Source: Verrucomicrobiia bacterium
GTDB taxonomy: Bacteria; Verrucomicrobiota; Verrucomicrobiia; Limisphaerales; UBA11358
Length of the DNA: 64,000 bases
Direction: 5' to 3'
Assembly (NCBI GenBank): GCA_036502245.1
Contig: DASXYX010000068.1
Span: 4,190-68,189 of the forward strand
The notes below the pieces were generated by a model. It saw nothing but the letters and a program-made list of their open reading frames with translations. It did no database searches and was not told the DNA's origin. The position numbers and the translations under genes were made by a program. Positions 1 through 64,000 of the stretch are shown here, in pieces (the first letter of the stretch is position 1; each line of letters begins with the position of its first letter).

Positions 1-1281
<1,281 letters not shown>

Positions 1282-1333
1282 AATGTGTGAACGGATGGGT
1301 CCTTTATAGAGTCGGCCTGAAGTAATGCGTCAA

Positions 1334-1402
1334 ACGCCGTAGGCGTGGCATATTTGTAGAACCTGCCAAATAAAATTTAAAGCTCCGTTAGGAGCGGCAT
1401 AT
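1334..1402. repeat. REP-like intergenic element with two related half-copies
   Basis: Two similar units, gccgtaggcgtggcatat and ctccgttaggagcggcatat, each with a short internal hairpin, lie downstream of secA. Confidence 0.4.
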
Positions 1403-1470
1403 TCCCGATTCAAAAACAAAGAATCTGCGTGTCAATTGCGTCCATTATATTTTATCGGTAAGTTAAGAAC

Positions 1471-1770
1471 ATGAAAAGACATTCGATTCATTTTGTGAAA
1501 GACGTTGCGGTGATTGCGCCGCACACGCTCCAGTTGCGATTTGAAGACGGCGTTACTCAAACAATCAATTTTGAACCCTTATTGCATGGACAGATCTATG
1601 GTCCTTTGCGAGATCCAAAATTTTTCAGCCAGGTCCGCCTCGATCCTGAAATTCGCACGATCGTCTGGCCGAACGGCGCTGATTTTGATCCCGCCACGTT
1701 GCATGATTGGCCGGAACACGCGCCCGCGTTGATTAAATTGGCAAAGACCTGGGAACTCTGTCCGGCTTAA
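1471..1770 (+). CDS. DUF2442-like small protein
   Basis: 99-aa ORF. The pattern V..V......L.L.F.DG......F.PLL.G....PL.D...F..V.....T..WPNGADFDP..L matches my recollection of DUF2442. Confidence 0.65.
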   Translation: MKRHSIHFVKDVAVIAPHTLQLRFEDGVTQTINFEPLLHGQIYGPLRDPKFFSQVRLDPEIRTIVWPNGADFDPATLHDWPEHAPALIKLAKTWELCPA

Positions 1771-1814
1771 AATCATCTCCAAATAACCCTTGCATCCCGC
1801 TTCACCTTCTTCTA

Positions 1815-1835
1815 AATTGCAAATGATTTGCAATT
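1815..1835. promoter_or_regulatory. Perfect 9-3-9 palindrome (candidate Fur/Zur-family operator) upstream of the ZIP transporter
   Basis: AATTGCAAA-TGA-TTTGCAATT ends 6 nt before the ATG at 1842. It is AT-rich and dyad-symmetric, like metalloregulator boxes. Confidence 0.4.
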
Positions 1836-1841
1836 AAGAAA

Positions 1842-2711
1842 ATGAAGCCGGACGTTTTATTGGCCATTTACTGTGCGCTGGTCCTGGTCGCCTCCCTGGC
1901 GGGCGGTTGGTTCCTGCTCCTCATCCATCTCACCCATACCCGGCTCCAGATCGCTGTGAGCTTTGTCGCCGGTCTTATGCTGGGCATTGCGCTGCTTCAT
2001 TTCCTGCCCGATGCCGATGACAACCTGCATAACGTGGATAAAACTGCCGAATGGCTGGTGGGCGGCTTTCTCGTGATGTTTTTCGTCCAGCGCTTTTTTC
2101 ATTTCCATCATCATGATTTGCCCGAGGGCGACCCCGAAGACTGCTGTGGACACGATCACGGCCATGTCCAGGACAACATCCGTGCAAATTTTCGTGCCCA
2201 CGAGGAACACGCCCACACGCTGGCCGACAAATCCGCCAAACACCTTTCCTGGGTCGGCACCACCTTGGGCCTGACGCTGCATTCGTTGCTGGATGGCCTC
2301 GCGCTCGCGGTTGCCGTGCAATCCGGCGCGCACGGAAATGCCAAGTTCGCCGGCCTCGGCGTGGCCCTCGTCGTGATTTTGCACAAGCCATTCGATGCCA
2401 TGGCCGTCTCCACGTTGACTGCCGCCGGAGGTAAATCACGTTCATTTCGGCACGTGCTGAACGGTCTCTTTGCCTTTGCCAGCCCTATTGGCGCGGTGCT
2501 CTTCTATTTTGGGATGGGATTTCTGACGCACGGCAGTGTGCCGGTCCTGGGCTGCTCTTTGGCGTTTTGCGCCGGATCATTTCTGTGCATTTCCAGCGCC
2601 GATCTCCTGCCGGAATTGCAGTTCCATTCCCACGACCGTTTCAAACTTTCCATCGCCCTTCTCGCGGGCCTGGCGGTCGCCATCATCATCAAATATTTCG
2701 AAGCAAGCTGA
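1842..2711 (+). CDS. ZIP-family divalent metal (zinc) transporter
   Basis: Multi-pass membrane protein with a His-rich loop (HFHHHDLPEGDPEDCCGHDHGH) and HSLLDGLALAV / HKPFDAMAV motifs characteristic of ZIP/ZupT-type transporters. Confidence 0.85.
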   Translation: MKPDVLLAIYCALVLVASLAGGWFLLLIHLTHTRLQIAVSFVAGLMLGIALLHFLPDADDNLHNVDKTAEWLVGGFLVMFFVQRFFHFHHHDLPEGDPEDCCGHDHGHVQDNIRANFRAHEEHAHTLADKSAKHLSWVGTTLGLTLHSLLDGLALAVAVQSGAHGNAKFAGLGVALVVILHKPFDAMAVSTLTAAGGKSRSFRHVLNGLFAFASPIGAVLFYFGMGFLTHGSVPVLGCSLAFCAGSFLCISSADLLPELQFHSHDRFKLSIALLAGLAVAIIIKYFEAS

Positions 2712-3043
2712 TGCGCTTTCACTTCCAGCTCAATCGCCGCGCGCGCGGGTATCTTCATCGCGCGGCTGGCGGATTGACGCTGGCGGTCTGGCTGTTCGTC
2801 AATGGGGCGGAAATCTGCCCGCCGCTTCATGCGTGGCTCCATGGCGGTTCCATTCCAGACGATGACGATTGCGCCGTTGTGGCCATCGCCCTCGGCCATG
2901 TCGATGCGGGCATCTGCGATGTCCCCCCGGTCACGCCGGTGCATTGGATTCAGATTGAACCACGCCGGGAAGTCTGCGCTTTAGTTGTCGTTGATAAACA
3001 TCTTCCCCCCGGGCGCGCGCCGCCCTTCCTCTCCGTTTCCTGA
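2711..3043 (+). CDS. Small membrane protein with Cys/His motifs (possibly DUF2946-like)
   Basis: Its ATG overlaps the ZIP stop codon (TGATG). It has one hydrophobic segment and the motifs CPPLHAWLHGG and DDDDCAVVAIALGH. The family assignment is tentative. Confidence 0.4.
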   Translation: MRFHFQLNRRARGYLHRAAGGLTLAVWLFVNGAEICPPLHAWLHGGSIPDDDDCAVVAIALGHVDAGICDVPPVTPVHWIQIEPRREVCALVVVDKHLPPGRAPPFLSVS

Positions 3044-3172
3044 TTCTGTGGTTCAGGCGAATTGCCGCGCCTGAAATTTGTTCAATTGCTGAATTTCCGC
3101 ACTGTCATCGGTATGCGTCAACGCGTGCCCATGGGGATTTGCGGAGATCGAAAATCAACTTTTTGAAGAATT

Positions 3173-5404
3173 ATGAAACAGCTTGGAAAGACCCGATTAT
3201 ATTGGTCGGTCATTTCGCTCGCCGCTTTGTCCTGCGGCGGGGTGGCGTTGGCGCAAACCAATGCCGTGATGGGTTCAGTAGAGGGGACAAATTCCGTTGC
3301 CGAAACTGCGACGAATGTCGCCAACCTCGGCAACATGACCATTGTCGGCCAGTTGAACCAGGCGCGCAGCCAGATCGTGCCGGACCTGGGCGCGACGGTG
3401 TACACGGTCAGCCAGGCGCAGATCGCCTCGCTGCCGCAGGGGGCCAACACGCCGTTCAATCAGGTGCTGCTCCAGACGCCCGGCATGGCGCAGGATTCGC
3501 TGGGCCAGGTCCATTTGCGCGGTGAGCACGCCAACCTGCAGTACCGCATCGATGATGTGATCCTGCCCGAAGGCGTCACCGGATTTGGGCAGGAACTCGA
3601 TCCGCGTTTTGTCGATTCCATGCAGCTTATCACCGGCTCATTGCCCGCTGAGTATGGCTATCGCACCGCGGGCATCGTGGATATCCAGACCCGCAGCGGC
3701 GCGTTCGAGAACGGCGGGAGCGGGGAAGTGTACGGCGGTACGTACGATACTATTGAGCCAAGCTTTGAATACGCCGGCTCACAGGGAAAATGGAATTACT
3801 TCATGGACGGCAGTTACAATCACAATTCGCTGGGCATTGAAAATCCCATGCCCAGCCATTACGCCGACCATGACGACACCGGCCAATACCGCACGTTCCT
3901 ATACGGCTCGCGCATCTTGAGCGACACCAGCCGCATCACAGTGATGGGCAGCCTGGATTACGCCAACTTCCAGATCCCCATTAACCCGGCACAGGCGCAA
4001 ACGCCACAGCCCGCCGCCGCCTCCTGGTCTGCCGACCCGAATGCGCAAAGCCCGAACGATCTGAACGACAATCAAAACGAGCAGAACTATTACAGCGTTG
4101 TCGCCTATCAGAAATCGGCTGGGAACCTGGATTTCCAGGTTTCCGCCTTTGGCCGGGAGAGCGGCGCGCATTATGTGCCGGATAATGTTGACGCCACGGT
4201 GAACTACAACAACGGCGTGGCCACCGATGAGCATCGCCTGCTCAATTCCGGCGGCGCGCAGGCCGACGCCAGTTACGAGTTGGGCGATAAACACACGATC
4301 CGGGGTGGGTTCATGTTAAATGACGAAATCGTTGCCGCCGATGCCACCACATGGGTTTTCCCGGTGGACGGTGCTGGCAACGAAACTGTCCCCGGTGAAG
4401 CGCCCGAAAACATCGTGCAGGATGAAACCACGCACGCGCTGTTCTACGGCGTTTATTTGCAGGACGAGTGGAAGATTGTTCCGAAACTCACGCTGAATTA
4501 TGGCGCGCGCTTCGACGTTTTCTCGTCCACGACCGATCACCAGAACCAGCCCAGCCCGCGGGCGAACCTGATCTATCAGCCCACGGATTCCACGACGTTC
4601 CATGCCGGTTACGCGCGTTACTTCACGCCGCCGCCGCAGGAGACGGTTCCTGCCGGGAATCTGGCGGCATTCAATAACACTTCCGGCGCGCAAGGCTATA
4701 CGCAGGATTCTCCGGTGAAAGCCGAGCGCGCGAATTACTTCGACGCCGGTGTCAGCCAGAAAATCCTGCCGGGCCTGACCGCAGGCGTGGATGGTTACTA
4801 CAAGAAAGCGAGCAACCAGTTGGACGACGGATTCTTTGGGCAATCGCTCATCCTCTCGTCGTTCAATTATTCCGAGGGCCGGATCTATGGCGTGGAATTC
4901 ACCACCAGTTACGAGCACGGCGGATTTTCCTCATACGCCAACGTGGCCTGGGGGCAGGCGGAGGGCAAAGGCGCGTCCACGGCGCAATTCCTGTGGGGCG
5001 ATGCAGCCACCGTAGCCTACGTCAACAGCCATTATATATTCCTGGACCACGACCAGCGCGTGACCGGCTCCTTCGGCGCGGCCTACACGTGGAAGGAATC
5101 GGAGCGATACAGCACGCGATTGGATACCGATGCCCTCTATGGCAGCGGCCTGCGGGAGGACAGCACGGACGGTTCCGGCAACACGATCCCCAACGGGGCC
5201 AGTGTGCCGTCTTATTTCTCGGTGAACGTCGGCGCGGAACAAGCCGTCAAGTTGAACCACGGCATGGTGTTGAAGGCGCGGTTCGACCTCGTGAACCTCA
5301 CTGACAACATCTATCAACTGCGCAGCGGCAGCGGCGTGGGAGTGAATGCCGCTCAATACGGCGAGCGGCTGGGATTCTTTGGCTCGCTCGCCCTTACGTT
5401 CTGA
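3173..5404 (+). CDS. TonB-dependent outer-membrane receptor
   Basis: Signal peptide ending in ALAQ, plug-domain motifs (VHLRGEHANLQYRIDDVILPE) and a long beta-barrel region ending in a terminal aromatic residue (LALTF). Confidence 0.9.
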   Translation: MKQLGKTRLYWSVISLAALSCGGVALAQTNAVMGSVEGTNSVAETATNVANLGNMTIVGQLNQARSQIVPDLGATVYTVSQAQIASLPQGANTPFNQVLLQTPGMAQDSLGQVHLRGEHANLQYRIDDVILPEGVTGFGQELDPRFVDSMQLITGSLPAEYGYRTAGIVDIQTRSGAFENGGSGEVYGGTYDTIEPSFEYAGSQGKWNYFMDGSYNHNSLGIENPMPSHYADHDDTGQYRTFLYGSRILSDTSRITVMGSLDYANFQIPINPAQAQTPQPAAASWSADPNAQSPNDLNDNQNEQNYYSVVAYQKSAGNLDFQVSAFGRESGAHYVPDNVDATVNYNNGVATDEHRLLNSGGAQADASYELGDKHTIRGGFMLNDEIVAADATTWVFPVDGAGNETVPGEAPENIVQDETTHALFYGVYLQDEWKIVPKLTLNYGARFDVFSSTTDHQNQPSPRANLIYQPTDSTTFHAGYARYFTPPPQETVPAGNLAAFNNTSGAQGYTQDSPVKAERANYFDAGVSQKILPGLTAGVDGYYKKASNQLDDGFFGQSLILSSFNYSEGRIYGVEFTTSYEHGGFSSYANVAWGQAEGKGASTAQFLWGDAATVAYVNSHYIFLDHDQRVTGSFGAAYTWKESERYSTRLDTDALYGSGLREDSTDGSGNTIPNGASVPSYFSVNVGAEQAVKLNHGMVLKARFDLVNLTDNIYQLRSGSGVGVNAAQYGERLGFFGSLALTF

Positions 5405-5406
5405 AC

Positions 5407-6099
5407 ATGGAAGCAAATCGAACAACTTACACATTGAAGAGCGAACTGGCCCGCTACTCACTGCCCTCCGCGCGGCAGGAACCGAACCAAAAGCTCGCGT
5501 GGGTCAATTCGATTTGCCTCCTTTTCCTCATCATCGGGATTGCCGGTGCGCGGGAGGGCCTCATCTCCATCAAAGCCGTTCCGCCCATCCGCCAAATCGT
5601 GCCAGTCGTTCTCGAACCAACCATCCTGCCGCCGCAGAAGACTGTTGAAGAAAAGAAACCGGTCGTGGAAAACAATCAACCGCGTATCGTTATGGCCCTT
5701 CCCAGTGCGCCGAACATCCGTTTCTCAGTGCCGACCATCGGCACGCTCGTTGCCCCCGCCGCGCTGGCGTCCGCGCCACCTTTAAATCCGCTGGCGACCG
5801 AATCGCAGATCGGAAACATCGGCAACACCGGCGCCGGCGGTGACCGTCCGTATCCGCCCTATCCGCAATTGTCCATGCAACACGGGGAGCAGGGGACCCT
5901 CACCCTCCTGCTCGGTGGCGATGCGGCGGGCAATGTCGTCTCGGTTGATATCAAAGAATCTTCCGGATTCGCTTATCTCGACCAGGCCACAGTTGCCTTC
6001 ATGAAAACCCATTGGCGCCTGCCCGCGGGCGTCGGCGCGCATCTTTTTCAAACAACCATTACCTACAAACTAAAAATCGAATCCAATTCACTGCTATGA
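5407..6099 (+). CDS. TonB-family energy transducer
   Basis: Starts 3 nt after the receptor stop. N-terminal TM segment, Pro-rich linker, and a C-terminal TonB-like domain (YPPYPQLSMQHGEQGTLTLLL...VVSVDIKESSGFAYLDQATVAFMKTHWR). Confidence 0.8.
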   Translation: MEANRTTYTLKSELARYSLPSARQEPNQKLAWVNSICLLFLIIGIAGAREGLISIKAVPPIRQIVPVVLEPTILPPQKTVEEKKPVVENNQPRIVMALPSAPNIRFSVPTIGTLVAPAALASAPPLNPLATESQIGNIGNTGAGGDRPYPPYPQLSMQHGEQGTLTLLLGGDAAGNVVSVDIKESSGFAYLDQATVAFMKTHWRLPAGVGAHLFQTTITYKLKIESNSLL

Positions 6100-6776
6100 T
6101 CGCTAACATCGTCTTCCAATTCATCCTCCAGGGCGGCCCTATCATATGGCCGATCCTCATCTGCGCCCTTGTGGCCGTGGCTGTCGTTGGCGAACGCGCC
6201 TTCTGGTGGTGGCGCGAGGCCCAAAAGCGCGACCCGCACAAATTGGAACAGATCTTTGCCGCGCTCGAAAATTCTGATGTTGCTACCGCTAAAAAATTGG
6301 CCGAAGGCTCGGAGGACCCGCTCATCCGGGTCATCCGTCACGGCCTCACCCACGTGGGCCATGCGCATGGGTCGTTGATCGGCGCATTGCAACTGGCCGC
6401 GGGCGTCGAACTCAAACGCGCCGGGCGTTTTCTTACCGTCATGGACACGCTCGTCACCCTCGCGCCGCTGCTCGGCCTCCTGGGCACGGTCACCGGCCTG
6501 ATGAGCGCGTTTCTCCACATCGGCAGCGCTGAACTTTCCGTCACCGCCGTCACCGGTGGCATCGGCCAGGCATTGATCGCCACCGCCTGCGGCCTCGCCA
6601 TCGCCATTTTCTCGCTCATCCCGTTCAACTATTTTTCCGCCCGTGTCGCCCAATTACAGTTCGACCTCGAAACCGCCGCGACGAATGTGGAAGTCCTCGT
6701 CGGTGGCGGCGCCAAATCCGGCGACACCGTTCATCTGCACAAACACACACCACCCGGCCAGGTGACCAGCCACTGA
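6096..6776 (+). CDS. exbB: MotA/TolQ/ExbB proton-channel protein
   Basis: The internal ATG at 6096 overlaps the TonB stop (ATGA). Three TM segments and the conserved LAPLLGLLGTVTGL / GGIGQALIATACGLAIAI region. Confidence 0.85.
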   Translation: MIANIVFQFILQGGPIIWPILICALVAVAVVGERAFWWWREAQKRDPHKLEQIFAALENSDVATAKKLAEGSEDPLIRVIRHGLTHVGHAHGSLIGALQLAAGVELKRAGRFLTVMDTLVTLAPLLGLLGTVTGLMSAFLHIGSAELSVTAVTGGIGQALIATACGLAIAIFSLIPFNYFSARVAQLQFDLETAATNVEVLVGGGAKSGDTVHLHKHTPPGQVTSH

Positions 6777-6779
6777 GCT

Positions 6780-7020
6780 GTAGGAGCCGACGTAAGGAGG
6801 CTTAAACGTTAATGAATATATTGAATTCTAATCTCCGGCGGCTGAAAGCCGCCTCCATTGTAGCCGAGGGCAACGCCCTCGGAAGTCTCCGTAAATTGTT
6901 ATTGCCCTGTAAGGGCAATCCATATTGTTCAAAACCGGAAGCTGGACTGATTACAGGAAGTTTCCTCCGTTGGTCTGGGGGGAACGGGCTGCCAGCCCGT
7001 TGCGGTCGGCAACTTGCCGA
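6780..7020. repeat. Spacer filled with REP-like hairpins
   Basis: Contains tgtaggagccgacgtaaggaggc (related to the element inside hrpB at 43660). Also has the hairpins ggcggctgaaagccgcc, gccgagggcaacgccctcggaa, ttgccctgtaagggcaa and cggtcggcaacttgccgaccg. Confidence 0.6.
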
Positions 7021-7041
7021 CCGTGTCCGATCTTCAACATC

Positions 7042-7458
7042 ATGAAAATCCCTTCCCCCATCCCCAGGCGCCGCTCACGGATCGTCATCATTCCGCTGAT
7101 CGACATCATGTTCTTTCTGCTCGCATCGTTCATGATGATCAGCCTGCAGATGAGCCGCACCGCCAACATCAAGGTGGCCCTTCCTTCCGCCACGCAGGCG
7201 CAACAGGACTACAAACCGAACATGGTCAACATCGCCGTGGACAGATCCGGCGCTGTCTGGCTCGAAAAAAAAGAAGTGACCCTCGCGGATCTCGGTCTTG
7301 TTTTGAGCAATCGTTTCGCCCTGGACACCAATCTGCCCGTCTATATCAGCGGCGACCGCGACACGTTGCATGGCGATATGGTGAAGGTGTACCAAATCGT
7401 CCGCGCCGCCGGCATCCAGAACGTTGCCTTCATGACTGAAAATGAAAATTCAAAATAA
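7042..7458 (+). CDS. exbD: ExbD/TolR biopolymer transport protein (copy 1)
   Basis: Motif IIPLIDIMFFLLASFMM at the N-terminus and a periplasmic domain ending in GDMVKVYQIVRAAGIQNVAF. Start chosen at the internal ATG preceding the conserved N-terminus. Confidence 0.85.
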   Translation: MKIPSPIPRRRSRIVIIPLIDIMFFLLASFMMISLQMSRTANIKVALPSATQAQQDYKPNMVNIAVDRSGAVWLEKKEVTLADLGLVLSNRFALDTNLPVYISGDRDTLHGDMVKVYQIVRAAGIQNVAFMTENENSK

Positions 7459-7706
7459 ACCATAAATGAACACAGATAAACACGGGTTTTTCAAAAAGGA
7501 GCAAGGTGAGCTGGTAGGACGAGGCTCCTGCCGAGCCGCTTATGCTTTGGTGGAACAGGCGTCTCGCCTGTTGCATCGGGCCGCTGGCCCGATGCCCTCT
7601 GACAATTGCAGCGTTTGTCGTCCTAGAGAGCAGCAGCCCTCTGCGGCTTTGCGCCTTTGCGTTATGTCCCCAATCTGTGTTCATCCGTGTCCATCCGTGG
7701 TTAAAA
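7458..7706. repeat. Spacer between the exbD paralogues bounded by inverted copies of the 'ccacggatggacac' repeat family
   Basis: aaccataaatgaacacagataaacacggg lies at 7458-7491. Its inverted counterpart ctgtgttcatccgtgtccatccgtggtt lies at 7671-7706. Internal hairpin catcgggccgctggcccgatg. Confidence 0.6.
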
Positions 7707-8129
7707 ATGAAGATCCGCACACCCATCGCTGAAAAAAAGTCGCGCCTGGAGATCATCCCGCTGATCGACATCATGTTTTTCCTGCTGGCGTCGTTCATGA
7801 TGGTCAGCCTCCAGATGCAGATCGTGCGCACTCTCAAGGCCAACCTGCCCACCGCCACCCTGGCCACCTCTACGAAGAAGCTGGACATGATAAATTTCAA
7901 TATCAACAAAGACGGTCAGGTTTCCATGGATGACAAAAACATTCCCTTTCCCGCGCTCTACACCATGCTGACCAATCGCTACAGCCTCAACACCAATCTG
8001 CCGGTCTATCTCACCGGCGCGGACGATGCCACGCACGGCTCGGTGATGTATGTGCTGGATTTTGTGCGCCGCGCGGGCATCCAAAACGTAGCCATCGCCG
8101 TCAAAGCTTCCTCTGATTCAAACCCATGA
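7707..8129 (+). CDS. exbD: ExbD/TolR biopolymer transport protein (copy 2)
   Basis: Motif IIPLIDIMFFLLASFMMVSLQ plus GSVMYVLDFVRRAGIQNVAI. It is a paralogue of the preceding gene. Confidence 0.85.
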   Translation: MKIRTPIAEKKSRLEIIPLIDIMFFLLASFMMVSLQMQIVRTLKANLPTATLATSTKKLDMINFNINKDGQVSMDDKNIPFPALYTMLTNRYSLNTNLPVYLTGADDATHGSVMYVLDFVRRAGIQNVAIAVKASSDSNP

Positions 8130-8641
8130 AAAATTTTCAACAAAACCTCCTCCTCATTCTCGCGCTCGGCCTCTGCGGCTTGTGCGTGTTCCAATGGTGC
8201 GTGCAAACGGCCCAGCGCACCGAGATCCAGACCCAGAACCAGATGCTCTATGAGCGTGATACCTCTATCCAAAGCGACACCAACTCTATTGCCACTCTCA
8301 ACGCCCAGGTCGCCCGGATGGACCAACGCATCACTGAGATTAAGGCCGTTGCCGCCACCAATGAGCAACTCATTGCCTCGCAAAAAGCGCAGCTTATCCA
8401 GTTGCAGTTCGATAATGAAAGCCTCACCAACGAAGTCGTCCAAAACAAAGCCGCCGTGGATGAATTGACGGCAAAGCTAACGAATGCCTACGCCGGTATC
8501 GAACAACAGAACCAGGCCATCACCAATCTCCTTTCCCAGCGCGATGACCTCGCCAAAAAGTATAACGACGAAGTGAAAGACCGGAACGACGTCGTCGCCA
8601 AATACAACGACCTCGTCAAACAGATGGGCAAAAGCCAGTGA
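8126..8641 (+). CDS. Membrane-anchored coiled-coil protein, translationally coupled to exbD2
   Basis: ATGA overlap with the exbD2 stop. N-terminal TM (LLLILALGLCGLCVF) followed by about 140 aa of Q/N/E/K-rich heptad-like sequence. Confidence 0.6.
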   Translation: MKNFQQNLLLILALGLCGLCVFQWCVQTAQRTEIQTQNQMLYERDTSIQSDTNSIATLNAQVARMDQRITEIKAVAATNEQLIASQKAQLIQLQFDNESLTNEVVQNKAAVDELTAKLTNAYAGIEQQNQAITNLLSQRDDLAKKYNDEVKDRNDVVAKYNDLVKQMGKSQ

Positions 8642-8746
8642 GAAGTTAAACCAGAAAATAGTAAAAAATATAGTCGCCAAAACAATAAACGTTCGACAGC
8701 CTTTGTCCGACATGCGTGGTACATTTATTTGGTTTAAAAATTGAAA

Positions 8747-9535
8747 ATGAGTGATAAATCAAAAATCGAATGGACTGATGCGACGTGGAACCCGGTGCGG
8801 GGCTGTACCAAAATCAGCCCTGGCTGTTTGCACTGTTACGCAGAGACCTTCGCAGAGCGCTTTCGCGGGGTGCGTGGCCATCCGTTTGAATTTGGTTTTG
8901 ATCTGCGTTTGGTTCCCGAGAAACTCGGTGATCCATTGCGTTGGTCGACGCCTCGAAAGATTTTTGTGAATTCCATGAGCGATCTGTTTCATCCCCAAGT
9001 GCCGGATGAGTACATTATCAAAGTAGCACGCGTGATGGTCGCTGCTAACTGGCATACCTATCAGGTGCTAACCAAACGCGCCGACCGACTGCACGAATTA
9101 TTGACAGACAAACTCCGGTTTGCGGTGGAGCAATCACATATCTGGTGGGGGGTTAGTGTTGAAAACCGCAAGCATGGTCTTCCGCGAATTGATTTATTAC
9201 GCAAAACGTCTGCGCAGGTCCGTTTCCTTTCAATAGAACCATTGCTTGAAGATCTGGGTTCTATCAATTTAGGCGAGATCAATTGGGTAATTGTTGGTGG
9301 TGAAAGCGGGCCGGGAGCACGCCCCATACAAGCAGAATGGGTGCGGGATATTCGTGCCCAATGCCATAACGCCAAGGTCGCATTCTTTTTTAAACAGTGG
9401 GGAGGGGTTCGAAAATCTCGGACGGGGCGCATTTTGGATGGCAAAACGTATGACGAATATCCTCATTTTCCACAGAATTCTGTTGCAACTTTGAAGCGGC
9501 GCAGTGAATTATTAGCCGAATTTGAGAATAGCTAA
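8747..9535 (+). CDS. DUF5131 / phage Gp37-Gp68-like three-Cys protein
   Basis: IEWTDATWNPVRGC-x6-C-x2-CYA, VSVENR, FLSIEPLL, WVIVGGESGPGARP and FFFKQWGG match my recollection of Pfam PF07505. An alternative TTG start lies at 8741. Confidence 0.8.
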   Translation: MSDKSKIEWTDATWNPVRGCTKISPGCLHCYAETFAERFRGVRGHPFEFGFDLRLVPEKLGDPLRWSTPRKIFVNSMSDLFHPQVPDEYIIKVARVMVAANWHTYQVLTKRADRLHELLTDKLRFAVEQSHIWWGVSVENRKHGLPRIDLLRKTSAQVRFLSIEPLLEDLGSINLGEINWVIVGGESGPGARPIQAEWVRDIRAQCHNAKVAFFFKQWGGVRKSRTGRILDGKTYDEYPHFPQNSVATLKRRSELLAEFENS

Positions 9536-10614
9536 TGAGTGGCAGGGGTTTTCATGATAAGCCATATGATGCTGGAACCCTGGCCAAGCTCCGGATTTTT
9601 GAGTTGTATGCTCAAGAATGGATTCCAGTTTTCCTTTCTTCGCCCAAGCCGGTATTCGATGAGGTCCATATTTTTGATTTTTTCTGCGGACCGGGTACTG
9701 ATTCTAATGGGGAATTCGGGTCGCCATTGCGGATTCTATCCCAGTTGCGCAATTATCGTGGGAGAGGATTAGCTGGGTGGGACAATATTCCAATCACTGT
9801 ACATCTGTTTGACACTGATGATAAGAAAATCGCGTTACTCCAGTCGTATGTCCTCTCGGAAAAACTGGAAATACCCGGTGTAAAAATTGACCTCCGGCGT
9901 TTAGCCTTTAAAGACGCATTGGATGAACATAGGGAACAATTGTCTAATTCCAGAGTTGCCAAATTACTCATTGTCGATCAATACGGAGTCGACGAAGTTT
10001 CTGACGAGGTTTATGGTAATTTAATTGGCTACCCCACGACCGATTTCATTTTCTTTCTTTCTTCTTCAACCCTCCATCGCTTTCGCGAGCATCCTGCCAT
10101 TAAGCAAAAGATTGATACACTTGAAGATTCTTATGACGTTCATCGCGCAGCCGTGGACTACTACCGAAAACGTATCCCCACCAATAACCAGTTGTTTCTG
10201 GGTTCGTTTTCAATAAAGAAGCGCAGCAACATTTATGGATTAATTTTCGGAAGTCACCATCCGCTTGGTATTCATAAATTCCTGCAAGTTGCATGGGCTA
10301 CAGACGAAATCGCAGGTGAGGCGAATTTTGACATTGAACGAGAAAATATCCAACCAGGTGAGGGAATTTTGCCGCTCGAAATGATGCGCCCGAACAAAAT
10401 TCGAGAATTTGAATCAAATCTGGAAATGGCATTGAAATCGGGTCGAATGAAATCAGAATCAGATATTGCCCGGTTTTGTATAGAAGCAGGGATGACTTGT
10501 AAGCATAGTGTCGCTGTACTAAAAAGAGCCAAGGAAGCAGGCATAATAGACCTCGATTTTCGCGTGCCTGATATTGGAAGGTTCAAATCACCACGTCCGA
10601 TTCGTCTAATCTGA
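9535..10614 (+). CDS. tcmP: TcmP-like 'three-Cys-motif partner' protein
   Basis: One-base overlap (TAATG) with the DUF5131 gene. N-terminal K..AGTLAKLRIFELYAQEWIPVF and FDFFCGPGTD (methyltransferase motif-I-like). Family recalled as TIGR04474, which is defined by adjacency to PF07505. The gene is visibly AT-rich. Confidence 0.7.
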   Translation: MSGRGFHDKPYDAGTLAKLRIFELYAQEWIPVFLSSPKPVFDEVHIFDFFCGPGTDSNGEFGSPLRILSQLRNYRGRGLAGWDNIPITVHLFDTDDKKIALLQSYVLSEKLEIPGVKIDLRRLAFKDALDEHREQLSNSRVAKLLIVDQYGVDEVSDEVYGNLIGYPTTDFIFFLSSSTLHRFREHPAIKQKIDTLEDSYDVHRAAVDYYRKRIPTNNQLFLGSFSIKKRSNIYGLIFGSHHPLGIHKFLQVAWATDEIAGEANFDIERENIQPGEGILPLEMMRPNKIREFESNLEMALKSGRMKSESDIARFCIEAGMTCKHSVAVLKRAKEAGIIDLDFRVPDIGRFKSPRPIRLI

Positions 10615-10725
10615 TAGTCGATTATCGCCAGAACCTCTTCATTCCCTTAATTCTGTCAAAAAATCCTCTCTTAATGCTCCCTTAAGCTGGGCTGGCGTAA
10701 AGTGGCGGCGAGAAAGGACAACTAT

Positions 10726-13014
10726 ATGAAAAAGCTCACACTATTCGCTGTTGGCGCTCTCCTCCTGGGGACCGCCATCTTCACTCGCGCTGCCGATGTC
10801 ACGGTCTATGATTCCGTCGTCAATCTGGCGACCAACGTCACCAAAAATTACCTGTTCACCGACCCATCCTCCGACCAAAGCGTGACGATTGCCGTAAGCA
10901 TGACTCCTTACTCGGCAAGCAACGCCAGCCCGGCCTTTTCGCTGTTGGACACCGATAACAACAACAATTATACCCACATGGGAGTCGATAGCGGCCTGGG
11001 GGGCGGCGACGGCAATTGGGTGGACGACTTTGAAGGCGTTAATTTTTCCGCTTCGCTGGTATCTGCCTCCAGCGGAGTGACCGTCAGCTCGATCCAATTC
11101 GGCATCATCGCCATGGGCATCCGGCCAGAGGGCGGCGCAAACCTTGATTGGGCCTCTTCTGTTTGCACAAACAACTTTGATATAGACGAAGACGAAGTGA
11201 CGGTCCTGGATACGAACCTGGGACCTTTGACCGCCACTTATTCCGGGCAGTTACGGACACCGACGACCGCTCGGTACCAGATCAGCGACGAAGATTCTTT
11301 CAACGGCCAGAGCATCGGATTCACAGCCGTTTTTACTGCCACAGGAACCACCACCGACGCGCGCACGAATTGCTGGCTCACGACCTATTCCGGCAAATAC
11401 GCCCGCATCTGGACGAACAACGCCATGGAGACTGCCGGCAACACTCTGACCAACTGGAGCCTCGGCACAAACATCCAGTCATCGCCGGCCTACTGCGGCG
11501 TGCAGGAAGTTTATTCTTCCACCAATTGGATCTACGTCCGCAGCACCGGCTTGGCCAGTTACACCATGGGACCGTGGATGAACGGCAATTTCCCAAACTT
11601 GCCGGTGAACCAAAAAGTCCTTTACCGTTTCCCGCGCACCAACAGCGTGCCCACGACCAAGACCGCCAATAGCGGCGGCCAGATTGGCGTTTTCGTGGAT
11701 GGTGTGGCCTTTTACAACAGTTGGGACGCCTACACCTGGGACATTGCCTCCAATGCGGATGAACAAAACGTCAGCGGTTACTGGCATCGCGATGCGTATG
11801 TGAATGAAGGAGTCTCGTTCGATCCCGGATATGCGCATCAGCAAAGTGGTGGCCAATATCACTATCATGCCGACCCGATCGCTCTGCGCTACCTGCTCGG
11901 CGACCACGTAGATTATAATTCCACCACCAAAAAATACAGCGAGGACACCAACACACCCACCGAACACTCGCCCATCCTCGGTTGGGCGGCGGACGGCTAT
12001 CCGATCTACGGTCCCTACGGTTATTCCACCGCTACCAACGCCAACAGCGGCATCCGTCGCATGACCTCGGGCTACACGTTGCACCATTACACAGGTGGTC
12101 GCACTGCGATTCCCGAATGGTCCAGCCGCCTCTTCAACGTCACGTCCAACCAGGCCGGCCCGCCCTTTACCGGCATCCATACCAACAGTTGTTACATGGA
12201 GGACAACGATTATCTGGGCGACCTCATCAATTCCGGCACGGGCACCAATTATCAGCAGGGCACGGACTTTGACCTCGACCAGTACAACGGGCGCTTTTGT
12301 GTCACACCGGAATTTCCCGGCGGCATCTACGCCTATTTCGTCGCCATCAACACGAACGGAGTGCCCGTCTTCCCATACAACATCGGTTTTGGATATTACG
12401 GCAACCCGGCCGGTAGCACGGTCGTGGCCATCACCGAGCCAGTGGTCACAAATTTCCTCGGCAATACGAACCTGTCCAGTTCGCTCGGCGTTCCACTTGT
12501 GAAATCCGGCTCGGTCACTCTGACCTGGAGTTCTATCGAAGGCGGCAGCTATGAAGTGCTTTCCTCTACCAATCTCAACAATGCGTGGACGATAGCTTCC
12601 ACCGGCAATAAATCCGCTCCCAACCAGATCACCACCAGCTACACCAACACGACAACACTGCCGCCCAATAATTTTTACCAGGTAGCCCGCACCAGCGTGG
12701 CTGCTTTTGACACGGCGGGGATGACGGTCCTTGCCACCAATATCGTTGTGTCCTCCGGTTCTCCCGGCGCTGCTAAGGCCGGCCAGTATGTGGTCCTGAC
12801 CATTGACCTGCCCAGTTCGCCGCCTAATCCGCCGACGGGCGCGCCTATCACCAGCGTGACTGTTGGCAGTGCCATCGCCACCAGTGTATCGTATCCCTCC
12901 CAGGGTGTGGTCCAGGCGTTGTTCCAGGCTTCTGGAAGCGGATCGCAAACTATCACAGTCACTTTCAATCCCGCGCCTACTTATACGTTGAACGGCTACT
13001 TCTCGGTTAATTGA
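10726..13014 (+). CDS. Secreted YHYH-motif domain protein with C-terminal Ig/FN3-like repeats
   Basis: Signal peptide MKKLTLFAVGALLLGTAIFTRA. GGQYHYHADP and GWAADGYPIYGPYGY motifs (YHYH domain, PF14240 as recalled). Start taken at the ATG giving the signal peptide. Confidence 0.75.
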   Translation: MKKLTLFAVGALLLGTAIFTRAADVTVYDSVVNLATNVTKNYLFTDPSSDQSVTIAVSMTPYSASNASPAFSLLDTDNNNNYTHMGVDSGLGGGDGNWVDDFEGVNFSASLVSASSGVTVSSIQFGIIAMGIRPEGGANLDWASSVCTNNFDIDEDEVTVLDTNLGPLTATYSGQLRTPTTARYQISDEDSFNGQSIGFTAVFTATGTTTDARTNCWLTTYSGKYARIWTNNAMETAGNTLTNWSLGTNIQSSPAYCGVQEVYSSTNWIYVRSTGLASYTMGPWMNGNFPNLPVNQKVLYRFPRTNSVPTTKTANSGGQIGVFVDGVAFYNSWDAYTWDIASNADEQNVSGYWHRDAYVNEGVSFDPGYAHQQSGGQYHYHADPIALRYLLGDHVDYNSTTKKYSEDTNTPTEHSPILGWAADGYPIYGPYGYSTATNANSGIRRMTSGYTLHHYTGGRTAIPEWSSRLFNVTSNQAGPPFTGIHTNSCYMEDNDYLGDLINSGTGTNYQQGTDFDLDQYNGRFCVTPEFPGGIYAYFVAINTNGVPVFPYNIGFGYYGNPAGSTVVAITEPVVTNFLGNTNLSSSLGVPLVKSGSVTLTWSSIEGGSYEVLSSTNLNNAWTIASTGNKSAPNQITTSYTNTTTLPPNNFYQVARTSVAAFDTAGMTVLATNIVVSSGSPGAAKAGQYVVLTIDLPSSPPNPPTGAPITSVTVGSAIATSVSYPSQGVVQALFQASGSGSQTITVTFNPAPTYTLNGYFSVN

Positions 13015-13021
13015 AAAAGCT

Positions 13022-14788
13022 ATGAGGCTGGCCTGCATCTTTCTTGCCGTGGCGTGCGCAGCGAGCGCCTGCTGTGCCGCCACGCTCGAGCTTCAGATCA
13101 CGCCCAAAATGCTCGGCCAGGACCTGCAACCCGCCTCGCTCCGCTACCAGACTTCCGCCGGCGAAACTTTTTCCGTCACGCGCGTGAGCTACTTCATCAG
13201 CGACATCGAATTGCAACGCGATAACGGCTCGTGGTTGTCCTTCTCCAATTCCGTCGAATGGCTCGACTTCAACGCAAACCGCGATTCCATCCGCCTCGAA
13301 CAAATTCCGCCCGGCGAATTTCGCACGGTTCGCTTCCTGGTCGGACTAAATCCCGGCATGAACCACGGCAATATTTCCAAAATTGCGCCTGATAGCCCGC
13401 TTAATCCCGACATGAATAATCTTTATTGGGGCTGGCAGAGCAATTACATCTTCATGGCGCTTGAAGGCCTGTGGCGTAATTCCAGCGGTGAACTCGATGG
13501 CTGGGCTTATCATCTGGCGCGCGATACGAACTCCGTCCGCATCACTCTCGCCGCGGCCATGGACATCACCAACGAAACCAAAGTCCAACTGGACTTCGAC
13601 CTCGCCAGCCTCCTCAACGCTCCGCGCCCGCTCTCCTTCGTCAAAGACGGCACCTCCACTCATTCGCGCGATGGCGACCCCATTGCTTCCGCGCTGGTTG
13701 GAAATCTGCCCAGCGCCTTCCATGTCAGCAAAATCACCGCTCTTACCGATGCCCAGATCACTGCCGCGCATCCCAAGCCGTTGTATCTGCCCGAAAAATT
13801 CACACCGTACCAATTCCAGATGAGCGCCATGTTCCCCATCCCGGACCTGCCGCATGATAATCCGCTCACCGTCGAGCGCGTCACGCTCGGCAAACAATTA
13901 TTCTTCGACAAACGATTATCCATCAACGATATGCAGTCCTGTGCCGATTGCCATCTGCCGGACAAAGCCTTTCAGGATGGCCGCCGCACCGCGCGCGGCG
14001 CGGAAGGCGCTCTCGGTCCGCGCAAAACCATGCCCCTCTTCAATCTCGCATGGAAACAGCAATTCTTTTGGGATGGCCGCGCCAGCAGCCTGCGCGAGCA
14101 GGTTCTTATCCCCATCCAAAACCCGATCGAAATGCACCAGACCCTAACCAACCTCGTTGCCAAACTCGCCCATGTCAGCGGCGATTATCCGGCCTTGTTC
14201 GATAAGGCATTTGGTTCCAAAGACATAACCGCCGAAAAAATCTCCCTCGCCCTCGAAAATTACCTCCTGACTCTCACCTCTTTCGACTCCAAATTCGACC
14301 GCGTCCTCAGTGGCCGGGAACAATTCACCCCCCAGGAAGCGAAGGGTTTTGAACTATTCTCCACTGAGTACGATCCGCGCCGCGGCCAATTCGGCGCCGA
14401 TTGTTTTCATTGTCACGGCGGTCCGCTCTTCCAGAGCCAGGGTTACGCCAACAATGGACTCGACGATATTTTTACCGACCCGGGCCGTGGAAAAATTAGC
14501 GGCAGAGATTCCGACCTCGGCAAATTCGCCGTGCCGTCACTTCGCAACGTCGCGCTTCGTGCTCCTTACATGCACGACGGGCGCTTCAAGACTCTCGATG
14601 AAGTTGTCGAACACTATTGCACTGGTGTCAAACGCAGCATGACCCTCGACCCGAACATCGCCAAGCATCCGGATGGCGGCGTGCCGTTGAACGCTGCTGA
14701 CAAACAAGCCCTCGTCGCGTTTTTGAAGACCCTTACGGATGAAAAATTTCTGTCTCCGCCGGCGTCAGGAGATTACGCCAAAAATTAA
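13022..14788 (+). CDS. Fusion of MbnP-like domain and di-haem cytochrome c peroxidase (MbnH/MauG-like)
   Basis: N-terminal half: SYFISDIELQRDNG, RFLVGLNPGMNHGN, SPLNP..MNNLYWGWQSNYIFMALEG (MbnP-like pattern). C-terminal half: two haem c sites, CADCH and CFHCH, plus the conserved PSLRNVALRAPYMHDGRF. Confidence 0.8.
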   Translation: MRLACIFLAVACAASACCAATLELQITPKMLGQDLQPASLRYQTSAGETFSVTRVSYFISDIELQRDNGSWLSFSNSVEWLDFNANRDSIRLEQIPPGEFRTVRFLVGLNPGMNHGNISKIAPDSPLNPDMNNLYWGWQSNYIFMALEGLWRNSSGELDGWAYHLARDTNSVRITLAAAMDITNETKVQLDFDLASLLNAPRPLSFVKDGTSTHSRDGDPIASALVGNLPSAFHVSKITALTDAQITAAHPKPLYLPEKFTPYQFQMSAMFPIPDLPHDNPLTVERVTLGKQLFFDKRLSINDMQSCADCHLPDKAFQDGRRTARGAEGALGPRKTMPLFNLAWKQQFFWDGRASSLREQVLIPIQNPIEMHQTLTNLVAKLAHVSGDYPALFDKAFGSKDITAEKISLALENYLLTLTSFDSKFDRVLSGREQFTPQEAKGFELFSTEYDPRRGQFGADCFHCHGGPLFQSQGYANNGLDDIFTDPGRGKISGRDSDLGKFAVPSLRNVALRAPYMHDGRFKTLDEVVEHYCTGVKRSMTLDPNIAKHPDGGVPLNAADKQALVAFLKTLTDEKFLSPPASGDYAKN

Positions 14789-14816
14789 TCAATTTCGAAG
14801 ACCCGTTCGCACTCTA

Positions 14817-14890
14817 TTCCTTCTCCCCTCAACGGGGAGAAGGTTAGGATGAGGGGTGAGACTCCAGACAGGGCTTACTTCCCGTCATGC
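14817..14890. repeat. Hairpin repeat family A ('ctcccctcaacggggagaagg...gaggggtgagac'), intergenic copy
   Basis: Nearly identical to copies at 25636-25705 and 44903-44975, and related to 34148-34215, 39949-39990 and 40066-40115. Confidence 0.8.
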
Positions 14891-15002
14891 CTGTCCCGCT
14901 CCCACGATGATTGAGTGTTGAATGTTCTCAGCGGTTCAGGGTAAGGGATGAGGCTGCTTCAAAGACATCCTTTCGTCTGTGACGTGCTGCATGTTTTTTT
15001 TC

Positions 15003-17999
15003 TTACGACGACTGCGCCGCCTGTAGCGCCGTTTCCAATGACTGGATCCGGATCGGTTTGGTCAGGTGCGCAATGAAACCGGCATTTTGGCTGCGCGCCA
15101 GGTCCTGTTCCATGCCGTAGCCGGTGAGCGCGATGCCCCTCACAGAACTATTCTTTCCCATTTCGGCCATCAAGTCATATCCGCTGCCATCGGGCAATCC
15201 TATGTCCGAGATCAGCAGGTTAAAAGATTGTTTTCCGGCCAGCGTGCGCGCTTCCGCCAGAGACGCGGCGGTCACCACTTCATAGGAGCGGCGCGCCAGC
15301 AATTGGGCGAGCACGGTGCGCGTCGGTTCGTGATCTTCCACCAGCAGGATGCGCAGGCCTTTGGCATGATTGATATGCGAGGTGTCAGTCTGTCGATTTG
15401 GCATATTTCCATTTCCATTGATTTCGGCCGGGGAGGCCAATGGCAGTTCGATTATGAAGGACGCTCCCTTATCGCGCCCCTCGCTGTGTGCGTTGATTTT
15501 CCCTGAATGAAGCTCTACAAGTTTTTGTGAAATCGCCAGGCCCAGCCCCAATCCGCCAAAGCGATGCGATGAGCCGTTGGCGTGGTCGCCCTGGGAAAAT
15601 GCGTTGAAAATCCGTCCCAACTCTTCCTGGTTCATGCCAATGCCCGTATCGGTGATGCGGATGAGAACCATTTTGTCCTCCCGCAATTCGGTTTCCACCG
15701 TGATCTGGCCGCGAGGCGGCGTGAATTTGACGGCGTTCTTCAGGAGGTTCCAAAACACCTGTTGCAGCCGCATGCCATCGGCATGAACGGCGTGTTTCGT
15801 CTCCCCGAATTTCACATTGAGCGTGATGTCCCGCTGGTTGATCTCCTCCTGCACGTTGGCGATGGCATCGGTGAGCACCGCGCGGACATCGAGCAGGCGC
15901 TTTTCCAACAGGATTTTCCCGCGGGTCACGCGCGTCAGGTCCAGCAGATCGTCGATGAGCCGGGCCTCCAGCTCGACGTTTTTGCGCACCAACTCAAAAT
16001 CGGTGCGGACTGCCGGTGGTAATTTGGGATTGTTCGCGGCTTCGCTGGCAATGAGCAGGATCGGATTGAGCGGGGTGCGCAATTCATGGCTCAGCGTGGC
16101 CAGGAAATCATCTTTGGCCCGCGAAGCGGCCAGCGATTCGCCGTGCGCTTTCTTTAATTCCTGCAACGCGCGTTGACGCTCGATCGCCGAGGCGATCTGC
16201 GAGGCAATGGTTTGCGCCGGATGCAATTCTTCGGGCTTAAAATCGTGCGGCGCGTCGAAATAGACCATGAATTTGCCGAGCAACCGGTCTTTGCAGATGA
16301 TCGGGATGAAGGCGAGCGCCCCGATGCCTTCCTTTTTGACGACGGCCAGCAACTGCCCGTCGAGGCCCGCGTTTTCAATGTCCTGGATAAAGATCGACTG
16401 GGCCGCTTCGCCGGATTTCCAGGGGGAATGGCCTTCTACCGCCCGCCGATACTCGTCAGACAACCCGCGCCAGGCCGTGAACCGCATGATGCCGCCCGCA
16501 TCCGTCAACAGCACCGCCGCGCGGTCCGCGCTTTGGCACTGGAAAATCGATTCAATGGCCGCGTCGCAAACTTCTGTGACCGATGACGCATGGTTGACCG
16601 CCGCCACGAGGTCGTAGAGCGCCCGCTGTTGCGCTTCGGCCAATTTGCGGCGTGTGATGTCACGGGCGATTTTTGAGGCGCCGATGATTTTCCCTTCGCT
16701 GTTTTTGATGGGTGAAATCGTCAGCGAAATCTCAAGGCATTTTCCGTCTTTTTTGCGTCGGATGGTTTCGAAATGATGCACTGGTTCGCCCCGGCGGATG
16801 CTTTGGATGATATGCTCCTCTTCTTCAAGGCGGTCCTCCGGGATCAGCATGGTGATGGGTTTGCCAACGGCCTCTTCGGCGGTGTACCCGAACAGGCGCG
16901 CCGCGCCTTCATTCCAACTGGTGATGACGCTGTTGAGATCTTTGCTGATGATGGCGTCTTCAGACGAGGCGACAATAGCCGCCAGCCGCCGCGCCGCCTC
17001 CTCCGATCGTTTGCTTTCGGTGATGTCCATCAGCATGTTGATGGCCCCGACAATTCTGCCGCTGGAATCGAGCAACGGTTCGGGATAAGGCAAAACATTG
17101 CGGCGGGTGCCGTCGGGCCGCTCCACGATGATTTCCTGGCCGCGGATGGGACGCCCGGTTTTAAGTGTGACGGCCATCGGACATTCCTCCAACGGCAGCG
17201 CGCTCCCATCGAGATTGAACATTTTGTGCGAGCTGCACCACAGGTCTTTGCCCAGTTCGGCCTTGCGGCCCCAAAGGACCTCGGCCGCTTCATTGAAAAG
17301 GTTGACGTGCCCGTTTGCATCGGTCACGTACACGGCGGCGGGAAGGTTGCGGACCACCTGGTGATAGCGCTCTTCGGCAAATTTCAATTCCTCCACCCGT
17401 TGCTGGACGCGCGCTTCCAATTCATTATTGGAGAGCCGCAGGGCTTCCTCGGCTCTTTTGCGTTGCGCCACTTCAAATTCCAACAACGCGTTGGATGCCG
17501 AGAGCGCCCGCGCCGTGCGAAAGAGATCCACGAACACACCCACCTTGGACCGGAGGATTTGCGGGCTGACCGGTTTGGTCAGGTAATCCACCGCGCCCAC
17601 CCCGTAACCGTGCAAAACGTCCCGCTCTTCCAGGAAGTAAGCGGTCAGAAAAATGATCGGAATATGCTGGTTGCGTTTGCGGGCCTTGATCAGCTTCGCC
17701 AGTTCGAGGCCGCTCATCGTGGGCATCTGGATATCCAGCACGATGCAGGCAAACTCATTGTTCATCAGCGCCAGCAGCGCGTCCTCGGCGCTCTGCGCGC
17801 GGATGAGCTTCAGGTCCGGCAGCGTCAGGATGACCTCCAATGCGTCCAGGTTCCGCTTTTCGTCATCGACCAGCAAAATATTGACAGTCTCACCGGCGGA
17901 TGTTGTTCCGACATCCGTTTTTTCTGTTTCTTGCGTCCGTACGGGCATCACAAAAACTCCTTTCTGGCTTACGCTGCTATTTGACTCTAATTCGACCAT
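15003..17999 (-). CDS. Hybrid sensor histidine kinase (REC - PAS x3 - GAF - HisKA - HATPase - REC)
   Basis: N-terminal receiver (ILLVDDEKRNL...VLDIQMPTMSG), PAS-like repeats and a GAF-like region. H-box [17 protein letters not shown] boxes (ITDTGIGM, GGLGLGLAIS) and a C-terminal receiver (ILLVEDHEPTR...ISDIGLPDGSG). Confidence 0.9.
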   Translation of the reverse strand: MVELESNSSVSQKGVFVMPVRTQETEKTDVGTTSAGETVNILLVDDEKRNLDALEVILTLPDLKLIRAQSAEDALLALMNNEFACIVLDIQMPTMSGLELAKLIKARKRNQHIPIIFLTAYFLEERDVLHGYGVGAVDYLTKPVSPQILRSKVGVFVDLFRTARALSASNALLEFEVAQRKRAEEALRLSNNELEARVQQRVEELKFAEERYHQVVRNLPAAVYVTDANGHVNLFNEAAEVLWGRKAELGKDLWCSSHKMFNLDGSALPLEECPMAVTLKTGRPIRGQEIIVERPDGTRRNVLPYPEPLLDSSGRIVGAINMLMDITESKRSEEAARRLAAIVASSEDAIISKDLNSVITSWNEGAARLFGYTAEEAVGKPITMLIPEDRLEEEEHIIQSIRRGEPVHHFETIRRKKDGKCLEISLTISPIKNSEGKIIGASKIARDITRRKLAEAQQRALYDLVAAVNHASSVTEVCDAAIESIFQCQSADRAAVLLTDAGGIMRFTAWRGLSDEYRRAVEGHSPWKSGEAAQSIFIQDIENAGLDGQLLAVVKKEGIGALAFIPIICKDRLLGKFMVYFDAPHDFKPEELHPAQTIASQIASAIERQRALQELKKAHGESLAASRAKDDFLATLSHELRTPLNPILLIASEAANNPKLPPAVRTDFELVRKNVELEARLIDDLLDLTRVTRGKILLEKRLLDVRAVLTDAIANVQEEINQRDITLNVKFGETKHAVHADGMRLQQVFWNLLKNAVKFTPPRGQITVETELREDKMVLIRITDTGIGMNQEELGRIFNAFSQGDHANGSSHRFGGLGLGLAISQKLVELHSGKINAHSEGRDKGASFIIELPLASPAEINGNGNMPNRQTDTSHINHAKGLRILLVEDHEPTRTVLAQLLARRSYEVVTAASLAEARTLAGKQSFNLLISDIGLPDGSGYDLMAEMGKNSSVRGIALTGYGMEQDLARSQNAGFIAHLTKPIRIQSLETALQAAQSS

Positions 18000-18050
18000 A
18001 ACCTTCCTATAACCGGTGGATTATTTCAAGGGGGATTTATTTCAACTGTT

Positions 18051-24590
<6,540 letters not shown>

Positions 24591-24995
24591 ATGCTTAACA
24601 GTTTAACTGCCTCGATTCTGATTAGCTCCTAACACAAATCAGGGCAAAGTTCGCCTATAATCCCCTTGCAAAAACTGTGCCAGAAACGGCGCCAAGACGA
24701 TGTCTGCTGTTTTGCCAGTAAAACCGTATCAAAACCGCCCGTGCCGAAGCGTTTAGGCCACTAAACCCGGTGCATCCTGCAATCGTTGGCCTGTTCTCGA
24801 ATTGCAATTTGCAGCGAAAAGACCATCCGTTTCATTGAAGCGCTGACATGTAGGCCCGGTGCCCTCACCGGGCGATTACAAGATGTAGTATGACGTGAAG
24901 CATTACGCAGCCAATCATTCTCATCCTCTTGCTCATCCTCATCCGTCACATCTTTTGTCCCTGATGTCCCTTCATTTACCTTCCGTTTTTTCATC

Positions 24996-25319
24996 CTCCG
25001 CGCCTTTGCCTCTTTGCGTCTTTGCGTTAAAATTTCAGGCTTCCTCTCCCGATTTTGTTTCCGGGCAACATTACACTTTCCCTTTTTTCATGCTTAAATC
25101 GCCTCATGAGAAGTGCCAATCCAGCTCAGGCGCGCCGCTTCCAACCAGGAAACGCACGACGGTCTCCCTCTCCTCCATCGCCGATGGAGGAGAGGGCCGG
25201 GGAGAGGAGGCGTGAATCATTTCCCGCCGGTTTCCCGCGATGCGCATCGATTCACGGGTACAAAATGCGAGACGTCAATGGACGCCTTCTGACGCGAATT
25301 GACGTTTATGCTCTCAACC
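24996..25319. repeat. Composite non-coding module, copy 1
   Basis: gattttgtttccgggcaacattac...atgcttaaatc...atgaga (25051-25112) and ctgacgcgaattgacgtttatg...tcaac (25289-25319) recur in the same order at 53737-53795 and 54030-54075. Confidence 0.7.
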
Positions 25320-25635
25320 ATCCTTCAATCCGACTGGATCCGACCCAGTCCAGCCCAATCCAAGTCAATCCGACCCAATCAAACCTCTCGAAGAGCGGAG
25401 CTTCCGCGACCCCCTGAATCTATTAAAACCCAAAAATGAGAAAACGAAGCCAAATTATTTCAGGCCGTTCCTGATTGCAAATCCCTCATCAATAATCACT
25501 AGCAAAATGTTCACTCTCAAAATGCCCTCGCAAAAACGAAGCCAAATTGAATCCAAAATGGCATTTACACATTGAACCCCTGAACCTGGTGGAATTGGTA
25601 AAGTTTTCAAATATGAAGGCGTGCACGCACCTTGT

Positions 25636-25705
25636 CCCTTCTCCCCTTAATGGGGAGAAGGTTAGGATGAGGGGTGAGACAACAGACAGGCTTACTTCCC
25701 GCCAT
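25636..25705. repeat. Hairpin repeat family A, intergenic copy
   Basis: cccttctccccttaatggggagaaggttaggatgaggggtgagacaacagacaggcttacttccc is near-identical to the copy at 14817-14890. Confidence 0.8.
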
Positions 25706-25824
25706 GGGAGGTTGCTCAGATGTTTATATTCCTCGCGAAAAATTGGCACGCGCCACGACAACTTTAAAAACACGGATAACGCTTGCTATACGCCGCAACT
25801 ATTATAAAGTAATCGGCCATTTTC

Positions 25825-26223
25825 ATGACGCATTTAAACGTTTTCAGCCCAGTTTTGGCGGATGCCACCACCACCGCTCCCGCTTCAGCTTCCACGACCC
25901 CGGCAACGCCTTCAACCACTCCCGGCGCGCCGCAGCAGCAGAGTTCGCCTTTGAGTCTGTTTTTCCCGATGATTTTGATCCTGGTCATCATGTATTTCCT
26001 GATGATCCGTCCGCAAAGTCAGCAGCGCAAACAGCAGGTGAAATTGCAGGACACCCTCAAATCCGGCGACCGCGTCGTCACGACGGCCGGCATTGTGGGC
26101 ATTGTCATCAGCGTCAAAGACAAGACCGTTTCCATCCGTTCGGCGGACGCCAAAATGGAAGTCACCCGGGGTTCGATCACTGAAATCATCGAGCGCGGCG
26201 ACGACGAAAAATCCTCATCCTGA
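25825..26223 (+). CDS. yajC: Preprotein translocase subunit YajC
   Basis: FFPMILILVIMYFLMIRPQSQQRKQ...LKSGDRVVTTAGIVGIVISV is the canonical YajC core. It lies directly upstream of secDF. Confidence 0.85.
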   Translation: MTHLNVFSPVLADATTTAPASASTTPATPSTTPGAPQQQSSPLSLFFPMILILVIMYFLMIRPQSQQRKQQVKLQDTLKSGDRVVTTAGIVGIVISVKDKTVSIRSADAKMEVTRGSITEIIERGDDEKSSS

Positions 26224-26228
26224 ACAAC

Positions 26229-28760
26229 ATGAAAAACCGCAGATTTTGGTTCATCTTTTTGCTCGTTCTGATCGCCTGGGCTTTGGCGGAAGTTTATCCG
26301 CCGAGTGCGCGCGACCTCATCCAGCAGTTCGCCGGCCGCGCCCGCAATACCGACACCACGTTCACGAATATTCTGTCGAGTGCCGCGGAACTCCAGGCCG
26401 CCGCCACCAATAGTGAGTTCGCCAATCTCGCCGAGGCCATCGGCACCAACGACATCACGAAGTATTTTCCTTTTTTCAGTGACGCGACGAACCAATCCAA
26501 TCCGACCATCTATATTCTTAATCGCGTTCAAAGCGACGCCGAAGGCAAGATCAAGCTCGGCCTCGATCTCCAGGGCGGCACCGCCTTTTTGATGGGCATG
26601 GAGACCAATGACATGGTCCAAACCAATTCCATGAACAGCCAGCAGGACCAGGCCAATGCCATTGCGCAGGCGGTTGAAGTGTTGCGCAAACGCGTTGACC
26701 AGTTCGGTGTGGCCGAGCCGGTCATCCAGCCTGCCGGCGCCAACGAAGTATTGGTCCAGCTTCCCGGCCTTTCTGAGTCCGCCAAGGATGAAGCCCAAAC
26801 GAATCTTTCCAAGGCAGCTTATCTGGAATTCCGCCTCGTCAAGCAGGACAGCGCCGACATCATTGCCAATCACGAGCCGATCCCGCCGGGCTACGAAATC
26901 CTCAAAATGTCCCAGGCCCCGTTTAACGGTTCGCCTCGTCCGCCCATCACCGTCGTCCTCCCCAAAAAGGGTCAATCGGATTTGTCTGGTGATATCACCA
27001 GCGACGCGTTTCCCTCGCGCGATGACATGGGGAATCCGGACATTATTTTTAAATTGAAGCCCGATGCCGCCGCCGCTTTCGGGAAAATGACCACTGATTA
27101 TACCGGACATGAAATGGCGGTTGTCCTGGACGGCCAATTACAGTCCGTTGCCACAATGGAGACGCCGATCCTGGATGGCAATGTCCGCATCACCGGTTCG
27201 TTCTCGCAGGTAGAGGCCCAAAACCTGGCCAGCGTCCTGCAAAATCCGCTTCGCGAACCTCTCAAATTGGAATATTCCTACGACGTTTCTCCGACCCTCG
27301 GTTCAGATTCCATCCATAGTGGTATCCGCGCTTCCATCGCGGCGGTCATTTTTGTTTCGCTCTTCATGCTCATCTATTACCGGCTCGCCGGTTTGACGGC
27401 GAACATCGCGCTCATCACCAACATCGTCATCCTGATGGGTGTCATGTGCGATGCCGGGGTTACTTTCACGCTGCCGGGCATTGCGGGCGTGGTGCTCACC
27501 ATCGGTATGGCCGTCGATGCGAACGTGCTGATCTATGAACGTCTGCGCGAGGAACTTGCCAAGGGCAAATCCATCCGCGGCGCCATCGCCGCCGGTTATT
27601 CGCGCGCATTCGGCACGATTTTCGATTCGCACGTCACCACGCTCATTTCATCTGTCATCCTCATTTTCATGGGCACGGGCGAAATCAAAGGGTTCGGTGT
27701 TACCCTCACCATCGGTGTCGCCGCCAGCTTGTTCACTGCGCTGGTGGTCACACGCCTCATATTCGATTTCCTCCTCGACCGCAACTGGATCAAAACGCTC
27801 GGCATGTTCCATTTTATCCGTGCGACCAAGGTCAATTTCATGTCCGTTGCCAAACCTCTGTTTATCATCACCTGGATCTTCGCCATCGGGGCGTTGATCT
27901 ATGGCGGGACCTGCGAAGGCAAAAAACTGTTCGGCGTGGATTTCCTCGGCGGTGACAGCACCATGTTTTCTTATTCGCAACAGATCGGCCTGGATCAGGT
28001 CCGTTCCACTCTCGCGCAGATCGGACAAAAAGACGCGCAGATCCAGTATCAAAAGAGTGTTAGCGGTGGCACGGAAACCTTGCGGGTGACCACGGAAGAA
28101 AATACTTCGACCCAGGTTCAGCAAACTTTGGAAAAAGCCTTCCCCCAGGCGAATCTGAAAGTAGTCATGCAGCAACACGTCGGCGCGGACGTGGGACGGG
28201 ACGTGCTCAACTCCGCCATCGGCGCATCGCTCATGGCGATGTTCGGCATCCTGGTGTATGTGGCCTTCCGCTATGAATTTTCCTTCGCGCTTGGCGCCAT
28301 TGTCGCCGTGATCCACGACGTGCTGTTGACACTCGGTTGCTATTGCATTTCTTATCACCTTTCCGGCCGGCAATTCAATGCCACGGTGGTCGCCGCCGTC
28401 CTGACCATCATCGGCTTCTCGCTCAACGACAAGGTCGTCATCTTTGACCGTATTCGTGAAGATCTGAAAATGGGCATGCGCGGCACCTTCAAGGAGATCA
28501 TCAATGCGGCGCTGAACCAGACCCTGAGCCGTACCATCATCACCAGCGGTACGGTGTTTATCGCCACCGGCTGTCTTTATGTTTTCGGCGGCGGCGTCAT
28601 CAACGATTTCGCCTTCACCTTCCTGGTTGGCATCATCACCGGCACCTACTCCTCCATCTATATCGCCAGCGCGTTCGTGTTGTGGTGGCACAAAGGCCAG
28701 CGCCCGGCCATTGGCGGTTCCGGGGTGACGATGCAGAATTCGGACGCGGCGAAAGCCTAA
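26229..28760 (+). CDS. secDF: Protein translocase subunit SecDF (fused)
   Basis: 843 aa with a large periplasmic domain and two 6-TM blocks. Motifs LGLDLQGG, AGIAGVVLTIGMAVDANVLIYERLREE and FSLNDKVVIFDRIRE. Confidence 0.9.
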   Translation: MKNRRFWFIFLLVLIAWALAEVYPPSARDLIQQFAGRARNTDTTFTNILSSAAELQAAATNSEFANLAEAIGTNDITKYFPFFSDATNQSNPTIYILNRVQSDAEGKIKLGLDLQGGTAFLMGMETNDMVQTNSMNSQQDQANAIAQAVEVLRKRVDQFGVAEPVIQPAGANEVLVQLPGLSESAKDEAQTNLSKAAYLEFRLVKQDSADIIANHEPIPPGYEILKMSQAPFNGSPRPPITVVLPKKGQSDLSGDITSDAFPSRDDMGNPDIIFKLKPDAAAAFGKMTTDYTGHEMAVVLDGQLQSVATMETPILDGNVRITGSFSQVEAQNLASVLQNPLREPLKLEYSYDVSPTLGSDSIHSGIRASIAAVIFVSLFMLIYYRLAGLTANIALITNIVILMGVMCDAGVTFTLPGIAGVVLTIGMAVDANVLIYERLREELAKGKSIRGAIAAGYSRAFGTIFDSHVTTLISSVILIFMGTGEIKGFGVTLTIGVAASLFTALVVTRLIFDFLLDRNWIKTLGMFHFIRATKVNFMSVAKPLFIITWIFAIGALIYGGTCEGKKLFGVDFLGGDSTMFSYSQQIGLDQVRSTLAQIGQKDAQIQYQKSVSGGTETLRVTTEENTSTQVQQTLEKAFPQANLKVVMQQHVGADVGRDVLNSAIGASLMAMFGILVYVAFRYEFSFALGAIVAVIHDVLLTLGCYCISYHLSGRQFNATVVAAVLTIIGFSLNDKVVIFDRIREDLKMGMRGTFKEIINAALNQTLSRTIITSGTVFIATGCLYVFGGGVINDFAFTFLVGIITGTYSSIYIASAFVLWWHKGQRPAIGGSGVTMQNSDAAKA

Positions 28761-28826
28761 AATTTTTAGTTGGGATGGACGATTGGATTTGCAGTTCGCG
28801 TGTAAATCGTAAATCGTACATCGAAA

Positions 28827-29777
28827 ATGACTGAGATCACGCCCTGGTACTGGCTCTGGTTCATCGTTTTTGTTTTGTTTTTTATCGCGCTCGATCTCGG
28901 CGCGTTTCATCGCCGCGCCCATGTCGTCAGGTTTGCCGAGGCCGTCGGATGGAGCGCGTTTTGGGTGGCGTTGGCGATGCTTTTCGCCCTGGCCTTGGTC
29001 GTGTGGCGTTCGCGCGAGGAAGCCATCCAGTTTGCCACCGGCTATTTCATCGAGCTTTCCCTCTCGCTGGACAACATCCTCGTCATGGCGGTCATCTTCG
29101 CCTATTTCCGCGTCCCGGCCGAATGGCAGCACCGGCTCCTGTTCTGGGGCATCATCGGCGCATTGGCCATGCGCGGCGCGATGATCGCGGCGGGTATCGC
29201 CCTCATCCACCAGTTCAATTGGATCCTTTATGTTTTTGGCGCGTTCCTGGTTTTTGCCGGCATCAAAATGCTCGCTGAAAAAAAGCAGATGGATCCGGAG
29301 AAGAATTTGGTGCTGCGGATCGCCCGGCGGGTTTTCCCCGTTGCCCCGAATAACGACGGCCAGAAATTTTTTACCCGGCTGAACGGTAAATTCGCACTGA
29401 CTCCACTCGCCCTGGTTTTGCTCCTGATTGAAACGACCGACCTGATTTTCGCCGTGGATTCCGTGCCTGCCGTCTTTTCCGTCACGCGCAAGGCCTTCAT
29501 TGTTTTTTCCTCGAACGTCTTCGCCATCATCGGCCTGCGCTCGATGTATTTCCTGCTGGCGGATGCGCTGGGATATTTCCGCTACCTGAAATTTGGCCTC
29601 TCGGTGGTGCTCGTTTTCTTCGGCGCCAAAATGCTCCTGGCCCCGCACGCAAAGCCGCAACAATGGTTCCAGGTCGAGATTCCCACCTCGATTTCATTAT
29701 TGGTCGTGGCCGCCATCCTTTTGATCTCCATCGCCCTGTCCGTCACCGCCGCCCAACGGGAGGCTGGCAAAAAATGA
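28827..29777 (+). CDS. TerC-family integral membrane protein
   Basis: Multi-pass membrane protein with IELSLSLDNILVMAVIF and TDLIFAVDSVPAVFSVT motifs typical of TerC/Alx. Confidence 0.85.
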   Translation: MTEITPWYWLWFIVFVLFFIALDLGAFHRRAHVVRFAEAVGWSAFWVALAMLFALALVVWRSREEAIQFATGYFIELSLSLDNILVMAVIFAYFRVPAEWQHRLLFWGIIGALAMRGAMIAAGIALIHQFNWILYVFGAFLVFAGIKMLAEKKQMDPEKNLVLRIARRVFPVAPNNDGQKFFTRLNGKFALTPLALVLLLIETTDLIFAVDSVPAVFSVTRKAFIVFSSNVFAIIGLRSMYFLLADALGYFRYLKFGLSVVLVFFGAKMLLAPHAKPQQWFQVEIPTSISLLVVAAILLISIALSVTAAQREAGKK

Positions 29778-31498
29778 AATTCCGTTGGTCTCTTGCCCCC
29801 TCTCAACCGCTCATGGCCGGGCAATTGGCGTCGAAGCTCAAGATTTCCCCGCTCCTGGCCCAGTGCCTGCTCAACCGCGGCATCAGCGAGGTCCCCATCG
29901 CGGAAAATTTTCTGGCGCCGCGCCTCAAGAACCTTTCCGACCCATTCCTGTTGCCCAACATGGACAAGGCCGTTGAACGCTTGCTCCGTGCGCGCGAAGA
30001 AAAAGAATCGATCGTGATTTATGGTGACTATGACGTTGACGGTGTCACTTCGACCGCCTTGCTAATGGAGGTGCTGCGTGCGCTCGGATGGCAGGTGCAA
30101 TTTTATCTGCCCAATCGCATTGCCGAAGGCTACGGCCTGAGCGCTGATGGCGTGGAGAATTGTCTCAAACGGTTCGTTCCCGCTACCGGCTCAAAGATGC
30201 TTCTCCTGGCAGTGGATTGTGGTTCCACTGCCATTGAGACAATTCGGACATTGCGTGAACGCGGTGTGGAAGTTGTCGTCCTCGACCATCACCAGGTTTC
30301 CAATCCGCCGCCTGATGCTGTCGCCCTGGTCAACCCTCAACTCGGGCAAAATTTCCGTGAACTGTGTTCGGCTGGGTTGGCCTTCAAACTCGCGCATGCC
30401 ATTTTGAAAAAGGGACGTGAAATCAATCTCTCTGGCGCGGTGGAATTTGACCTCAAGCCGCTGCTCGATCTCGTTGCGCTCGGCACCATTGCCGATTTGG
30501 TTCCGTTGATTGGAGAAAATCGGATTCTCGTGTCAGCGGGATTGCATCAATTGAACCAGTCGCAGCGTCCGGGAATTCTCGCGCTGAAAAAAGTTTCGCG
30601 CACCACTGAAAAGATTGGGACATACGAAGTCGGATTTCAGTTCGCGCCGCGCTTGAACGCCGCCGGACGGCTGGAGACCGCTGAAAGCGCATTGCATCTG
30701 CTGCTGGCCAAAACATTGGAAGAGGCCATGCCGCTGGCCGAAGAGCTTGACCTGCAAAATCGTGAGCGGCAGAAGATTGAGAAAAGCATCGTCGAAGAGG
30801 TGATCGGAGTTGTCCGCGCAAAATTCGACCCGCAAAACGATTTTGTCATCGTCGAGGGCGAATTGCTCTGGCACATCGGCGTGGTCGGCATCGTGGCTTC
30901 GCGCGTTTTGCAGGAGTTTTATCGCCCTGCCATCATCATCGGCGGCGAGAACGGCGAGATGCGCGGATCGGGCCGCAGTATCATCGGGTTTGATCTGGCC
31001 GCCGCGTTGCGCGAGTGCAACGACCTGTTGCTGCGCCACGGTGGCCATGCCATGGCTGCAGGCTTGAGCATCCTGCCGGACAATATCGATTCACTGCGCA
31101 AAAAGTTGAACGAACTGGCGCGGCTCGCGTTGAAGCCCGACGACTTGCGGCCTTCCTTGCGTCTCGACGCGGAGGTCGGGCTGGACGAGATCAGTTTCCA
31201 GGCCCTTGCTGAATTGGACCGGATGAAACCGTGCGGCCAGGAGAATCCGGCCATGCAGTTTTGCGCGCGCAATGTGTCCCATGCGCGCCCGCTCCAGCGC
31301 ATCGGCGCGCAAAAACAGCACGTCAAGATGTGGGTCGGCGACGGCGCGGTCACGCACGAGGCCGTCTGGTGGAACAATGGCGAATCAGCCTTGCCGCTGG
31401 GTAAATTCGACCTCGCCTTTCAACCGCAATTCAACCGGTTCAACGGTAATCGCACCATCCAGTTGAAAGTTTTGGATTGGCAACCATACCAGGACTGA
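29774..31498 (+). CDS. recJ: Single-stranded-DNA-specific exonuclease RecJ
   Basis: The ATG overlaps the terC-family stop (ATGA). DHH motifs IYGDYDVDGVTS, AVDCGS and VLDHH, DHHA1 motif GGHAMAAG, and a C-terminal OB region. Confidence 0.9.
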   Translation: MKFRWSLAPSQPLMAGQLASKLKISPLLAQCLLNRGISEVPIAENFLAPRLKNLSDPFLLPNMDKAVERLLRAREEKESIVIYGDYDVDGVTSTALLMEVLRALGWQVQFYLPNRIAEGYGLSADGVENCLKRFVPATGSKMLLLAVDCGSTAIETIRTLRERGVEVVVLDHHQVSNPPPDAVALVNPQLGQNFRELCSAGLAFKLAHAILKKGREINLSGAVEFDLKPLLDLVALGTIADLVPLIGENRILVSAGLHQLNQSQRPGILALKKVSRTTEKIGTYEVGFQFAPRLNAAGRLETAESALHLLLAKTLEEAMPLAEELDLQNRERQKIEKSIVEEVIGVVRAKFDPQNDFVIVEGELLWHIGVVGIVASRVLQEFYRPAIIIGGENGEMRGSGRSIIGFDLAAALRECNDLLLRHGGHAMAAGLSILPDNIDSLRKKLNELARLALKPDDLRPSLRLDAEVGLDEISFQALAELDRMKPCGQENPAMQFCARNVSHARPLQRIGAQKQHVKMWVGDGAVTHEAVWWNNGESALPLGKFDLAFQPQFNRFNGNRTIQLKVLDWQPYQD

Positions 31499-31574
31499 GT
31501 CTTGGGCGTTGAATGTGCTCTATAGAAAACATGGTTGTTTGCAGCATCGCCGATTGGAACGGAGATGGGTCTTT

Positions 31575-31622
31575 GGGGAGCGCACGCGCCTCGCGTGCCG
31601 TGTTCGGCGCCTCGCCGAACAC
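31575..31622. repeat. REP-like double hairpin
   Basis: Two adjacent GC-rich hairpins, gcacgcg-cct-cgcgtgc and gttcggcg-cct-cgccgaac, lie in the recJ-ispD spacer. Confidence 0.5.
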
Positions 31623-31696
31623 ATCCCAATCAGACATTTGTTCATAAAACCCACTGTTCGCTTGCTCCCGCGACGCACAACCTGCAACCTTGAATC

Positions 31697-32371
31697 ATGA
31701 ACAGCGCCATCCTCGTCGCCGCCGGTAAGGGCGTCCGCATGGGCGCGGACAAATTGTTCCTCGAACTCGCGGGGCGGCCGGTCATCGCGCACACATGGCA
31801 AAGATTCAACGACTCCCCGAGTATCGGCGAAGTCATTGTTGTGGTCGCGGATGGGCGGCAAAAGGAGTTTGAACACGTCGCCGCCCAATTCCGTTTCCAG
31901 AAACCGTTCCGGATTGTCGCGGGCGGCGTGGAGCGGCAGGACTCGGTTTGGAACGGTTTAGAGGCGGTTTCATCTCAAACGACGATTGTTGCCATTCACG
32001 ATGCCGCGCGTCCGTGCGTCGCGGAACCGTTGATCGCCGCGACTATTGCCGCCGCGGAAAAATCCGGCGCCGCAGTCGCCGCCCAGGCTATCACCGACAC
32101 CATCAAGGAATCGGGCGACGGCAAAACCATTCTGCGCACGCTCGACCGTTCTAAACTTTGGTCCGTCCAGACGCCGCAAACCTTTCGCGTGGACATCATT
32201 CGCCGCGCCATTTCCACTGCGCGAAGTAAAAATCTGGTTTTCACCGACGATACCGCTGCCTGCGAACTCATCCAGCAGCCCGTCCAGCTTGTTCCGTCGC
32301 CCGCGCCGAATCCCAAAGTGACCATGCCGGGGGATCTGCCGTTCATCGAACTTCTCTTGCGGCAAAAATAA
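31697..32371 (+). CDS. ispD: 2-C-methyl-D-erythritol 4-phosphate cytidylyltransferase
   Basis: AILVAAGKGVRMG..DKLFLELAGRPVI, IHDAARP and QTPQTF motifs. Confidence 0.85.
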   Translation: MNSAILVAAGKGVRMGADKLFLELAGRPVIAHTWQRFNDSPSIGEVIVVVADGRQKEFEHVAAQFRFQKPFRIVAGGVERQDSVWNGLEAVSSQTTIVAIHDAARPCVAEPLIAATIAAAEKSGAAVAAQAITDTIKESGDGKTILRTLDRSKLWSVQTPQTFRVDIIRRAISTARSKNLVFTDDTAACELIQQPVQLVPSPAPNPKVTMPGDLPFIELLLRQK

Positions 32372-32393
32372 TTCATTGTAACTTTGTGCCTTC

Positions 32394-33704
32394 ATGAAAC
32401 GTGGACTGATTTTTGGCTTTGTGATCGTGCTGCTGGCGTTGAACCTCGCCATCGGCGCGGGAATTTTCTTCACGTCATCGCATGTCACGTCGCAAAGGGA
32501 TTCAGAAGCCCGCAACATAGAAATTTTTGACCAGGTCCTGAAACAGGTCCGGGCGGAATACGTGGACGGCACCAACCTGACCTATCAAAGCCTCGTGGAA
32601 ACGGCGCTCAAAGGCATGGTCAATTCGCTCGATCCCCACAGCGAATTCATGGATGAGGACGATTACCAGCAATTGCAGGACGACACCGAAGGCCAGTTCG
32701 GCGGCCTCGGTGTGGTCGTCGAGATGAAGGACGGCTATGTCACCGTCATCGCGCCCATGGACGATTCGCCCGGGTTCCGCGCGGGTGTTTTGCCGGGCGA
32801 CCGTATCGTCAAGATTGACGGCAAGGACATCGGTCCGATGCCGCTGGGTGATGTCGTCAAAAGATTGCGTGGCAAACCGGACACCCAGGTAACCATCACC
32901 GTGCAACGCGCCGCCACGGGCCAGGAAAAAAGTTTCACGCTCACGCGCGCCATCATCCGCATGGACATGGTCAAGGACATCAACGGTAAAAAAGACTTCC
33001 CGCTCGGCCCCGACAAGATCGGCTACGTGCGCATCGTCGAATTCGGCGACGGCACCGGCGATGAATTGGAGGCCGCCTTGCAGAAATTGAAAGCGCAAGG
33101 GGTGAAGGCACTCGTCCTGGACCTGCGCTGGAACCCCGGCGGCCTGCTGAATGAAGCTGTTAACGTCGGCCAACAATTTTTGCCGCGCGGACAATTGATC
33201 GTTTCCACCGAAGGCCGCGATCCGCAGCAGGATGCCACCTATAAAGCCGAAGGTAATGGCGATGAATTGGATAATGCGCCGATGGTTATCCTCGTCAACG
33301 TGGGCACTGCCAGTGCGGCGGAGATAGTCACCGGATGCTTGCAGGATTTGCATCGCGCCGCGGTGCTCGGCCAGCGGACTTTTGGCAAAGGCGTCGTCCA
33401 GAGTATTTTCCCGCTCGAGAATGGCTGGGCGCTCAAATTGACCACGGCCAAGTATTATACCCCCAGCCATCGTGTTATCGAGTCGCAAGGCATTTCCCCC
33501 GATGTTTTTGCGCCCATCACGGATGAGGAGGAAGCGGCCCTGCTCATCAAACGCTCTCCCGGCGGACTCGAATCGCTCAGCACGACCAACCGCCTGCAGG
33601 TCGAAAAGATTCAGGACACCCAATTGGAGCGCGCCGATGACATGCTCAAAAGCATTTTGCTTTACGGCAACATGACCGGGCAGGGCAATGTTGCCAAACA
33701 ATAA
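32394..33704 (+). CDS. S41-family C-terminal processing peptidase with PDZ domain
   Basis: N-terminal TM, PDZ (GDRIVKIDGKD), LVLDLRWNPGG, GTASAAEI (catalytic Ser region) and TFGKGVVQS (catalytic Lys region). Confidence 0.9.
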   Translation: MKRGLIFGFVIVLLALNLAIGAGIFFTSSHVTSQRDSEARNIEIFDQVLKQVRAEYVDGTNLTYQSLVETALKGMVNSLDPHSEFMDEDDYQQLQDDTEGQFGGLGVVVEMKDGYVTVIAPMDDSPGFRAGVLPGDRIVKIDGKDIGPMPLGDVVKRLRGKPDTQVTITVQRAATGQEKSFTLTRAIIRMDMVKDINGKKDFPLGPDKIGYVRIVEFGDGTGDELEAALQKLKAQGVKALVLDLRWNPGGLLNEAVNVGQQFLPRGQLIVSTEGRDPQQDATYKAEGNGDELDNAPMVILVNVGTASAAEIVTGCLQDLHRAAVLGQRTFGKGVVQSIFPLENGWALKLTTAKYYTPSHRVIESQGISPDVFAPITDEEEAALLIKRSPGGLESLSTTNRLQVEKIQDTQLERADDMLKSILLYGNMTGQGNVAKQ

Positions 33705-33719
33705 ATCGTCCCTGTGCCA

Positions 33720-34856
33720 ATGACTATTTTGGCGATTGAAACTTCCTGCGACGAGACCAGCGCCGCCGTCGTGCGCGATGGAAAAATCCTGTCCAACACC
33801 GTTTCCTCCCAGGTCCAGCTTCACGCGGAATACGGCGGTGTGGTGCCCGAACTCGCCGCGCGCGAGCATCTGAAAAATCTTTTACCCGTCGCCCGCGCCG
33901 CTTTGGACGAAGCCAAAGTATCCGCCGCGCAGATCGACGCCGTCGCCGCCACGCAGGGACCGGGGTTGCCCACGGCATTGCTCGTGGGTTTCAAAGCCGC
34001 GCAGGCCGCCGCTTTCGCGCTCCGGAAGCCTTTCATTGGCATCAATCACCACGAAGCGCATCTCTATTCGCCATGGATCATTTTGGATAATTCATCGCCT
34101 GTTTCTGATACTCAAAACGGCGTGCATGGAAAGACGGCTCCGATTACTTCTTCCCTCTCCCCTCAACGGGGAGAGGGATCGAGGGTGAGGGGTGAGAAAA
34201 CAGAAAGTCACCCGCCTTGCACTTTCCAGCCCAACGTCTCTCTCATCGTCAGCGGCGGGCACACCATGCTTGTGCTCGTCGAATCTGAATCGAAGCATCG
34301 TGTCCTCGGTTCAACCATCGATGACGCCGCGGGTGAATGCTTCGACAAAACCGGCAAGCTGATGGGGTTGGCGTATCCCGCCGGGCCGGAGATCGATAAA
34401 CTGGCAGAGCAGGGGAACCCGAGCGCCTTTGATTTCCCGCGCCCTTTGCTCAACGACCAGGGCGACGATTTCAGCTTCAGCGGCTTGAAGACATCCGTCC
34501 GTTACTTCCTGCGTGACCATCCCGGCCTCGCGAAGGACCCGCAAAAGCTCCGCGATCTCTGTGCCAGCATCCAGGCTGCCATCGTGGAAGTCCTCGTGAA
34601 GAAAACCATCCGCGCCGCCAAACGTGAAGGGGTCCGCTGCATCACCGCGTCCGGCGGCGTCACTTGCAATCGTTCCTTGCGTGATGAACTCGCGAAGACT
34701 TGTAAGCGCCACGGCTTCGACCTGCGCCTGGCCGATAAAAATTTGTGCACCGACAATGCCGCCATGATCGGCATCCTTGCTGAAAGAAAACTATCTGCCG
34801 GAATCCAAGCGGCTTCGTTGGATGAGGAGATTAATCCATCGTGGCAGTTGTTGTGA
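33720..34856 (+). CDS. tsaD: tRNA N6-adenosine threonylcarbamoyltransferase TsaD, carrying an in-frame repeat-derived insertion
   Basis: ILAIETSCDETSAAVV, HAEYGGVVPELAAREH, INHHEAHL and IVSGGHT motifs. An alternative GTG start lies at 33714. The segment between HEAHL and SGGHT is much longer than in canonical TsaD. Confidence 0.9.
   Translation: MTILAIETSCDETSAAVVRDGKILSNTVSSQVQLHAEYGGVVPELAAREHLKNLLPVARAALDEAKVSAAQIDAVAATQGPGLPTALLVGFKAAQAAAFALRKPFIGINHHEAHLYSPWIILDNSSPVSDTQNGVHGKTAPITSSLSPQRGEGSRVRGEKTESHPPCTFQPNVSLIVSGGHTMLVLVESESKHRVLGSTIDDAAGECFDKTGKLMGLAYPAGPEIDKLAEQGNPSAFDFPRPLLNDQGDDFSFSGLKTSVRYFLRDHPGLAKDPQKLRDLCASIQAAIVEVLVKKTIRAAKREGVRCITASGGVTCNRSLRDELAKTCKRHGFDLRLADKNLCTDNAAMIGILAERKLSAGIQAASLDEEINPSWQLL
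34148..34215. repeat. Hairpin repeat family A copy located inside the tsaD reading frame
   Basis: ttccctctcccctcaacggggagagggatcgagggtgaggggtgagaaaacagaaagtcaccc. It translates in frame as SLSPQRGEGSRVRGEKTES. Confidence 0.8.
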
Positions 34857-35193
34857 ATGTTTTCCGGGGAACATCGCCCCCAGGATCGGGCGCTTATCGG
34901 GGCCGTAAATCTGGGGAAAATGGCTGCGCTGTCGCGATAGCGTCGTGGAGTGCGGTCCCGATGAATCGGGACCGCTTTCAATCCCATCATATTGTCTAAA
35001 GTGCCAGAGGACTGGCGCACCAAAACCTTGCGGTGGTCGTGTGTCGAGTCATGGGCAGCGCGCCCGATTCGTCGCAATAGTCTTTATTTATTTCCATTAT
35101 AGAGACAATCAAGGCTGGACAAGCTGGTAAAAACGCATTACGCAATCTCTATGAGCTGTCAGACATACCGCATTTTTTAAATTATCTGCAGAT

Positions 35194-35553
35194 ATGTCCG
35201 CGCCATATCCATACCCTAAACTTGAAGAGGACGGCTATGATTTGGAAGTTGTCGAGCAAGCTGATGCTCAGAGTCATGCGTTTTTGCGATGCCCGATTCC
35301 TGAAGACGTTGTTCGATATGCTGTAAAACCTGGCGACGTTGTAAAATTGATATTTAGATACAAAGAGCACGTTGTGAAGAATGGGCAGACATTCACCGCA
35401 GAGCACATGTGGGTGAGGGTTGTTGAGACTGGAGGCGCATTCGTTGTCGGTACACTCGACAATTCGCCGCAGTTTACAACAATACTCAAGGCCGATGATG
35501 AAATTCATTTTCATCCGAAGCATATTATTAGATTTTGGAACGATGCGGTCTGA
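35194..35553 (+). CDS. Hypothetical protein (possibly DUF2314-like) in an AT-rich patch
   Basis: 119-aa ORF. EHMWVRVVE...VGTLDNSP......D.I.F....II loosely resembles DUF2314. Surrounding DNA (about 35080-35640) is visibly AT-rich. Confidence 0.45.
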   Translation: MSAPYPYPKLEEDGYDLEVVEQADAQSHAFLRCPIPEDVVRYAVKPGDVVKLIFRYKEHVVKNGQTFTAEHMWVRVVETGGAFVVGTLDNSPQFTTILKADDEIHFHPKHIIRFWNDAV

Positions 35554-35663
35554 TGCCGCGCTGAAGCCAGCGTTGGCATCATCACTTCGCCCTTTCACAT
35601 TTCCTAACCCCATTCCGTTCTTGAACGTCCCTATTTCTCGTGTAGATTCTTCCGGCTCAAATT

Positions 35664-36836
35664 ATGAATTATAAAATTTCGAAAGCTGCCGCGTCGCTGT
35701 CGCCATCGCTCACTCTGGTGATCGATGCCAAAGCCAAGGCCATGAAGGCTGTCGGCGAGGACGTCGTCGGTTTCGGCGCGGGCGAACCGGATTTTGATAC
35801 ACCGCAACACATCAAAGACGCCGCGGCCAAGGCCCTGGCCTCCGGGTTCACCAAATACACGCCCAGCAGCGGTATTCCCGAACTGCGCGAAGCCATTGCG
35901 GACAAATTCAAGCGCGAGAACGGTCTTACTTACAAGCCGTCCCAGGTCATCGTTTCCTGCGGTGGCAAGCATTCCTGTTTCAACGTCATCGTTGCCACGT
36001 GCGAAGCCGGCGATGAAGTCATCATTCCCGCGCCGTACTGGTTGAGCTATCCCGAAATGGTCAAGCTCGCTGGCGCCAAGCCCGTCATCCTGCAAACTTC
36101 GGACAAGACCGAGTTCAAGATCACGCCGCAGCAATTGCGCGCGGCCATCACGCCCAATACCCGGCTGTTGATCCTCAACTCGCCGAGCAACCCGACCGGC
36201 TCCGTTTACACGCCGGAAGAGGTCAAAGCCATCGGCGACATTTGTGTCGAGAAAAACGTCCTCATCATGAGCGATGAGATCTACGAACATCTGCTTTATG
36301 ATGGCGCGAAGGTCAAGAGCGTTGCGAGCTTTTCGCCTGAACACCAGGCGCACACCATCATCGTCCACGGCTTTGCCAAAGCGTGGAGCATGACCGGTTG
36401 GCGTCTCGGTTTCCTCGCCGCGCCGGAACCGATTGCGAAAGCCATCGACGCTGTGCAAAGCCACAGCACCAGCAACCCAACTTCGTTCGCCCAAAAAGGT
36501 GGCGTTGCCGCACTGACCGGGCCGCAGGATCATTTGCCCAAATGGCTTGCTGAATACGACAAACGCCGCCGTTACGCGCACCAGAAACTGAACTCCATTC
36601 CCGGAGTTACTTGTGTGAACGCCAAAGGCGCGTTCTACCTGTTCCCGAACATTTCAGGCACGGGACTCAAGTCTGCCGATTTCTGCGCCAAACTGCTTGA
36701 AGCAGAGAAGGTGGCCGCCGTTCCCGGCATCGCTTTCGGCGCGGATGACTACATCCGTTTGAGCTATGCCACCGGCATGGCCAACATCGAGAAGGGCCTT
36801 GATCGGATTGAGAAGTTTTGTAAGAGCCTGAAATAG
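35664..36836 (+). CDS. Class I pyridoxal-phosphate-dependent (aspartate) aminotransferase
   Basis: FGAGEPDFDTP, YTPSSGIPELREAI, NSPSNPTG and the PLP-lysine region FAKAWSMTGWRLGF. Confidence 0.9.
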   Translation: MNYKISKAAASLSPSLTLVIDAKAKAMKAVGEDVVGFGAGEPDFDTPQHIKDAAAKALASGFTKYTPSSGIPELREAIADKFKRENGLTYKPSQVIVSCGGKHSCFNVIVATCEAGDEVIIPAPYWLSYPEMVKLAGAKPVILQTSDKTEFKITPQQLRAAITPNTRLLILNSPSNPTGSVYTPEEVKAIGDICVEKNVLIMSDEIYEHLLYDGAKVKSVASFSPEHQAHTIIVHGFAKAWSMTGWRLGFLAAPEPIAKAIDAVQSHSTSNPTSFAQKGGVAALTGPQDHLPKWLAEYDKRRRYAHQKLNSIPGVTCVNAKGAFYLFPNISGTGLKSADFCAKLLEAEKVAAVPGIAFGADDYIRLSYATGMANIEKGLDRIEKFCKSLK

Positions 36837-36840
36837 TCGG

Positions 36841-37039
36841 AGCGGCAGCCCGGCAGTATATGACTTGGTAAAGCAGTGCAAAAATGTCAGCTTGGCAGCA
36901 CTGCCAAAAAAATCCGGGAATTAGTCCAGTTTGCTGCCGAAGTGTCAGCCCGGCAGTATGCGACCTGGTTAAAGACGGCGCAGAAATGCCAGCCCGGCAG
37001 GGCTGTTGGAAATTAGCCGGGGATAACATCCCCGGAAAA
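36841..37039. repeat. REP cluster upstream of the Y1 transposase, ending in the left inverted REP
   Basis: Repeated cagcccggcagtat(a/g)(t/c)gac(t/c)tgg units. The terminal tggaaattagccggggataacatccccggaaaa (37002-37039) is the reverse complement of 37572-37610. Confidence 0.8.
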
Positions 37040-37082
37040 CGTCCGAAAGAAATATGCGCCCTGAAAGGGCGCGGGAATAATC

Positions 37083-37529
37083 ATGTCCTCAACCCATTTG
37101 AGTTTGCATGTTCACGCTGTGTTCGGCACGAAGCACCAACGTCCTCTCATTGCCGCCGATTGGAGGCCGCGGCTCCATGCCTATCTCGGGGGCGCGGCGA
37201 AAACTCTCGACGTTATTCCCGAAGCTGTTGGAGGTGTGGCAGATCATGTCCATTTATTGATCGGGATTCGCGCTACGCATCAACTGGCGGATGTGATGCG
37301 CGATATAAAACGAACTTCTTCGGCCTGGGTCCATGAGACTATTGGTGATCGGCAATTTGAATGGCAGGATGGTTACGGCGCGTTCAGCGTCAGCGCGTCG
37401 ATGCTGGAAACGGTCAGAAATTATATCGCGCAACGGGAGGAACATCACCGCAAGAAAACATTTCAGGAGGAGTATTTGGAATTTTTGAAATTAAGCGGGG
37501 TGAAATATGATGAACGCTTTTTGTGGTGA
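37083..37529 (+). mobile_element. IS200/IS605-family Y1 (HUH) transposase, REP-associated (RAYT-like)
   Basis: 148 aa. LHVHAVFGTKHQRP, the HUH motif in DHVHLLIG, and the catalytic Tyr region QDGYGAFSVS. Flanked by inverted REP hairpins rather than typical IS200 ends. Confidence 0.85.
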
Positions 37530-37571
37530 CTTCCCTCGCCCCTGCCGGGGCGAATCATTTTCGTATGCTGC

Positions 37572-37610
37572 TTTTCCGGGGATGTTATCCCCGGCTAATT
37601 TCCAGCAATC
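37572..37610. repeat. Right inverted REP flanking the Y1 transposase
   Basis: ttttccggggatgttatccccggctaatttccagca. About 33 nt are a perfect reverse complement of 37007-37039. Each copy contains the hairpin ccggggat-n3-atccccgg. Confidence 0.85.
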
Positions 37611-37766
37611 CTTCGGATTGCCAAGGGTTTGATCGCCGCTCGTGAGATGAATGGTTTTTGTGTCCGATTTCATTTCTGCTAATGCCTGACCTTCGGTGCC
37701 TTGGTTTCGAATTTATTTCGATTTTCTGGCGAAAACGCTTGTGAAGTAGTTTTGATCTTCGACCGC

Positions 37767-37795
37767 AAAAACCCCGGGAAACCGGGGTTTTTTGC
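37767..37795. terminator. Rho-independent terminator-like hairpin (bidirectional shape)
   Basis: aaaaaccccgg-gaaa-ccggggttttttgcg: a GC stem flanked by an A-run and a T-run. Confidence 0.5.
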
Positions 37796-37883
37796 GTTTT
37801 CAGCCTGTGAATAAAAATGTGAATAAAAGTTCACATTTTTGACACATGGCTGTAACAAACGTGAAATAGAGTTACCCTGCGGT

Positions 37884-39896
37884 ATGAAAAAAATTCTCAT
37901 TCTTACTGCCGGATTTGGAGACGGACACAACGCTGCCGCGCGCAATTTGCGCGAGGCGATCGAGATGGCCGATGAGGACGCGCGCGCCGAGGTGCTCGAT
38001 CTGTTCGCCGACAGTTACGGCGCCTTCAACACACTCGCGCGAAAAACCTACCTTGGGATGGTCGCCTATACGCCGAGGCTCTGGGGGCAGTTTTATTCGC
38101 TGCTCGAAAACCCCCTCGTCGAAAAGCAGCTCGGCAATTTCACGCGACTGCAGGTGACGATGGAAAAGATCCTCGCCCAGACGCAGCCGGATTGTGTCAT
38201 CTCGACATACCCGGTCTATGCGCACGTCATCAAAAAAATTTACGCCAGCCACCACGAACGTCCGTTTAAGTTCATCACCGTCGTCACCGATTCCATCACT
38301 ATCAACTCCGCGTGGTTCCGCGCGCCGAGCGATTATTTCTGCGTCGCCAACGAGGCCACCGCCGAAGTCTTGATGCAAGGCGGCGTCGCGGAAAAACAGA
38401 TCAAGGTGTTCGGTTTTCCGGTCAGCCCGCTTTTTGCGGAAAATCCCAACGAGCTTCCACAACCCGTCGGCGAAGAAGCCCGTCGCGTCCTTTACATCAT
38501 CAACACCGGCAAGAAGAAAGCCGGCAAAGCGATCGACCGCTTGCTGGAGATCGACGATGTGCATTTGACCATCACCGCTGGTCGCGATCCTGAGCTTCGC
38601 GCCAAATTGATCGAGCGTACTCGCGACCAGGAACATCGCGTCAAAGTTCTCGGATGGACGAACCAGATCCCTGAATTGATGATGTCACACCACTTGGTCA
38701 TTAGCAAAGCTGGTGGCGCGACCGTGCAGGAGGCCATCGCTGCCCGCTGTCCAATGATCGTCAATCAGGTCATTCCCGGCCAGGAGGAAGGCAACGCGGA
38801 ATTGATCCAGAAATATAACCTGGGCGCGGTCGTCGAGAAAAATAAAGAGGTCGCCGAAGCCGTGGAATTGGCTTTTGAGAAACGCGCGACCCTTTGGAAT
38901 GAATGGCGGAAAAACTTGAAGAAGATTTCACGTCCGGACGCCGCCATGAAGATCGCCGAATTGGTCCTGGAGGAATCCGATGACACATTTCCCGGTCGGG
39001 CGGTGAAGTTGTTTGAAGCTGCGCCCGAACGCGTCATGCGTTCCGCGCCGGTGACAGCCGGAAGCGGAAATGGAAATGGCCACGGAAGCGTCGGTTCCAG
39101 TGGCGCGCAGATGTTGCTCTGCGATTTTCATATTCACACCAATTATTCCGACGGCAAATTGTCCGTGCCGGAGGTCATTGATTTCTACGGTGAACGCGGA
39201 TTCGATTGCATCTGCATCACCGACCATTTGGCCGATCCTAAACGTTTGTTGGGGAAATTGTCCGAACTGTCCAACCTGACCCTCGCCCAGGAGCAGATCG
39301 GCGAATATTTTGCCATCATCGAGCGCGAACGCCAGCGCGCCTGGCGTCGTTACAAGATGCTCGTCATGACCGGCATTGAGTTCAACAAAGATGGTTACAC
39401 GCGGAAGACTTCCGCGCATCTGTTAGGCATCGACATGAAAGCGCCCGTTTCGGCCTCGCTGGAGATCCCGGAGATCATTGAGAAACTCCATGAGCAGGGG
39501 GCGCTCGCCGTCGCCTCGCACCCGCACCTCTTCAAGAGTGAATGGGGCAAGAACACGCTGTATCTCTGGGAGAACCAGGAGAAATTTGCGCCGTTGCTCG
39601 ATGCCTGGGAGATCGCCAACGGAAACAATATCTTCAACGACATCGGACTTAAACGCCTGCCGTTCATCGCCAACAGCGATTTCCACAAGCCCAAGCACAT
39701 CTATTCGTGGAAAACCCTCATCCATTGCGAGAAAGACTACGAGGCTATCAAGGACTGCATCCGCCGCAACGAACACGTCGCCATCACTCTCTATCGCGAT
39801 TTCGCCGGCGCCGCGAAGCAGGCCAAACACGGCTTTGAATCGTCTGTGCCCAGCCTCTTCCAGGAACGCATCCCGCTCGATGTGGTGAATTCGTGA
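37884..39896 (+). CDS. Fusion protein: MGDG-synthase-like GT28 glycosyltransferase plus C-terminal PHP phosphoesterase domain
   Basis: N-terminal ILILTAGFGDGHNAAARNL and ...ISKAGGATVQEAIAARCPMIV...PGQEEGNA (UgtP/MGDG-synthase-like). C-terminal CDFHIHTNYSDG...CICITDH...ASHP (PHP motifs). Start taken at the internal ATG before the conserved N-terminus. Confidence 0.8.
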   Translation: MKKILILTAGFGDGHNAAARNLREAIEMADEDARAEVLDLFADSYGAFNTLARKTYLGMVAYTPRLWGQFYSLLENPLVEKQLGNFTRLQVTMEKILAQTQPDCVISTYPVYAHVIKKIYASHHERPFKFITVVTDSITINSAWFRAPSDYFCVANEATAEVLMQGGVAEKQIKVFGFPVSPLFAENPNELPQPVGEEARRVLYIINTGKKKAGKAIDRLLEIDDVHLTITAGRDPELRAKLIERTRDQEHRVKVLGWTNQIPELMMSHHLVISKAGGATVQEAIAARCPMIVNQVIPGQEEGNAELIQKYNLGAVVEKNKEVAEAVELAFEKRATLWNEWRKNLKKISRPDAAMKIAELVLEESDDTFPGRAVKLFEAAPERVMRSAPVTAGSGNGNGHGSVGSSGAQMLLCDFHIHTNYSDGKLSVPEVIDFYGERGFDCICITDHLADPKRLLGKLSELSNLTLAQEQIGEYFAIIERERQRAWRRYKMLVMTGIEFNKDGYTRKTSAHLLGIDMKAPVSASLEIPEIIEKLHEQGALAVASHPHLFKSEWGKNTLYLWENQEKFAPLLDAWEIANGNNIFNDIGLKRLPFIANSDFHKPKHIYSWKTLIHCEKDYEAIKDCIRRNEHVAITLYRDFAGAAKQAKHGFESSVPSLFQERIPLDVVNS

Positions 39897-39948
39897 AGTG
39901 CTTAAAAGTTGCGAAGATTTATTCAGCCGCCGGAGGCGGCAGATTTAG

Positions 39949-40115
39949 CTCTCCCTCACCCAACCCTCTCCCCATGGAGAGGGCTTTTACGGATTCCGCC
40001 TTTCAAAATATGAAGACCTGAATCCATCGAATGGTCTATAAGTAAACCGGAAAATATTCTTTAGCTTTTCCCTCTCCTGGGGGAGAAGGTCAGGATGAGG
40101 GCGAGCTTTAAAAAC
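39949..40115. repeat. Two family-A-related hairpin repeats in opposite orientation
   Basis: gctctccctcacccaaccctctccccatggagagggc (39949-39990, reverse orientation) and ttttccctctcctgggggagaaggtcaggatgagggcgagc (40066-40115). Confidence 0.6.
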
Positions 40116-40226
40116 GCTCTTCATTTAAAATCCGATTCCGTTTGTTCTTGTCGATGGTTGGTTCTAACAGGATTCTATTCGCACAGGCAATGCCAGGTGC
40201 AAATTGCCGATGGATTATTTAGCAGG

Positions 40227-40394
40227 ATGACTTTCAATAACATATTAACGATTATCATGGGACTTACGTTTATAGCGATGGGCTTATCAATTCGCAAAAG
40301 GAATCCACAAGGAAAATGGATGATGTTCGTTATAGGTGGAATAATTTTCCTCTTAGTTGGCCTCGCTGCGGTGTTTTTTGGTTTTAATACTTAA
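40227..40394 (+). CDS. Possible small two-TM membrane protein
   Basis: 55-aa ORF MTFNNILTIIMGLTFIAMGLSI...FVIGGIIFLLVGLAAVFFGF. AT-rich with no recognisable family. Confidence 0.3.
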   Translation: MTFNNILTIIMGLTFIAMGLSIRKRNPQGKWMMFVIGGIIFLLVGLAAVFFGFNT

Positions 40395-40445
40395 GGCGCG
40401 TCTTTGCTTCGATTAAGGGCTATCTTCATTTTGCCAAATTATTCG

Positions 40446-40511
40446 CTCAAAAAATCCCTCTGCAACCTCTGCATCATGTCACTGACCGCCAGCATCAATT
40501 TCCCGCGCCGC
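40446..40511. repeat. Direct duplication copy A (orphan copy of the ykgJ 3' end)
   Basis: 66 nt, 61 of them identical by eye to 41130-41195. On the minus strand it encodes ...GKLMLAVSDMMQRLQRDFLSE*, compared with ...GKLMLAVDDLMQRLQKDFLR* in the intact gene. Confidence 0.85.
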
Positions 40512-40567
40512 GCGGCGAAATACATGAAGACTTGCCAAAACATGCGACAACGCCGATATTTGGCTGC

Positions 40568-40813
40568 ATGAGCATTGCTGCTGAAAAAGTGGCCGAGATG
40601 CTGGCCCTTCCAGAGCCGGACCGGGCGTATCTGGCCCGACAACTTCTTGCCAGCCTCGATGACACTGTGGACGCGGACGCCGAGGAGCGATGGAACGAGG
40701 TCATTGACCGGCGTTCCCGTGAGATGGCCGAGGGGCAGGTAGATACCCGTTCGGAGGAAGAAGTGATAGAGGGCATTCGAGCCAAACTCCATGCGCGTCG
40801 TCAGACATGCTGA
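40568..40813 (+). CDS. Type II antitoxin ('addiction module component' family)
   Basis: LALPEPDRAYLARQLLASLDD....AEERWNEVIDRRSREMAEGQV resembles the TIGR02574-type addiction module component. It overlaps the toxin gene. Confidence 0.7.
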   Translation: MSIAAEKVAEMLALPEPDRAYLARQLLASLDDTVDADAEERWNEVIDRRSREMAEGQVDTRSEEEVIEGIRAKLHARRQTC

Positions 40814-41090
40814 AGTTCCCCAGGAATTGGAAGTAGCGGCGCTCTGGTATGAGGAGCGGCAACCGGGACTCGGTGTTGATTTCCTTGAGGAATATCAAGC
40901 TGCGTTGCGTCGTATCCTCGATGAGCCGAAACGCTGGCGCATAATCCGGGGCGACAGTCGCAAGCTTAACTTTCATCGCTTTCCCTATGCCATCGTCTAT
41001 AGCGTGGAGGCCGATGCGCTTTATGTCAAAGCCGTGATGCATCTGCATCGCCGCCCGTTTTATTGGGCGCGCCGCCTGCCTTCGGCCTGA
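40791..41090 (+). CDS. ParE/RelE-family type II toxin
   Basis: 99 aa. A..ELE.AALWYEERQPGLGVDFLEEY...L..I...P......G..R.....RFPYAIVY......L.V.AV.H..R.P pattern of the ParE/RelE plasmid-stabilisation toxins. Confidence 0.75.
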   Translation: MRVVRHAEVPQELEVAALWYEERQPGLGVDFLEEYQAALRRILDEPKRWRIIRGDSRKLNFHRFPYAIVYSVEADALYVKAVMHLHRRPFYWARRLPSA

Positions 41091-41125
41091 CGGTCAACCT
41101 CGCTGCGGTAAGCGTGCGCTACCCA

Positions 41126-41635
41126 TTACCTCAAAAAATCCTTCTGCAACCTCTGCATCAAATCATCGACCGCCAGCATCAATTTCCCGCGCCGCTTCGC
41201 TTCCACTTTGTCTGCCAGATCAATCGGCTCATTCATGGTTTGCGTGTAACGTTGGTTTAAAGCCAATTGCTCGTCACCTTGGCCGGATGTGCGCAATAAC
41301 CTTTTCACCTTTTGAACGAGAACTTTGGCCCCCGAAATTTTTCCCAATGCCGCGCCCGCCGTCATTTTGCCTGCTTCAACACGTTTCAATAAACCACACT
41401 CAAACAACCGGCAACGCTTCGGCCTGTCCGCGTAAATTTTACATAGCTTGCCATCGAAACACGCGCACGGTTGGGCAAAAGCGATTTTTGTTTTGCCTTT
41501 CTTGTGAAGCGATAACCCGAGTTTCTCCAATCGCTTTGCATCGTCACCCTTGCGCAATTCCACATCTGCGAACAGTGTGCCGTCGCAGCACAGGCCGCAG
41601 TTCGGGCAAAGTTGTTCGACCGCATTCATCGCCAC
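41126..41635 (-). CDS. YkgJ-family cysteine-cluster protein
   Basis: CPNCGLCCDG..F and CACFDGKLCKIYADRPKRCRLFEC motifs (UPF0153/YkgJ). Its last about 22 codons are duplicated at 40446-40511. Confidence 0.75.
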   Translation of the reverse strand: MAMNAVEQLCPNCGLCCDGTLFADVELRKGDDAKRLEKLGLSLHKKGKTKIAFAQPCACFDGKLCKIYADRPKRCRLFECGLLKRVEAGKMTAGAALGKISGAKVLVQKVKRLLRTSGQGDEQLALNQRYTQTMNEPIDLADKVEAKRRGKLMLAVDDLMQRLQKDFLR

Positions 41636-44247
41636 AAGTGTTTCGGATACCGCCGCTGAAGCTCGGATTTGATCTTCGGGTAGTGCTCGCGCCAGAAATT
41701 CGCCAGGTCTTGCGTCACCTGGATGGGTTTCATGCCCGGTGTCAGGATGTGCACCGTCACCGCCGCGCGCCCCATTGCGATGCGCGGCGTCTGGTTCACA
41801 TCATACAACTCCTGGATACGCAACGAAATGAACGGCGATTTGCCGGTCTCGTAACTCACCTTGGGCGTGCGCCCGTTCGGCAATGACAATCGCTCCGGCG
41901 CATGTTTGTCCAATAGCTCACGCTGCGCTTGCGACAACCATGACATGACGACCGGCTTGACCTCTCGCTCCTTGATCTCTTTGTAACCCACCGCGCCGTG
42001 ACAAAGCTGCTCGATGACCGACTTTTTGTCGTCGTCCGCGAAGGGAGGGAGTTGTAATTCAGGACAATTTGCGCAAAGAAAATTCAGCCGGGCGAGCCAT
42101 TGCTCCACTGAATGGTCCCAATTCGGCAACGGCAACCGTTCCGCCAGAATTTCTTCCGACAAAATGCGCGCCGCCGCATCAGCGGGTGGCGGTTCCACGC
42201 GTTTGGCAGAGAGAGCCAGTCCGCGAAATTTTAAAAGCTCTGCTGCCACGACCCGTTTTTGTGTCGAATCGAACTGCACACGCAAATCGGATTCCAAATC
42301 TTCGGGAAATAATTCGCGCAACCAATCCGGCTCGATCGCTGTTGCCAGCGAGAGGATGGTATTTACTTCTTTGTCGCGCATTTCCACCTCGCGTATCTCC
42401 GCGACGACGAACAGTTCTTTTTGCTGCACCACACTTTCCCGCGCCAGCACCCCGCGGCGGTTATGGACCAATTCGCAGCGCAACGTCCCCTGATCCAGTC
42501 GACGAGCGACACGGTCGGAAAAACCGATCAAAATACATTTCTGCAATGCCTCGTCCTTCACCTCGCGCGGTTTGGCATCCAGCCCCTCGCGCGCGGCGAT
42601 GCGCAGAAATTGCTCCAGCAATGGCCCCACCTGCCTCGCCGTGACGGCATGGATGCCCAGCTTGCGGCAGGCGTCCATGCGGAATTGATTGTTCGCGGCA
42701 TAACTCCACGCGCGCATGAGGATCCAGAAATCAGACGAGGCCTTCTCGCCGAGCAAATCCTCGCGCAGCCCGGCGGTCGCCTTGTCCACGTTCCGCAACA
42801 ACAGATCGCGCCCTTGCGTCAGGGCGGCGACGAGCGCAGCCTGATAAACGCAGCCATAATCCTGCGCTGCCAGCAACATGCGCGAATAACGCGGATGCAA
42901 CGGGAACGCCAGCATCTTGCGTCCCACCTGTGTGATGGCGCTGCTCTTATCCAGCGCGCCGAGATCGTGAAGCAATTCCTCCGCATGAGTCAGCGAGATT
43001 TCATCTGGCTTTTCGAGCCAGCGGAATTTTCGCAGATCATCCACGCCCGCCGCCTTAAGTGTGAGCACTACTTCTGCCAGGTCCAACCGCCGTATCTCCG
43101 GCAACTCCTGCGGCGGACGATGCGAATGTTCCTCGCGCGACCACAACCTCATGCAAACACCCGGCGCGGTTCGCCCTGCGCGGCCCGCGCGCTGGTCGGC
43201 GGACGATTGCGAAATGCGCTCGATGAGCAGTGTATTGATGCCGCGATTAGCGTCATATCGCGCGATGCGCACCAGCCCGGAATCGATCACCAGTCGCACA
43301 CCGTCAATCGTCAGCGACGTTTCGGCCACGTTCGTCGCCACAACGACTTTGCGTTGCTCATATCGTGCCACGGCAGCGTCTTGTAATTTTGGATCCAATT
43401 CACCATGCAATGGCAGCAGGATGAATCCTTTCGATTCCGAAGTATGCCGGATGGCTTCTATCGTCTGCGAAATCTCGAATCCACCCGGCATGAAGACAAG
43501 CACATCGCCTTCGCCGCCTGAGTTCACATAACTTGAGAACGCCTCCGCTGCCTGTTCCCAGACCGGCCGTTTGTCATTATAAGTTGGCTGCGCGGCGTAT
43601 TCCATCTCCACCGGAAACATCCGGCCTTCGGAGGACAGGACGGAACAATAAAAATCATTTGTAGGAGACGACGTAAGGAGTCTCTGGTTTTCGGTTTTTG
43701 AATTTTGAGCTTCGTTACCTCGGCTCCTACATTCAGAAAGATAATTCTCCAATTCACCCGCATTCAACGTCGCCGACATCACGATGAGGTGCAGGTCTGG
43801 CCGATGCTGCTCCTGCAAATCCAGCGAGCGGGCCAGAGTAATGTCCCCGTACAGATGCCGCTCATGAAACTCGTCGAAGATGAGCACGGAAACACCGCGC
43901 AACTTCGGGTCTTCAATCATCTGCCGCAGCAGAACACCTTCGGTCACGAAACGGATCTTGGTTTTCGCTGATGTGACATTCTCGAAGCGGATCTGGTATC
44001 CGACTTCCTCACCGAGTTTGACGCCCAGTTCCTGCGCCACGCGGGCGGCGAGCAGGCGCGTGGCCAATCGGCGCGGTTGGAGAATGACGACCTGTCCTTC
44101 GCGCAAGAAATTATGGCGCAAGAGCATTTGCGGCACTTGCGTGGATTTGCCCGAGCCGGTTGGCGCGGACAAAATCAATCGCCGGTCCGATTTCAGCCGC
44201 GAAATGATGTCGCTTTCAATGTCGTAAATGGGCAGACGATTGGCCAT
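41626..44247 (-). CDS. hrpB: ATP-dependent DEAH-box helicase HrpB, carrying an in-frame repeat-derived insertion
   Basis: APTGSGKST, FDEFHERH, MSATL, VATNVAETSLTIDGV, QRAGRAGR and the HrpB-type C-terminal domain. Extra residues lie between MSATL and SEGRMFPVE. Confidence 0.9.
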   Translation of the reverse strand: MANRLPIYDIESDIISRLKSDRRLILSAPTGSGKSTQVPQMLLRHNFLREGQVVILQPRRLATRLLAARVAQELGVKLGEEVGYQIRFENVTSAKTKIRFVTEGVLLRQMIEDPKLRGVSVLIFDEFHERHLYGDITLARSLDLQEQHRPDLHLIVMSATLNAGELENYLSECRSRGNEAQNSKTENQRLLTSSPTNDFYCSVLSSEGRMFPVEMEYAAQPTYNDKRPVWEQAAEAFSSYVNSGGEGDVLVFMPGGFEISQTIEAIRHTSESKGFILLPLHGELDPKLQDAAVARYEQRKVVVATNVAETSLTIDGVRLVIDSGLVRIARYDANRGINTLLIERISQSSADQRAGRAGRTAPGVCMRLWSREEHSHRPPQELPEIRRLDLAEVVLTLKAAGVDDLRKFRWLEKPDEISLTHAEELLHDLGALDKSSAITQVGRKMLAFPLHPRYSRMLLAAQDYGCVYQAALVAALTQGRDLLLRNVDKATAGLREDLLGEKASSDFWILMRAWSYAANNQFRMDACRKLGIHAVTARQVGPLLEQFLRIAAREGLDAKPREVKDEALQKCILIGFSDRVARRLDQGTLRCELVHNRRGVLARESVVQQKELFVVAEIREVEMRDKEVNTILSLATAIEPDWLRELFPEDLESDLRVQFDSTQKRVVAAELLKFRGLALSAKRVEPPPADAAARILSEEILAERLPLPNWDHSVEQWLARLNFLCANCPELQLPPFADDDKKSVIEQLCHGAVGYKEIKEREVKPVVMSWLSQAQRELLDKHAPERLSLPNGRTPKVSYETGKSPFISLRIQELYDVNQTPRIAMGRAAVTVHILTPGMKPIQVTQDLANFWREHYPKIKSELQRRYPKHLWR
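43660..43731. repeat. 72-bp MITE/REP-like element with imperfect terminal inverted repeats inside the hrpB reading frame
   Basis: tgtaggagacgacgtaagg...cgttacctcggctcctaca. The ends match 16/19 as inverted repeats by eye. The length equals 24 codons. The left end is related to 6780-6802. Confidence 0.75.
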
Positions 44248-44362
44248 GTGAGCGGTTATTTTAGCAGTAAAATAGGTTTGGGAAAATTAAAACGCTATGG
44301 AAACTCTGATTAGCCAGAGAAAAAACATTAGTGAGCTGCCATATTCCAAGATGCAAGCGACT

Positions 44363-44425
44363 GCGAAGGCCAAATCGAATTTTGCGCCAGCTTATGGAGT
44401 GCGGCAGCCCTCTGCCGCTTTTAAG
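44363..44425. repeat. Repeat family C ('gcgccagctt.tggagtgcggcag.cctctgccgcttt')
   Basis: Near-identical copy at 59851-59914. Contains the hairpin gcggcag-ccctc-tgccgc. Confidence 0.75.
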
Positions 44426-44747
44426 ACAACACTATCCTCTCATCTCCCAATTTTCCCTGGATGCTTTCAATGAGTTCGCGGATGTGCCGGGCGTCGGCTT
44501 TGCGATGACCATGGCTTTTCAGCGGGTCGGTGCCGCCGGTCGATTCGATCAGGATGTCCGACCAGATGAAGCCGGTCTTGATATGCACGGACGCTACTTT
44601 GGAAAGGCTCATGCTGATCTCGTCCTTGCTGAACCATGACCGTTTGTGCCGGATAATGGCCTTGTCCGTGATCTCGATGACCGTGGGAAAAAGAAAATTC
44701 CCGCGCGTCCACCGGCTGGCTTTGAATGTTTCCGACACCATGCGCAA
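44421..44747 (-). CDS. Bacterial PH-domain-like small protein
   Basis: 108 aa. FPTVIEITDKAIIRHKRSWFSKDEISMSLSKVASVHIKTGFIWSDILIESTGG resembles bPH/YdbT-type PH domains. Confidence 0.55.
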   Translation of the reverse strand: MRMVSETFKASRWTRGNFLFPTVIEITDKAIIRHKRSWFSKDEISMSLSKVASVHIKTGFIWSDILIESTGGTDPLKSHGHRKADARHIRELIESIQGKLGDERIVLS

Positions 44748-44790
44748 AATTTAATCCGCATTTGCGCCCATGCAAGAAACAAAATCATTT

Positions 44791-44825
44791 AACCACGGAT
44801 GGACACCGATAAACACAGATATGAA
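44791..44825. repeat. Repeat family B ('aaccacggatggacac.gataaacac.gat')
   Basis: Same motif as 56478-56530, 59677-59710 and 59917-59950, and as the inverted pair at 7458/7671. Confidence 0.75.
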
Positions 44826-44902
44826 AATGCCAAATTAAGCGAATTATCGCATAGAACCAAAGGTGGAAAGTGTTTCTTATTGCGGATGTGATCGAAATGT
44901 TT

Positions 44903-44975
44903 TCCTTCTCCCCTCAACGGGGAGAAGGATCAAGGATGAGGGGTGAGACAAGAAAAAGGCTGTCTCATCACCGGC
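44903..44975. repeat. Hairpin repeat family A copy abutting the DUF5069 gene stop
   Basis: tccttctcccctcaacggggagaaggatcaaggatgaggggtgagacaag... Confidence 0.8.
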
Positions 44976-45400
44976 TAAATCCGCTTCTCATCCGCGTCAA
45001 TCATATCCACAAAACATTTGATCTCATCGCGATGACCGATGCCAGCCTGTTCCTTGCGCATTTTCAGGCGCGCCACGGCGCCAGCATCATCGGCTTTGGG
45101 ACGGCTCAAGGTATCCTGCCAATGTGCTTCCTTTTCAGCGGGAGTTTTTTTCACATTCTTGCGCGCCCAATCGCAGACCTGGCCATCGGTGACGGAATTT
45201 TTCACGACCTCGATCATCTGCTCATGCGAAACTCCGGCGGCTTTGAGCCAAAAACCGTCAAAGCCTTTGCCAAAATTTTCCGTGTAATCGGAATGCAATT
45301 TGCCGGCCAGATGCAGGCGGATCTTGTCGAGGTATCGCGGCAGATAATGCCAGCCATCCATGGTTTCGCGCGGGCTGCGGGGATAAATGATTTCGCTCAT
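44975..45400 (-). CDS. DUF5069-like protein
   Basis: YPRSPRETMDGWHYLPRYLDKIRLHLAGKL..DY....G.GFD......AGV pattern recalled for DUF5069. Start taken at the internal ATG (MSEIIYP). Confidence 0.65.
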   Translation of the reverse strand: MSEIIYPRSPRETMDGWHYLPRYLDKIRLHLAGKLHSDYTENFGKGFDGFWLKAAGVSHEQMIEVVKNSVTDGQVCDWARKNVKKTPAEKEAHWQDTLSRPKADDAGAVARLKMRKEQAGIGHRDEIKCFVDMIDADEKRI

Positions 45401-45431
45401 GCCGAAAATCCTAAACGATTTTTGCAAAATG

Positions 45432-46928
45432 TCACCATGAGTAATGTGCTGTATAGGTGACGGTCTTCTCCACGTCCGGCTGCACCTGCACATTGAACTC
45501 AATCGTTTGCGAGTCGGTCTTGGTGAAATCATCCGAGTGCGCCGTGATGTCCCAATTATTCCAGCGATAGAGATGCTCCACCACGCGGACGGTCACCGGT
45601 TCCTTTTTGTGATTGCGTAATTTGATCTCGAAAGATTCGTCGGCGCGATGATTGTTTTCATCGATATTATAATTCGTTTGTTTGCGCTCGCCGACCACGT
45701 CAAAGGCATTGCCGGTATTCACGCGGATCGTTTCGTCTGCGGGCGTATGATCAATCTCGTCTTCGCCGACAAACTCTAACTGTCCGTCATCGTCCCGGCG
45801 ATAAAACCGCAGCTTGCCTTTGGGCAGCGCTATTCCCAGATGATTCGTCTTTGAATTCACGAACTTCCGCATTACCCACACCTTTTTGTTGGATTGCGTG
45901 CCGTATCCAGGATTGTTGCGAATAGATCCATAATCCCATCCCCCATATTGCGATAGGTCCGCGCCGTCATAGACATAAATCGTTTTGGATTTGATGCCCT
46001 CGGCATGGACAAACTCCACCTGCTTCGTCTCCCGATCGCGCAAGGTTGTCGGATTATCCAGCGTATAAAGATGAAATTCATCGAAAGCTTTTTCTGAAAC
46101 GGGCGGTTGATATGCTTTTCCCGCTGCCATGTCCATCATGGCCTCTCGCATTACCATTGGTTGTGGCGACTGTACCCGGTTCACATCACCGGCCATCAAT
46201 TTGATTTTTGCGTTCTCAAAAGTTTTCCCGCTTTGATTGTCCAGCGTCACCCAGCCGATGAGATCCACGTCATCGCCTTTCTCTGGCGAAACCAGGTTGT
46301 AATCGGCTTCCCATGAAAATCCTTCGCTCAGGTATCCGATCTCCGCATCAAATTTACCGTCGCTGTCGGATTGGATGGTCCAATCCAGCGCCGGTTTGAG
46401 AATGGTGTTGTTGCCCAGGTCGGGAAAGAGCGGTTTCCCCGGCAGACCGAACTGCATCTCGCCATTCACTTCGATGATTGGCTCAGTGGACTGCGCCAGG
46501 TTCATCTGTGCCTGTTGATAATCTTCGCCATACTGACCCATGGCCGAATAATGCGGCACATATCCGGTGCGAACGATTTTCCCCTCAATGACTTTTTCGA
46601 CCTCGCCGGTGGTGGGAGACACGACCTGAAATCCGATTGTCCGGCCTTCGCACAACGACAACAACAAGTCCTGCGAAACGGGGTCATTCCGATAATTTTG
46701 CTCGAGGATCTGAAAATCATGCCGGCCCGTCGGATCGCGCAAGATCACCGTGTCCGGCTCCAGATGAGCGGTGGCATCCGAATAATTTACCTGATTGACG
46801 CCGGATTTGAGATTGAGCGGCACCGTATCGCGCACGACGGCGTAATTTTGGTTATAAATGGTTAAAGCCGGTTGAGCGGATGCGGCCAGGGAAACGGAAA
46901 GCAAAAGAACCGCTTGTATAATCTTCAT
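45432..46928 (-). CDS. Secreted DUF4139 (DUF4140 N-terminal) family protein
   Basis: Signal peptide. LTIYNQNYAVVRDTVPLNLKSGVNQVNYSDATAHLEPDTVIL is typical of the DUF4140/DUF4139 family. About 500 aa. Confidence 0.7.
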   Translation of the reverse strand: MKIIQAVLLLSVSLAASAQPALTIYNQNYAVVRDTVPLNLKSGVNQVNYSDATAHLEPDTVILRDPTGRHDFQILEQNYRNDPVSQDLLLSLCEGRTIGFQVVSPTTGEVEKVIEGKIVRTGYVPHYSAMGQYGEDYQQAQMNLAQSTEPIIEVNGEMQFGLPGKPLFPDLGNNTILKPALDWTIQSDSDGKFDAEIGYLSEGFSWEADYNLVSPEKGDDVDLIGWVTLDNQSGKTFENAKIKLMAGDVNRVQSPQPMVMREAMMDMAAGKAYQPPVSEKAFDEFHLYTLDNPTTLRDRETKQVEFVHAEGIKSKTIYVYDGADLSQYGGWDYGSIRNNPGYGTQSNKKVWVMRKFVNSKTNHLGIALPKGKLRFYRRDDDGQLEFVGEDEIDHTPADETIRVNTGNAFDVVGERKQTNYNIDENNHRADESFEIKLRNHKKEPVTVRVVEHLYRWNNWDITAHSDDFTKTDSQTIEFNVQVQPDVEKTVTYTAHYSW

Positions 46929-47028
46929 AATTTATTCCTATTGGTCATTGTTCTATTATCGGCACCAAATTAGACGGTAAGCGGCGGAAAATACTTCAAT
47001 TTTTTTTAGAAAAGCGCATTTTCAGGCC

Positions 47029-48414
47029 ATGAATCGATTCGATTTTGATGTGGCGGTCGTTGGCGGCGGCAGCGCCGGGTATGCGGCTGCCCGAACGGCG
47101 GCGGGTGCCGGGCTGAAAACTGTGGTTATCGAGGGGGGCAGGGAAGTGGGCGGCCTATGCATTCTGCGCGGGTGCATGCCCACCAAGGCGCTTCTCTATA
47201 TGGCCGAAGTCGCACACATGGTAAAAAACTCTGGGCTATTCGGCACGCGCGCAAAAAAGGTTTCGTTCGATTTCAAAAAGGTCATGGCGCGAAAAAAAGC
47301 GCTCATCCAAGATTTCGCCGATTATCGTGTCCAGCAATTGAACAGTAAAAAGTTCGAGTTCGTCCGCGCCGGGGCGAAGTTTCTCGATCCCCACACCTTG
47401 CAACTCACGAATGGCCGCAAGTTGACCGCCAAACATTTCGTCATCTCCACCGGCTCCACTGTCGCCCCATCGCCGTTGCCGCAATTGAACGCCCTCGGCT
47501 ATTTGACGAGCGACGATGCGCTCGCATTGAAGAAACTACCCAAATCGCTCACCGTCCTCGGCGGCGGGCCGACCGCGTGTGAGTTCGCGCAATTCTTTTC
47601 GCGCTTCGGCGTCAAAGTGACGCTCGTGCAACGCAGCCCGCACATCCTCCACGATTTCGACTCCGACGCCTCGGCAGTGATCGAGACCGTCTTTCGCCGC
47701 GAAGGCATTAAACTATTCACTGGCACAAAGCTGTTGGATGCCCGGCGCAAGGGACGCCTGAAATCCATTTTATTCGAACATGGCGGCAAAACGGTGTCAG
47801 TGGTTGCCGAGGAGATTCTGTTCGCACTGGGCCGGGTCCCAAATACCGCCGGCCTTGGCCTGGAGAATGCCGGCGTTAAAACCGGGCGCGGACGCATTTT
47901 GACCAACGATTGTATGCAAAGCAGCGCGCCGCACATTTTTGCGGCCGGCGATTGCGCGGGGCCATATGAAATTGTCCATATCGCCGTCCTGCAGGGAGAG
48001 GCCGCCGCCCGTAACATCATCGCCCGGAATTCCGCGCGCATGGACTATCGTCTGCTCATTTCGGTAGTGTTCACCGAGCCGCAATTGGCATTCGTCGGCT
48101 TCACGGAAAAAGAAGCCGCCGCTCGCGGTATCAAATTCATTTCCGCGAGCTATCCTTTCAATGACCACGGCAAATCTCTCATCATGAACGCGACCGATGG
48201 ATTCGTGAAATTACTGGCTGATCCTAAAACCGGCGAGATCATTGGCGGCCAATGCGCCGGACCGCTCGGCGGTGAGTTGATCCATGAGATCGCCGCCGCC
48301 ATGGCCAAACGCATGACCGTCCAGGAACTCGCGGCCATGCCGCATTATCATCCGACCCTTGCGGAGATTTGGACTTATCCCGCCGAAGAATTAGTAGAAA
48401 TGCTTCCTGGCTGA
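47029..48414 (+). CDS. Class I FAD-dependent pyridine nucleotide-disulfide oxidoreductase
   Basis: DVAVVGGGSAGYAAA (FAD fold), redox disulfide GGLCILRGCMPTK, second Rossmann LTVLGGGPTACEFA, GDCAG, and a dimerisation domain with HYHPTLAE. Confidence 0.85.
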   Translation: MNRFDFDVAVVGGGSAGYAAARTAAGAGLKTVVIEGGREVGGLCILRGCMPTKALLYMAEVAHMVKNSGLFGTRAKKVSFDFKKVMARKKALIQDFADYRVQQLNSKKFEFVRAGAKFLDPHTLQLTNGRKLTAKHFVISTGSTVAPSPLPQLNALGYLTSDDALALKKLPKSLTVLGGGPTACEFAQFFSRFGVKVTLVQRSPHILHDFDSDASAVIETVFRREGIKLFTGTKLLDARRKGRLKSILFEHGGKTVSVVAEEILFALGRVPNTAGLGLENAGVKTGRGRILTNDCMQSSAPHIFAAGDCAGPYEIVHIAVLQGEAAARNIIARNSARMDYRLLISVVFTEPQLAFVGFTEKEAAARGIKFISASYPFNDHGKSLIMNATDGFVKLLADPKTGEIIGGQCAGPLGGELIHEIAAAMAKRMTVQELAAMPHYHPTLAEIWTYPAEELVEMLPG

Positions 48415-48436
48415 AATGTTAGAGCAGCGTAGCGAT

Positions 48437-48871
48437 TTAAGGTTTGACTGTCAGCGCCAGCGCCAGCGCCAAAGATTTCTGCCGCACATCGAACGTGAAA
48501 AATTCTTGAACGCCGAGTTTTTTGGCCAACGTGACATGCAGCACGTCGAGACTGCGGCAACCGATGGCGGAAGAATGCACTGCGGCCCATTGTGCTGCCG
48601 CGCGATAAACCGGCGTCCAATTCACGGGTTGAGGAAATAACCGTCCACTCCGCAAATCCCGCTCTACATCCGACCAGGCCGCGCTGACCTGCGCTGGTGA
48701 AAGAACGCGCCGAAATACTCCCAAGGCGAGTGCGTTTCTCATCTCCAGGCGATGCAATCCCGTGAACGGCAAAGGGTCGGTGGCTGCATGGATCACAGCC
48801 TGGGCATTTACGCTGTTGGAATCATTTACGTAATACGAGATGAGCAGGCTGCTATCCGCGTAAAGGCGCAT
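48437..48871 (-). CDS. vapC: PIN-domain toxin (VapC-like)
   Basis: 144 aa. N-terminal ...YADSSLLISYY (acidic PIN residue context) and C-terminal SLDVLHVTLAKKLG..EFFTFDVRQ pattern of PIN toxins. Confidence 0.75.
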   Translation of the reverse strand: MRLYADSSLLISYYVNDSNSVNAQAVIHAATDPLPFTGLHRLEMRNALALGVFRRVLSPAQVSAAWSDVERDLRSGRLFPQPVNWTPVYRAAAQWAAVHSSAIGCRSLDVLHVTLAKKLGVQEFFTFDVRQKSLALALALTVKP

Positions 48872-48877
48872 GCGGTG

Positions 48878-49096
48878 TTAATAGCGCTCTTCTTCCCGCG
48901 CCAACAGAACCAGATTGGGCAAAAGCTTGTCGCCAAAAATTCGTCGGCGCCGGGCTGCCGCGTCAGGCCATCGAATCCGGCGGTGCTGTTTGACCATCGG
49001 CTCCGCTGTTTCGAGTTCGTGAACAAAGTCGAAGAATTTCCGGCGCTCCCGCAGTGGGAGTGCCTTAACCTGTTCCAATACCTCATGCGCGCTCAT
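48878..49096 (-). CDS. Putative antitoxin partner of the PIN toxin
   Basis: 72-aa ORF located 6 nt upstream of the PIN gene on the same strand, with the small charged profile typical of antitoxins. No family motif was recognised. Confidence 0.55.
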   Translation of the reverse strand: MSAHEVLEQVKALPLRERRKFFDFVHELETAEPMVKQHRRIRWPDAAARRRRIFGDKLLPNLVLLAREEERY

Positions 49097-49186
49097 GTTT
49101 AAAATAATACCACGGATTGTACGTTTTGGGCAAGGGAGTCCAGACGGCGAAATAGGTTGGACCAGCTGAAATTCGGAATTGGCGTG

Positions 49187-49957
49187 TTAAATCATTTGCT
49201 CCCGAGATGGAACCGTAGGTTTGCATGCCCCTCGATATCGAAGTTGTAAAATCCTCAAAAATCCACTCCATGTCATGCAAATGATCAAGGTTAAAGCACC
49301 GACCAGCCATCGCCCCCAATCGCCGTGGAATCCTGTGAACATTCGCATAACAATCGGCGTGACCAAACATAATGTGGACATTATAAATACATGGAGAAGT
49401 TCCGCTTTCCCGCTGATATACGCAGTTAAATATCCCGCAACAAGATTTGTCACTGTCACCCCGGAAAGAATAATTGCTTCATTGATGGGCCAGGGCCAAA
49501 AGTTCTGTCCCCAAAAAGCGCCCGAAAGAACGCCATAAAACATGTACACAAAAAATCCAACAACGATTGCAAAAACACTTCTTGGTAAACTAAAACTTTT
49601 GTGTTTTTCCTGTTCCTCTTTCAACGATTTAGAAAGTCGCCATTTTCTAAAAAGCGCGCCCCATGTCAGGTAAATTGACGAGGCAAACTCGCCTGAAATC
49701 CATAATGGCCAATTTCCGTGTCCCGGCTTTGAAAAATTTTCTAAAATAGAAATTCCGCCAAGTATAACCGTCAGGATAAGAACGTGGGTCACTTGAGCGC
49801 GTTTGCTGACGAGAGCTACAGCATATCCTCCACTAACCAGGCCAATGAGTTTAGTTGCCAAAACTATTGTGGGATTTGCATTAGAGAATGAAATCAGGAA
49901 GCCGATTACCCAGATAATGAACACTCCCATGCATACGGCTAAAATGCTTCTCACCAT
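49187..49957 (-). CDS. AT-rich multi-pass membrane protein of unknown function
   Basis: About 8 hydrophobic segments with visibly lower GC than neighbouring genes. Start chosen at MVRSILAV. Confidence 0.5.
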   Translation of the reverse strand: MVRSILAVCMGVFIIWVIGFLISFSNANPTIVLATKLIGLVSGGYAVALVSKRAQVTHVLILTVILGGISILENFSKPGHGNWPLWISGEFASSIYLTWGALFRKWRLSKSLKEEQEKHKSFSLPRSVFAIVVGFFVYMFYGVLSGAFWGQNFWPWPINEAIILSGVTVTNLVAGYLTAYISGKAELLHVFIMSTLCLVTPIVMRMFTGFHGDWGRWLVGALTLIICMTWSGFLRILQLRYRGACKPTVPSREQMI

Positions 49958-50042
49958 TTTACAATCCCAATTCTTGCCACACTGGAAGCGGACTATTCTC
50001 TGGAACAACACCCGTAATACGAAATGTTCCCGATGTGCTTTC

Positions 50043-50210
50043 TTACGACTGCGTGAGCAGGAAGCGCATCACCGAGAGGCAACCGAGCACCAGGGCCATG
50101 ATCAGCATCGAGCCGACGACATCGTTCTTGGCTGCGATCAAATGGTCCACGCGCCCAATCGGTCCCATCGAATGATAAGCTTTGCTACGTTTGACTTGGC
50201 GGTGACTCAT
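50043..50210 (-). CDS. Possible 55-aa tail-anchored small protein
   Basis: ATG..TAA ORF below the track cutoff: MSHRQVKRSKAYHSMGPIGRVDHLIAAKNDVVGSMLIMALVLGCLSVMRFLLTQS. GC-rich codon usage like the host, but no family was recognised. Confidence 0.25.
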   Translation of the reverse strand: MSHRQVKRSKAYHSMGPIGRVDHLIAAKNDVVGSMLIMALVLGCLSVMRFLLTQS

Positions 50211-50285
50211 GCTGTTTTCTTAGCAGAAAACAGGCCAAGCCCTTTTTAACTGGAAAAACGGGGTCAAAACCCTATTTTTGAACCA

Positions 50286-51056
50286 ATGGCAAAGCCGCCG
50301 CTCATTTTTGTCACGTCCAGTATCGAAAAACGGGGTGTCGAATTTCATGACATGTCCTCCAGTCTTTCAGTCAAATACGACATGTCCATCAGCCGGGTCG
50401 GGGGTATTGCCGCCACCGTGCCCGCGACCACCGACCGGGAGTTGCTCGCCGAGATCGTCAAGCGTTCCGACGGCATCATGTTGACCGGCGGCGACGACAT
50501 CACTCCCGAGCTTTACGAAACCAAACTTCCCCTTGCAGTTCGCAAGACGGTGTCATGCACACCAGACGGCGGACATCGCGATTTGCGCGAATTGATCATC
50601 ATCGATGAAGTTTTTCGCCAGCGCAAACCGCTCCTGGCCATTTGCCGGGGACACCAGTTGTTGAACATCGCCCTCGGTGGCAAGCTCATCGCCGACATCC
50701 GCCGGCAGGTGCGCGGCGCGCTCAACCACCAGCGCATGGACAAGGCCAATGAAATTGTTCACGAAGTTCCGTTGACAGCCGGTTCCTTGCTCGCCAATAT
50801 CACGGGAAAGCGCGTTCTGGGTATGAACAGCTCGCATCATCAGGCAGTGATGCAGCCGGCTGGGCCGCTAATGGCCACGGCGCAGGCGCGTGATGGAATC
50901 ATTGAAGCGATGGAATTAAGGCCGGAGGCGAAACGATTGACGCCGTTTTTATTGAGCGTCCAATTCCATCCCGAGCGGTTGACCGCCCGGCACCCGGAAC
51001 ATCGCGCGATTTTTTCACGGTTTGTCGCCGCGTGCGCGACGAAGAAACAGAAATGA
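50286..51056 (+). CDS. Class I glutamine amidotransferase / gamma-glutamyl-GABA hydrolase-like peptidase C26
   Basis: GIMLTGGDDI, catalytic Cys context PLLAICRGHQLLN, and SVQFHPE. Confidence 0.85.
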   Translation: MAKPPLIFVTSSIEKRGVEFHDMSSSLSVKYDMSISRVGGIAATVPATTDRELLAEIVKRSDGIMLTGGDDITPELYETKLPLAVRKTVSCTPDGGHRDLRELIIIDEVFRQRKPLLAICRGHQLLNIALGGKLIADIRRQVRGALNHQRMDKANEIVHEVPLTAGSLLANITGKRVLGMNSSHHQAVMQPAGPLMATAQARDGIIEAMELRPEAKRLTPFLLSVQFHPERLTARHPEHRAIFSRFVAACATKKQK

Positions 51057-52399
51057 AAGCGAAAATTCTGATAGTGGACGATGAGAGAGACCTGCGGGAG
51101 CTGTTGGCCTCCGTGCTGGAAGAGTATTACGACGTCGCCCAGGCCGCCAATGGCGCGGCCCTGAAACAACAATTTTCCCACGAAGGCCCGGACGTCGTTC
51201 TTCTCGACGTCAAATTGCCCGATGCCGACGGCCTCGACCTCCTGCCCCAGATCAAGAAATCCTGGCCGGACACCGAAGTCCTCGTTTTGAGCGGCCACGG
51301 CACCGTGACCATGGCCGTGGAAGCCGGACGCCGCGGCGCTTATAATTTCCTCACCAAGCCTTTCGAGAACGAAAAATTGCTCGCGGACGTCAAATGCGCC
51401 GTGGACCGCAAACAGCAGAGCGAGGAAAACGTCACCCTTCGCCGCGCGCTCGAGACCATGAGCGGCGCGAACTCACCCGTCTTCCGCAGCCAGGCCATGC
51501 AGGACGTCATCCGCACCGTCGAGCGCGTTGCGCCCAGCGATGCGCCCATCCTGATCATCGGCGAGAGCGGCACCGGCAAGGAAGTCGTCGCCGACCTCGT
51601 GCATTCTTTGAGCGCCCGCAACAAGGGCAGGATCATCAAGATCAACTGCGCCGCGTTGCCGCGGGAATTGATCGAGAGCGAGTTGTTCGGTTCCGTCAAA
51701 GGCGCGTTCACCGGCGCTACCTCCGACCGCGACGGCCTTTTCCGCCAGGCCGAAGGCGGCACGCTGTTCCTCGACGAGATTTCCGAGATGCCTATCGATA
51801 CGCAAAGCAAACTGCTCCGCGTATTGCAGGACCAGGAAGTGCGCCCCGTCGGCGGCAAAACCACCTACAAGACCAATTGCCGCATCCTGGCCGCCACCAA
51901 CCGCAAGCCGCAGCAGGCCATCAAGGACGGCAAGCTGCGCGAGGACCTTTTCTACCGTATCAGCGCCATTTCCGTGGACCTGCCCGCGTTGCGCGAGCGG
52001 CGCGATGACATCCTGCCGCTGGCCAATTCGTTCCTGCGGAAATTTGCCGCGCAGGCCAAGCGGGAGATCCGGGGCTTCAAGCCCGCGGCGGCCGACCGGT
52101 TGACCGGATTCGACTGGCCCGGCAACGTCCGCCAATTGCAGAACGAGATCCAGCGCGCCGTGCTCTTGTCCGAAGGCCCGGAGATCGATGCCCCCGATCT
52201 TTCCATCACTGCCGCTCCCGCCGTGGAGATCCCCGAGGGACTCGACCCCAACTTCACGTTGCTCGAAGGCGTCGAGCGCAACGCCATCATCCAGATGCTC
52301 AAGGAAAGCAACGGCAACAAACTCGAAGCCGCCAAACGCTTGGGCATCGGCCGCCAAACCCTCTACAACAAGATCAAGGCGTACGGAATTGAAGTGTGA
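51053..52399 (+). CDS. Sigma-54-dependent response regulator (NtrC family)
   Basis: ATGA overlap with the preceding gene. REC domain (ILIVDDERD...LLDVKLPDADG), AAA+ motifs GESGTGKE, GAFTGA and LFLDEI, and the C-terminal HTH AAKRLGIGRQTLYNKIK. Confidence 0.9.
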   Translation: MKAKILIVDDERDLRELLASVLEEYYDVAQAANGAALKQQFSHEGPDVVLLDVKLPDADGLDLLPQIKKSWPDTEVLVLSGHGTVTMAVEAGRRGAYNFLTKPFENEKLLADVKCAVDRKQQSEENVTLRRALETMSGANSPVFRSQAMQDVIRTVERVAPSDAPILIIGESGTGKEVVADLVHSLSARNKGRIIKINCAALPRELIESELFGSVKGAFTGATSDRDGLFRQAEGGTLFLDEISEMPIDTQSKLLRVLQDQEVRPVGGKTTYKTNCRILAATNRKPQQAIKDGKLREDLFYRISAISVDLPALRERRDDILPLANSFLRKFAAQAKREIRGFKPAAADRLTGFDWPGNVRQLQNEIQRAVLLSEGPEIDAPDLSITAAPAVEIPEGLDPNFTLLEGVERNAIIQMLKESNGNKLEAAKRLGIGRQTLYNKIKAYGIEV

Positions 52400-52476
52400 T
52401 CTAAGCCCGTTAGGGCTGGTGAATTTGTAGTTCCCCGAATCCAAAATATTGACCCCCCTTCGCGTTTTTTTTGCGG

Positions 52477-52923
52477 CTAATTCTTTTTGGCCGGGCTGCC
52501 GCTTTTTCCACCTTTCCCAAACAACGCCTTATCCAGGGAAAATTTTCCAGCGCCCGCCACGAACAAGACCACAAACACGCCCAGGTACACATAGGCCAGT
52601 TCGCCTGCCTTCAGGTCTTCTTTGTGGACCATCGTGAACGCCACGGTCATGTTGATGATCAACACCAGCGCGGCGAAACGCGTCACCAGTCCCAAAGCCA
52701 GCAGGAACGAACAGATCGCTTCGGCAAAGATCGTCATTGCATAACTCGCCTGATGCCCGACATGAAAGGGATCCAACCAAATCGGCGCATTTTTATCCCA
52801 ACTATGGATTTTATCAACGCCGTGATGCAGGCACATCGTCAGGCCGAACCACAACCGCAGCACCAGCAGGCCGAGGTTTGTCGTCACTGAATCATTTCCG
52901 GGAGCAAAGATTTTTTTGATCAT
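52477..52923 (-). CDS. DoxX-family membrane protein
   Basis: 148 aa and four TM segments. LLVLRLWFGLTM..HG..K and FAEAICSFLLALGLVTRFAAL are typical of DoxX. Confidence 0.8.
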   Translation of the reverse strand: MIKKIFAPGNDSVTTNLGLLVLRLWFGLTMCLHHGVDKIHSWDKNAPIWLDPFHVGHQASYAMTIFAEAICSFLLALGLVTRFAALVLIINMTVAFTMVHKEDLKAGELAYVYLGVFVVLFVAGAGKFSLDKALFGKGGKSGSPAKKN

Positions 52924-52935
52924 AATTCGATTTGG

Positions 52936-53577
52936 TCAGATTTTTTGGATCAGGTCGGAGGCGTGAAAGCGTGCTTTGGGGATTTTAGCATTTTTGTCGT
53001 CCGCAGCGCGATACCCCACCGCGCAGGCCACCACTGTGGTATAACCGCTATCGCCCAGGTTGAGGATGCGGTCGTATTCCGCGGGCACGATGCCTTCCAT
53101 GGGGCAGGCATCTACGCCGAGCATGGCGGCGCAGGTCATCAGGTTGCCCAAGGCGATGTAAGTCTGTCGGATGGCCCATTCATGGTCGAGCATTCCGCGC
53201 CCGCCTTGCATGATATTGCGCACCATCATGCCACGATAGGCGCCCAGCGAATCGGGTGTGACGCCGCGGACTTCCGAGAGGCGCTTGATCCATCGGTCAA
53301 TGTACGCTTCGTCCATTTTTGTCCGCGCAGTGAACACGACGTAATGCGAGCAATCCGTCACCTGCGGCTGGTTCCAGGAATGCGGTTGCAGTTCCGCGCG
53401 CTTTTTTGCGTCCGTCAACACGATGAATTGGTACGGCTGCAATCCGTAGGAAGTGGGCGTGAGGACCAGCGCCTTTTCCAGCGCATCCCATGTATCACCG
53501 GAGATTTTTTTAGCGTTATCAAAGCGTTTAGTGGCATAGCGCCATTCGAGAGCTTTGAGGAGTTCTTTGGTTTCCAT
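52936..53577 (-). CDS. NAD(P)H nitroreductase-family oxidoreductase
   Basis: RYATKRFD, TPTSYGLQPYQFIV and YIALGNLM..AA.LG.DACPMEG motifs. Confidence 0.85.
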   Translation of the reverse strand: METKELLKALEWRYATKRFDNAKKISGDTWDALEKALVLTPTSYGLQPYQFIVLTDAKKRAELQPHSWNQPQVTDCSHYVVFTARTKMDEAYIDRWIKRLSEVRGVTPDSLGAYRGMMVRNIMQGGRGMLDHEWAIRQTYIALGNLMTCAAMLGVDACPMEGIVPAEYDRILNLGDSGYTTVVACAVGYRAADDKNAKIPKARFHASDLIQKI

Positions 53578-53639
53578 CTAGAGTGAAAAAATGCCATGCA
53601 CCGGCCAAAAATCAATTGTTTTGGATGTCGGCCATTGGA

Positions 53640-54075
53640 ACTTGGATTTTTTTTCGCGCCTTTCGCGCATAATTGCCTTTACCTCTGTTATTTGCATTAC
53701 TGCCACCCTCCATCATTTACCGTTCATCCACGTTGCGATTTTGTTTCCGGGCAACATTACGCTCTCTCCAGTGTATGCTTAAATCTTCCAATGAGAATTA
53801 TGCAGGCAGTAGAAATGCGAATGAAACCGCGGCCGCAGATTGTAAGACACGTGTCGTTGCTTCGGTCTCTGGCGTCATCTTTGTCCCTGGTTTCGCATTT
53901 AAAGATTCTGGACAGTGGACTGTGGACCGCAAACTGGAAGTGGTTACGTAATGTTACGCGAAATTACGCGAACTTACGTTTAATTAAACGTAACCCCCAT
54001 CTTATGGAAGCAATACCATCAATTTTCCACTGACGCGAATTGACGCGAATTGACGTTTATGTTTTTAACTCTCAA
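53640..54075. repeat. Composite non-coding module, copy 2
   Basis: Shares, in the same order, gattttgtttccgggcaacattac...atgcttaaatc...atgaga (53737-53795) and tgacgcgaattgacgcgaattgacgtttatg (54030-54075) with 25051-25319. Confidence 0.7.
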
Positions 54076-54178
54076 CTCGAACTTCTCTCGATTGCCTAAA
54101 TCATGCGGCGTCCCTTTGGCATGGCGAGATCGTCATTTTCGGATTTCCATTTCGGCGTGTGAATCCTACCTTCATCCC

Positions 54179-55810
54179 ATGGCCACCCGAACGAATACTT
54201 TCGTCATATTCTGTGCTTTCTTGTTTTCGCTTGTGCCCGGCCTGGTGTGTGCTGCCGGCGGTTTGTTTCCCAAAATGCCATTGGCGACGAATGTCTTCGT
54301 GGTGAATTGTCAAAATGACAGTGAAGAGGCCAAAAGGACGGAGTTGGCGCTGCAAGGGTTGGTCAATCGGACTTCCGCAGAAGTTTATCTGGTCGAGAAA
54401 CCGCTGGACCGGACTCATCTGGAAGACAGCGGCATTGCGCACGTCAATCTGCCTTTGCCGAATGGGAACGACGCGGGATTGTGCGCGTTGTTCCAGAAAT
54501 ACCAAAGCCGGGTGAAGAAAATGATTCTCTATGACCCGGCGAAGGACTGGACCTTTCATCTGGCGGTGATGGCGGGTGCGCAGGAAAATGGAATTCCAGT
54601 AACGGAACCGGTGAAGGATGAACTGGTCTCAAAATCCGGATGGAGCGGTGAGATCGAGGATTACCGAAATCGTTGGCCGGATAAAATCACTGCGTATGAT
54701 TGGGCCATGCAAAACCTGATGCCACACTGCAACCGGCAGGTCGTGTTCGCGCTTAAATCCGCTCATTCGTTGATTGATTATGCGGTGGCCACAGGTGGCT
54801 TTGATTTCCATTTCGACCTGAAGGCAAACCCGGGCCAGCGGGATGAGATGGATAAAATTTTCCACGCCGGCGGTTATACGGTCGGCTCGTCGCTGATGGG
54901 ATATGACCGTGATTCAGCCAATGTGGCTGCCAACAAGTATGGCATTGGGTATGTGGTGAGTGACCTATACGACAATGGAAGTTTTTGGTCGAGCCAGCCG
55001 GATGAAACTTTCCACCAGGCGCCGGGCCGTGCGATTGCGGCGCTGCCGGGAAGAGTTTATGTAACGATCACATGGAGCGACGGTGACAATATTCAGTTTG
55101 ATCAAAATGCCATCTATCAACTTTGGAAAGACCCCGCGCGCGGCTCCGTGCCGGTGGGCACTACGTTAAGTCCTTCGTTGCAGGAATTGGACCCGAAATT
55201 ATTGGATTGGTATTACAAGAAGATGACCGCGAACGACGAATTGATGGCCGGGCCCAGCGGCGTTCAATTTATTTACGGCAACGACTTTAACGACCAACTT
55301 TTTCCGGCGTGGTGCGCCACAAACCGGATCTGGCTTGCCGATGCGGGCTTTCACACAGCCTGTTTGTGGCACACTGCGTATCCGGGTCAAAAATTCAGTT
55401 CTTATCTAAGCACATGCGGGTTGGATGGAATTCTCTTTAGCGGGGACATCACAGCGGCGTCCGCCGGCCAGGCTCACGAACATTCCAAAGCGAAAAACCG
55501 CCACGGCAGCACGTCGGACGTGGTTGTGGAGAATGGCATCCCGGTAATCAGCGAAGGCCATGCGGTTTGGAACGAGGACGATATTTTTAATCATTTGTCC
55601 AGGGTGCAGCCAGACCCGGATAAACCCGTTTTCGTGGGGGTTAAATGCATCGTTGAAGGGTTTGAAAAAAAGGAGGGGGCCGGCGGCGGATATGCGAAAA
55701 TCAAACGGCAGGTTGACCGCTTGAACGCAGCCTATCCCGGGCGCTTTGTGTTTCTTCTGCCCAAAGATCTCTTCGCGACGATTCGGACTTATACGGCATC
55801 ATCGAGATAA
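54179..55810 (+). CDS. Secreted protein, possibly GxGYxYP-family putative glycoside hydrolase (motif degenerate)
   Basis: Signal peptide after the internal ATG (MATRTNTFVIFCAFLFSLVPGLVCA). LALQGLVNRTSAEVYL and SPSLQELDP.LLDWYY...NDELMAGPSGVQFIYG resemble the family, but the GxGYxYP motif itself is not intact. Confidence 0.5.
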   Translation: MATRTNTFVIFCAFLFSLVPGLVCAAGGLFPKMPLATNVFVVNCQNDSEEAKRTELALQGLVNRTSAEVYLVEKPLDRTHLEDSGIAHVNLPLPNGNDAGLCALFQKYQSRVKKMILYDPAKDWTFHLAVMAGAQENGIPVTEPVKDELVSKSGWSGEIEDYRNRWPDKITAYDWAMQNLMPHCNRQVVFALKSAHSLIDYAVATGGFDFHFDLKANPGQRDEMDKIFHAGGYTVGSSLMGYDRDSANVAANKYGIGYVVSDLYDNGSFWSSQPDETFHQAPGRAIAALPGRVYVTITWSDGDNIQFDQNAIYQLWKDPARGSVPVGTTLSPSLQELDPKLLDWYYKKMTANDELMAGPSGVQFIYGNDFNDQLFPAWCATNRIWLADAGFHTACLWHTAYPGQKFSSYLSTCGLDGILFSGDITAASAGQAHEHSKAKNRHGSTSDVVVENGIPVISEGHAVWNEDDIFNHLSRVQPDPDKPVFVGVKCIVEGFEKKEGAGGGYAKIKRQVDRLNAAYPGRFVFLLPKDLFATIRTYTASSR

Positions 55811-55863
55811 GAACTGAGTGTTTTTGGATTTTCATTTGGGCTTACGAATTTTATCTTTATTCC

Positions 55864-56478
55864 ATGGCCAATCTTCGTATCCGGCGCGCCACAGTGGAAG
55901 ACCTTGCCGTCTTGCGCGGCATCTGGGATTCCATGCGTCTGCCTGCGGATGAATTGGAAAAAACGGTGAAAGAATTTCAGGTCACGGAAGACGCCGCCGG
56001 AAACGTGGTCGGCGCCATCGGCATCCGGTGCGTGGACCAATATGCGTTGCTGTATGGCGAAGGGTTTTCCGATTTTTCGCACGCGGACGCTTCGCGGGAA
56101 TTGTTTTTGGAACGGTTGCAAACGCTCGCGGCCAATCACGGCGTTTTCCGGGTTTGGACGGCGGAAAAATCCCCGTTCTGGACACGTTGGGGGTTTCAGC
56201 AGGCGAATGCGGAATTGCTCTCGCGCCTGCCGGAGCAATGGAAATCGTTGGATGCACAATGGCTGACGCTCCAATTGAAGGATGAAGATGCCGTGGCCGA
56301 AGCGATGAAGACGAAGTTCTCGGGTTTCATGGAGCCGGAGAAGCAACAGACGGAGCGGGTTCGCGACCAGGCCAAGACGTTGCGCGTGATCATCACGATC
56401 ATCGGGTTCGTGATATTTTTTGTGTGCGTGGGAATAGTGATCCATATGTTGAAACATCGAAATCCGTTTGAAAACTAA
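55864..56478 (+). CDS. GNAT-family N-acetyltransferase with C-terminal TM anchor
   Basis: IRRATVEDLAVLRGIW, the acetyl-CoA-binding-like segment and FW.RWGF, followed by a hydrophobic tail IITIIGFVIFFVCVGIVI. Confidence 0.65.
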   Translation: MANLRIRRATVEDLAVLRGIWDSMRLPADELEKTVKEFQVTEDAAGNVVGAIGIRCVDQYALLYGEGFSDFSHADASRELFLERLQTLAANHGVFRVWTAEKSPFWTRWGFQQANAELLSRLPEQWKSLDAQWLTLQLKDEDAVAEAMKTKFSGFMEPEKQQTERVRDQAKTLRVIITIIGFVIFFVCVGIVIHMLKHRNPFEN

Positions 56479-56530
56479 CCACGGATGGACACGGATAAAC
56501 ACGGATTTTTAACCGCTAATAAACGCTAAT
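56478..56530. repeat. Repeat family B copy
   Basis: aaccacggatggacacggataaacacggatttttaaccgctaataaacgctaat. Confidence 0.75.
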
Positions 56531-56643
56531 TATTTTACAGAAGGAAACAAAGTGAACGAAGGCATTGACCCAGAGGCCGATGCGGCAACCCTCCATTAAT
56601 GGGAGAAGGAACAGGGTGCGGACGGGCTTGAAAGGTTTACCTG

Positions 56644-57597
56644 CTATTTATTTGCCGCGCTTTTTTGGCTGTCCACGAAGGTCTTGTACGATGTGGCCCA
56701 GTCGTAACCGTGGCTGTCCAGATAATGCTCAATCTCGGTCTTGTATTTTTTGAAAATGGGCGACATCTCATCTACGTTCTTTACGTCCAGGCTTTGCTCG
56801 CGCGCTTCTTTGAGCCAATCGATGATCTTCGCTTCGTCTTCGGGTTTCAGGTTCGGGAGGATCTGATGATAGGCCTTGAGCGTGATGGGCAATTTGTTGG
56901 CCGTGAGTTTGTCTTTGACCGAGTCAACCTGGTCGGGTGTCAAATCGGCCTGCAATCCAGCGATAAATTTTTGATGAACGGACGGGTCCAATTGCAATCC
57001 GGCGTTGTGCGCATCGCGGACGGCCTTCAGATCGGTCGCCACCACGGCGGTGACTCGTGCCTGTTTGTTGGTGTCGGACAGATCGAGGGAATCCACGATC
57101 CCCACGACGCGTTTGTTGAGCGCGTCATCGGAAGCGGCTGTGGGCGGTGGAGCCAGATGTGCCAGCAGATCAGCTTGTTCGGGCGTCAATTTATCTTTCG
57201 GTAACGGCTTTTTGCCAAAGCGCAGCAAAACCGTCGTCACGCCATCCGGGCCGACGGTCGCCACGGCTTTAGCTTTCATCTGGTCAGCCGTCAGGTCGGA
57301 AAAGTTTTTGATCTCACCGTTATAGACCACAATCGTTTTGTCGTTCACCACCACGGTCCGTTCAAAGTCTTTGCCCTTTTCGCTCCACTTGAAGGTCAGG
57401 CTTGTCGTCTTGTCAGGATTAACCGTTTGATTGACGATGTCCAGGCCGACCGTGCGCGGTGAAGTCTTCGACGGCGTGACCATGGTGATGTCATTCGTGC
57501 TGTCATCGGCAAAAGCCGGATTTGCCGCCACTGCCAGAAACAATCCAATGACAGAAATGAAAAGCGTATTTGAAATAAAACGGTGGTCTGTTTGCAT
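56644..57597 (-). CDS. Secreted protein with C-terminal DUF3826-like domain
   Basis: Signal peptide. The C-terminal half (LNKRVVGIVDSLDLSDTNKQARV...VRDAHN...YHQILPNL...IIDWLKEARE) resembles DUF3826. Confidence 0.55.
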   Translation of the reverse strand: MQTDHRFISNTLFISVIGLFLAVAANPAFADDSTNDITMVTPSKTSPRTVGLDIVNQTVNPDKTTSLTFKWSEKGKDFERTVVVNDKTIVVYNGEIKNFSDLTADQMKAKAVATVGPDGVTTVLLRFGKKPLPKDKLTPEQADLLAHLAPPPTAASDDALNKRVVGIVDSLDLSDTNKQARVTAVVATDLKAVRDAHNAGLQLDPSVHQKFIAGLQADLTPDQVDSVKDKLTANKLPITLKAYHQILPNLKPEDEAKIIDWLKEAREQSLDVKNVDEMSPIFKKYKTEIEHYLDSHGYDWATSYKTFVDSQKSAANK

Positions 57598-57644
57598 AGT
57601 TGCTGAGTATAAAGCGATTGGCTCGCGATGAAAATTCTTTTCCG

Positions 57645-58379
57645 CTATTTCGCCTGCATCAAATCAGCGCGGCCGGTGGTGATGGCATGGATGCAGGCCG
57701 CAGTCTGGTTTTTGCAGGAATATAAATCAATCGTGGCCACGGTGAGGTCCGGTTGCGGATTTTCGACGGCGGTGAGAAAGAATTGCAACGGTTGTTTGCT
57801 TTTGCCGGTGTCAGCCACACCGGTCCATGCGATTTTTGAGCGCGGGTCGGTGGGCTTGAAATATTTTCCCCGTCGGGCATACCAGTCGCTGATATCGTTG
57901 CCGTAAAGGATTGCATTCGTCGCCGAAGAACCGTCGTCGTAACGGAAAACGATGTCGTACACCGGCGTACCGTGGGGCGAAGCATAAAAGGACGAGTGAT
58001 AGACGTAGAGCGTCTGAAACTTCGCGCCGATCTTGATGCCTTCCAGTTGCTCCGGAAATTCAATGCCGGATTTGGTGTTGCCCGCGCCCCAGAGACAGAT
58101 CATGCCTTCGATGTCCAGCGGCACGCCGTCGAACGTCTGGAATCCGGTGGGCACCGCCGCCCAGGCGGGAAATTGCGTGATCTGGGAGAAATCCGATGCG
58201 GGCGTCTGGTAATAATCCGTCATGTCCACGGGCGCGGCGAAATTTTTGGCGATGAGGCGCTGCCCCTGGGCGAGGGCAACGCGTTGCGGATTGCGCAGCC
58301 ACAGGATGAACAGCGTCAGCGCCGCCACCAAAATCAGTGACGCGAGCGTGACGAGGATTATCTTTATTTTTTTGGCCAT
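57645..58379 (-). CDS. Membrane-anchored hypothetical protein
   Basis: 244-aa ORF with an N-terminal TM (IILVTLASLILVAALTLFILW) and host-like GC content. No family was recognised. Confidence 0.55.
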   Translation of the reverse strand: MAKKIKIILVTLASLILVAALTLFILWLRNPQRVALAQGQRLIAKNFAAPVDMTDYYQTPASDFSQITQFPAWAAVPTGFQTFDGVPLDIEGMICLWGAGNTKSGIEFPEQLEGIKIGAKFQTLYVYHSSFYASPHGTPVYDIVFRYDDGSSATNAILYGNDISDWYARRGKYFKPTDPRSKIAWTGVADTGKSKQPLQFFLTAVENPQPDLTVATIDLYSCKNQTAACIHAITTGRADLMQAK

Positions 58380-58475
58380 CGTTTGGAAGTGATTAACGAA
58401 AGCCTGAATCGTTTAGGGCGAAAGTCAAGTTTCTGAGTTGCAATTTGCTTCATTGCTGCGTGGTTGCAGATAAAC

Positions 58476-58665
58476 ACCCCTCTCCTTGGTCCTCTCCCCG
58501 CGCAGAGCACAGGGAGAGGAAAACAAATCGAGCGCGCTCTGTATGAGGAATATCTCTGTAAGCGTCGCGCAATTTTCAAAATGAGGAATAATTTGCGGAA
58601 TACGTTCTCAAGGTCGTCCTCTCCTCCAAAGTAATTTGGAGGAGAGGAAAAAGGAGAGGAGGCGC
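58476..58665. repeat. Family-A-related hairpins downstream of lipA
   Basis: cctctccccgcgcagagcacagggagagg (58491-58519) and cctctcctccaaagtaatttggaggagagg (58618-58647). Confidence 0.6.
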
Positions 58666-58730
58666 TTAAATGCAATTAATCAATTGCGGATTCCGCGATG
58701 CGATGCCCAAACAGGGAAAGATTGTTGGAT

Positions 58731-59600
58731 TTACACCTTGAATTCATCCGCATGGTACGAACTGCGGACCATGGGGCCGCTGGCGACGTGGACGAAACCG
58801 AGTTCTTTGGCCACACGACCGAGTGCGTCGAATTGTTCGGGCGTGACAAATTCTTTCACCGGCAGATGTTTCAGCGTCGGTTGCAGATATTGGCCGAGAG
58901 TGAGAATGTCGCAATTCGATGCGCGCAGATCTTCCATCGCCACCACGACTTCTTCAATCGTTTCGCCCAGGCCGAGCATGATGCCGGATTTGGTGTAGAG
59001 CGAATCGCCGCCTTTGGTCTTGGCCTTTTTGAGCACAGCCAGGCTGCGGTCGTACGTGGCGCGATGGCGCACATTCGGGGTCAGACGGCGCACGGTCTCA
59101 AGGTTGTGATTGAAAATGTGCGGGTGCGCGTTCAACACGATGTCGATGGAAGCGTCGCTCTCATTGAAATCGGGTACGAGCACTTCGATGACAATACCCG
59201 GGTTGCGCTGGCGGACATGTTCGATGGTCTGGCGGAAATGTTCCGCGCCGCCGTCTTTCAGGTCATCGCGCGCGACGGCGGTGATGACGACGTGTTTGAG
59301 TTTCATCCGCGCGGTGGCTTCGGCCACGCGGGCAGGTTCGTCGGTTTCCAACGCGAGAGGTTTGGCGGTGCTGACGGCGCAAAATCCGCAGGCGCGAGTG
59401 CAACGGTCGCCGGCGATCATGAAGGTGGCGGTGCCCTTGCTCCAGCATTCCCAATGATTCGGGCATTTGGCGCTTTCGCAAACGGTGTGCAGTTTCAGTT
59501 CATCCAGCAGGGAACGGGTTCGGGCAAAAGAGTCGGAGGTCGGCAAAGTGATGCGCAACCATTCGGGCAGGCGTGGGCGTTTCATTTCAGTAACAGTCAT
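58731..59600 (-). CDS. lipA: Lipoyl synthase (radical SAM)
   Basis: N-terminal auxiliary cluster CESAKCPNHWEC, radical-SAM CTRACGFCAV, and GLGET / TLGQYLQP motifs. Confidence 0.92.
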   Translation of the reverse strand: MTVTEMKRPRLPEWLRITLPTSDSFARTRSLLDELKLHTVCESAKCPNHWECWSKGTATFMIAGDRCTRACGFCAVSTAKPLALETDEPARVAEATARMKLKHVVITAVARDDLKDGGAEHFRQTIEHVRQRNPGIVIEVLVPDFNESDASIDIVLNAHPHIFNHNLETVRRLTPNVRHRATYDRSLAVLKKAKTKGGDSLYTKSGIMLGLGETIEEVVVAMEDLRASNCDILTLGQYLQPTLKHLPVKEFVTPEQFDALGRVAKELGFVHVASGPMVRSSYHADEFKV

Positions 59601-59676
59601 TCCAAATTCTTTTTAACACAGATGAAGAGATATGAACAGGAGGAAACAGAGAGAACAGAGGTGAGAAATAATTTTT

Positions 59677-60005
59677 ACCACGGATGGACACAGAGGAACA
59701 CGGATTTTAACGCAAAGACGCAAAGGCGCGGAGACGCAAAGAATTTTAACCGTTAACCCCGAAAGCTTTCGGGGCTAATCCACGCTAACGGACGCTAATC
59801 AAAAACCAAAGCGGTGTCATTGCCACCGCAGTCCAAGACGGCAAGCGTTTGCGAAGGGCCAAACCAAATTTCGCGCCAGCTTTTGGAGTGCGGCAGTCCT
59901 CTGCCGCTTTGAAGATAACCACGGATGGACAAAGAGGCACACGGATTTTTAGCCACAAAAAAACAAAAGAATTTTAACCAAAAGATAACGAAGAAAACAA
60001 AGGCA
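59677..60005. repeat. Repeat-dense spacer: family B (x2), 'cgcaaagacgcaaaggcgcggag' unit and family C
   Basis: accacggatggacacagaggaacacggatttt at 59677. aacgcaaagacgcaaaggcgcggag at 59709 is the reverse complement of 24996-25030. Family C lies at 59851-59914. accacggatggacaaagaggcacacggatttt at 59917. Confidence 0.75.
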
Positions 60006-60079
60006 TTAGCTGGAGGTTAAGTCAAGTCAGGGCTCGACAGAGTCTCGCCCCACCACAAAACGAGGTTGAGAATGATTTG

Positions 60080-60361
60080 TTATTTTGTCTCCGAAAGTTT
60101 GTTCCAAAACTTTTCCAATTGGTCCGGGCCGAAGTCCGCGAGGATTTTTCCGTCCACATCGATGACCGGAGCGAGTGTCTGGCCGGAAATCTCGACCATT
60201 TCGTCATAGGCTTCGCGGTCGCCGATCACGTCGAGGGTTTCGTATTTGATACCGCGGGCGTCCAGCCAGTTCACTGCCCGGTGACACCAGGGACAGTACG
60301 GTTTGATGAAAAGTCGTATCACGGATGTAAAATGACACGATTTAAGAGAAAAGGAAAACAT
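60080..60361 (-). CDS. Glutaredoxin-family small thiol-disulfide protein
   Basis: IRLFIKPYCPWCHRAVNWLDARGIKYETLDV......E.....G....P.I.VDG has a CPxC active site in a glutaredoxin fold pattern. The true start may be the internal GTG at 60322. Confidence 0.75.
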   Translation of the reverse strand: MFSFSLKSCHFTSVIRLFIKPYCPWCHRAVNWLDARGIKYETLDVIGDREAYDEMVEISGQTLAPVIDVDGKILADFGPDQLEKFWNKLSETK

Positions 60362-60540
60362 TCAACGCCCAACATTCAATATCCAACATCCAAGGTTGCC
60401 CGCCGTAAGGTCAGATTTCGTGTCATTCGTGTTTTTCGTGGTCGAAATCTGGAGTTTTCCTGATCGTCGCGGATTTGGAACGGGTCTGAAACAGAACATC
60501 GGGTTTGACTCAATCGCGCCGGAACGGTAGATTCAAGCGA

Positions 60541-61596
60541 ATGCTGGCTGCCCAGACCAAAGGGGCGAGGGCGGAGGTTGCCCATGCGCCAAATAGTGAA
60601 GACGCGACCCGTTCCTGGAAGAAAATCGTGGAACACGTTGACCCGTTCCTTCAAGCGGTCGGCAAACAACTGATCCAGCAGGTCAACGACTTCGATCCCA
60701 AAATCGTTCCCTACGCGCAATATGCCCTGAACGGCAGTGGGAAACACTTGCGTCCCACACTGGTGGCGCTTTCGGCCAATTCCATCGGCAAAGTTTCGCC
60801 ATCGCACGTTACGGCAGCTGTCATCATCGAAATGGTGCATCTGGCGACGCTGGTCCATGACGATGTGATGGATGAGGCGCAGATCCGCCGTGGCAAGCCG
60901 ACATTGGCGGCCACCTGGGGCAATGAAATCGCCGTCTTGTTCGGCGACTGCCTGTTTGCCCAGGCGTTGAAGCTCGCCGCGAGTTTTCCCACGCCCGAAG
61001 TGTGCCGCTCCGTTTCGATGGCTACGAACACGGTTTGTACCGGTGAAATTTTACAGACGCAGCATCGCCGCAATTTTGAATTGTCGCGCCTGGAATATTT
61101 CCGCGTGATTGAGATGAAAACGGCTGAATTATTCACACTTTCATGCGATCTGGCGGCGTTTTTGGGCGAGGCGAAACCCGACGAACGCCAGGCGTTGCGC
61201 CAGTTCGGCGCGGCGTTCGGCACGGCCTATCAGGTGTATGACGATTGTGTGGACCTGTTCGGAACCGAATCCGAAGCCGGCAAATCGTTGGGGACGGACC
61301 TGGCCAAAGGCAAATTGACATGGCCGCTGTTGCTGGCGTGGGAACGCGCGAATGCGAGCGACCGCCAGCGTTTGGAACAATTGATCCAGAACTGGCAACC
61401 GGACAACCTGCCGGTCGTGAACGAATTTCTTGCAAAATACGAGACCTTTGAGCCTTCACTGGAGGTCGTCGAAAAGTATTTGGAACAGGCGCGGCGGGCG
61501 TTGAATGCCTTGCCGAAAGGCACTGGCCGCAATGACCTGGTAAATCTGGCTGATTTTTTAGCGCAACAAATCGAGACTTTGGCTGTTTGTGTGTAG
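60541..61596 (+). CDS. Polyprenyl diphosphate synthase (trans-isoprenyl, long-chain type)
   Basis: GKHLRPTLV, first DDxxD in LVHDDVMDE, GKPT, and second DDxxD in YQVYDDCVD. A TTG alternative start lies at 60505. Confidence 0.85.
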   Translation: MLAAQTKGARAEVAHAPNSEDATRSWKKIVEHVDPFLQAVGKQLIQQVNDFDPKIVPYAQYALNGSGKHLRPTLVALSANSIGKVSPSHVTAAVIIEMVHLATLVHDDVMDEAQIRRGKPTLAATWGNEIAVLFGDCLFAQALKLAASFPTPEVCRSVSMATNTVCTGEILQTQHRRNFELSRLEYFRVIEMKTAELFTLSCDLAAFLGEAKPDERQALRQFGAAFGTAYQVYDDCVDLFGTESEAGKSLGTDLAKGKLTWPLLLAWERANASDRQRLEQLIQNWQPDNLPVVNEFLAKYETFEPSLEVVEKYLEQARRALNALPKGTGRNDLVNLADFLAQQIETLAVCV

Positions 61597-61599
61597 AGC

Positions 61600-62214
61600 A
61601 TGATTATGGCCGAACCCATTGAACGCACGGAGTCCACACCCGGGCCGGAAGAGGAAACATCGCTGGTGGCAAAAGCGCGCGATGGGAATTTGGCCGCATA
61701 CGACGAGCTTATTAAGCGCTATCAAGAGCGCATTTACGCCACCGTTTACCACATGACCTCGAATCATGAGGATGCCAATGATCTGGCGCAGGAATCGTTC
61801 ATCAAGGCTTACCAGGCGTTAAAATCATTCAAGGGCGGTTCGAGTTTTTACACGTGGCTGTATCGCATCGCGGTCAATAAAACCATCAATTTCCTCAAGC
61901 AACGCAAGAACCGCCAGCATTTGAGTCTCAACGACCTGGACTTTAATACGGAGCATAACCCGGACCTGGTGGCGTTGATTTCCGAGAAAACGCCGCGTCG
62001 CGACGCCGGGTTGACCGAGTTGCAACAAAAATTGAACGAGGCGTTGCTCAAGTTGTCTGAACCCCATAGACTGGTTGTCGTCCTGCACGATGTGCAAGGC
62101 CTCTCGCATGAAGAGATTGCGAAGGTAGCGGATTGCAATATCGGCACTGTGCGGTCGCGGTTGTTTTACGCGCGGCAGCAATTGCAGGCGATGCTGGCTG
62201 ATTACTTGAAATAG
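61600..62214 (+). CDS. ECF-type RNA polymerase sigma-70 family factor
   Basis: Region 2 (YDELIKRYQERIYATVYHMT...DLAQESFIKAY, FYTWLYRIAVN) and region 4 (HRLVVVLHDVQGLSHEEIAKVADCNIGTVRSRLFYARQQL). Confidence 0.85.
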   Translation: MIMAEPIERTESTPGPEEETSLVAKARDGNLAAYDELIKRYQERIYATVYHMTSNHEDANDLAQESFIKAYQALKSFKGGSSFYTWLYRIAVNKTINFLKQRKNRQHLSLNDLDFNTEHNPDLVALISEKTPRRDAGLTELQQKLNEALLKLSEPHRLVVVLHDVQGLSHEEIAKVADCNIGTVRSRLFYARQQLQAMLADYLK

Positions 62215-62227
62215 TGGAGTAGAAGTT

Positions 62228-62737
62228 ATGGACGAGAACGAAAATTTTGAGTCGTTGCGGCGGTTGATGGCGCTCAAGCGCCACGAAGTGCCGCCCCCGG
62301 GTTATTTTCACAATTTTTCCAGCGAAGTCATCGCGCGCATCAAATTGGGCGAGCATCGCTCGGCTGAAGCCGCGGAAACGCCATGGTTCCTCAGACTGCT
62401 CCAGATTTTTGACGCGAAGCCAGCTTTTGCCGGTGTTTTTGCCTCGTCCCTGTGCTTACTGCTGGTTTTCGGCATCGTGAATGCCGAACGCCCGGATATG
62501 CCGGTGGCCCAATCGCCCATGCTGATCCAAACGGCGGACAATAACGCGTCGGCTGCCAATCCCCCGGCAACAGTTTCACAAACGTCCCAGTCCGCCCAAT
62601 CCACGTTGGCGCTGAACAGCACGAATCCCATATTGGATTTGCAGGCCACAGCCCAGCAAGCGGTGCCGGTCAACGAATTGTTCAATCAGGGCGGCCCCTC
62701 GGTGCAGGACGCCAGCTTTACTCCACCGGGACAGTAA
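62228..62737 (+). CDS. Putative anti-sigma factor (single-pass membrane protein)
   Basis: Lies immediately downstream of the ECF sigma gene. One TM (FAGVFASSLCLLLVFGIV) between a short cytoplasmic N-terminus and a low-complexity C-terminus. Assignment is by position only. Confidence 0.5.
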   Translation: MDENENFESLRRLMALKRHEVPPPGYFHNFSSEVIARIKLGEHRSAEAAETPWFLRLLQIFDAKPAFAGVFASSLCLLLVFGIVNAERPDMPVAQSPMLIQTADNNASAANPPATVSQTSQSAQSTLALNSTNPILDLQATAQQAVPVNELFNQGGPSVQDASFTPPGQ

Positions 62738-62760
62738 GTAAGTTGTTATTAATTGGTTTG

Positions 62761-62795
62761 TGTGCGCGCTTGAATCAGGCGCGCACATTTCATTT
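62761..62795 (+). terminator. Rho-independent terminator-like hairpin
   Basis: 9-bp GC stem tgtgcgcgc-ttgaatcag-gcgcgcaca followed by tttcattt, downstream of the anti-sigma ORF. Confidence 0.5.
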
Positions 62796-62804
62796 AATCG
62801 GGCA

Positions 62805-63581
62805 GTGCCAACCAAGACCATCGCAGTCGCCAATCAGAAAGGTGGCGTCGGAAAAACCACCACCGCCGTAAATCTCGCCGCCTGCCTCGCCGCGCTCGGC
62901 AAGCGGGTCCTGCTCTTTGACCTCGATCCCCAGGCCAATGCCACTAGCGGCGTGGGCCTCGAAAAGATCGAAGGCGCCAGCGCCTACCGCGTCCTGCTCG
63001 GGGAAGGGGCGTTGCTGGACAAGATCAAGCCGACCAGTTTCGAGCGCCTGGAGATCATCCCCAGCGAGGTGGACCTGTGTGCGGCGGACCTGGAACTGGC
63101 CCGGACAGAGAATCATTTGCAGGCCGTTTCACGTTCGCTCCAGCCGGTTGTGGGCAGCGAGCGGTTCGACGTGATCCTGATCGATTGCCCGCCGTCGTTG
63201 GGCATCCTCACGCTCAATGCCTTCGCCGCCAGTGACGGCCTGCTGGTGCCGTTGCAATGCGAATATTACGCGCTGGAAGGCATTTCGATGATGACGCGTG
63301 TGCTCGGCCAGCTCCGCGATGCCGGCGTGAATCCGCGCCTCGACATTTTTGGCGTGGCGATGACGATGTTCGACAGCCGCACGAAATTGTCCAATGAAGT
63401 CGTCGGCGAAGTGCGGAATCAATTGGGCGCGAAGGTGTTCGAAACGACCATTCCGCGCACGACGAAGCTCGCCGAGGCCCCGAGCTTCGGCAAACCCATC
63501 ATCCATTACGACAAATACAGCGCCGGCGCAGCCGCGTATGAATTGCTGGCGCAGGAAGTGGCGAAGAGGTTGGCTGGTTGA
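62805..63581 (+). CDS. parA: ParA/Soj chromosome-partitioning ATPase
   Basis: Deviant Walker A in IAVANQKGGVGKTTTAVNLAA, plus LIDCPPSLG and IPRTTKLAEAPSFGKPI. GTG start chosen after the terminator hairpin. Confidence 0.9.
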   Translation: MPTKTIAVANQKGGVGKTTTAVNLAACLAALGKRVLLFDLDPQANATSGVGLEKIEGASAYRVLLGEGALLDKIKPTSFERLEIIPSEVDLCAADLELARTENHLQAVSRSLQPVVGSERFDVILIDCPPSLGILTLNAFAASDGLLVPLQCEYYALEGISMMTRVLGQLRDAGVNPRLDIFGVAMTMFDSRTKLSNEVVGEVRNQLGAKVFETTIPRTTKLAEAPSFGKPIIHYDKYSAGAAAYELLAQEVAKRLAG

Positions 63582-63593
63582 TAAATCTTCAAT

Positions 63594-64000
63594 ATGAAAA
63601 ACTTTCCCAAACTTCTATATGCCTCTTGCACACTGCTTTTTCTGGTTTGCGCCGGTTTACCCGTCGGAGCGCAGGTCGCCACCAATAATACTGCCGTGCC
63701 CAAGCGCCCCGTGATGCGCTTCACTGAGCCGGACCCGCTCGATTTCTCGAATCATGACGGCTACGTCTCTCTCTTTGACGGCCAAAGCCTCAAGGGATGG
63801 GATGGCAACCCGAAATTCTGGCGCGCGGAAGCCGGTTCTATCGTCGGCGAATCCACACCGCAAAATCCCTGCGGCAATACCTATCTGGTGTACCGGGACA
63901 TGAAGGCGAAGGACTTCACGTTGAAATTTGAGATGAAAATCGTCGGCAACGGTGGCAGCGGCTTTCAATATCGCAGCAAGACAGGCATACCGTGGCTGGT
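63594..64000 (+). CDS. Secreted DUF1080 (3-keto-disaccharide hydrolase-like) domain protein, 3' end outside window
   Basis: ATG at 63594 is open to the window end. Signal peptide. LFDGQSLKGWDGNPKFWRAEAGSIVGES...YLVY...KDFTLKFEMKI..GGNSG-like pattern of DUF1080. Confidence 0.7.
   Translation, partial: MKNFPKLLYASCTLLFLVCAGLPVGAQVATNNTAVPKRPVMRFTEPDPLDFSNHDGYVSLFDGQSLKGWDGNPKFWRAEAGSIVGESTPQNPCGNTYLVYRDMKAKDFTLKFEMKIVGNGGSGFQYRSKTGIPWL

Follow-up and report, generated by a model that had tools for sequence, protein, structure and literature searches.

Two overlapping genes of low GC content stand inside a TonB/ExbBD-YHYH-MbnP operon in the 64-kb stretch of DNA analyzed here (hereafter the window), and the locus raises the question of how this pair arrived there, which proteins it encodes, and what those proteins might do together. 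An earlier note, made by reading the letters of the window, had singled the pair out as a candidate undescribed module for nucleic-acid modification or anti-phage defense on a small mobile islet.

A low-GC cassette in a TonB/ExbBD operon

The neighbors of the pair encode ExbD, a coiled-coil protein, and YHYH. Two close relatives (L101 and L102) keep the same Ton/YHYH operon with the cassette absent; the flanking genes cc171 and YHYH lie 137 to 165 bp apart there, with neither DUF5131 nor TcmP between them. Positions 10627 to 10728 of the window align with the intergenic region of L102 (score 83), and the left 105 bp (8642 to 8746) gave no significant alignment to the empty-site sequence (score 25, shuffle p ~0.08). 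Given this weak likeness we rejected the left stretch as a target-site duplication, and it is more plausibly the conserved leader of the cassette itself. The GC content is 0.42 to 0.48 over positions 8650 to 10750, against 0.53 to 0.63 on either side; that of the pair itself is ~0.46, compared to 0.57 in its flanks, and the pair is lower in GC than its flanks in 78 of 80 homologous loci. Because the site is empty in both relatives and the low GC recurs across loci, we conclude that the pair is a horizontally acquired genomic islet of ~2 kb, in agreement with the earlier note, which had called it a horizontally acquired insert after seeing two AT-rich genes, overlapping by one base, bracketed by AT-rich noncoding DNA (Table 1).

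How the cassette moved is less apparent from its ends. We found no target-site duplication there, no convincing direct or inverted repeats around it, no tRNA in the 64-kb window by tRNA scan, and no gene called within 10 kb that encodes an integrase, so that within these scans the cassette has no recombinase of its own, no tRNA target, and no terminal repeats, much as had been noticed by eye. A simple promoter/terminator scan, folding of the 3' tail, Rfam, and the tRNA scan returned nothing significant at the cassette ends. The window copy is thus a solitary cassette that lies outside any defense island or prophage, and an ordinary, intact orphan member of the DUF5131-TcmP family.

Table 1. 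Features of the cassette, in window coordinates
Feature	Position	Strand	Basis or remark
Inserted low-GC cassette, ~1.98 kb	8642..10626	+	Empty site in L101/L102; boundaries approximate
Palindrome CGACA-GCCTT-TGTCC, candidate operator travelling with the cassette	8694..8708	+	GGACA-N5-TGTCC in other loci
TGGTACATT, extended -10-like element (TGnTAnnnT)	8717..8725	+	Leader alignment
ORF1, DUF5131 ("phage Gp37/Gp68") radical-SAM-superfamily protein, 262 aa, PDC-M30B; ATG to TAA	8747..9535	+	PF07505, E 2.5e-97
Codons C20-x6-C27-x2-C30, predicted [4Fe-4S]/SAM cluster motif	8804..8836	+	Invariant in 37 homologs
Codons G184-G185-E186 in VIVGGESG	9296..9304	+	Invariant; end of fifth model strand
ORF2, TcmP (three-Cys-motif partner protein), 359 aa, PDC-M30A; ATG to TGA	9535..10614	+	TIGR04474, 121.9 bits
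Codons F47-D56 (FDFFCGPGTD), predicted motif I of class I SAM-methyltransferase fold	9673..9702	+	C-terminal end of model strand beta1
Codons D148-Q149-Y150-G151, motif IV-like loop after beta4	9976..9987	+	Conservation in diverse alignment
Codons 287-345, predicted C-terminal winged helix-turn-helix	10393..10569	+	AF2: three helices and short strands, pLDDT 92-96

The leader itself carries two conserved elements. Among 66 loci, 18 from several phyla have a palindrome of the form GGACA-N5-TGTCC (at most 2 mismatches) 39 to 57 nt ahead of the start of DUF5131, against a background of 0.049 per 150 bp, and its GGAC and TGTC halves are invariant in a leader alignment of 15 loci. It is a candidate operator, and TcmP may be the protein that binds it. 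Some 10 nt downstream of the palindrome, the aligned cassette leaders conserve GTGnTAnnTT, which corresponds in the window to TGGTACATT, a putative promoter element; because a simple sigma-70 scan does not call it, we go no further than inferring this role.

The DUF5131 protein and its TcmP partner

The start of ORF1 was placed at the ATG at 8747 in preference to an upstream TTG at 8741 because the alignment of homologs (consensus MSDKSKIEW...) favors it. The PF07505 profile matches the protein over its whole length (profile positions 1 to 243 of 243; 325.6 bits against a gathering threshold of 28.9), the PDC-M30B model does so nearly end to end (E 5.2e-104), PHROG 2045 is also matched, and the 120 closest homologs are 75 to 82% identical. 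The motifs that had been read from the translation, W14-N15-P16-x3-C20-x6-C27-x2-C30-Y-A, VIVGGESGPGARP, and FFFKQWGG, are all present. The G184-G185-E186 triplet may correspond to the GxIxGxxE and GGE motifs with which radical-SAM enzymes bind SAM. By its profile matches, then, ORF1 is a full-length PF07505/DUF5131 protein, the family to which the earlier note had assigned it, and it bears the cysteine motif that defines the subgroup: CX6CX2C is the stated motif of RadicalSAM.org Megacluster-5-2, which is DUF5131 as a curated subgroup of the radical-SAM superfamily (PMC9477430). The earlier description of these cysteines as reminiscent of radical SAM had therefore caught a real link and understated it, the motif being exact for the subgroup. 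A match to TIGR04471 ("radical SAM mobile pair protein A"; residues 15 to 217, E 1e-18) falls, at 67.7 bits, far below the equivalog cutoff of 355 bits, and we rejected membership in that family; as a weak homologous match it nonetheless supports a radical-SAM ancestry.

Structural comparison of ORF1 was less informative. The AF2 model is mediocre (pLDDT 71, with the Cys loop below 50) and has six beta/alpha units, for which Foldseek returned weak TIM-barrel matches only (E no lower than 0.03; lipoyl synthase ranked 49th) and no significant radical-SAM structure; searches of solved structures by sequence, with the single protein or a profile, gave nothing usable, solved radical-SAM enzymes included. 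Because the TIM-barrel matches are not significant, we limit the structural conclusion to a model that is beta/alpha barrel-like. A point of reference is spore-photoproduct lyase (SplB, Megacluster-5-3), which acts directly on DNA and shares Megacluster-5 with DUF5131 (PMC9477430) but has the canonical CX3CX2C motif in place of CX6CX2C and no TcmP partner.

The start codon of ORF2 overlaps the ORF1 stop by one base (TAATG), as the earlier note had it. The family that had been named for this protein, TIGR04474, scores well above its curated cutoff of 53 bits, and the PDC-M30A model matches nearly end to end (E 1.7e-98); no Pfam match appeared at E values up to 10, so that no curated methyltransferase sequence family is matched, and neither sequence nor profile searches found a PDB match. 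The AF2 model (pLDDT 83, pTM 0.83) shows a seven-strand Rossmann fold with a beta6/beta7 hairpin, followed by a C-terminal winged helix. Foldseek gave 122 PDB matches at E ≤0.001, and nearly all of the 50 listed have the class I SAM-dependent methyltransferase fold; a viral structure library gave the same picture. ORF2 is accordingly best described, on the predicted structure, as a TIGR04474 TcmP protein with a class I SAM-methyltransferase fold and a C-terminal winged helix, that is, as a methyltransferase-like and putatively DNA-binding partner. This agrees with the methyltransferase resemblance previously read from the motif FDFFCGPGTD, which is indeed present at residues 47 to 56.

Conservation follows the predicted pocket of this fold. 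Within motif I, all 58 family members compared, the most distant at 29% identity, keep D48, G52, and G54; the acidic residue after beta2, D93, hardly varies in the close clade and is the majority residue family-wide. In the loop after beta4, a diverse alignment reaching 29% identity keeps D148 and Q149 in at least 90% of sequences and G151 in all of them, whereas position 150 is variable. We take this DQxG loop to be analogous to DPFG of Trm1 and to (D/N)PP(Y/F) of amino-methyltransferases, but the lack of a conserved aromatic residue at position 150 makes it uncertain whether a methyl group could be transferred to an exocyclic amine. The diverse TcmP alignment was too variable to serve as a query for loci. 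For the winged helix, the GMT-like wHTH profile PF22560 matched three homologs 65 to 69% identical to the window TcmP (P0036, P0094, and P0095), of which P0036 alone passed the 27-bit cutoff (29.3 bits), and it did not match the window TcmP itself.

The best structural match of TcmP is the tRNA m2,2G methyltransferase Trm1 (PDB 3axs, E 1e-5), with which it shares the seven-strand Rossmann fold, motif I (DxFxGxG), the acidic residue after beta2, and the D-x-x-G loop after beta4. RNA methyltransferases are prominent among the best matches overall (Trm1, TYW4, KsgA, TrmR, and TrmM), some phage DUF5131 genes were deposited as "RNA methyltransferase," and ASCH-domain genes adjoin phage copies of DUF5131, including one in a Rhizobium phage. 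From these observations one could propose a mobile tRNA- or rRNA-modification cassette that might, in the manner of Cfr, protect against antibiotics or against anticodon nucleases. We consider this very improbable: the Foldseek matches are generic (TM 0.3 to 0.5, 7 to 16% identity), the phage labels are depositor annotation only, and the winged helix, the conserved DNA palindrome, and the embedding of the pair in restriction-modification (R-M) operons point to DNA. TcmP further differs from Trm1 and other class I enzymes in its added winged helix and its obligate pairing with a radical-SAM protein.

A mobile family in restriction and defense neighborhoods

The tight coupling that the earlier note had described for this pair is evident across genomes: DUF5131 and TcmP are adjacent and codirectional in 79 of 80 loci from GTDB species representatives, with gene order swapped between clades. 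The pair was present in all 11 plasmid loci inspected, distant pairs also travel as Tn7-like cargo, and distribution across hosts is patchy; DUF5131 is found in 181 records of phages and 440 of plasmids, and clustering of TcmP at 50% identity gives ~1,000 clusters. In phages, DUF5131 mostly stands without TcmP, which implies that the radical-SAM subunit can work without it. A tblastn search with the window protein had suggested that TcmP is absent from phages, but this proved wrong: gp43 of Gordonia phage Fairfaxidum, annotated "methyltransferase," is a TIGR04474 member, and a tblastn search with gp43 found eight further Gordonia phage records, making nine in all. Because TcmP diverges fast, counts made with a single sequence underestimate it.

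The pair is not new to the databases. Contrary to the earlier note's description of it as undescribed, both proteins match models of a PADLOC-DB candidate system, PDC-M30 (M30A for TcmP, M30B for DUF5131), almost end to end and in adjacent genes, and we assign the window pair to that system on these matches; among PADLOC profiles, only PDC-M30 and PDC-M41 models were hit. PDC-M30 is a bioinformatic candidate found by "guilt-by-embedding" and predicted in 32 of 100 Pseudomonas aeruginosa strains, 68.8% of which fell in the phage-resistant group (PMC10855318). The window copy differs in not being embedded in a defense system. Our literature searches found no functional paper on the pair, consistent with the earlier statement that neither partner has an experimentally assigned function.

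The surroundings of homologous pairs are rich in R-M genes. In 23 of the 80 loci the strand of the pair also bears Type I R-M genes or their remnants, typically in the order hsdR-hsdS-DUF5131-tcmP-hsdM, with hsdM starting less than 400 bp downstream of tcmP in 14 loci, often with overlapping stop and start codons; HsdM is intact in these operons and retains NPPF. The commonest nearest-neighbor families are HSDR_N, HsdM_N, N6_Mtase, Methylase_S, and Eco57I, and in Leptospira and Mycobacterium plasmids the pair borders directly on Type ISP/IIG enzymes. In ~70% of loci, the window included, R-M genes are absent within 10 kb, and tblastn with six hsd queries found none below E 0.1 in the window. 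The family is thus mobile and conflict-associated, with an R-M and defense context of the kind that the earlier note had proposed to look for around homologous pairs; the broader suggestion of a modification or anti-phage function on a mobile islet gains support from the family neighborhood, and the window copy itself lies elsewhere.

One way to read these neighborhoods is that the pair acts against phages as an effector, either stand-alone or second-line, and leaves self DNA unmarked. TcmP would then sense infection or a blocked R-M complex, and DUF5131 would inflict damage on the nucleic acid of the invader or the host, or else produce a viperin-like antiviral small molecule, with abortive infection or replication arrest as the outcome. 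The PrrC anticodon nuclease, whose gene is embedded in a Type I R-M operon (the EcoprrI locus), offers a parallel for a pair lying within or beside hsd genes, between hsdS and hsdM despite an intact HsdM, but PrrC is unrelated to either protein, and most copies of the pair have no R-M partner. Such an effector would also suit the patchy distribution and low GC, the PADLOC candidacy with its P. aeruginosa association, the Abi, AAA_15, AAA_21/AbiEii, reverse transcriptase, and Fic genes near the pair, the Hna and PDC-M41A neighbors in Sinorhizobium (S.) meliloti, and the position of Fairfaxidum gp43, which follows the immunity repressor gp44 immediately and in the same orientation. Several features fit it poorly: profiles from Pfam, NCBIfam, PADLOC, and PHROG detected no nuclease, protease, or pore-forming domain in either protein; DUF5131 genes without a partner occur within replication and recombination modules of phages, an odd place for a host-killing effector; a MOBP plasmid pair amid H-NS, SSB, DUF932, and RadC genes looks more like anti-defense than defense; and the P. 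aeruginosa correlation, weak in itself, is confounded with how many systems a strain has in all. We therefore regard an anti-phage effector as possible but rather doubtful.

Other neighbors bring DNA damage into view. The sequence TGTTC-N4-GAACA, which probably corresponds to the LexA box reported for Verrucomicrobia by Erill et al. in 2016, precedes the start codon in 5 of the 66 loci, where 0.0028 per 150 bp would be expected, and lies 15 to 24 nt before it in L024, L025, L026, and L028. Moreover, lexA is a divergent neighbor in four loci (L005, L017, L037, and L078), a Comamonas plasmid has an S24 peptidase gene overlapping the start of DUF5131, RecD2, RadC, and SSB genes adjoin the pair elsewhere, and phage copies stand beside Sak4-like (AAA_24), NinB, and RusA genes. 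A damage-inducible repair module, in which DUF5131 would reverse or process a lesion while TcmP binds the lesion or the DNA, would accommodate these neighbors as well as the kinship with spore-photoproduct lyase, whose gene splB is listed among documented SOS genes (PMC8565304). We judge it improbable, as a sporadic, horizontally transferred, R-M-embedded pair is unlike a core repair gene, SOS control is equally typical of mobile elements, and the methyltransferase-fold partner has no obvious role in repair. The window cassette has no TGTTC-N4-GAACA near it and the window no ACTATCC-N4-GGATAGT anywhere, and SOS (LexA) control of this copy was rejected for lack of a LexA-type box.

A possible two-subunit nucleic-acid-modifying enzyme

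The explanation we prefer, while giving it somewhat less than even weight, is that the window pair is an orphan, horizontally acquired PDC-M30 that most likely encodes a two-subunit SAM-dependent enzyme modifying nucleic acid, probably DNA, in conflicts between hosts and phages or plasmids. In such a complex the winged helix of TcmP would supply target recognition and its class I fold, with intact motif I and DQxG loop, a pocket for SAM and the target base; the CX6CX2C motif of DUF5131 would bind a [4Fe-4S] cluster and cleave SAM to a 5'-deoxyadenosyl radical, which would react on the nucleotide held by TcmP and permit chemistry beyond that of ordinary methyltransferases. The modified product might serve as a self mark or an anti-restriction mark, which would explain both the presence of the pair in R-M operons and its carriage by plasmids and temperate phages. 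Defense systems that modify DNA with Fe-S or SAM enzymes, such as Dnd/Ssp phosphorothioation and Dpd 7-deazaguanine modification, and the radical-SAM viperins (pVips) are conceptual analogs, being mobile defense-island enzymes that alter nucleic acids or nucleotides, but no homology between them and the pair was detected.

Several lines of evidence are consistent with a modifying enzyme: the place of DUF5131 in the radical-SAM superfamily, in a megacluster with a DNA-acting member (PMC9477430); the TcmP fold, with its conserved D48/G52/G54 and D148-Q149-x-G151; the tight coupling, R-M links, and carriage by plasmids, by phages, and as Tn7-like cargo; and profile searches that detected none of the destructive domains named above. 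Other observations weigh against it. Embedding in R-M operons is also typical of second-line defense genes such as PrrC, and the intact HsdM of the embedding operons means that a second self mark is not obviously needed, while most loci, including that of the window, have no R-M genes nearby. The DUF5131 model is mediocre and found no significant radical-SAM structure, the top structural matches of TcmP are RNA rather than DNA methyltransferases, its position 150 is no conserved aromatic, and phage DUF5131 mostly occurs alone.

A bolder version, which we hold to be possible though unlikely, is that a DUF5131-TcmP heterodimer installs a new radical-derived, non-methyl DNA mark at sites read by the winged helix, forming an epigenetic layer that would cooperate with or override Type I/ISP restriction, as a self mark in hosts and as an anti-restriction device in plasmids and phages. 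If the product were a new DNA modification, the pair would be a new kind of player in restriction and anti-restriction biology. Assigning its reaction would in any case give a function to the whole radical-SAM subgroup DUF5131, and would either make a real system of a PADLOC candidate reported from about a third of P. aeruginosa strains or remove PDC-M30 from the list. In this respect the window copy is useful mainly for being compact, at 2 kb, and for bringing along a putative operator of its own.

Identity and predicted structure of the pair

The window carries an intact, horizontally acquired, orphan copy of the DUF5131-TcmP cassette, which PADLOC-DB lists as the candidate defense system PDC-M30. 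[quoted passage not shown] The gene identification in the earlier note was thus correct, and its reading of the ORFs holds in detail: they share one base in TAATG, ORF1 contains C20-x6-C27-x2-C30, VIVGGESGPGARP, and FFFKQWGG, and ORF2 contains FDFFCGPGTD. Contrary to the proposal made there, the module is not undescribed, since its NCBIfam name rests on the pairing and PADLOC already includes it; the locus belongs to a known but uncharacterized family. Our literature search turned up no paper on the function of DUF5131, TcmP, PDC-M30, or PDC-M41, in agreement with the claim that neither partner is known to have an experimentally assigned function. In a set of 100 P. aeruginosa strains, PDC-M30 was predicted for 32, and 68.8% of these 32 belonged to the phage-resistant group (PMC10855318).

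One subunit is a radical-SAM-superfamily protein: DUF5131 constitutes Megacluster-5-2 at RadicalSAM.org, beside spore-photoproduct lyase (5-3), with a motif given as CX6CX2C, which is exactly the cysteine spacing of ORF1 (PMC9477430). ORF1 also matches PHROG 2045, which has no known function, and weakly TIGR04471, "radical SAM mobile pair protein A" (67.7 bits; cutoff, 355). Its structural model is the weaker of the two (pLDDT 71, with the Cys loop below 50) and comprises six beta/alpha units, for which Foldseek returned TIM barrels, all nonsignificant. The other subunit is predicted to combine a SAM-methyltransferase fold with a winged helix. The TcmP model is good (pLDDT 83; pTM 0.83), with a seven-strand Rossmann domain ending in a beta-hairpin and, after a disordered linker (residues 266 to 285), a C-terminal three-helix winged helix. 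Foldseek searches of two libraries both recovered class I SAM-dependent methyltransferases (7 to 16% identity), the best PDB match being the tRNA methyltransferase Trm1 (3axs; E value, 1e-5; TM, about 0.38). PF22560, "GMT-like wHTH," matches three TcmP homologues that share 65 to 69% identity with the window protein, only one of which clears the gathering score. No PDB sequence relative of either protein was found, profile searches included.

An alignment of 58 TcmP family members with identities as low as 29% shows invariant D48, G52, and G54 (motif I) and G151, with conservation of 90% or more at D148 and Q149; the SAM pocket has therefore probably been retained. The catalytic loop, DQxG after beta4, differs from the textbook (D/N)PP(Y/F). 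We assume motif analogies of TcmP to Trm1 and amino-methyltransferases and of DUF5131 to radical-SAM SAM-binding motifs. A mobile RNA-modification cassette, to which the Trm1 match could point, is considered very improbable.

Coordinates of features in the window and in comparison loci
Feature	Sequence	Coordinates	Strand	Remark
ORF1 (DUF5131)	window	ATG 8747 to TAA 9535	+	262 aa
ORF2 (TcmP)	window	ATG 9535 to TGA 10614	+	359 aa
Palindrome copy CGACAGCCTTTGTCC	window	8694-8708		GGACA-N5-TGTCC match
TGnTAnnnT copy TGGTACATT	window	8717-8725		
Right junction of insert	window	about 10627		alignment score 83
Cluster split by cassette	window	3170-14788		receptor to MbnP/CCP_MauG
Guanidine-I match	window	8559-8644		sub-threshold
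276-bp tandem repeats	window	20799-24167		twelve copies
Interspersed element, core ACCACGGATGGACACGGATAAACACGGATTTTT	window	7445-7505, 44778-44838, 56464-56524, 59663-59723, 59904-59964		five copies
Repeat TTCCTTCTCCCCTCAACGGGGAGAAGG...GATGAGGGGTGAGA	window	14782-14873, 25600-25690, 34151-34207, 44867-44958		four copies
Palindrome ATACTATCC-N4-GGATAGTAT	L005; L017; L037; L078	9081-9098; 5492-5509; 9079-9096; 		L078, one-mismatch variant
TcmP beside low-identity DUF5131 region	L006/L007	9090-9995		
Pair and PDC-M41A/PDC-S28-matching genes	L185 (pSymA 1245000-1275000)	9221-11322, 11340-12263, 12345-14879		
Integrase, pF046	L091	3925-4971		
Integrase, pCAR1	L181	5000-5971		

Insertion and coupling of the cassette

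On this Verrucomicrobiae MAG contig, the pair follows genes for a TonB-dependent receptor, TonB, ExbB, two ExbD proteins, and a 171-aa coiled-coil protein and precedes YHYH and MbnP/CCP_MauG genes. The same operon is present on two metagenome contigs (L101 and L102), most of its proteins being 77 to 95% identical to those of the window, and there the gap between the coiled-coil gene and YHYH is only 137 to 165 bp, compared to 2,084 bp in the window, and DUF5131 and TcmP are absent. The left leader of 105 bp is cassette specific. As claimed, the pair is AT rich (GC, 0.42 to 0.48 over about 8650 to 10750, versus 0.53 to 0.63 on both sides), and across 80 homologous loci the GC content of the pair is below that of its flanks in 78 (mean difference, -6.6 points; Wilcoxon P = 1.4e-14); together with the empty sites, this bears out the horizontal insertion postulated in the earlier note. 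Also as stated there, no tRNA was found in a scan of all 64 kb, no integrase among called genes within 10 kb of the cassette, and no repeats flanking it. Because the insert lies on the operon strand and a scan detected no terminator at it, it may be cotranscribed with the operon and may affect YHYH expression.

The interrupted genes are likely a metal (possibly copper) uptake cluster, and the YHYH-MbnP pairing is preserved in more than 50 metagenome loci. The 3'-terminal part of the coiled-coil gene contains a match to the Rfam Guanidine-I riboswitch that falls below threshold (21.7 versus 63 bits; E value, 0.68) and is regarded as chance.

At 50% identity, the TcmP family comprises 1,059 representatives. 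When one genome from each GTDB species was scanned with a pattern, 324 relatives were recovered, mostly from Verrucomicrobiota, with others from Acidobacteriota, Nitrospirota, Chloroflexota, Actinomycetota, Planctomycetota, Desulfobacterota, Bacteroidota, and further phyla. The locus comparisons draw on the 80 nearest of these 324, mostly MAG contigs, in which neighbor genes were called by a crude longest-ORF method. The two genes are near-obligately linked: DUF5131 lies directly adjacent to tcmP on the same strand in 79 of the 80 best loci. The order is DUF5131-tcmP in loci whose TcmP shares 41% identity or more with that of the window and is reversed in the 36 to 39% clade. Across phyla DUF5131 holds about 70% identity, while TcmP falls to about 50%. 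At two loci (L006/L007) TcmP is intact (66% identity) beside a DUF5131 region of 35% identity called as a 97-aa gene, which may be degraded or frameshifted.

Restriction, defense, and mobile-element neighborhoods

Neighbor clustering and Pfam searches show recurrent incorporation of the cassette into type I restriction-modification (R-M) operons, typically in the single-strand order hsdR, hsdS, zero to two ORFs, DUF5131, tcmP, sometimes an IrrE-like M78/HTH gene, and hsdM, with stop and start codons that often overlap. Same-strand hsd genes or remnants occur in 23/80 loci, and in 14 of those 23 hsdM (intact or a 5' stub) starts within 400 bp after tcmP. The commonest Pfam families among the 141 nearest neighbors are HSDR_N, HsdM_N, N6_Mtase, Methylase_S, and Eco57I, followed by ResIII/SWI2_SNF2, AAA_15, LexA/S24, Fic, M78, AAA_21, reverse transcriptase, and HNH; in PADLOC, components of type IIG and type I systems are matched most often. 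The PADLOC candidacy of PDC-M30 derives from this same embedding, which we recovered independently. Seven loci (L021, L025, L036, L050, L056, L061, and L084) have short hsdM (or hsdR/hsdS) fragments beside the cassette and no intact R-M system; the embedded state may be ancestral for the clade, the pair having been kept while the surrounding R-M genes decayed.

Distant pairs abut type ISP/IIG enzymes of about 1,600 aa (Leptospira and Mycobacterium plasmids), lie beside two Abi genes (Leisingera plasmid) or among H-NS, SSB, DUF932, and RadC genes (Sulfitobacter plasmid), and occur in Tn7-like cargo. On S. meliloti pSymA the pair is beside, and convergent with, a 307-aa PDC-M41A-matching protein and an 844-aa PDC-S28-matching protein at the position of Hna (SMa2245; PMC12445080); PDC-M30 and Hna are therefore accompanied here by PDC-M41, a second DUF5131-containing PADLOC candidate. 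On pF046 and pCAR1, two Pseudomonas plasmids, a 320- to 350-aa site-specific integrase is encoded about 30 bp upstream of the pair on the same strand; it matches no PADLOC model and may make a three-gene variant or simply mark the edge of an integrative element. DUF5131 occurs in 440 of 72,556 plasmid records, with TcmP at every plasmid locus inspected, and in 181 of 50,697 phage records. An apparent absence of TcmP from phages (tblastn) was an artifact of divergence: Gordonia phage Fairfaxidum encodes a member of TIGR04474, gp43, under the annotation "methyltransferase." Its gene is convergent with that of gp42, a DUF5131 protein, and immediately follows the immunity repressor gene. Six other phages encode a longer, solo DUF5131, with no TcmP found within 3.5 kb, in replication/recombination modules with AAA_24/Sak4-like, NinB, RusA, C5-methylase, and ASCH genes. 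The window copy has no hsd homology and likewise lacks the other R-M, defense, or mobile neighbors of the distant pairs.

The family is thus strongly associated with R-M, other defense, or mobile-element contexts. As the best reading, we tentatively infer that both proteins form one nucleic acid-modifying enzyme, probably acting on DNA, whose product would serve restriction/anti-restriction conflict. A stand-alone or second-line defense effector, PrrC- or viperin-like, is considered possible but unlikely. New here are the empty-site proof of insertion, the figures for pair coupling and R-M association, the predicted TcmP fold, the cassette-borne palindrome as a candidate operator, and the alternative LexA-type boxes.

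Candidate regulatory sites and other repeats

In 18 of 66 loci, spread over several phyla, a GGACA-N5-TGTCC palindrome (two mismatches at most) precedes the DUF5131 start by 39 to 57 nt, against about 3 loci expected by chance. A conserved TGnTAnnnT element follows the palindrome. Because this cassette-borne candidate operator travels with the pair and the TcmP winged helix is the sole encoded DNA-binding domain, that helix is the natural candidate regulator. Four Opitutaceae-type loci (L024, L025, L026, and L028) instead carry, 15 to 24 nt before the start, a perfect or one-mismatch TGTTC-N4-GAACA, which we take to be the Verrucomicrobia LexA box; the motif suggests SOS control in these hosts. 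In four loci lexA is the divergent neighbor, and a Comamonas plasmid has an S24 peptidase gene that overlaps the beginning of the pair. Such sites, and the kinship with spore-photoproduct lyase, might point to SOS-linked DNA repair, which we judge improbable; the window has no LexA-type box.

In four Verrucomicrobia loci with divergent lexA, a 22-bp palindrome, ATACTATCC-N4-GGATAGTAT, overlaps the lexA start and is a candidate lineage-specific LexA box distinct from TGTTC-N4-GAACA; it has no copy in the window.

Three further repeats were observed in the window. The 276-bp units (64 to 86% identity) lie within a minus-strand gene for a 2,146-aa sensor protein with many HAMP/HAMP_2 matches and look like an array of 92-aa HAMP repeats. 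The ACCACGGATGGACACGGATAAACACGGATTTTT element, with one copy in the gap separating the exbD genes, resembles REP repeats. The hairpin-containing intergenic repeat TTCCTTCTCCCCTCAACGGGGAGAAGG...GATGAGGGGTGAGA, whose first copy is directly 3' of the MbnP/CCP_MauG gene, may be a terminator or REP element.
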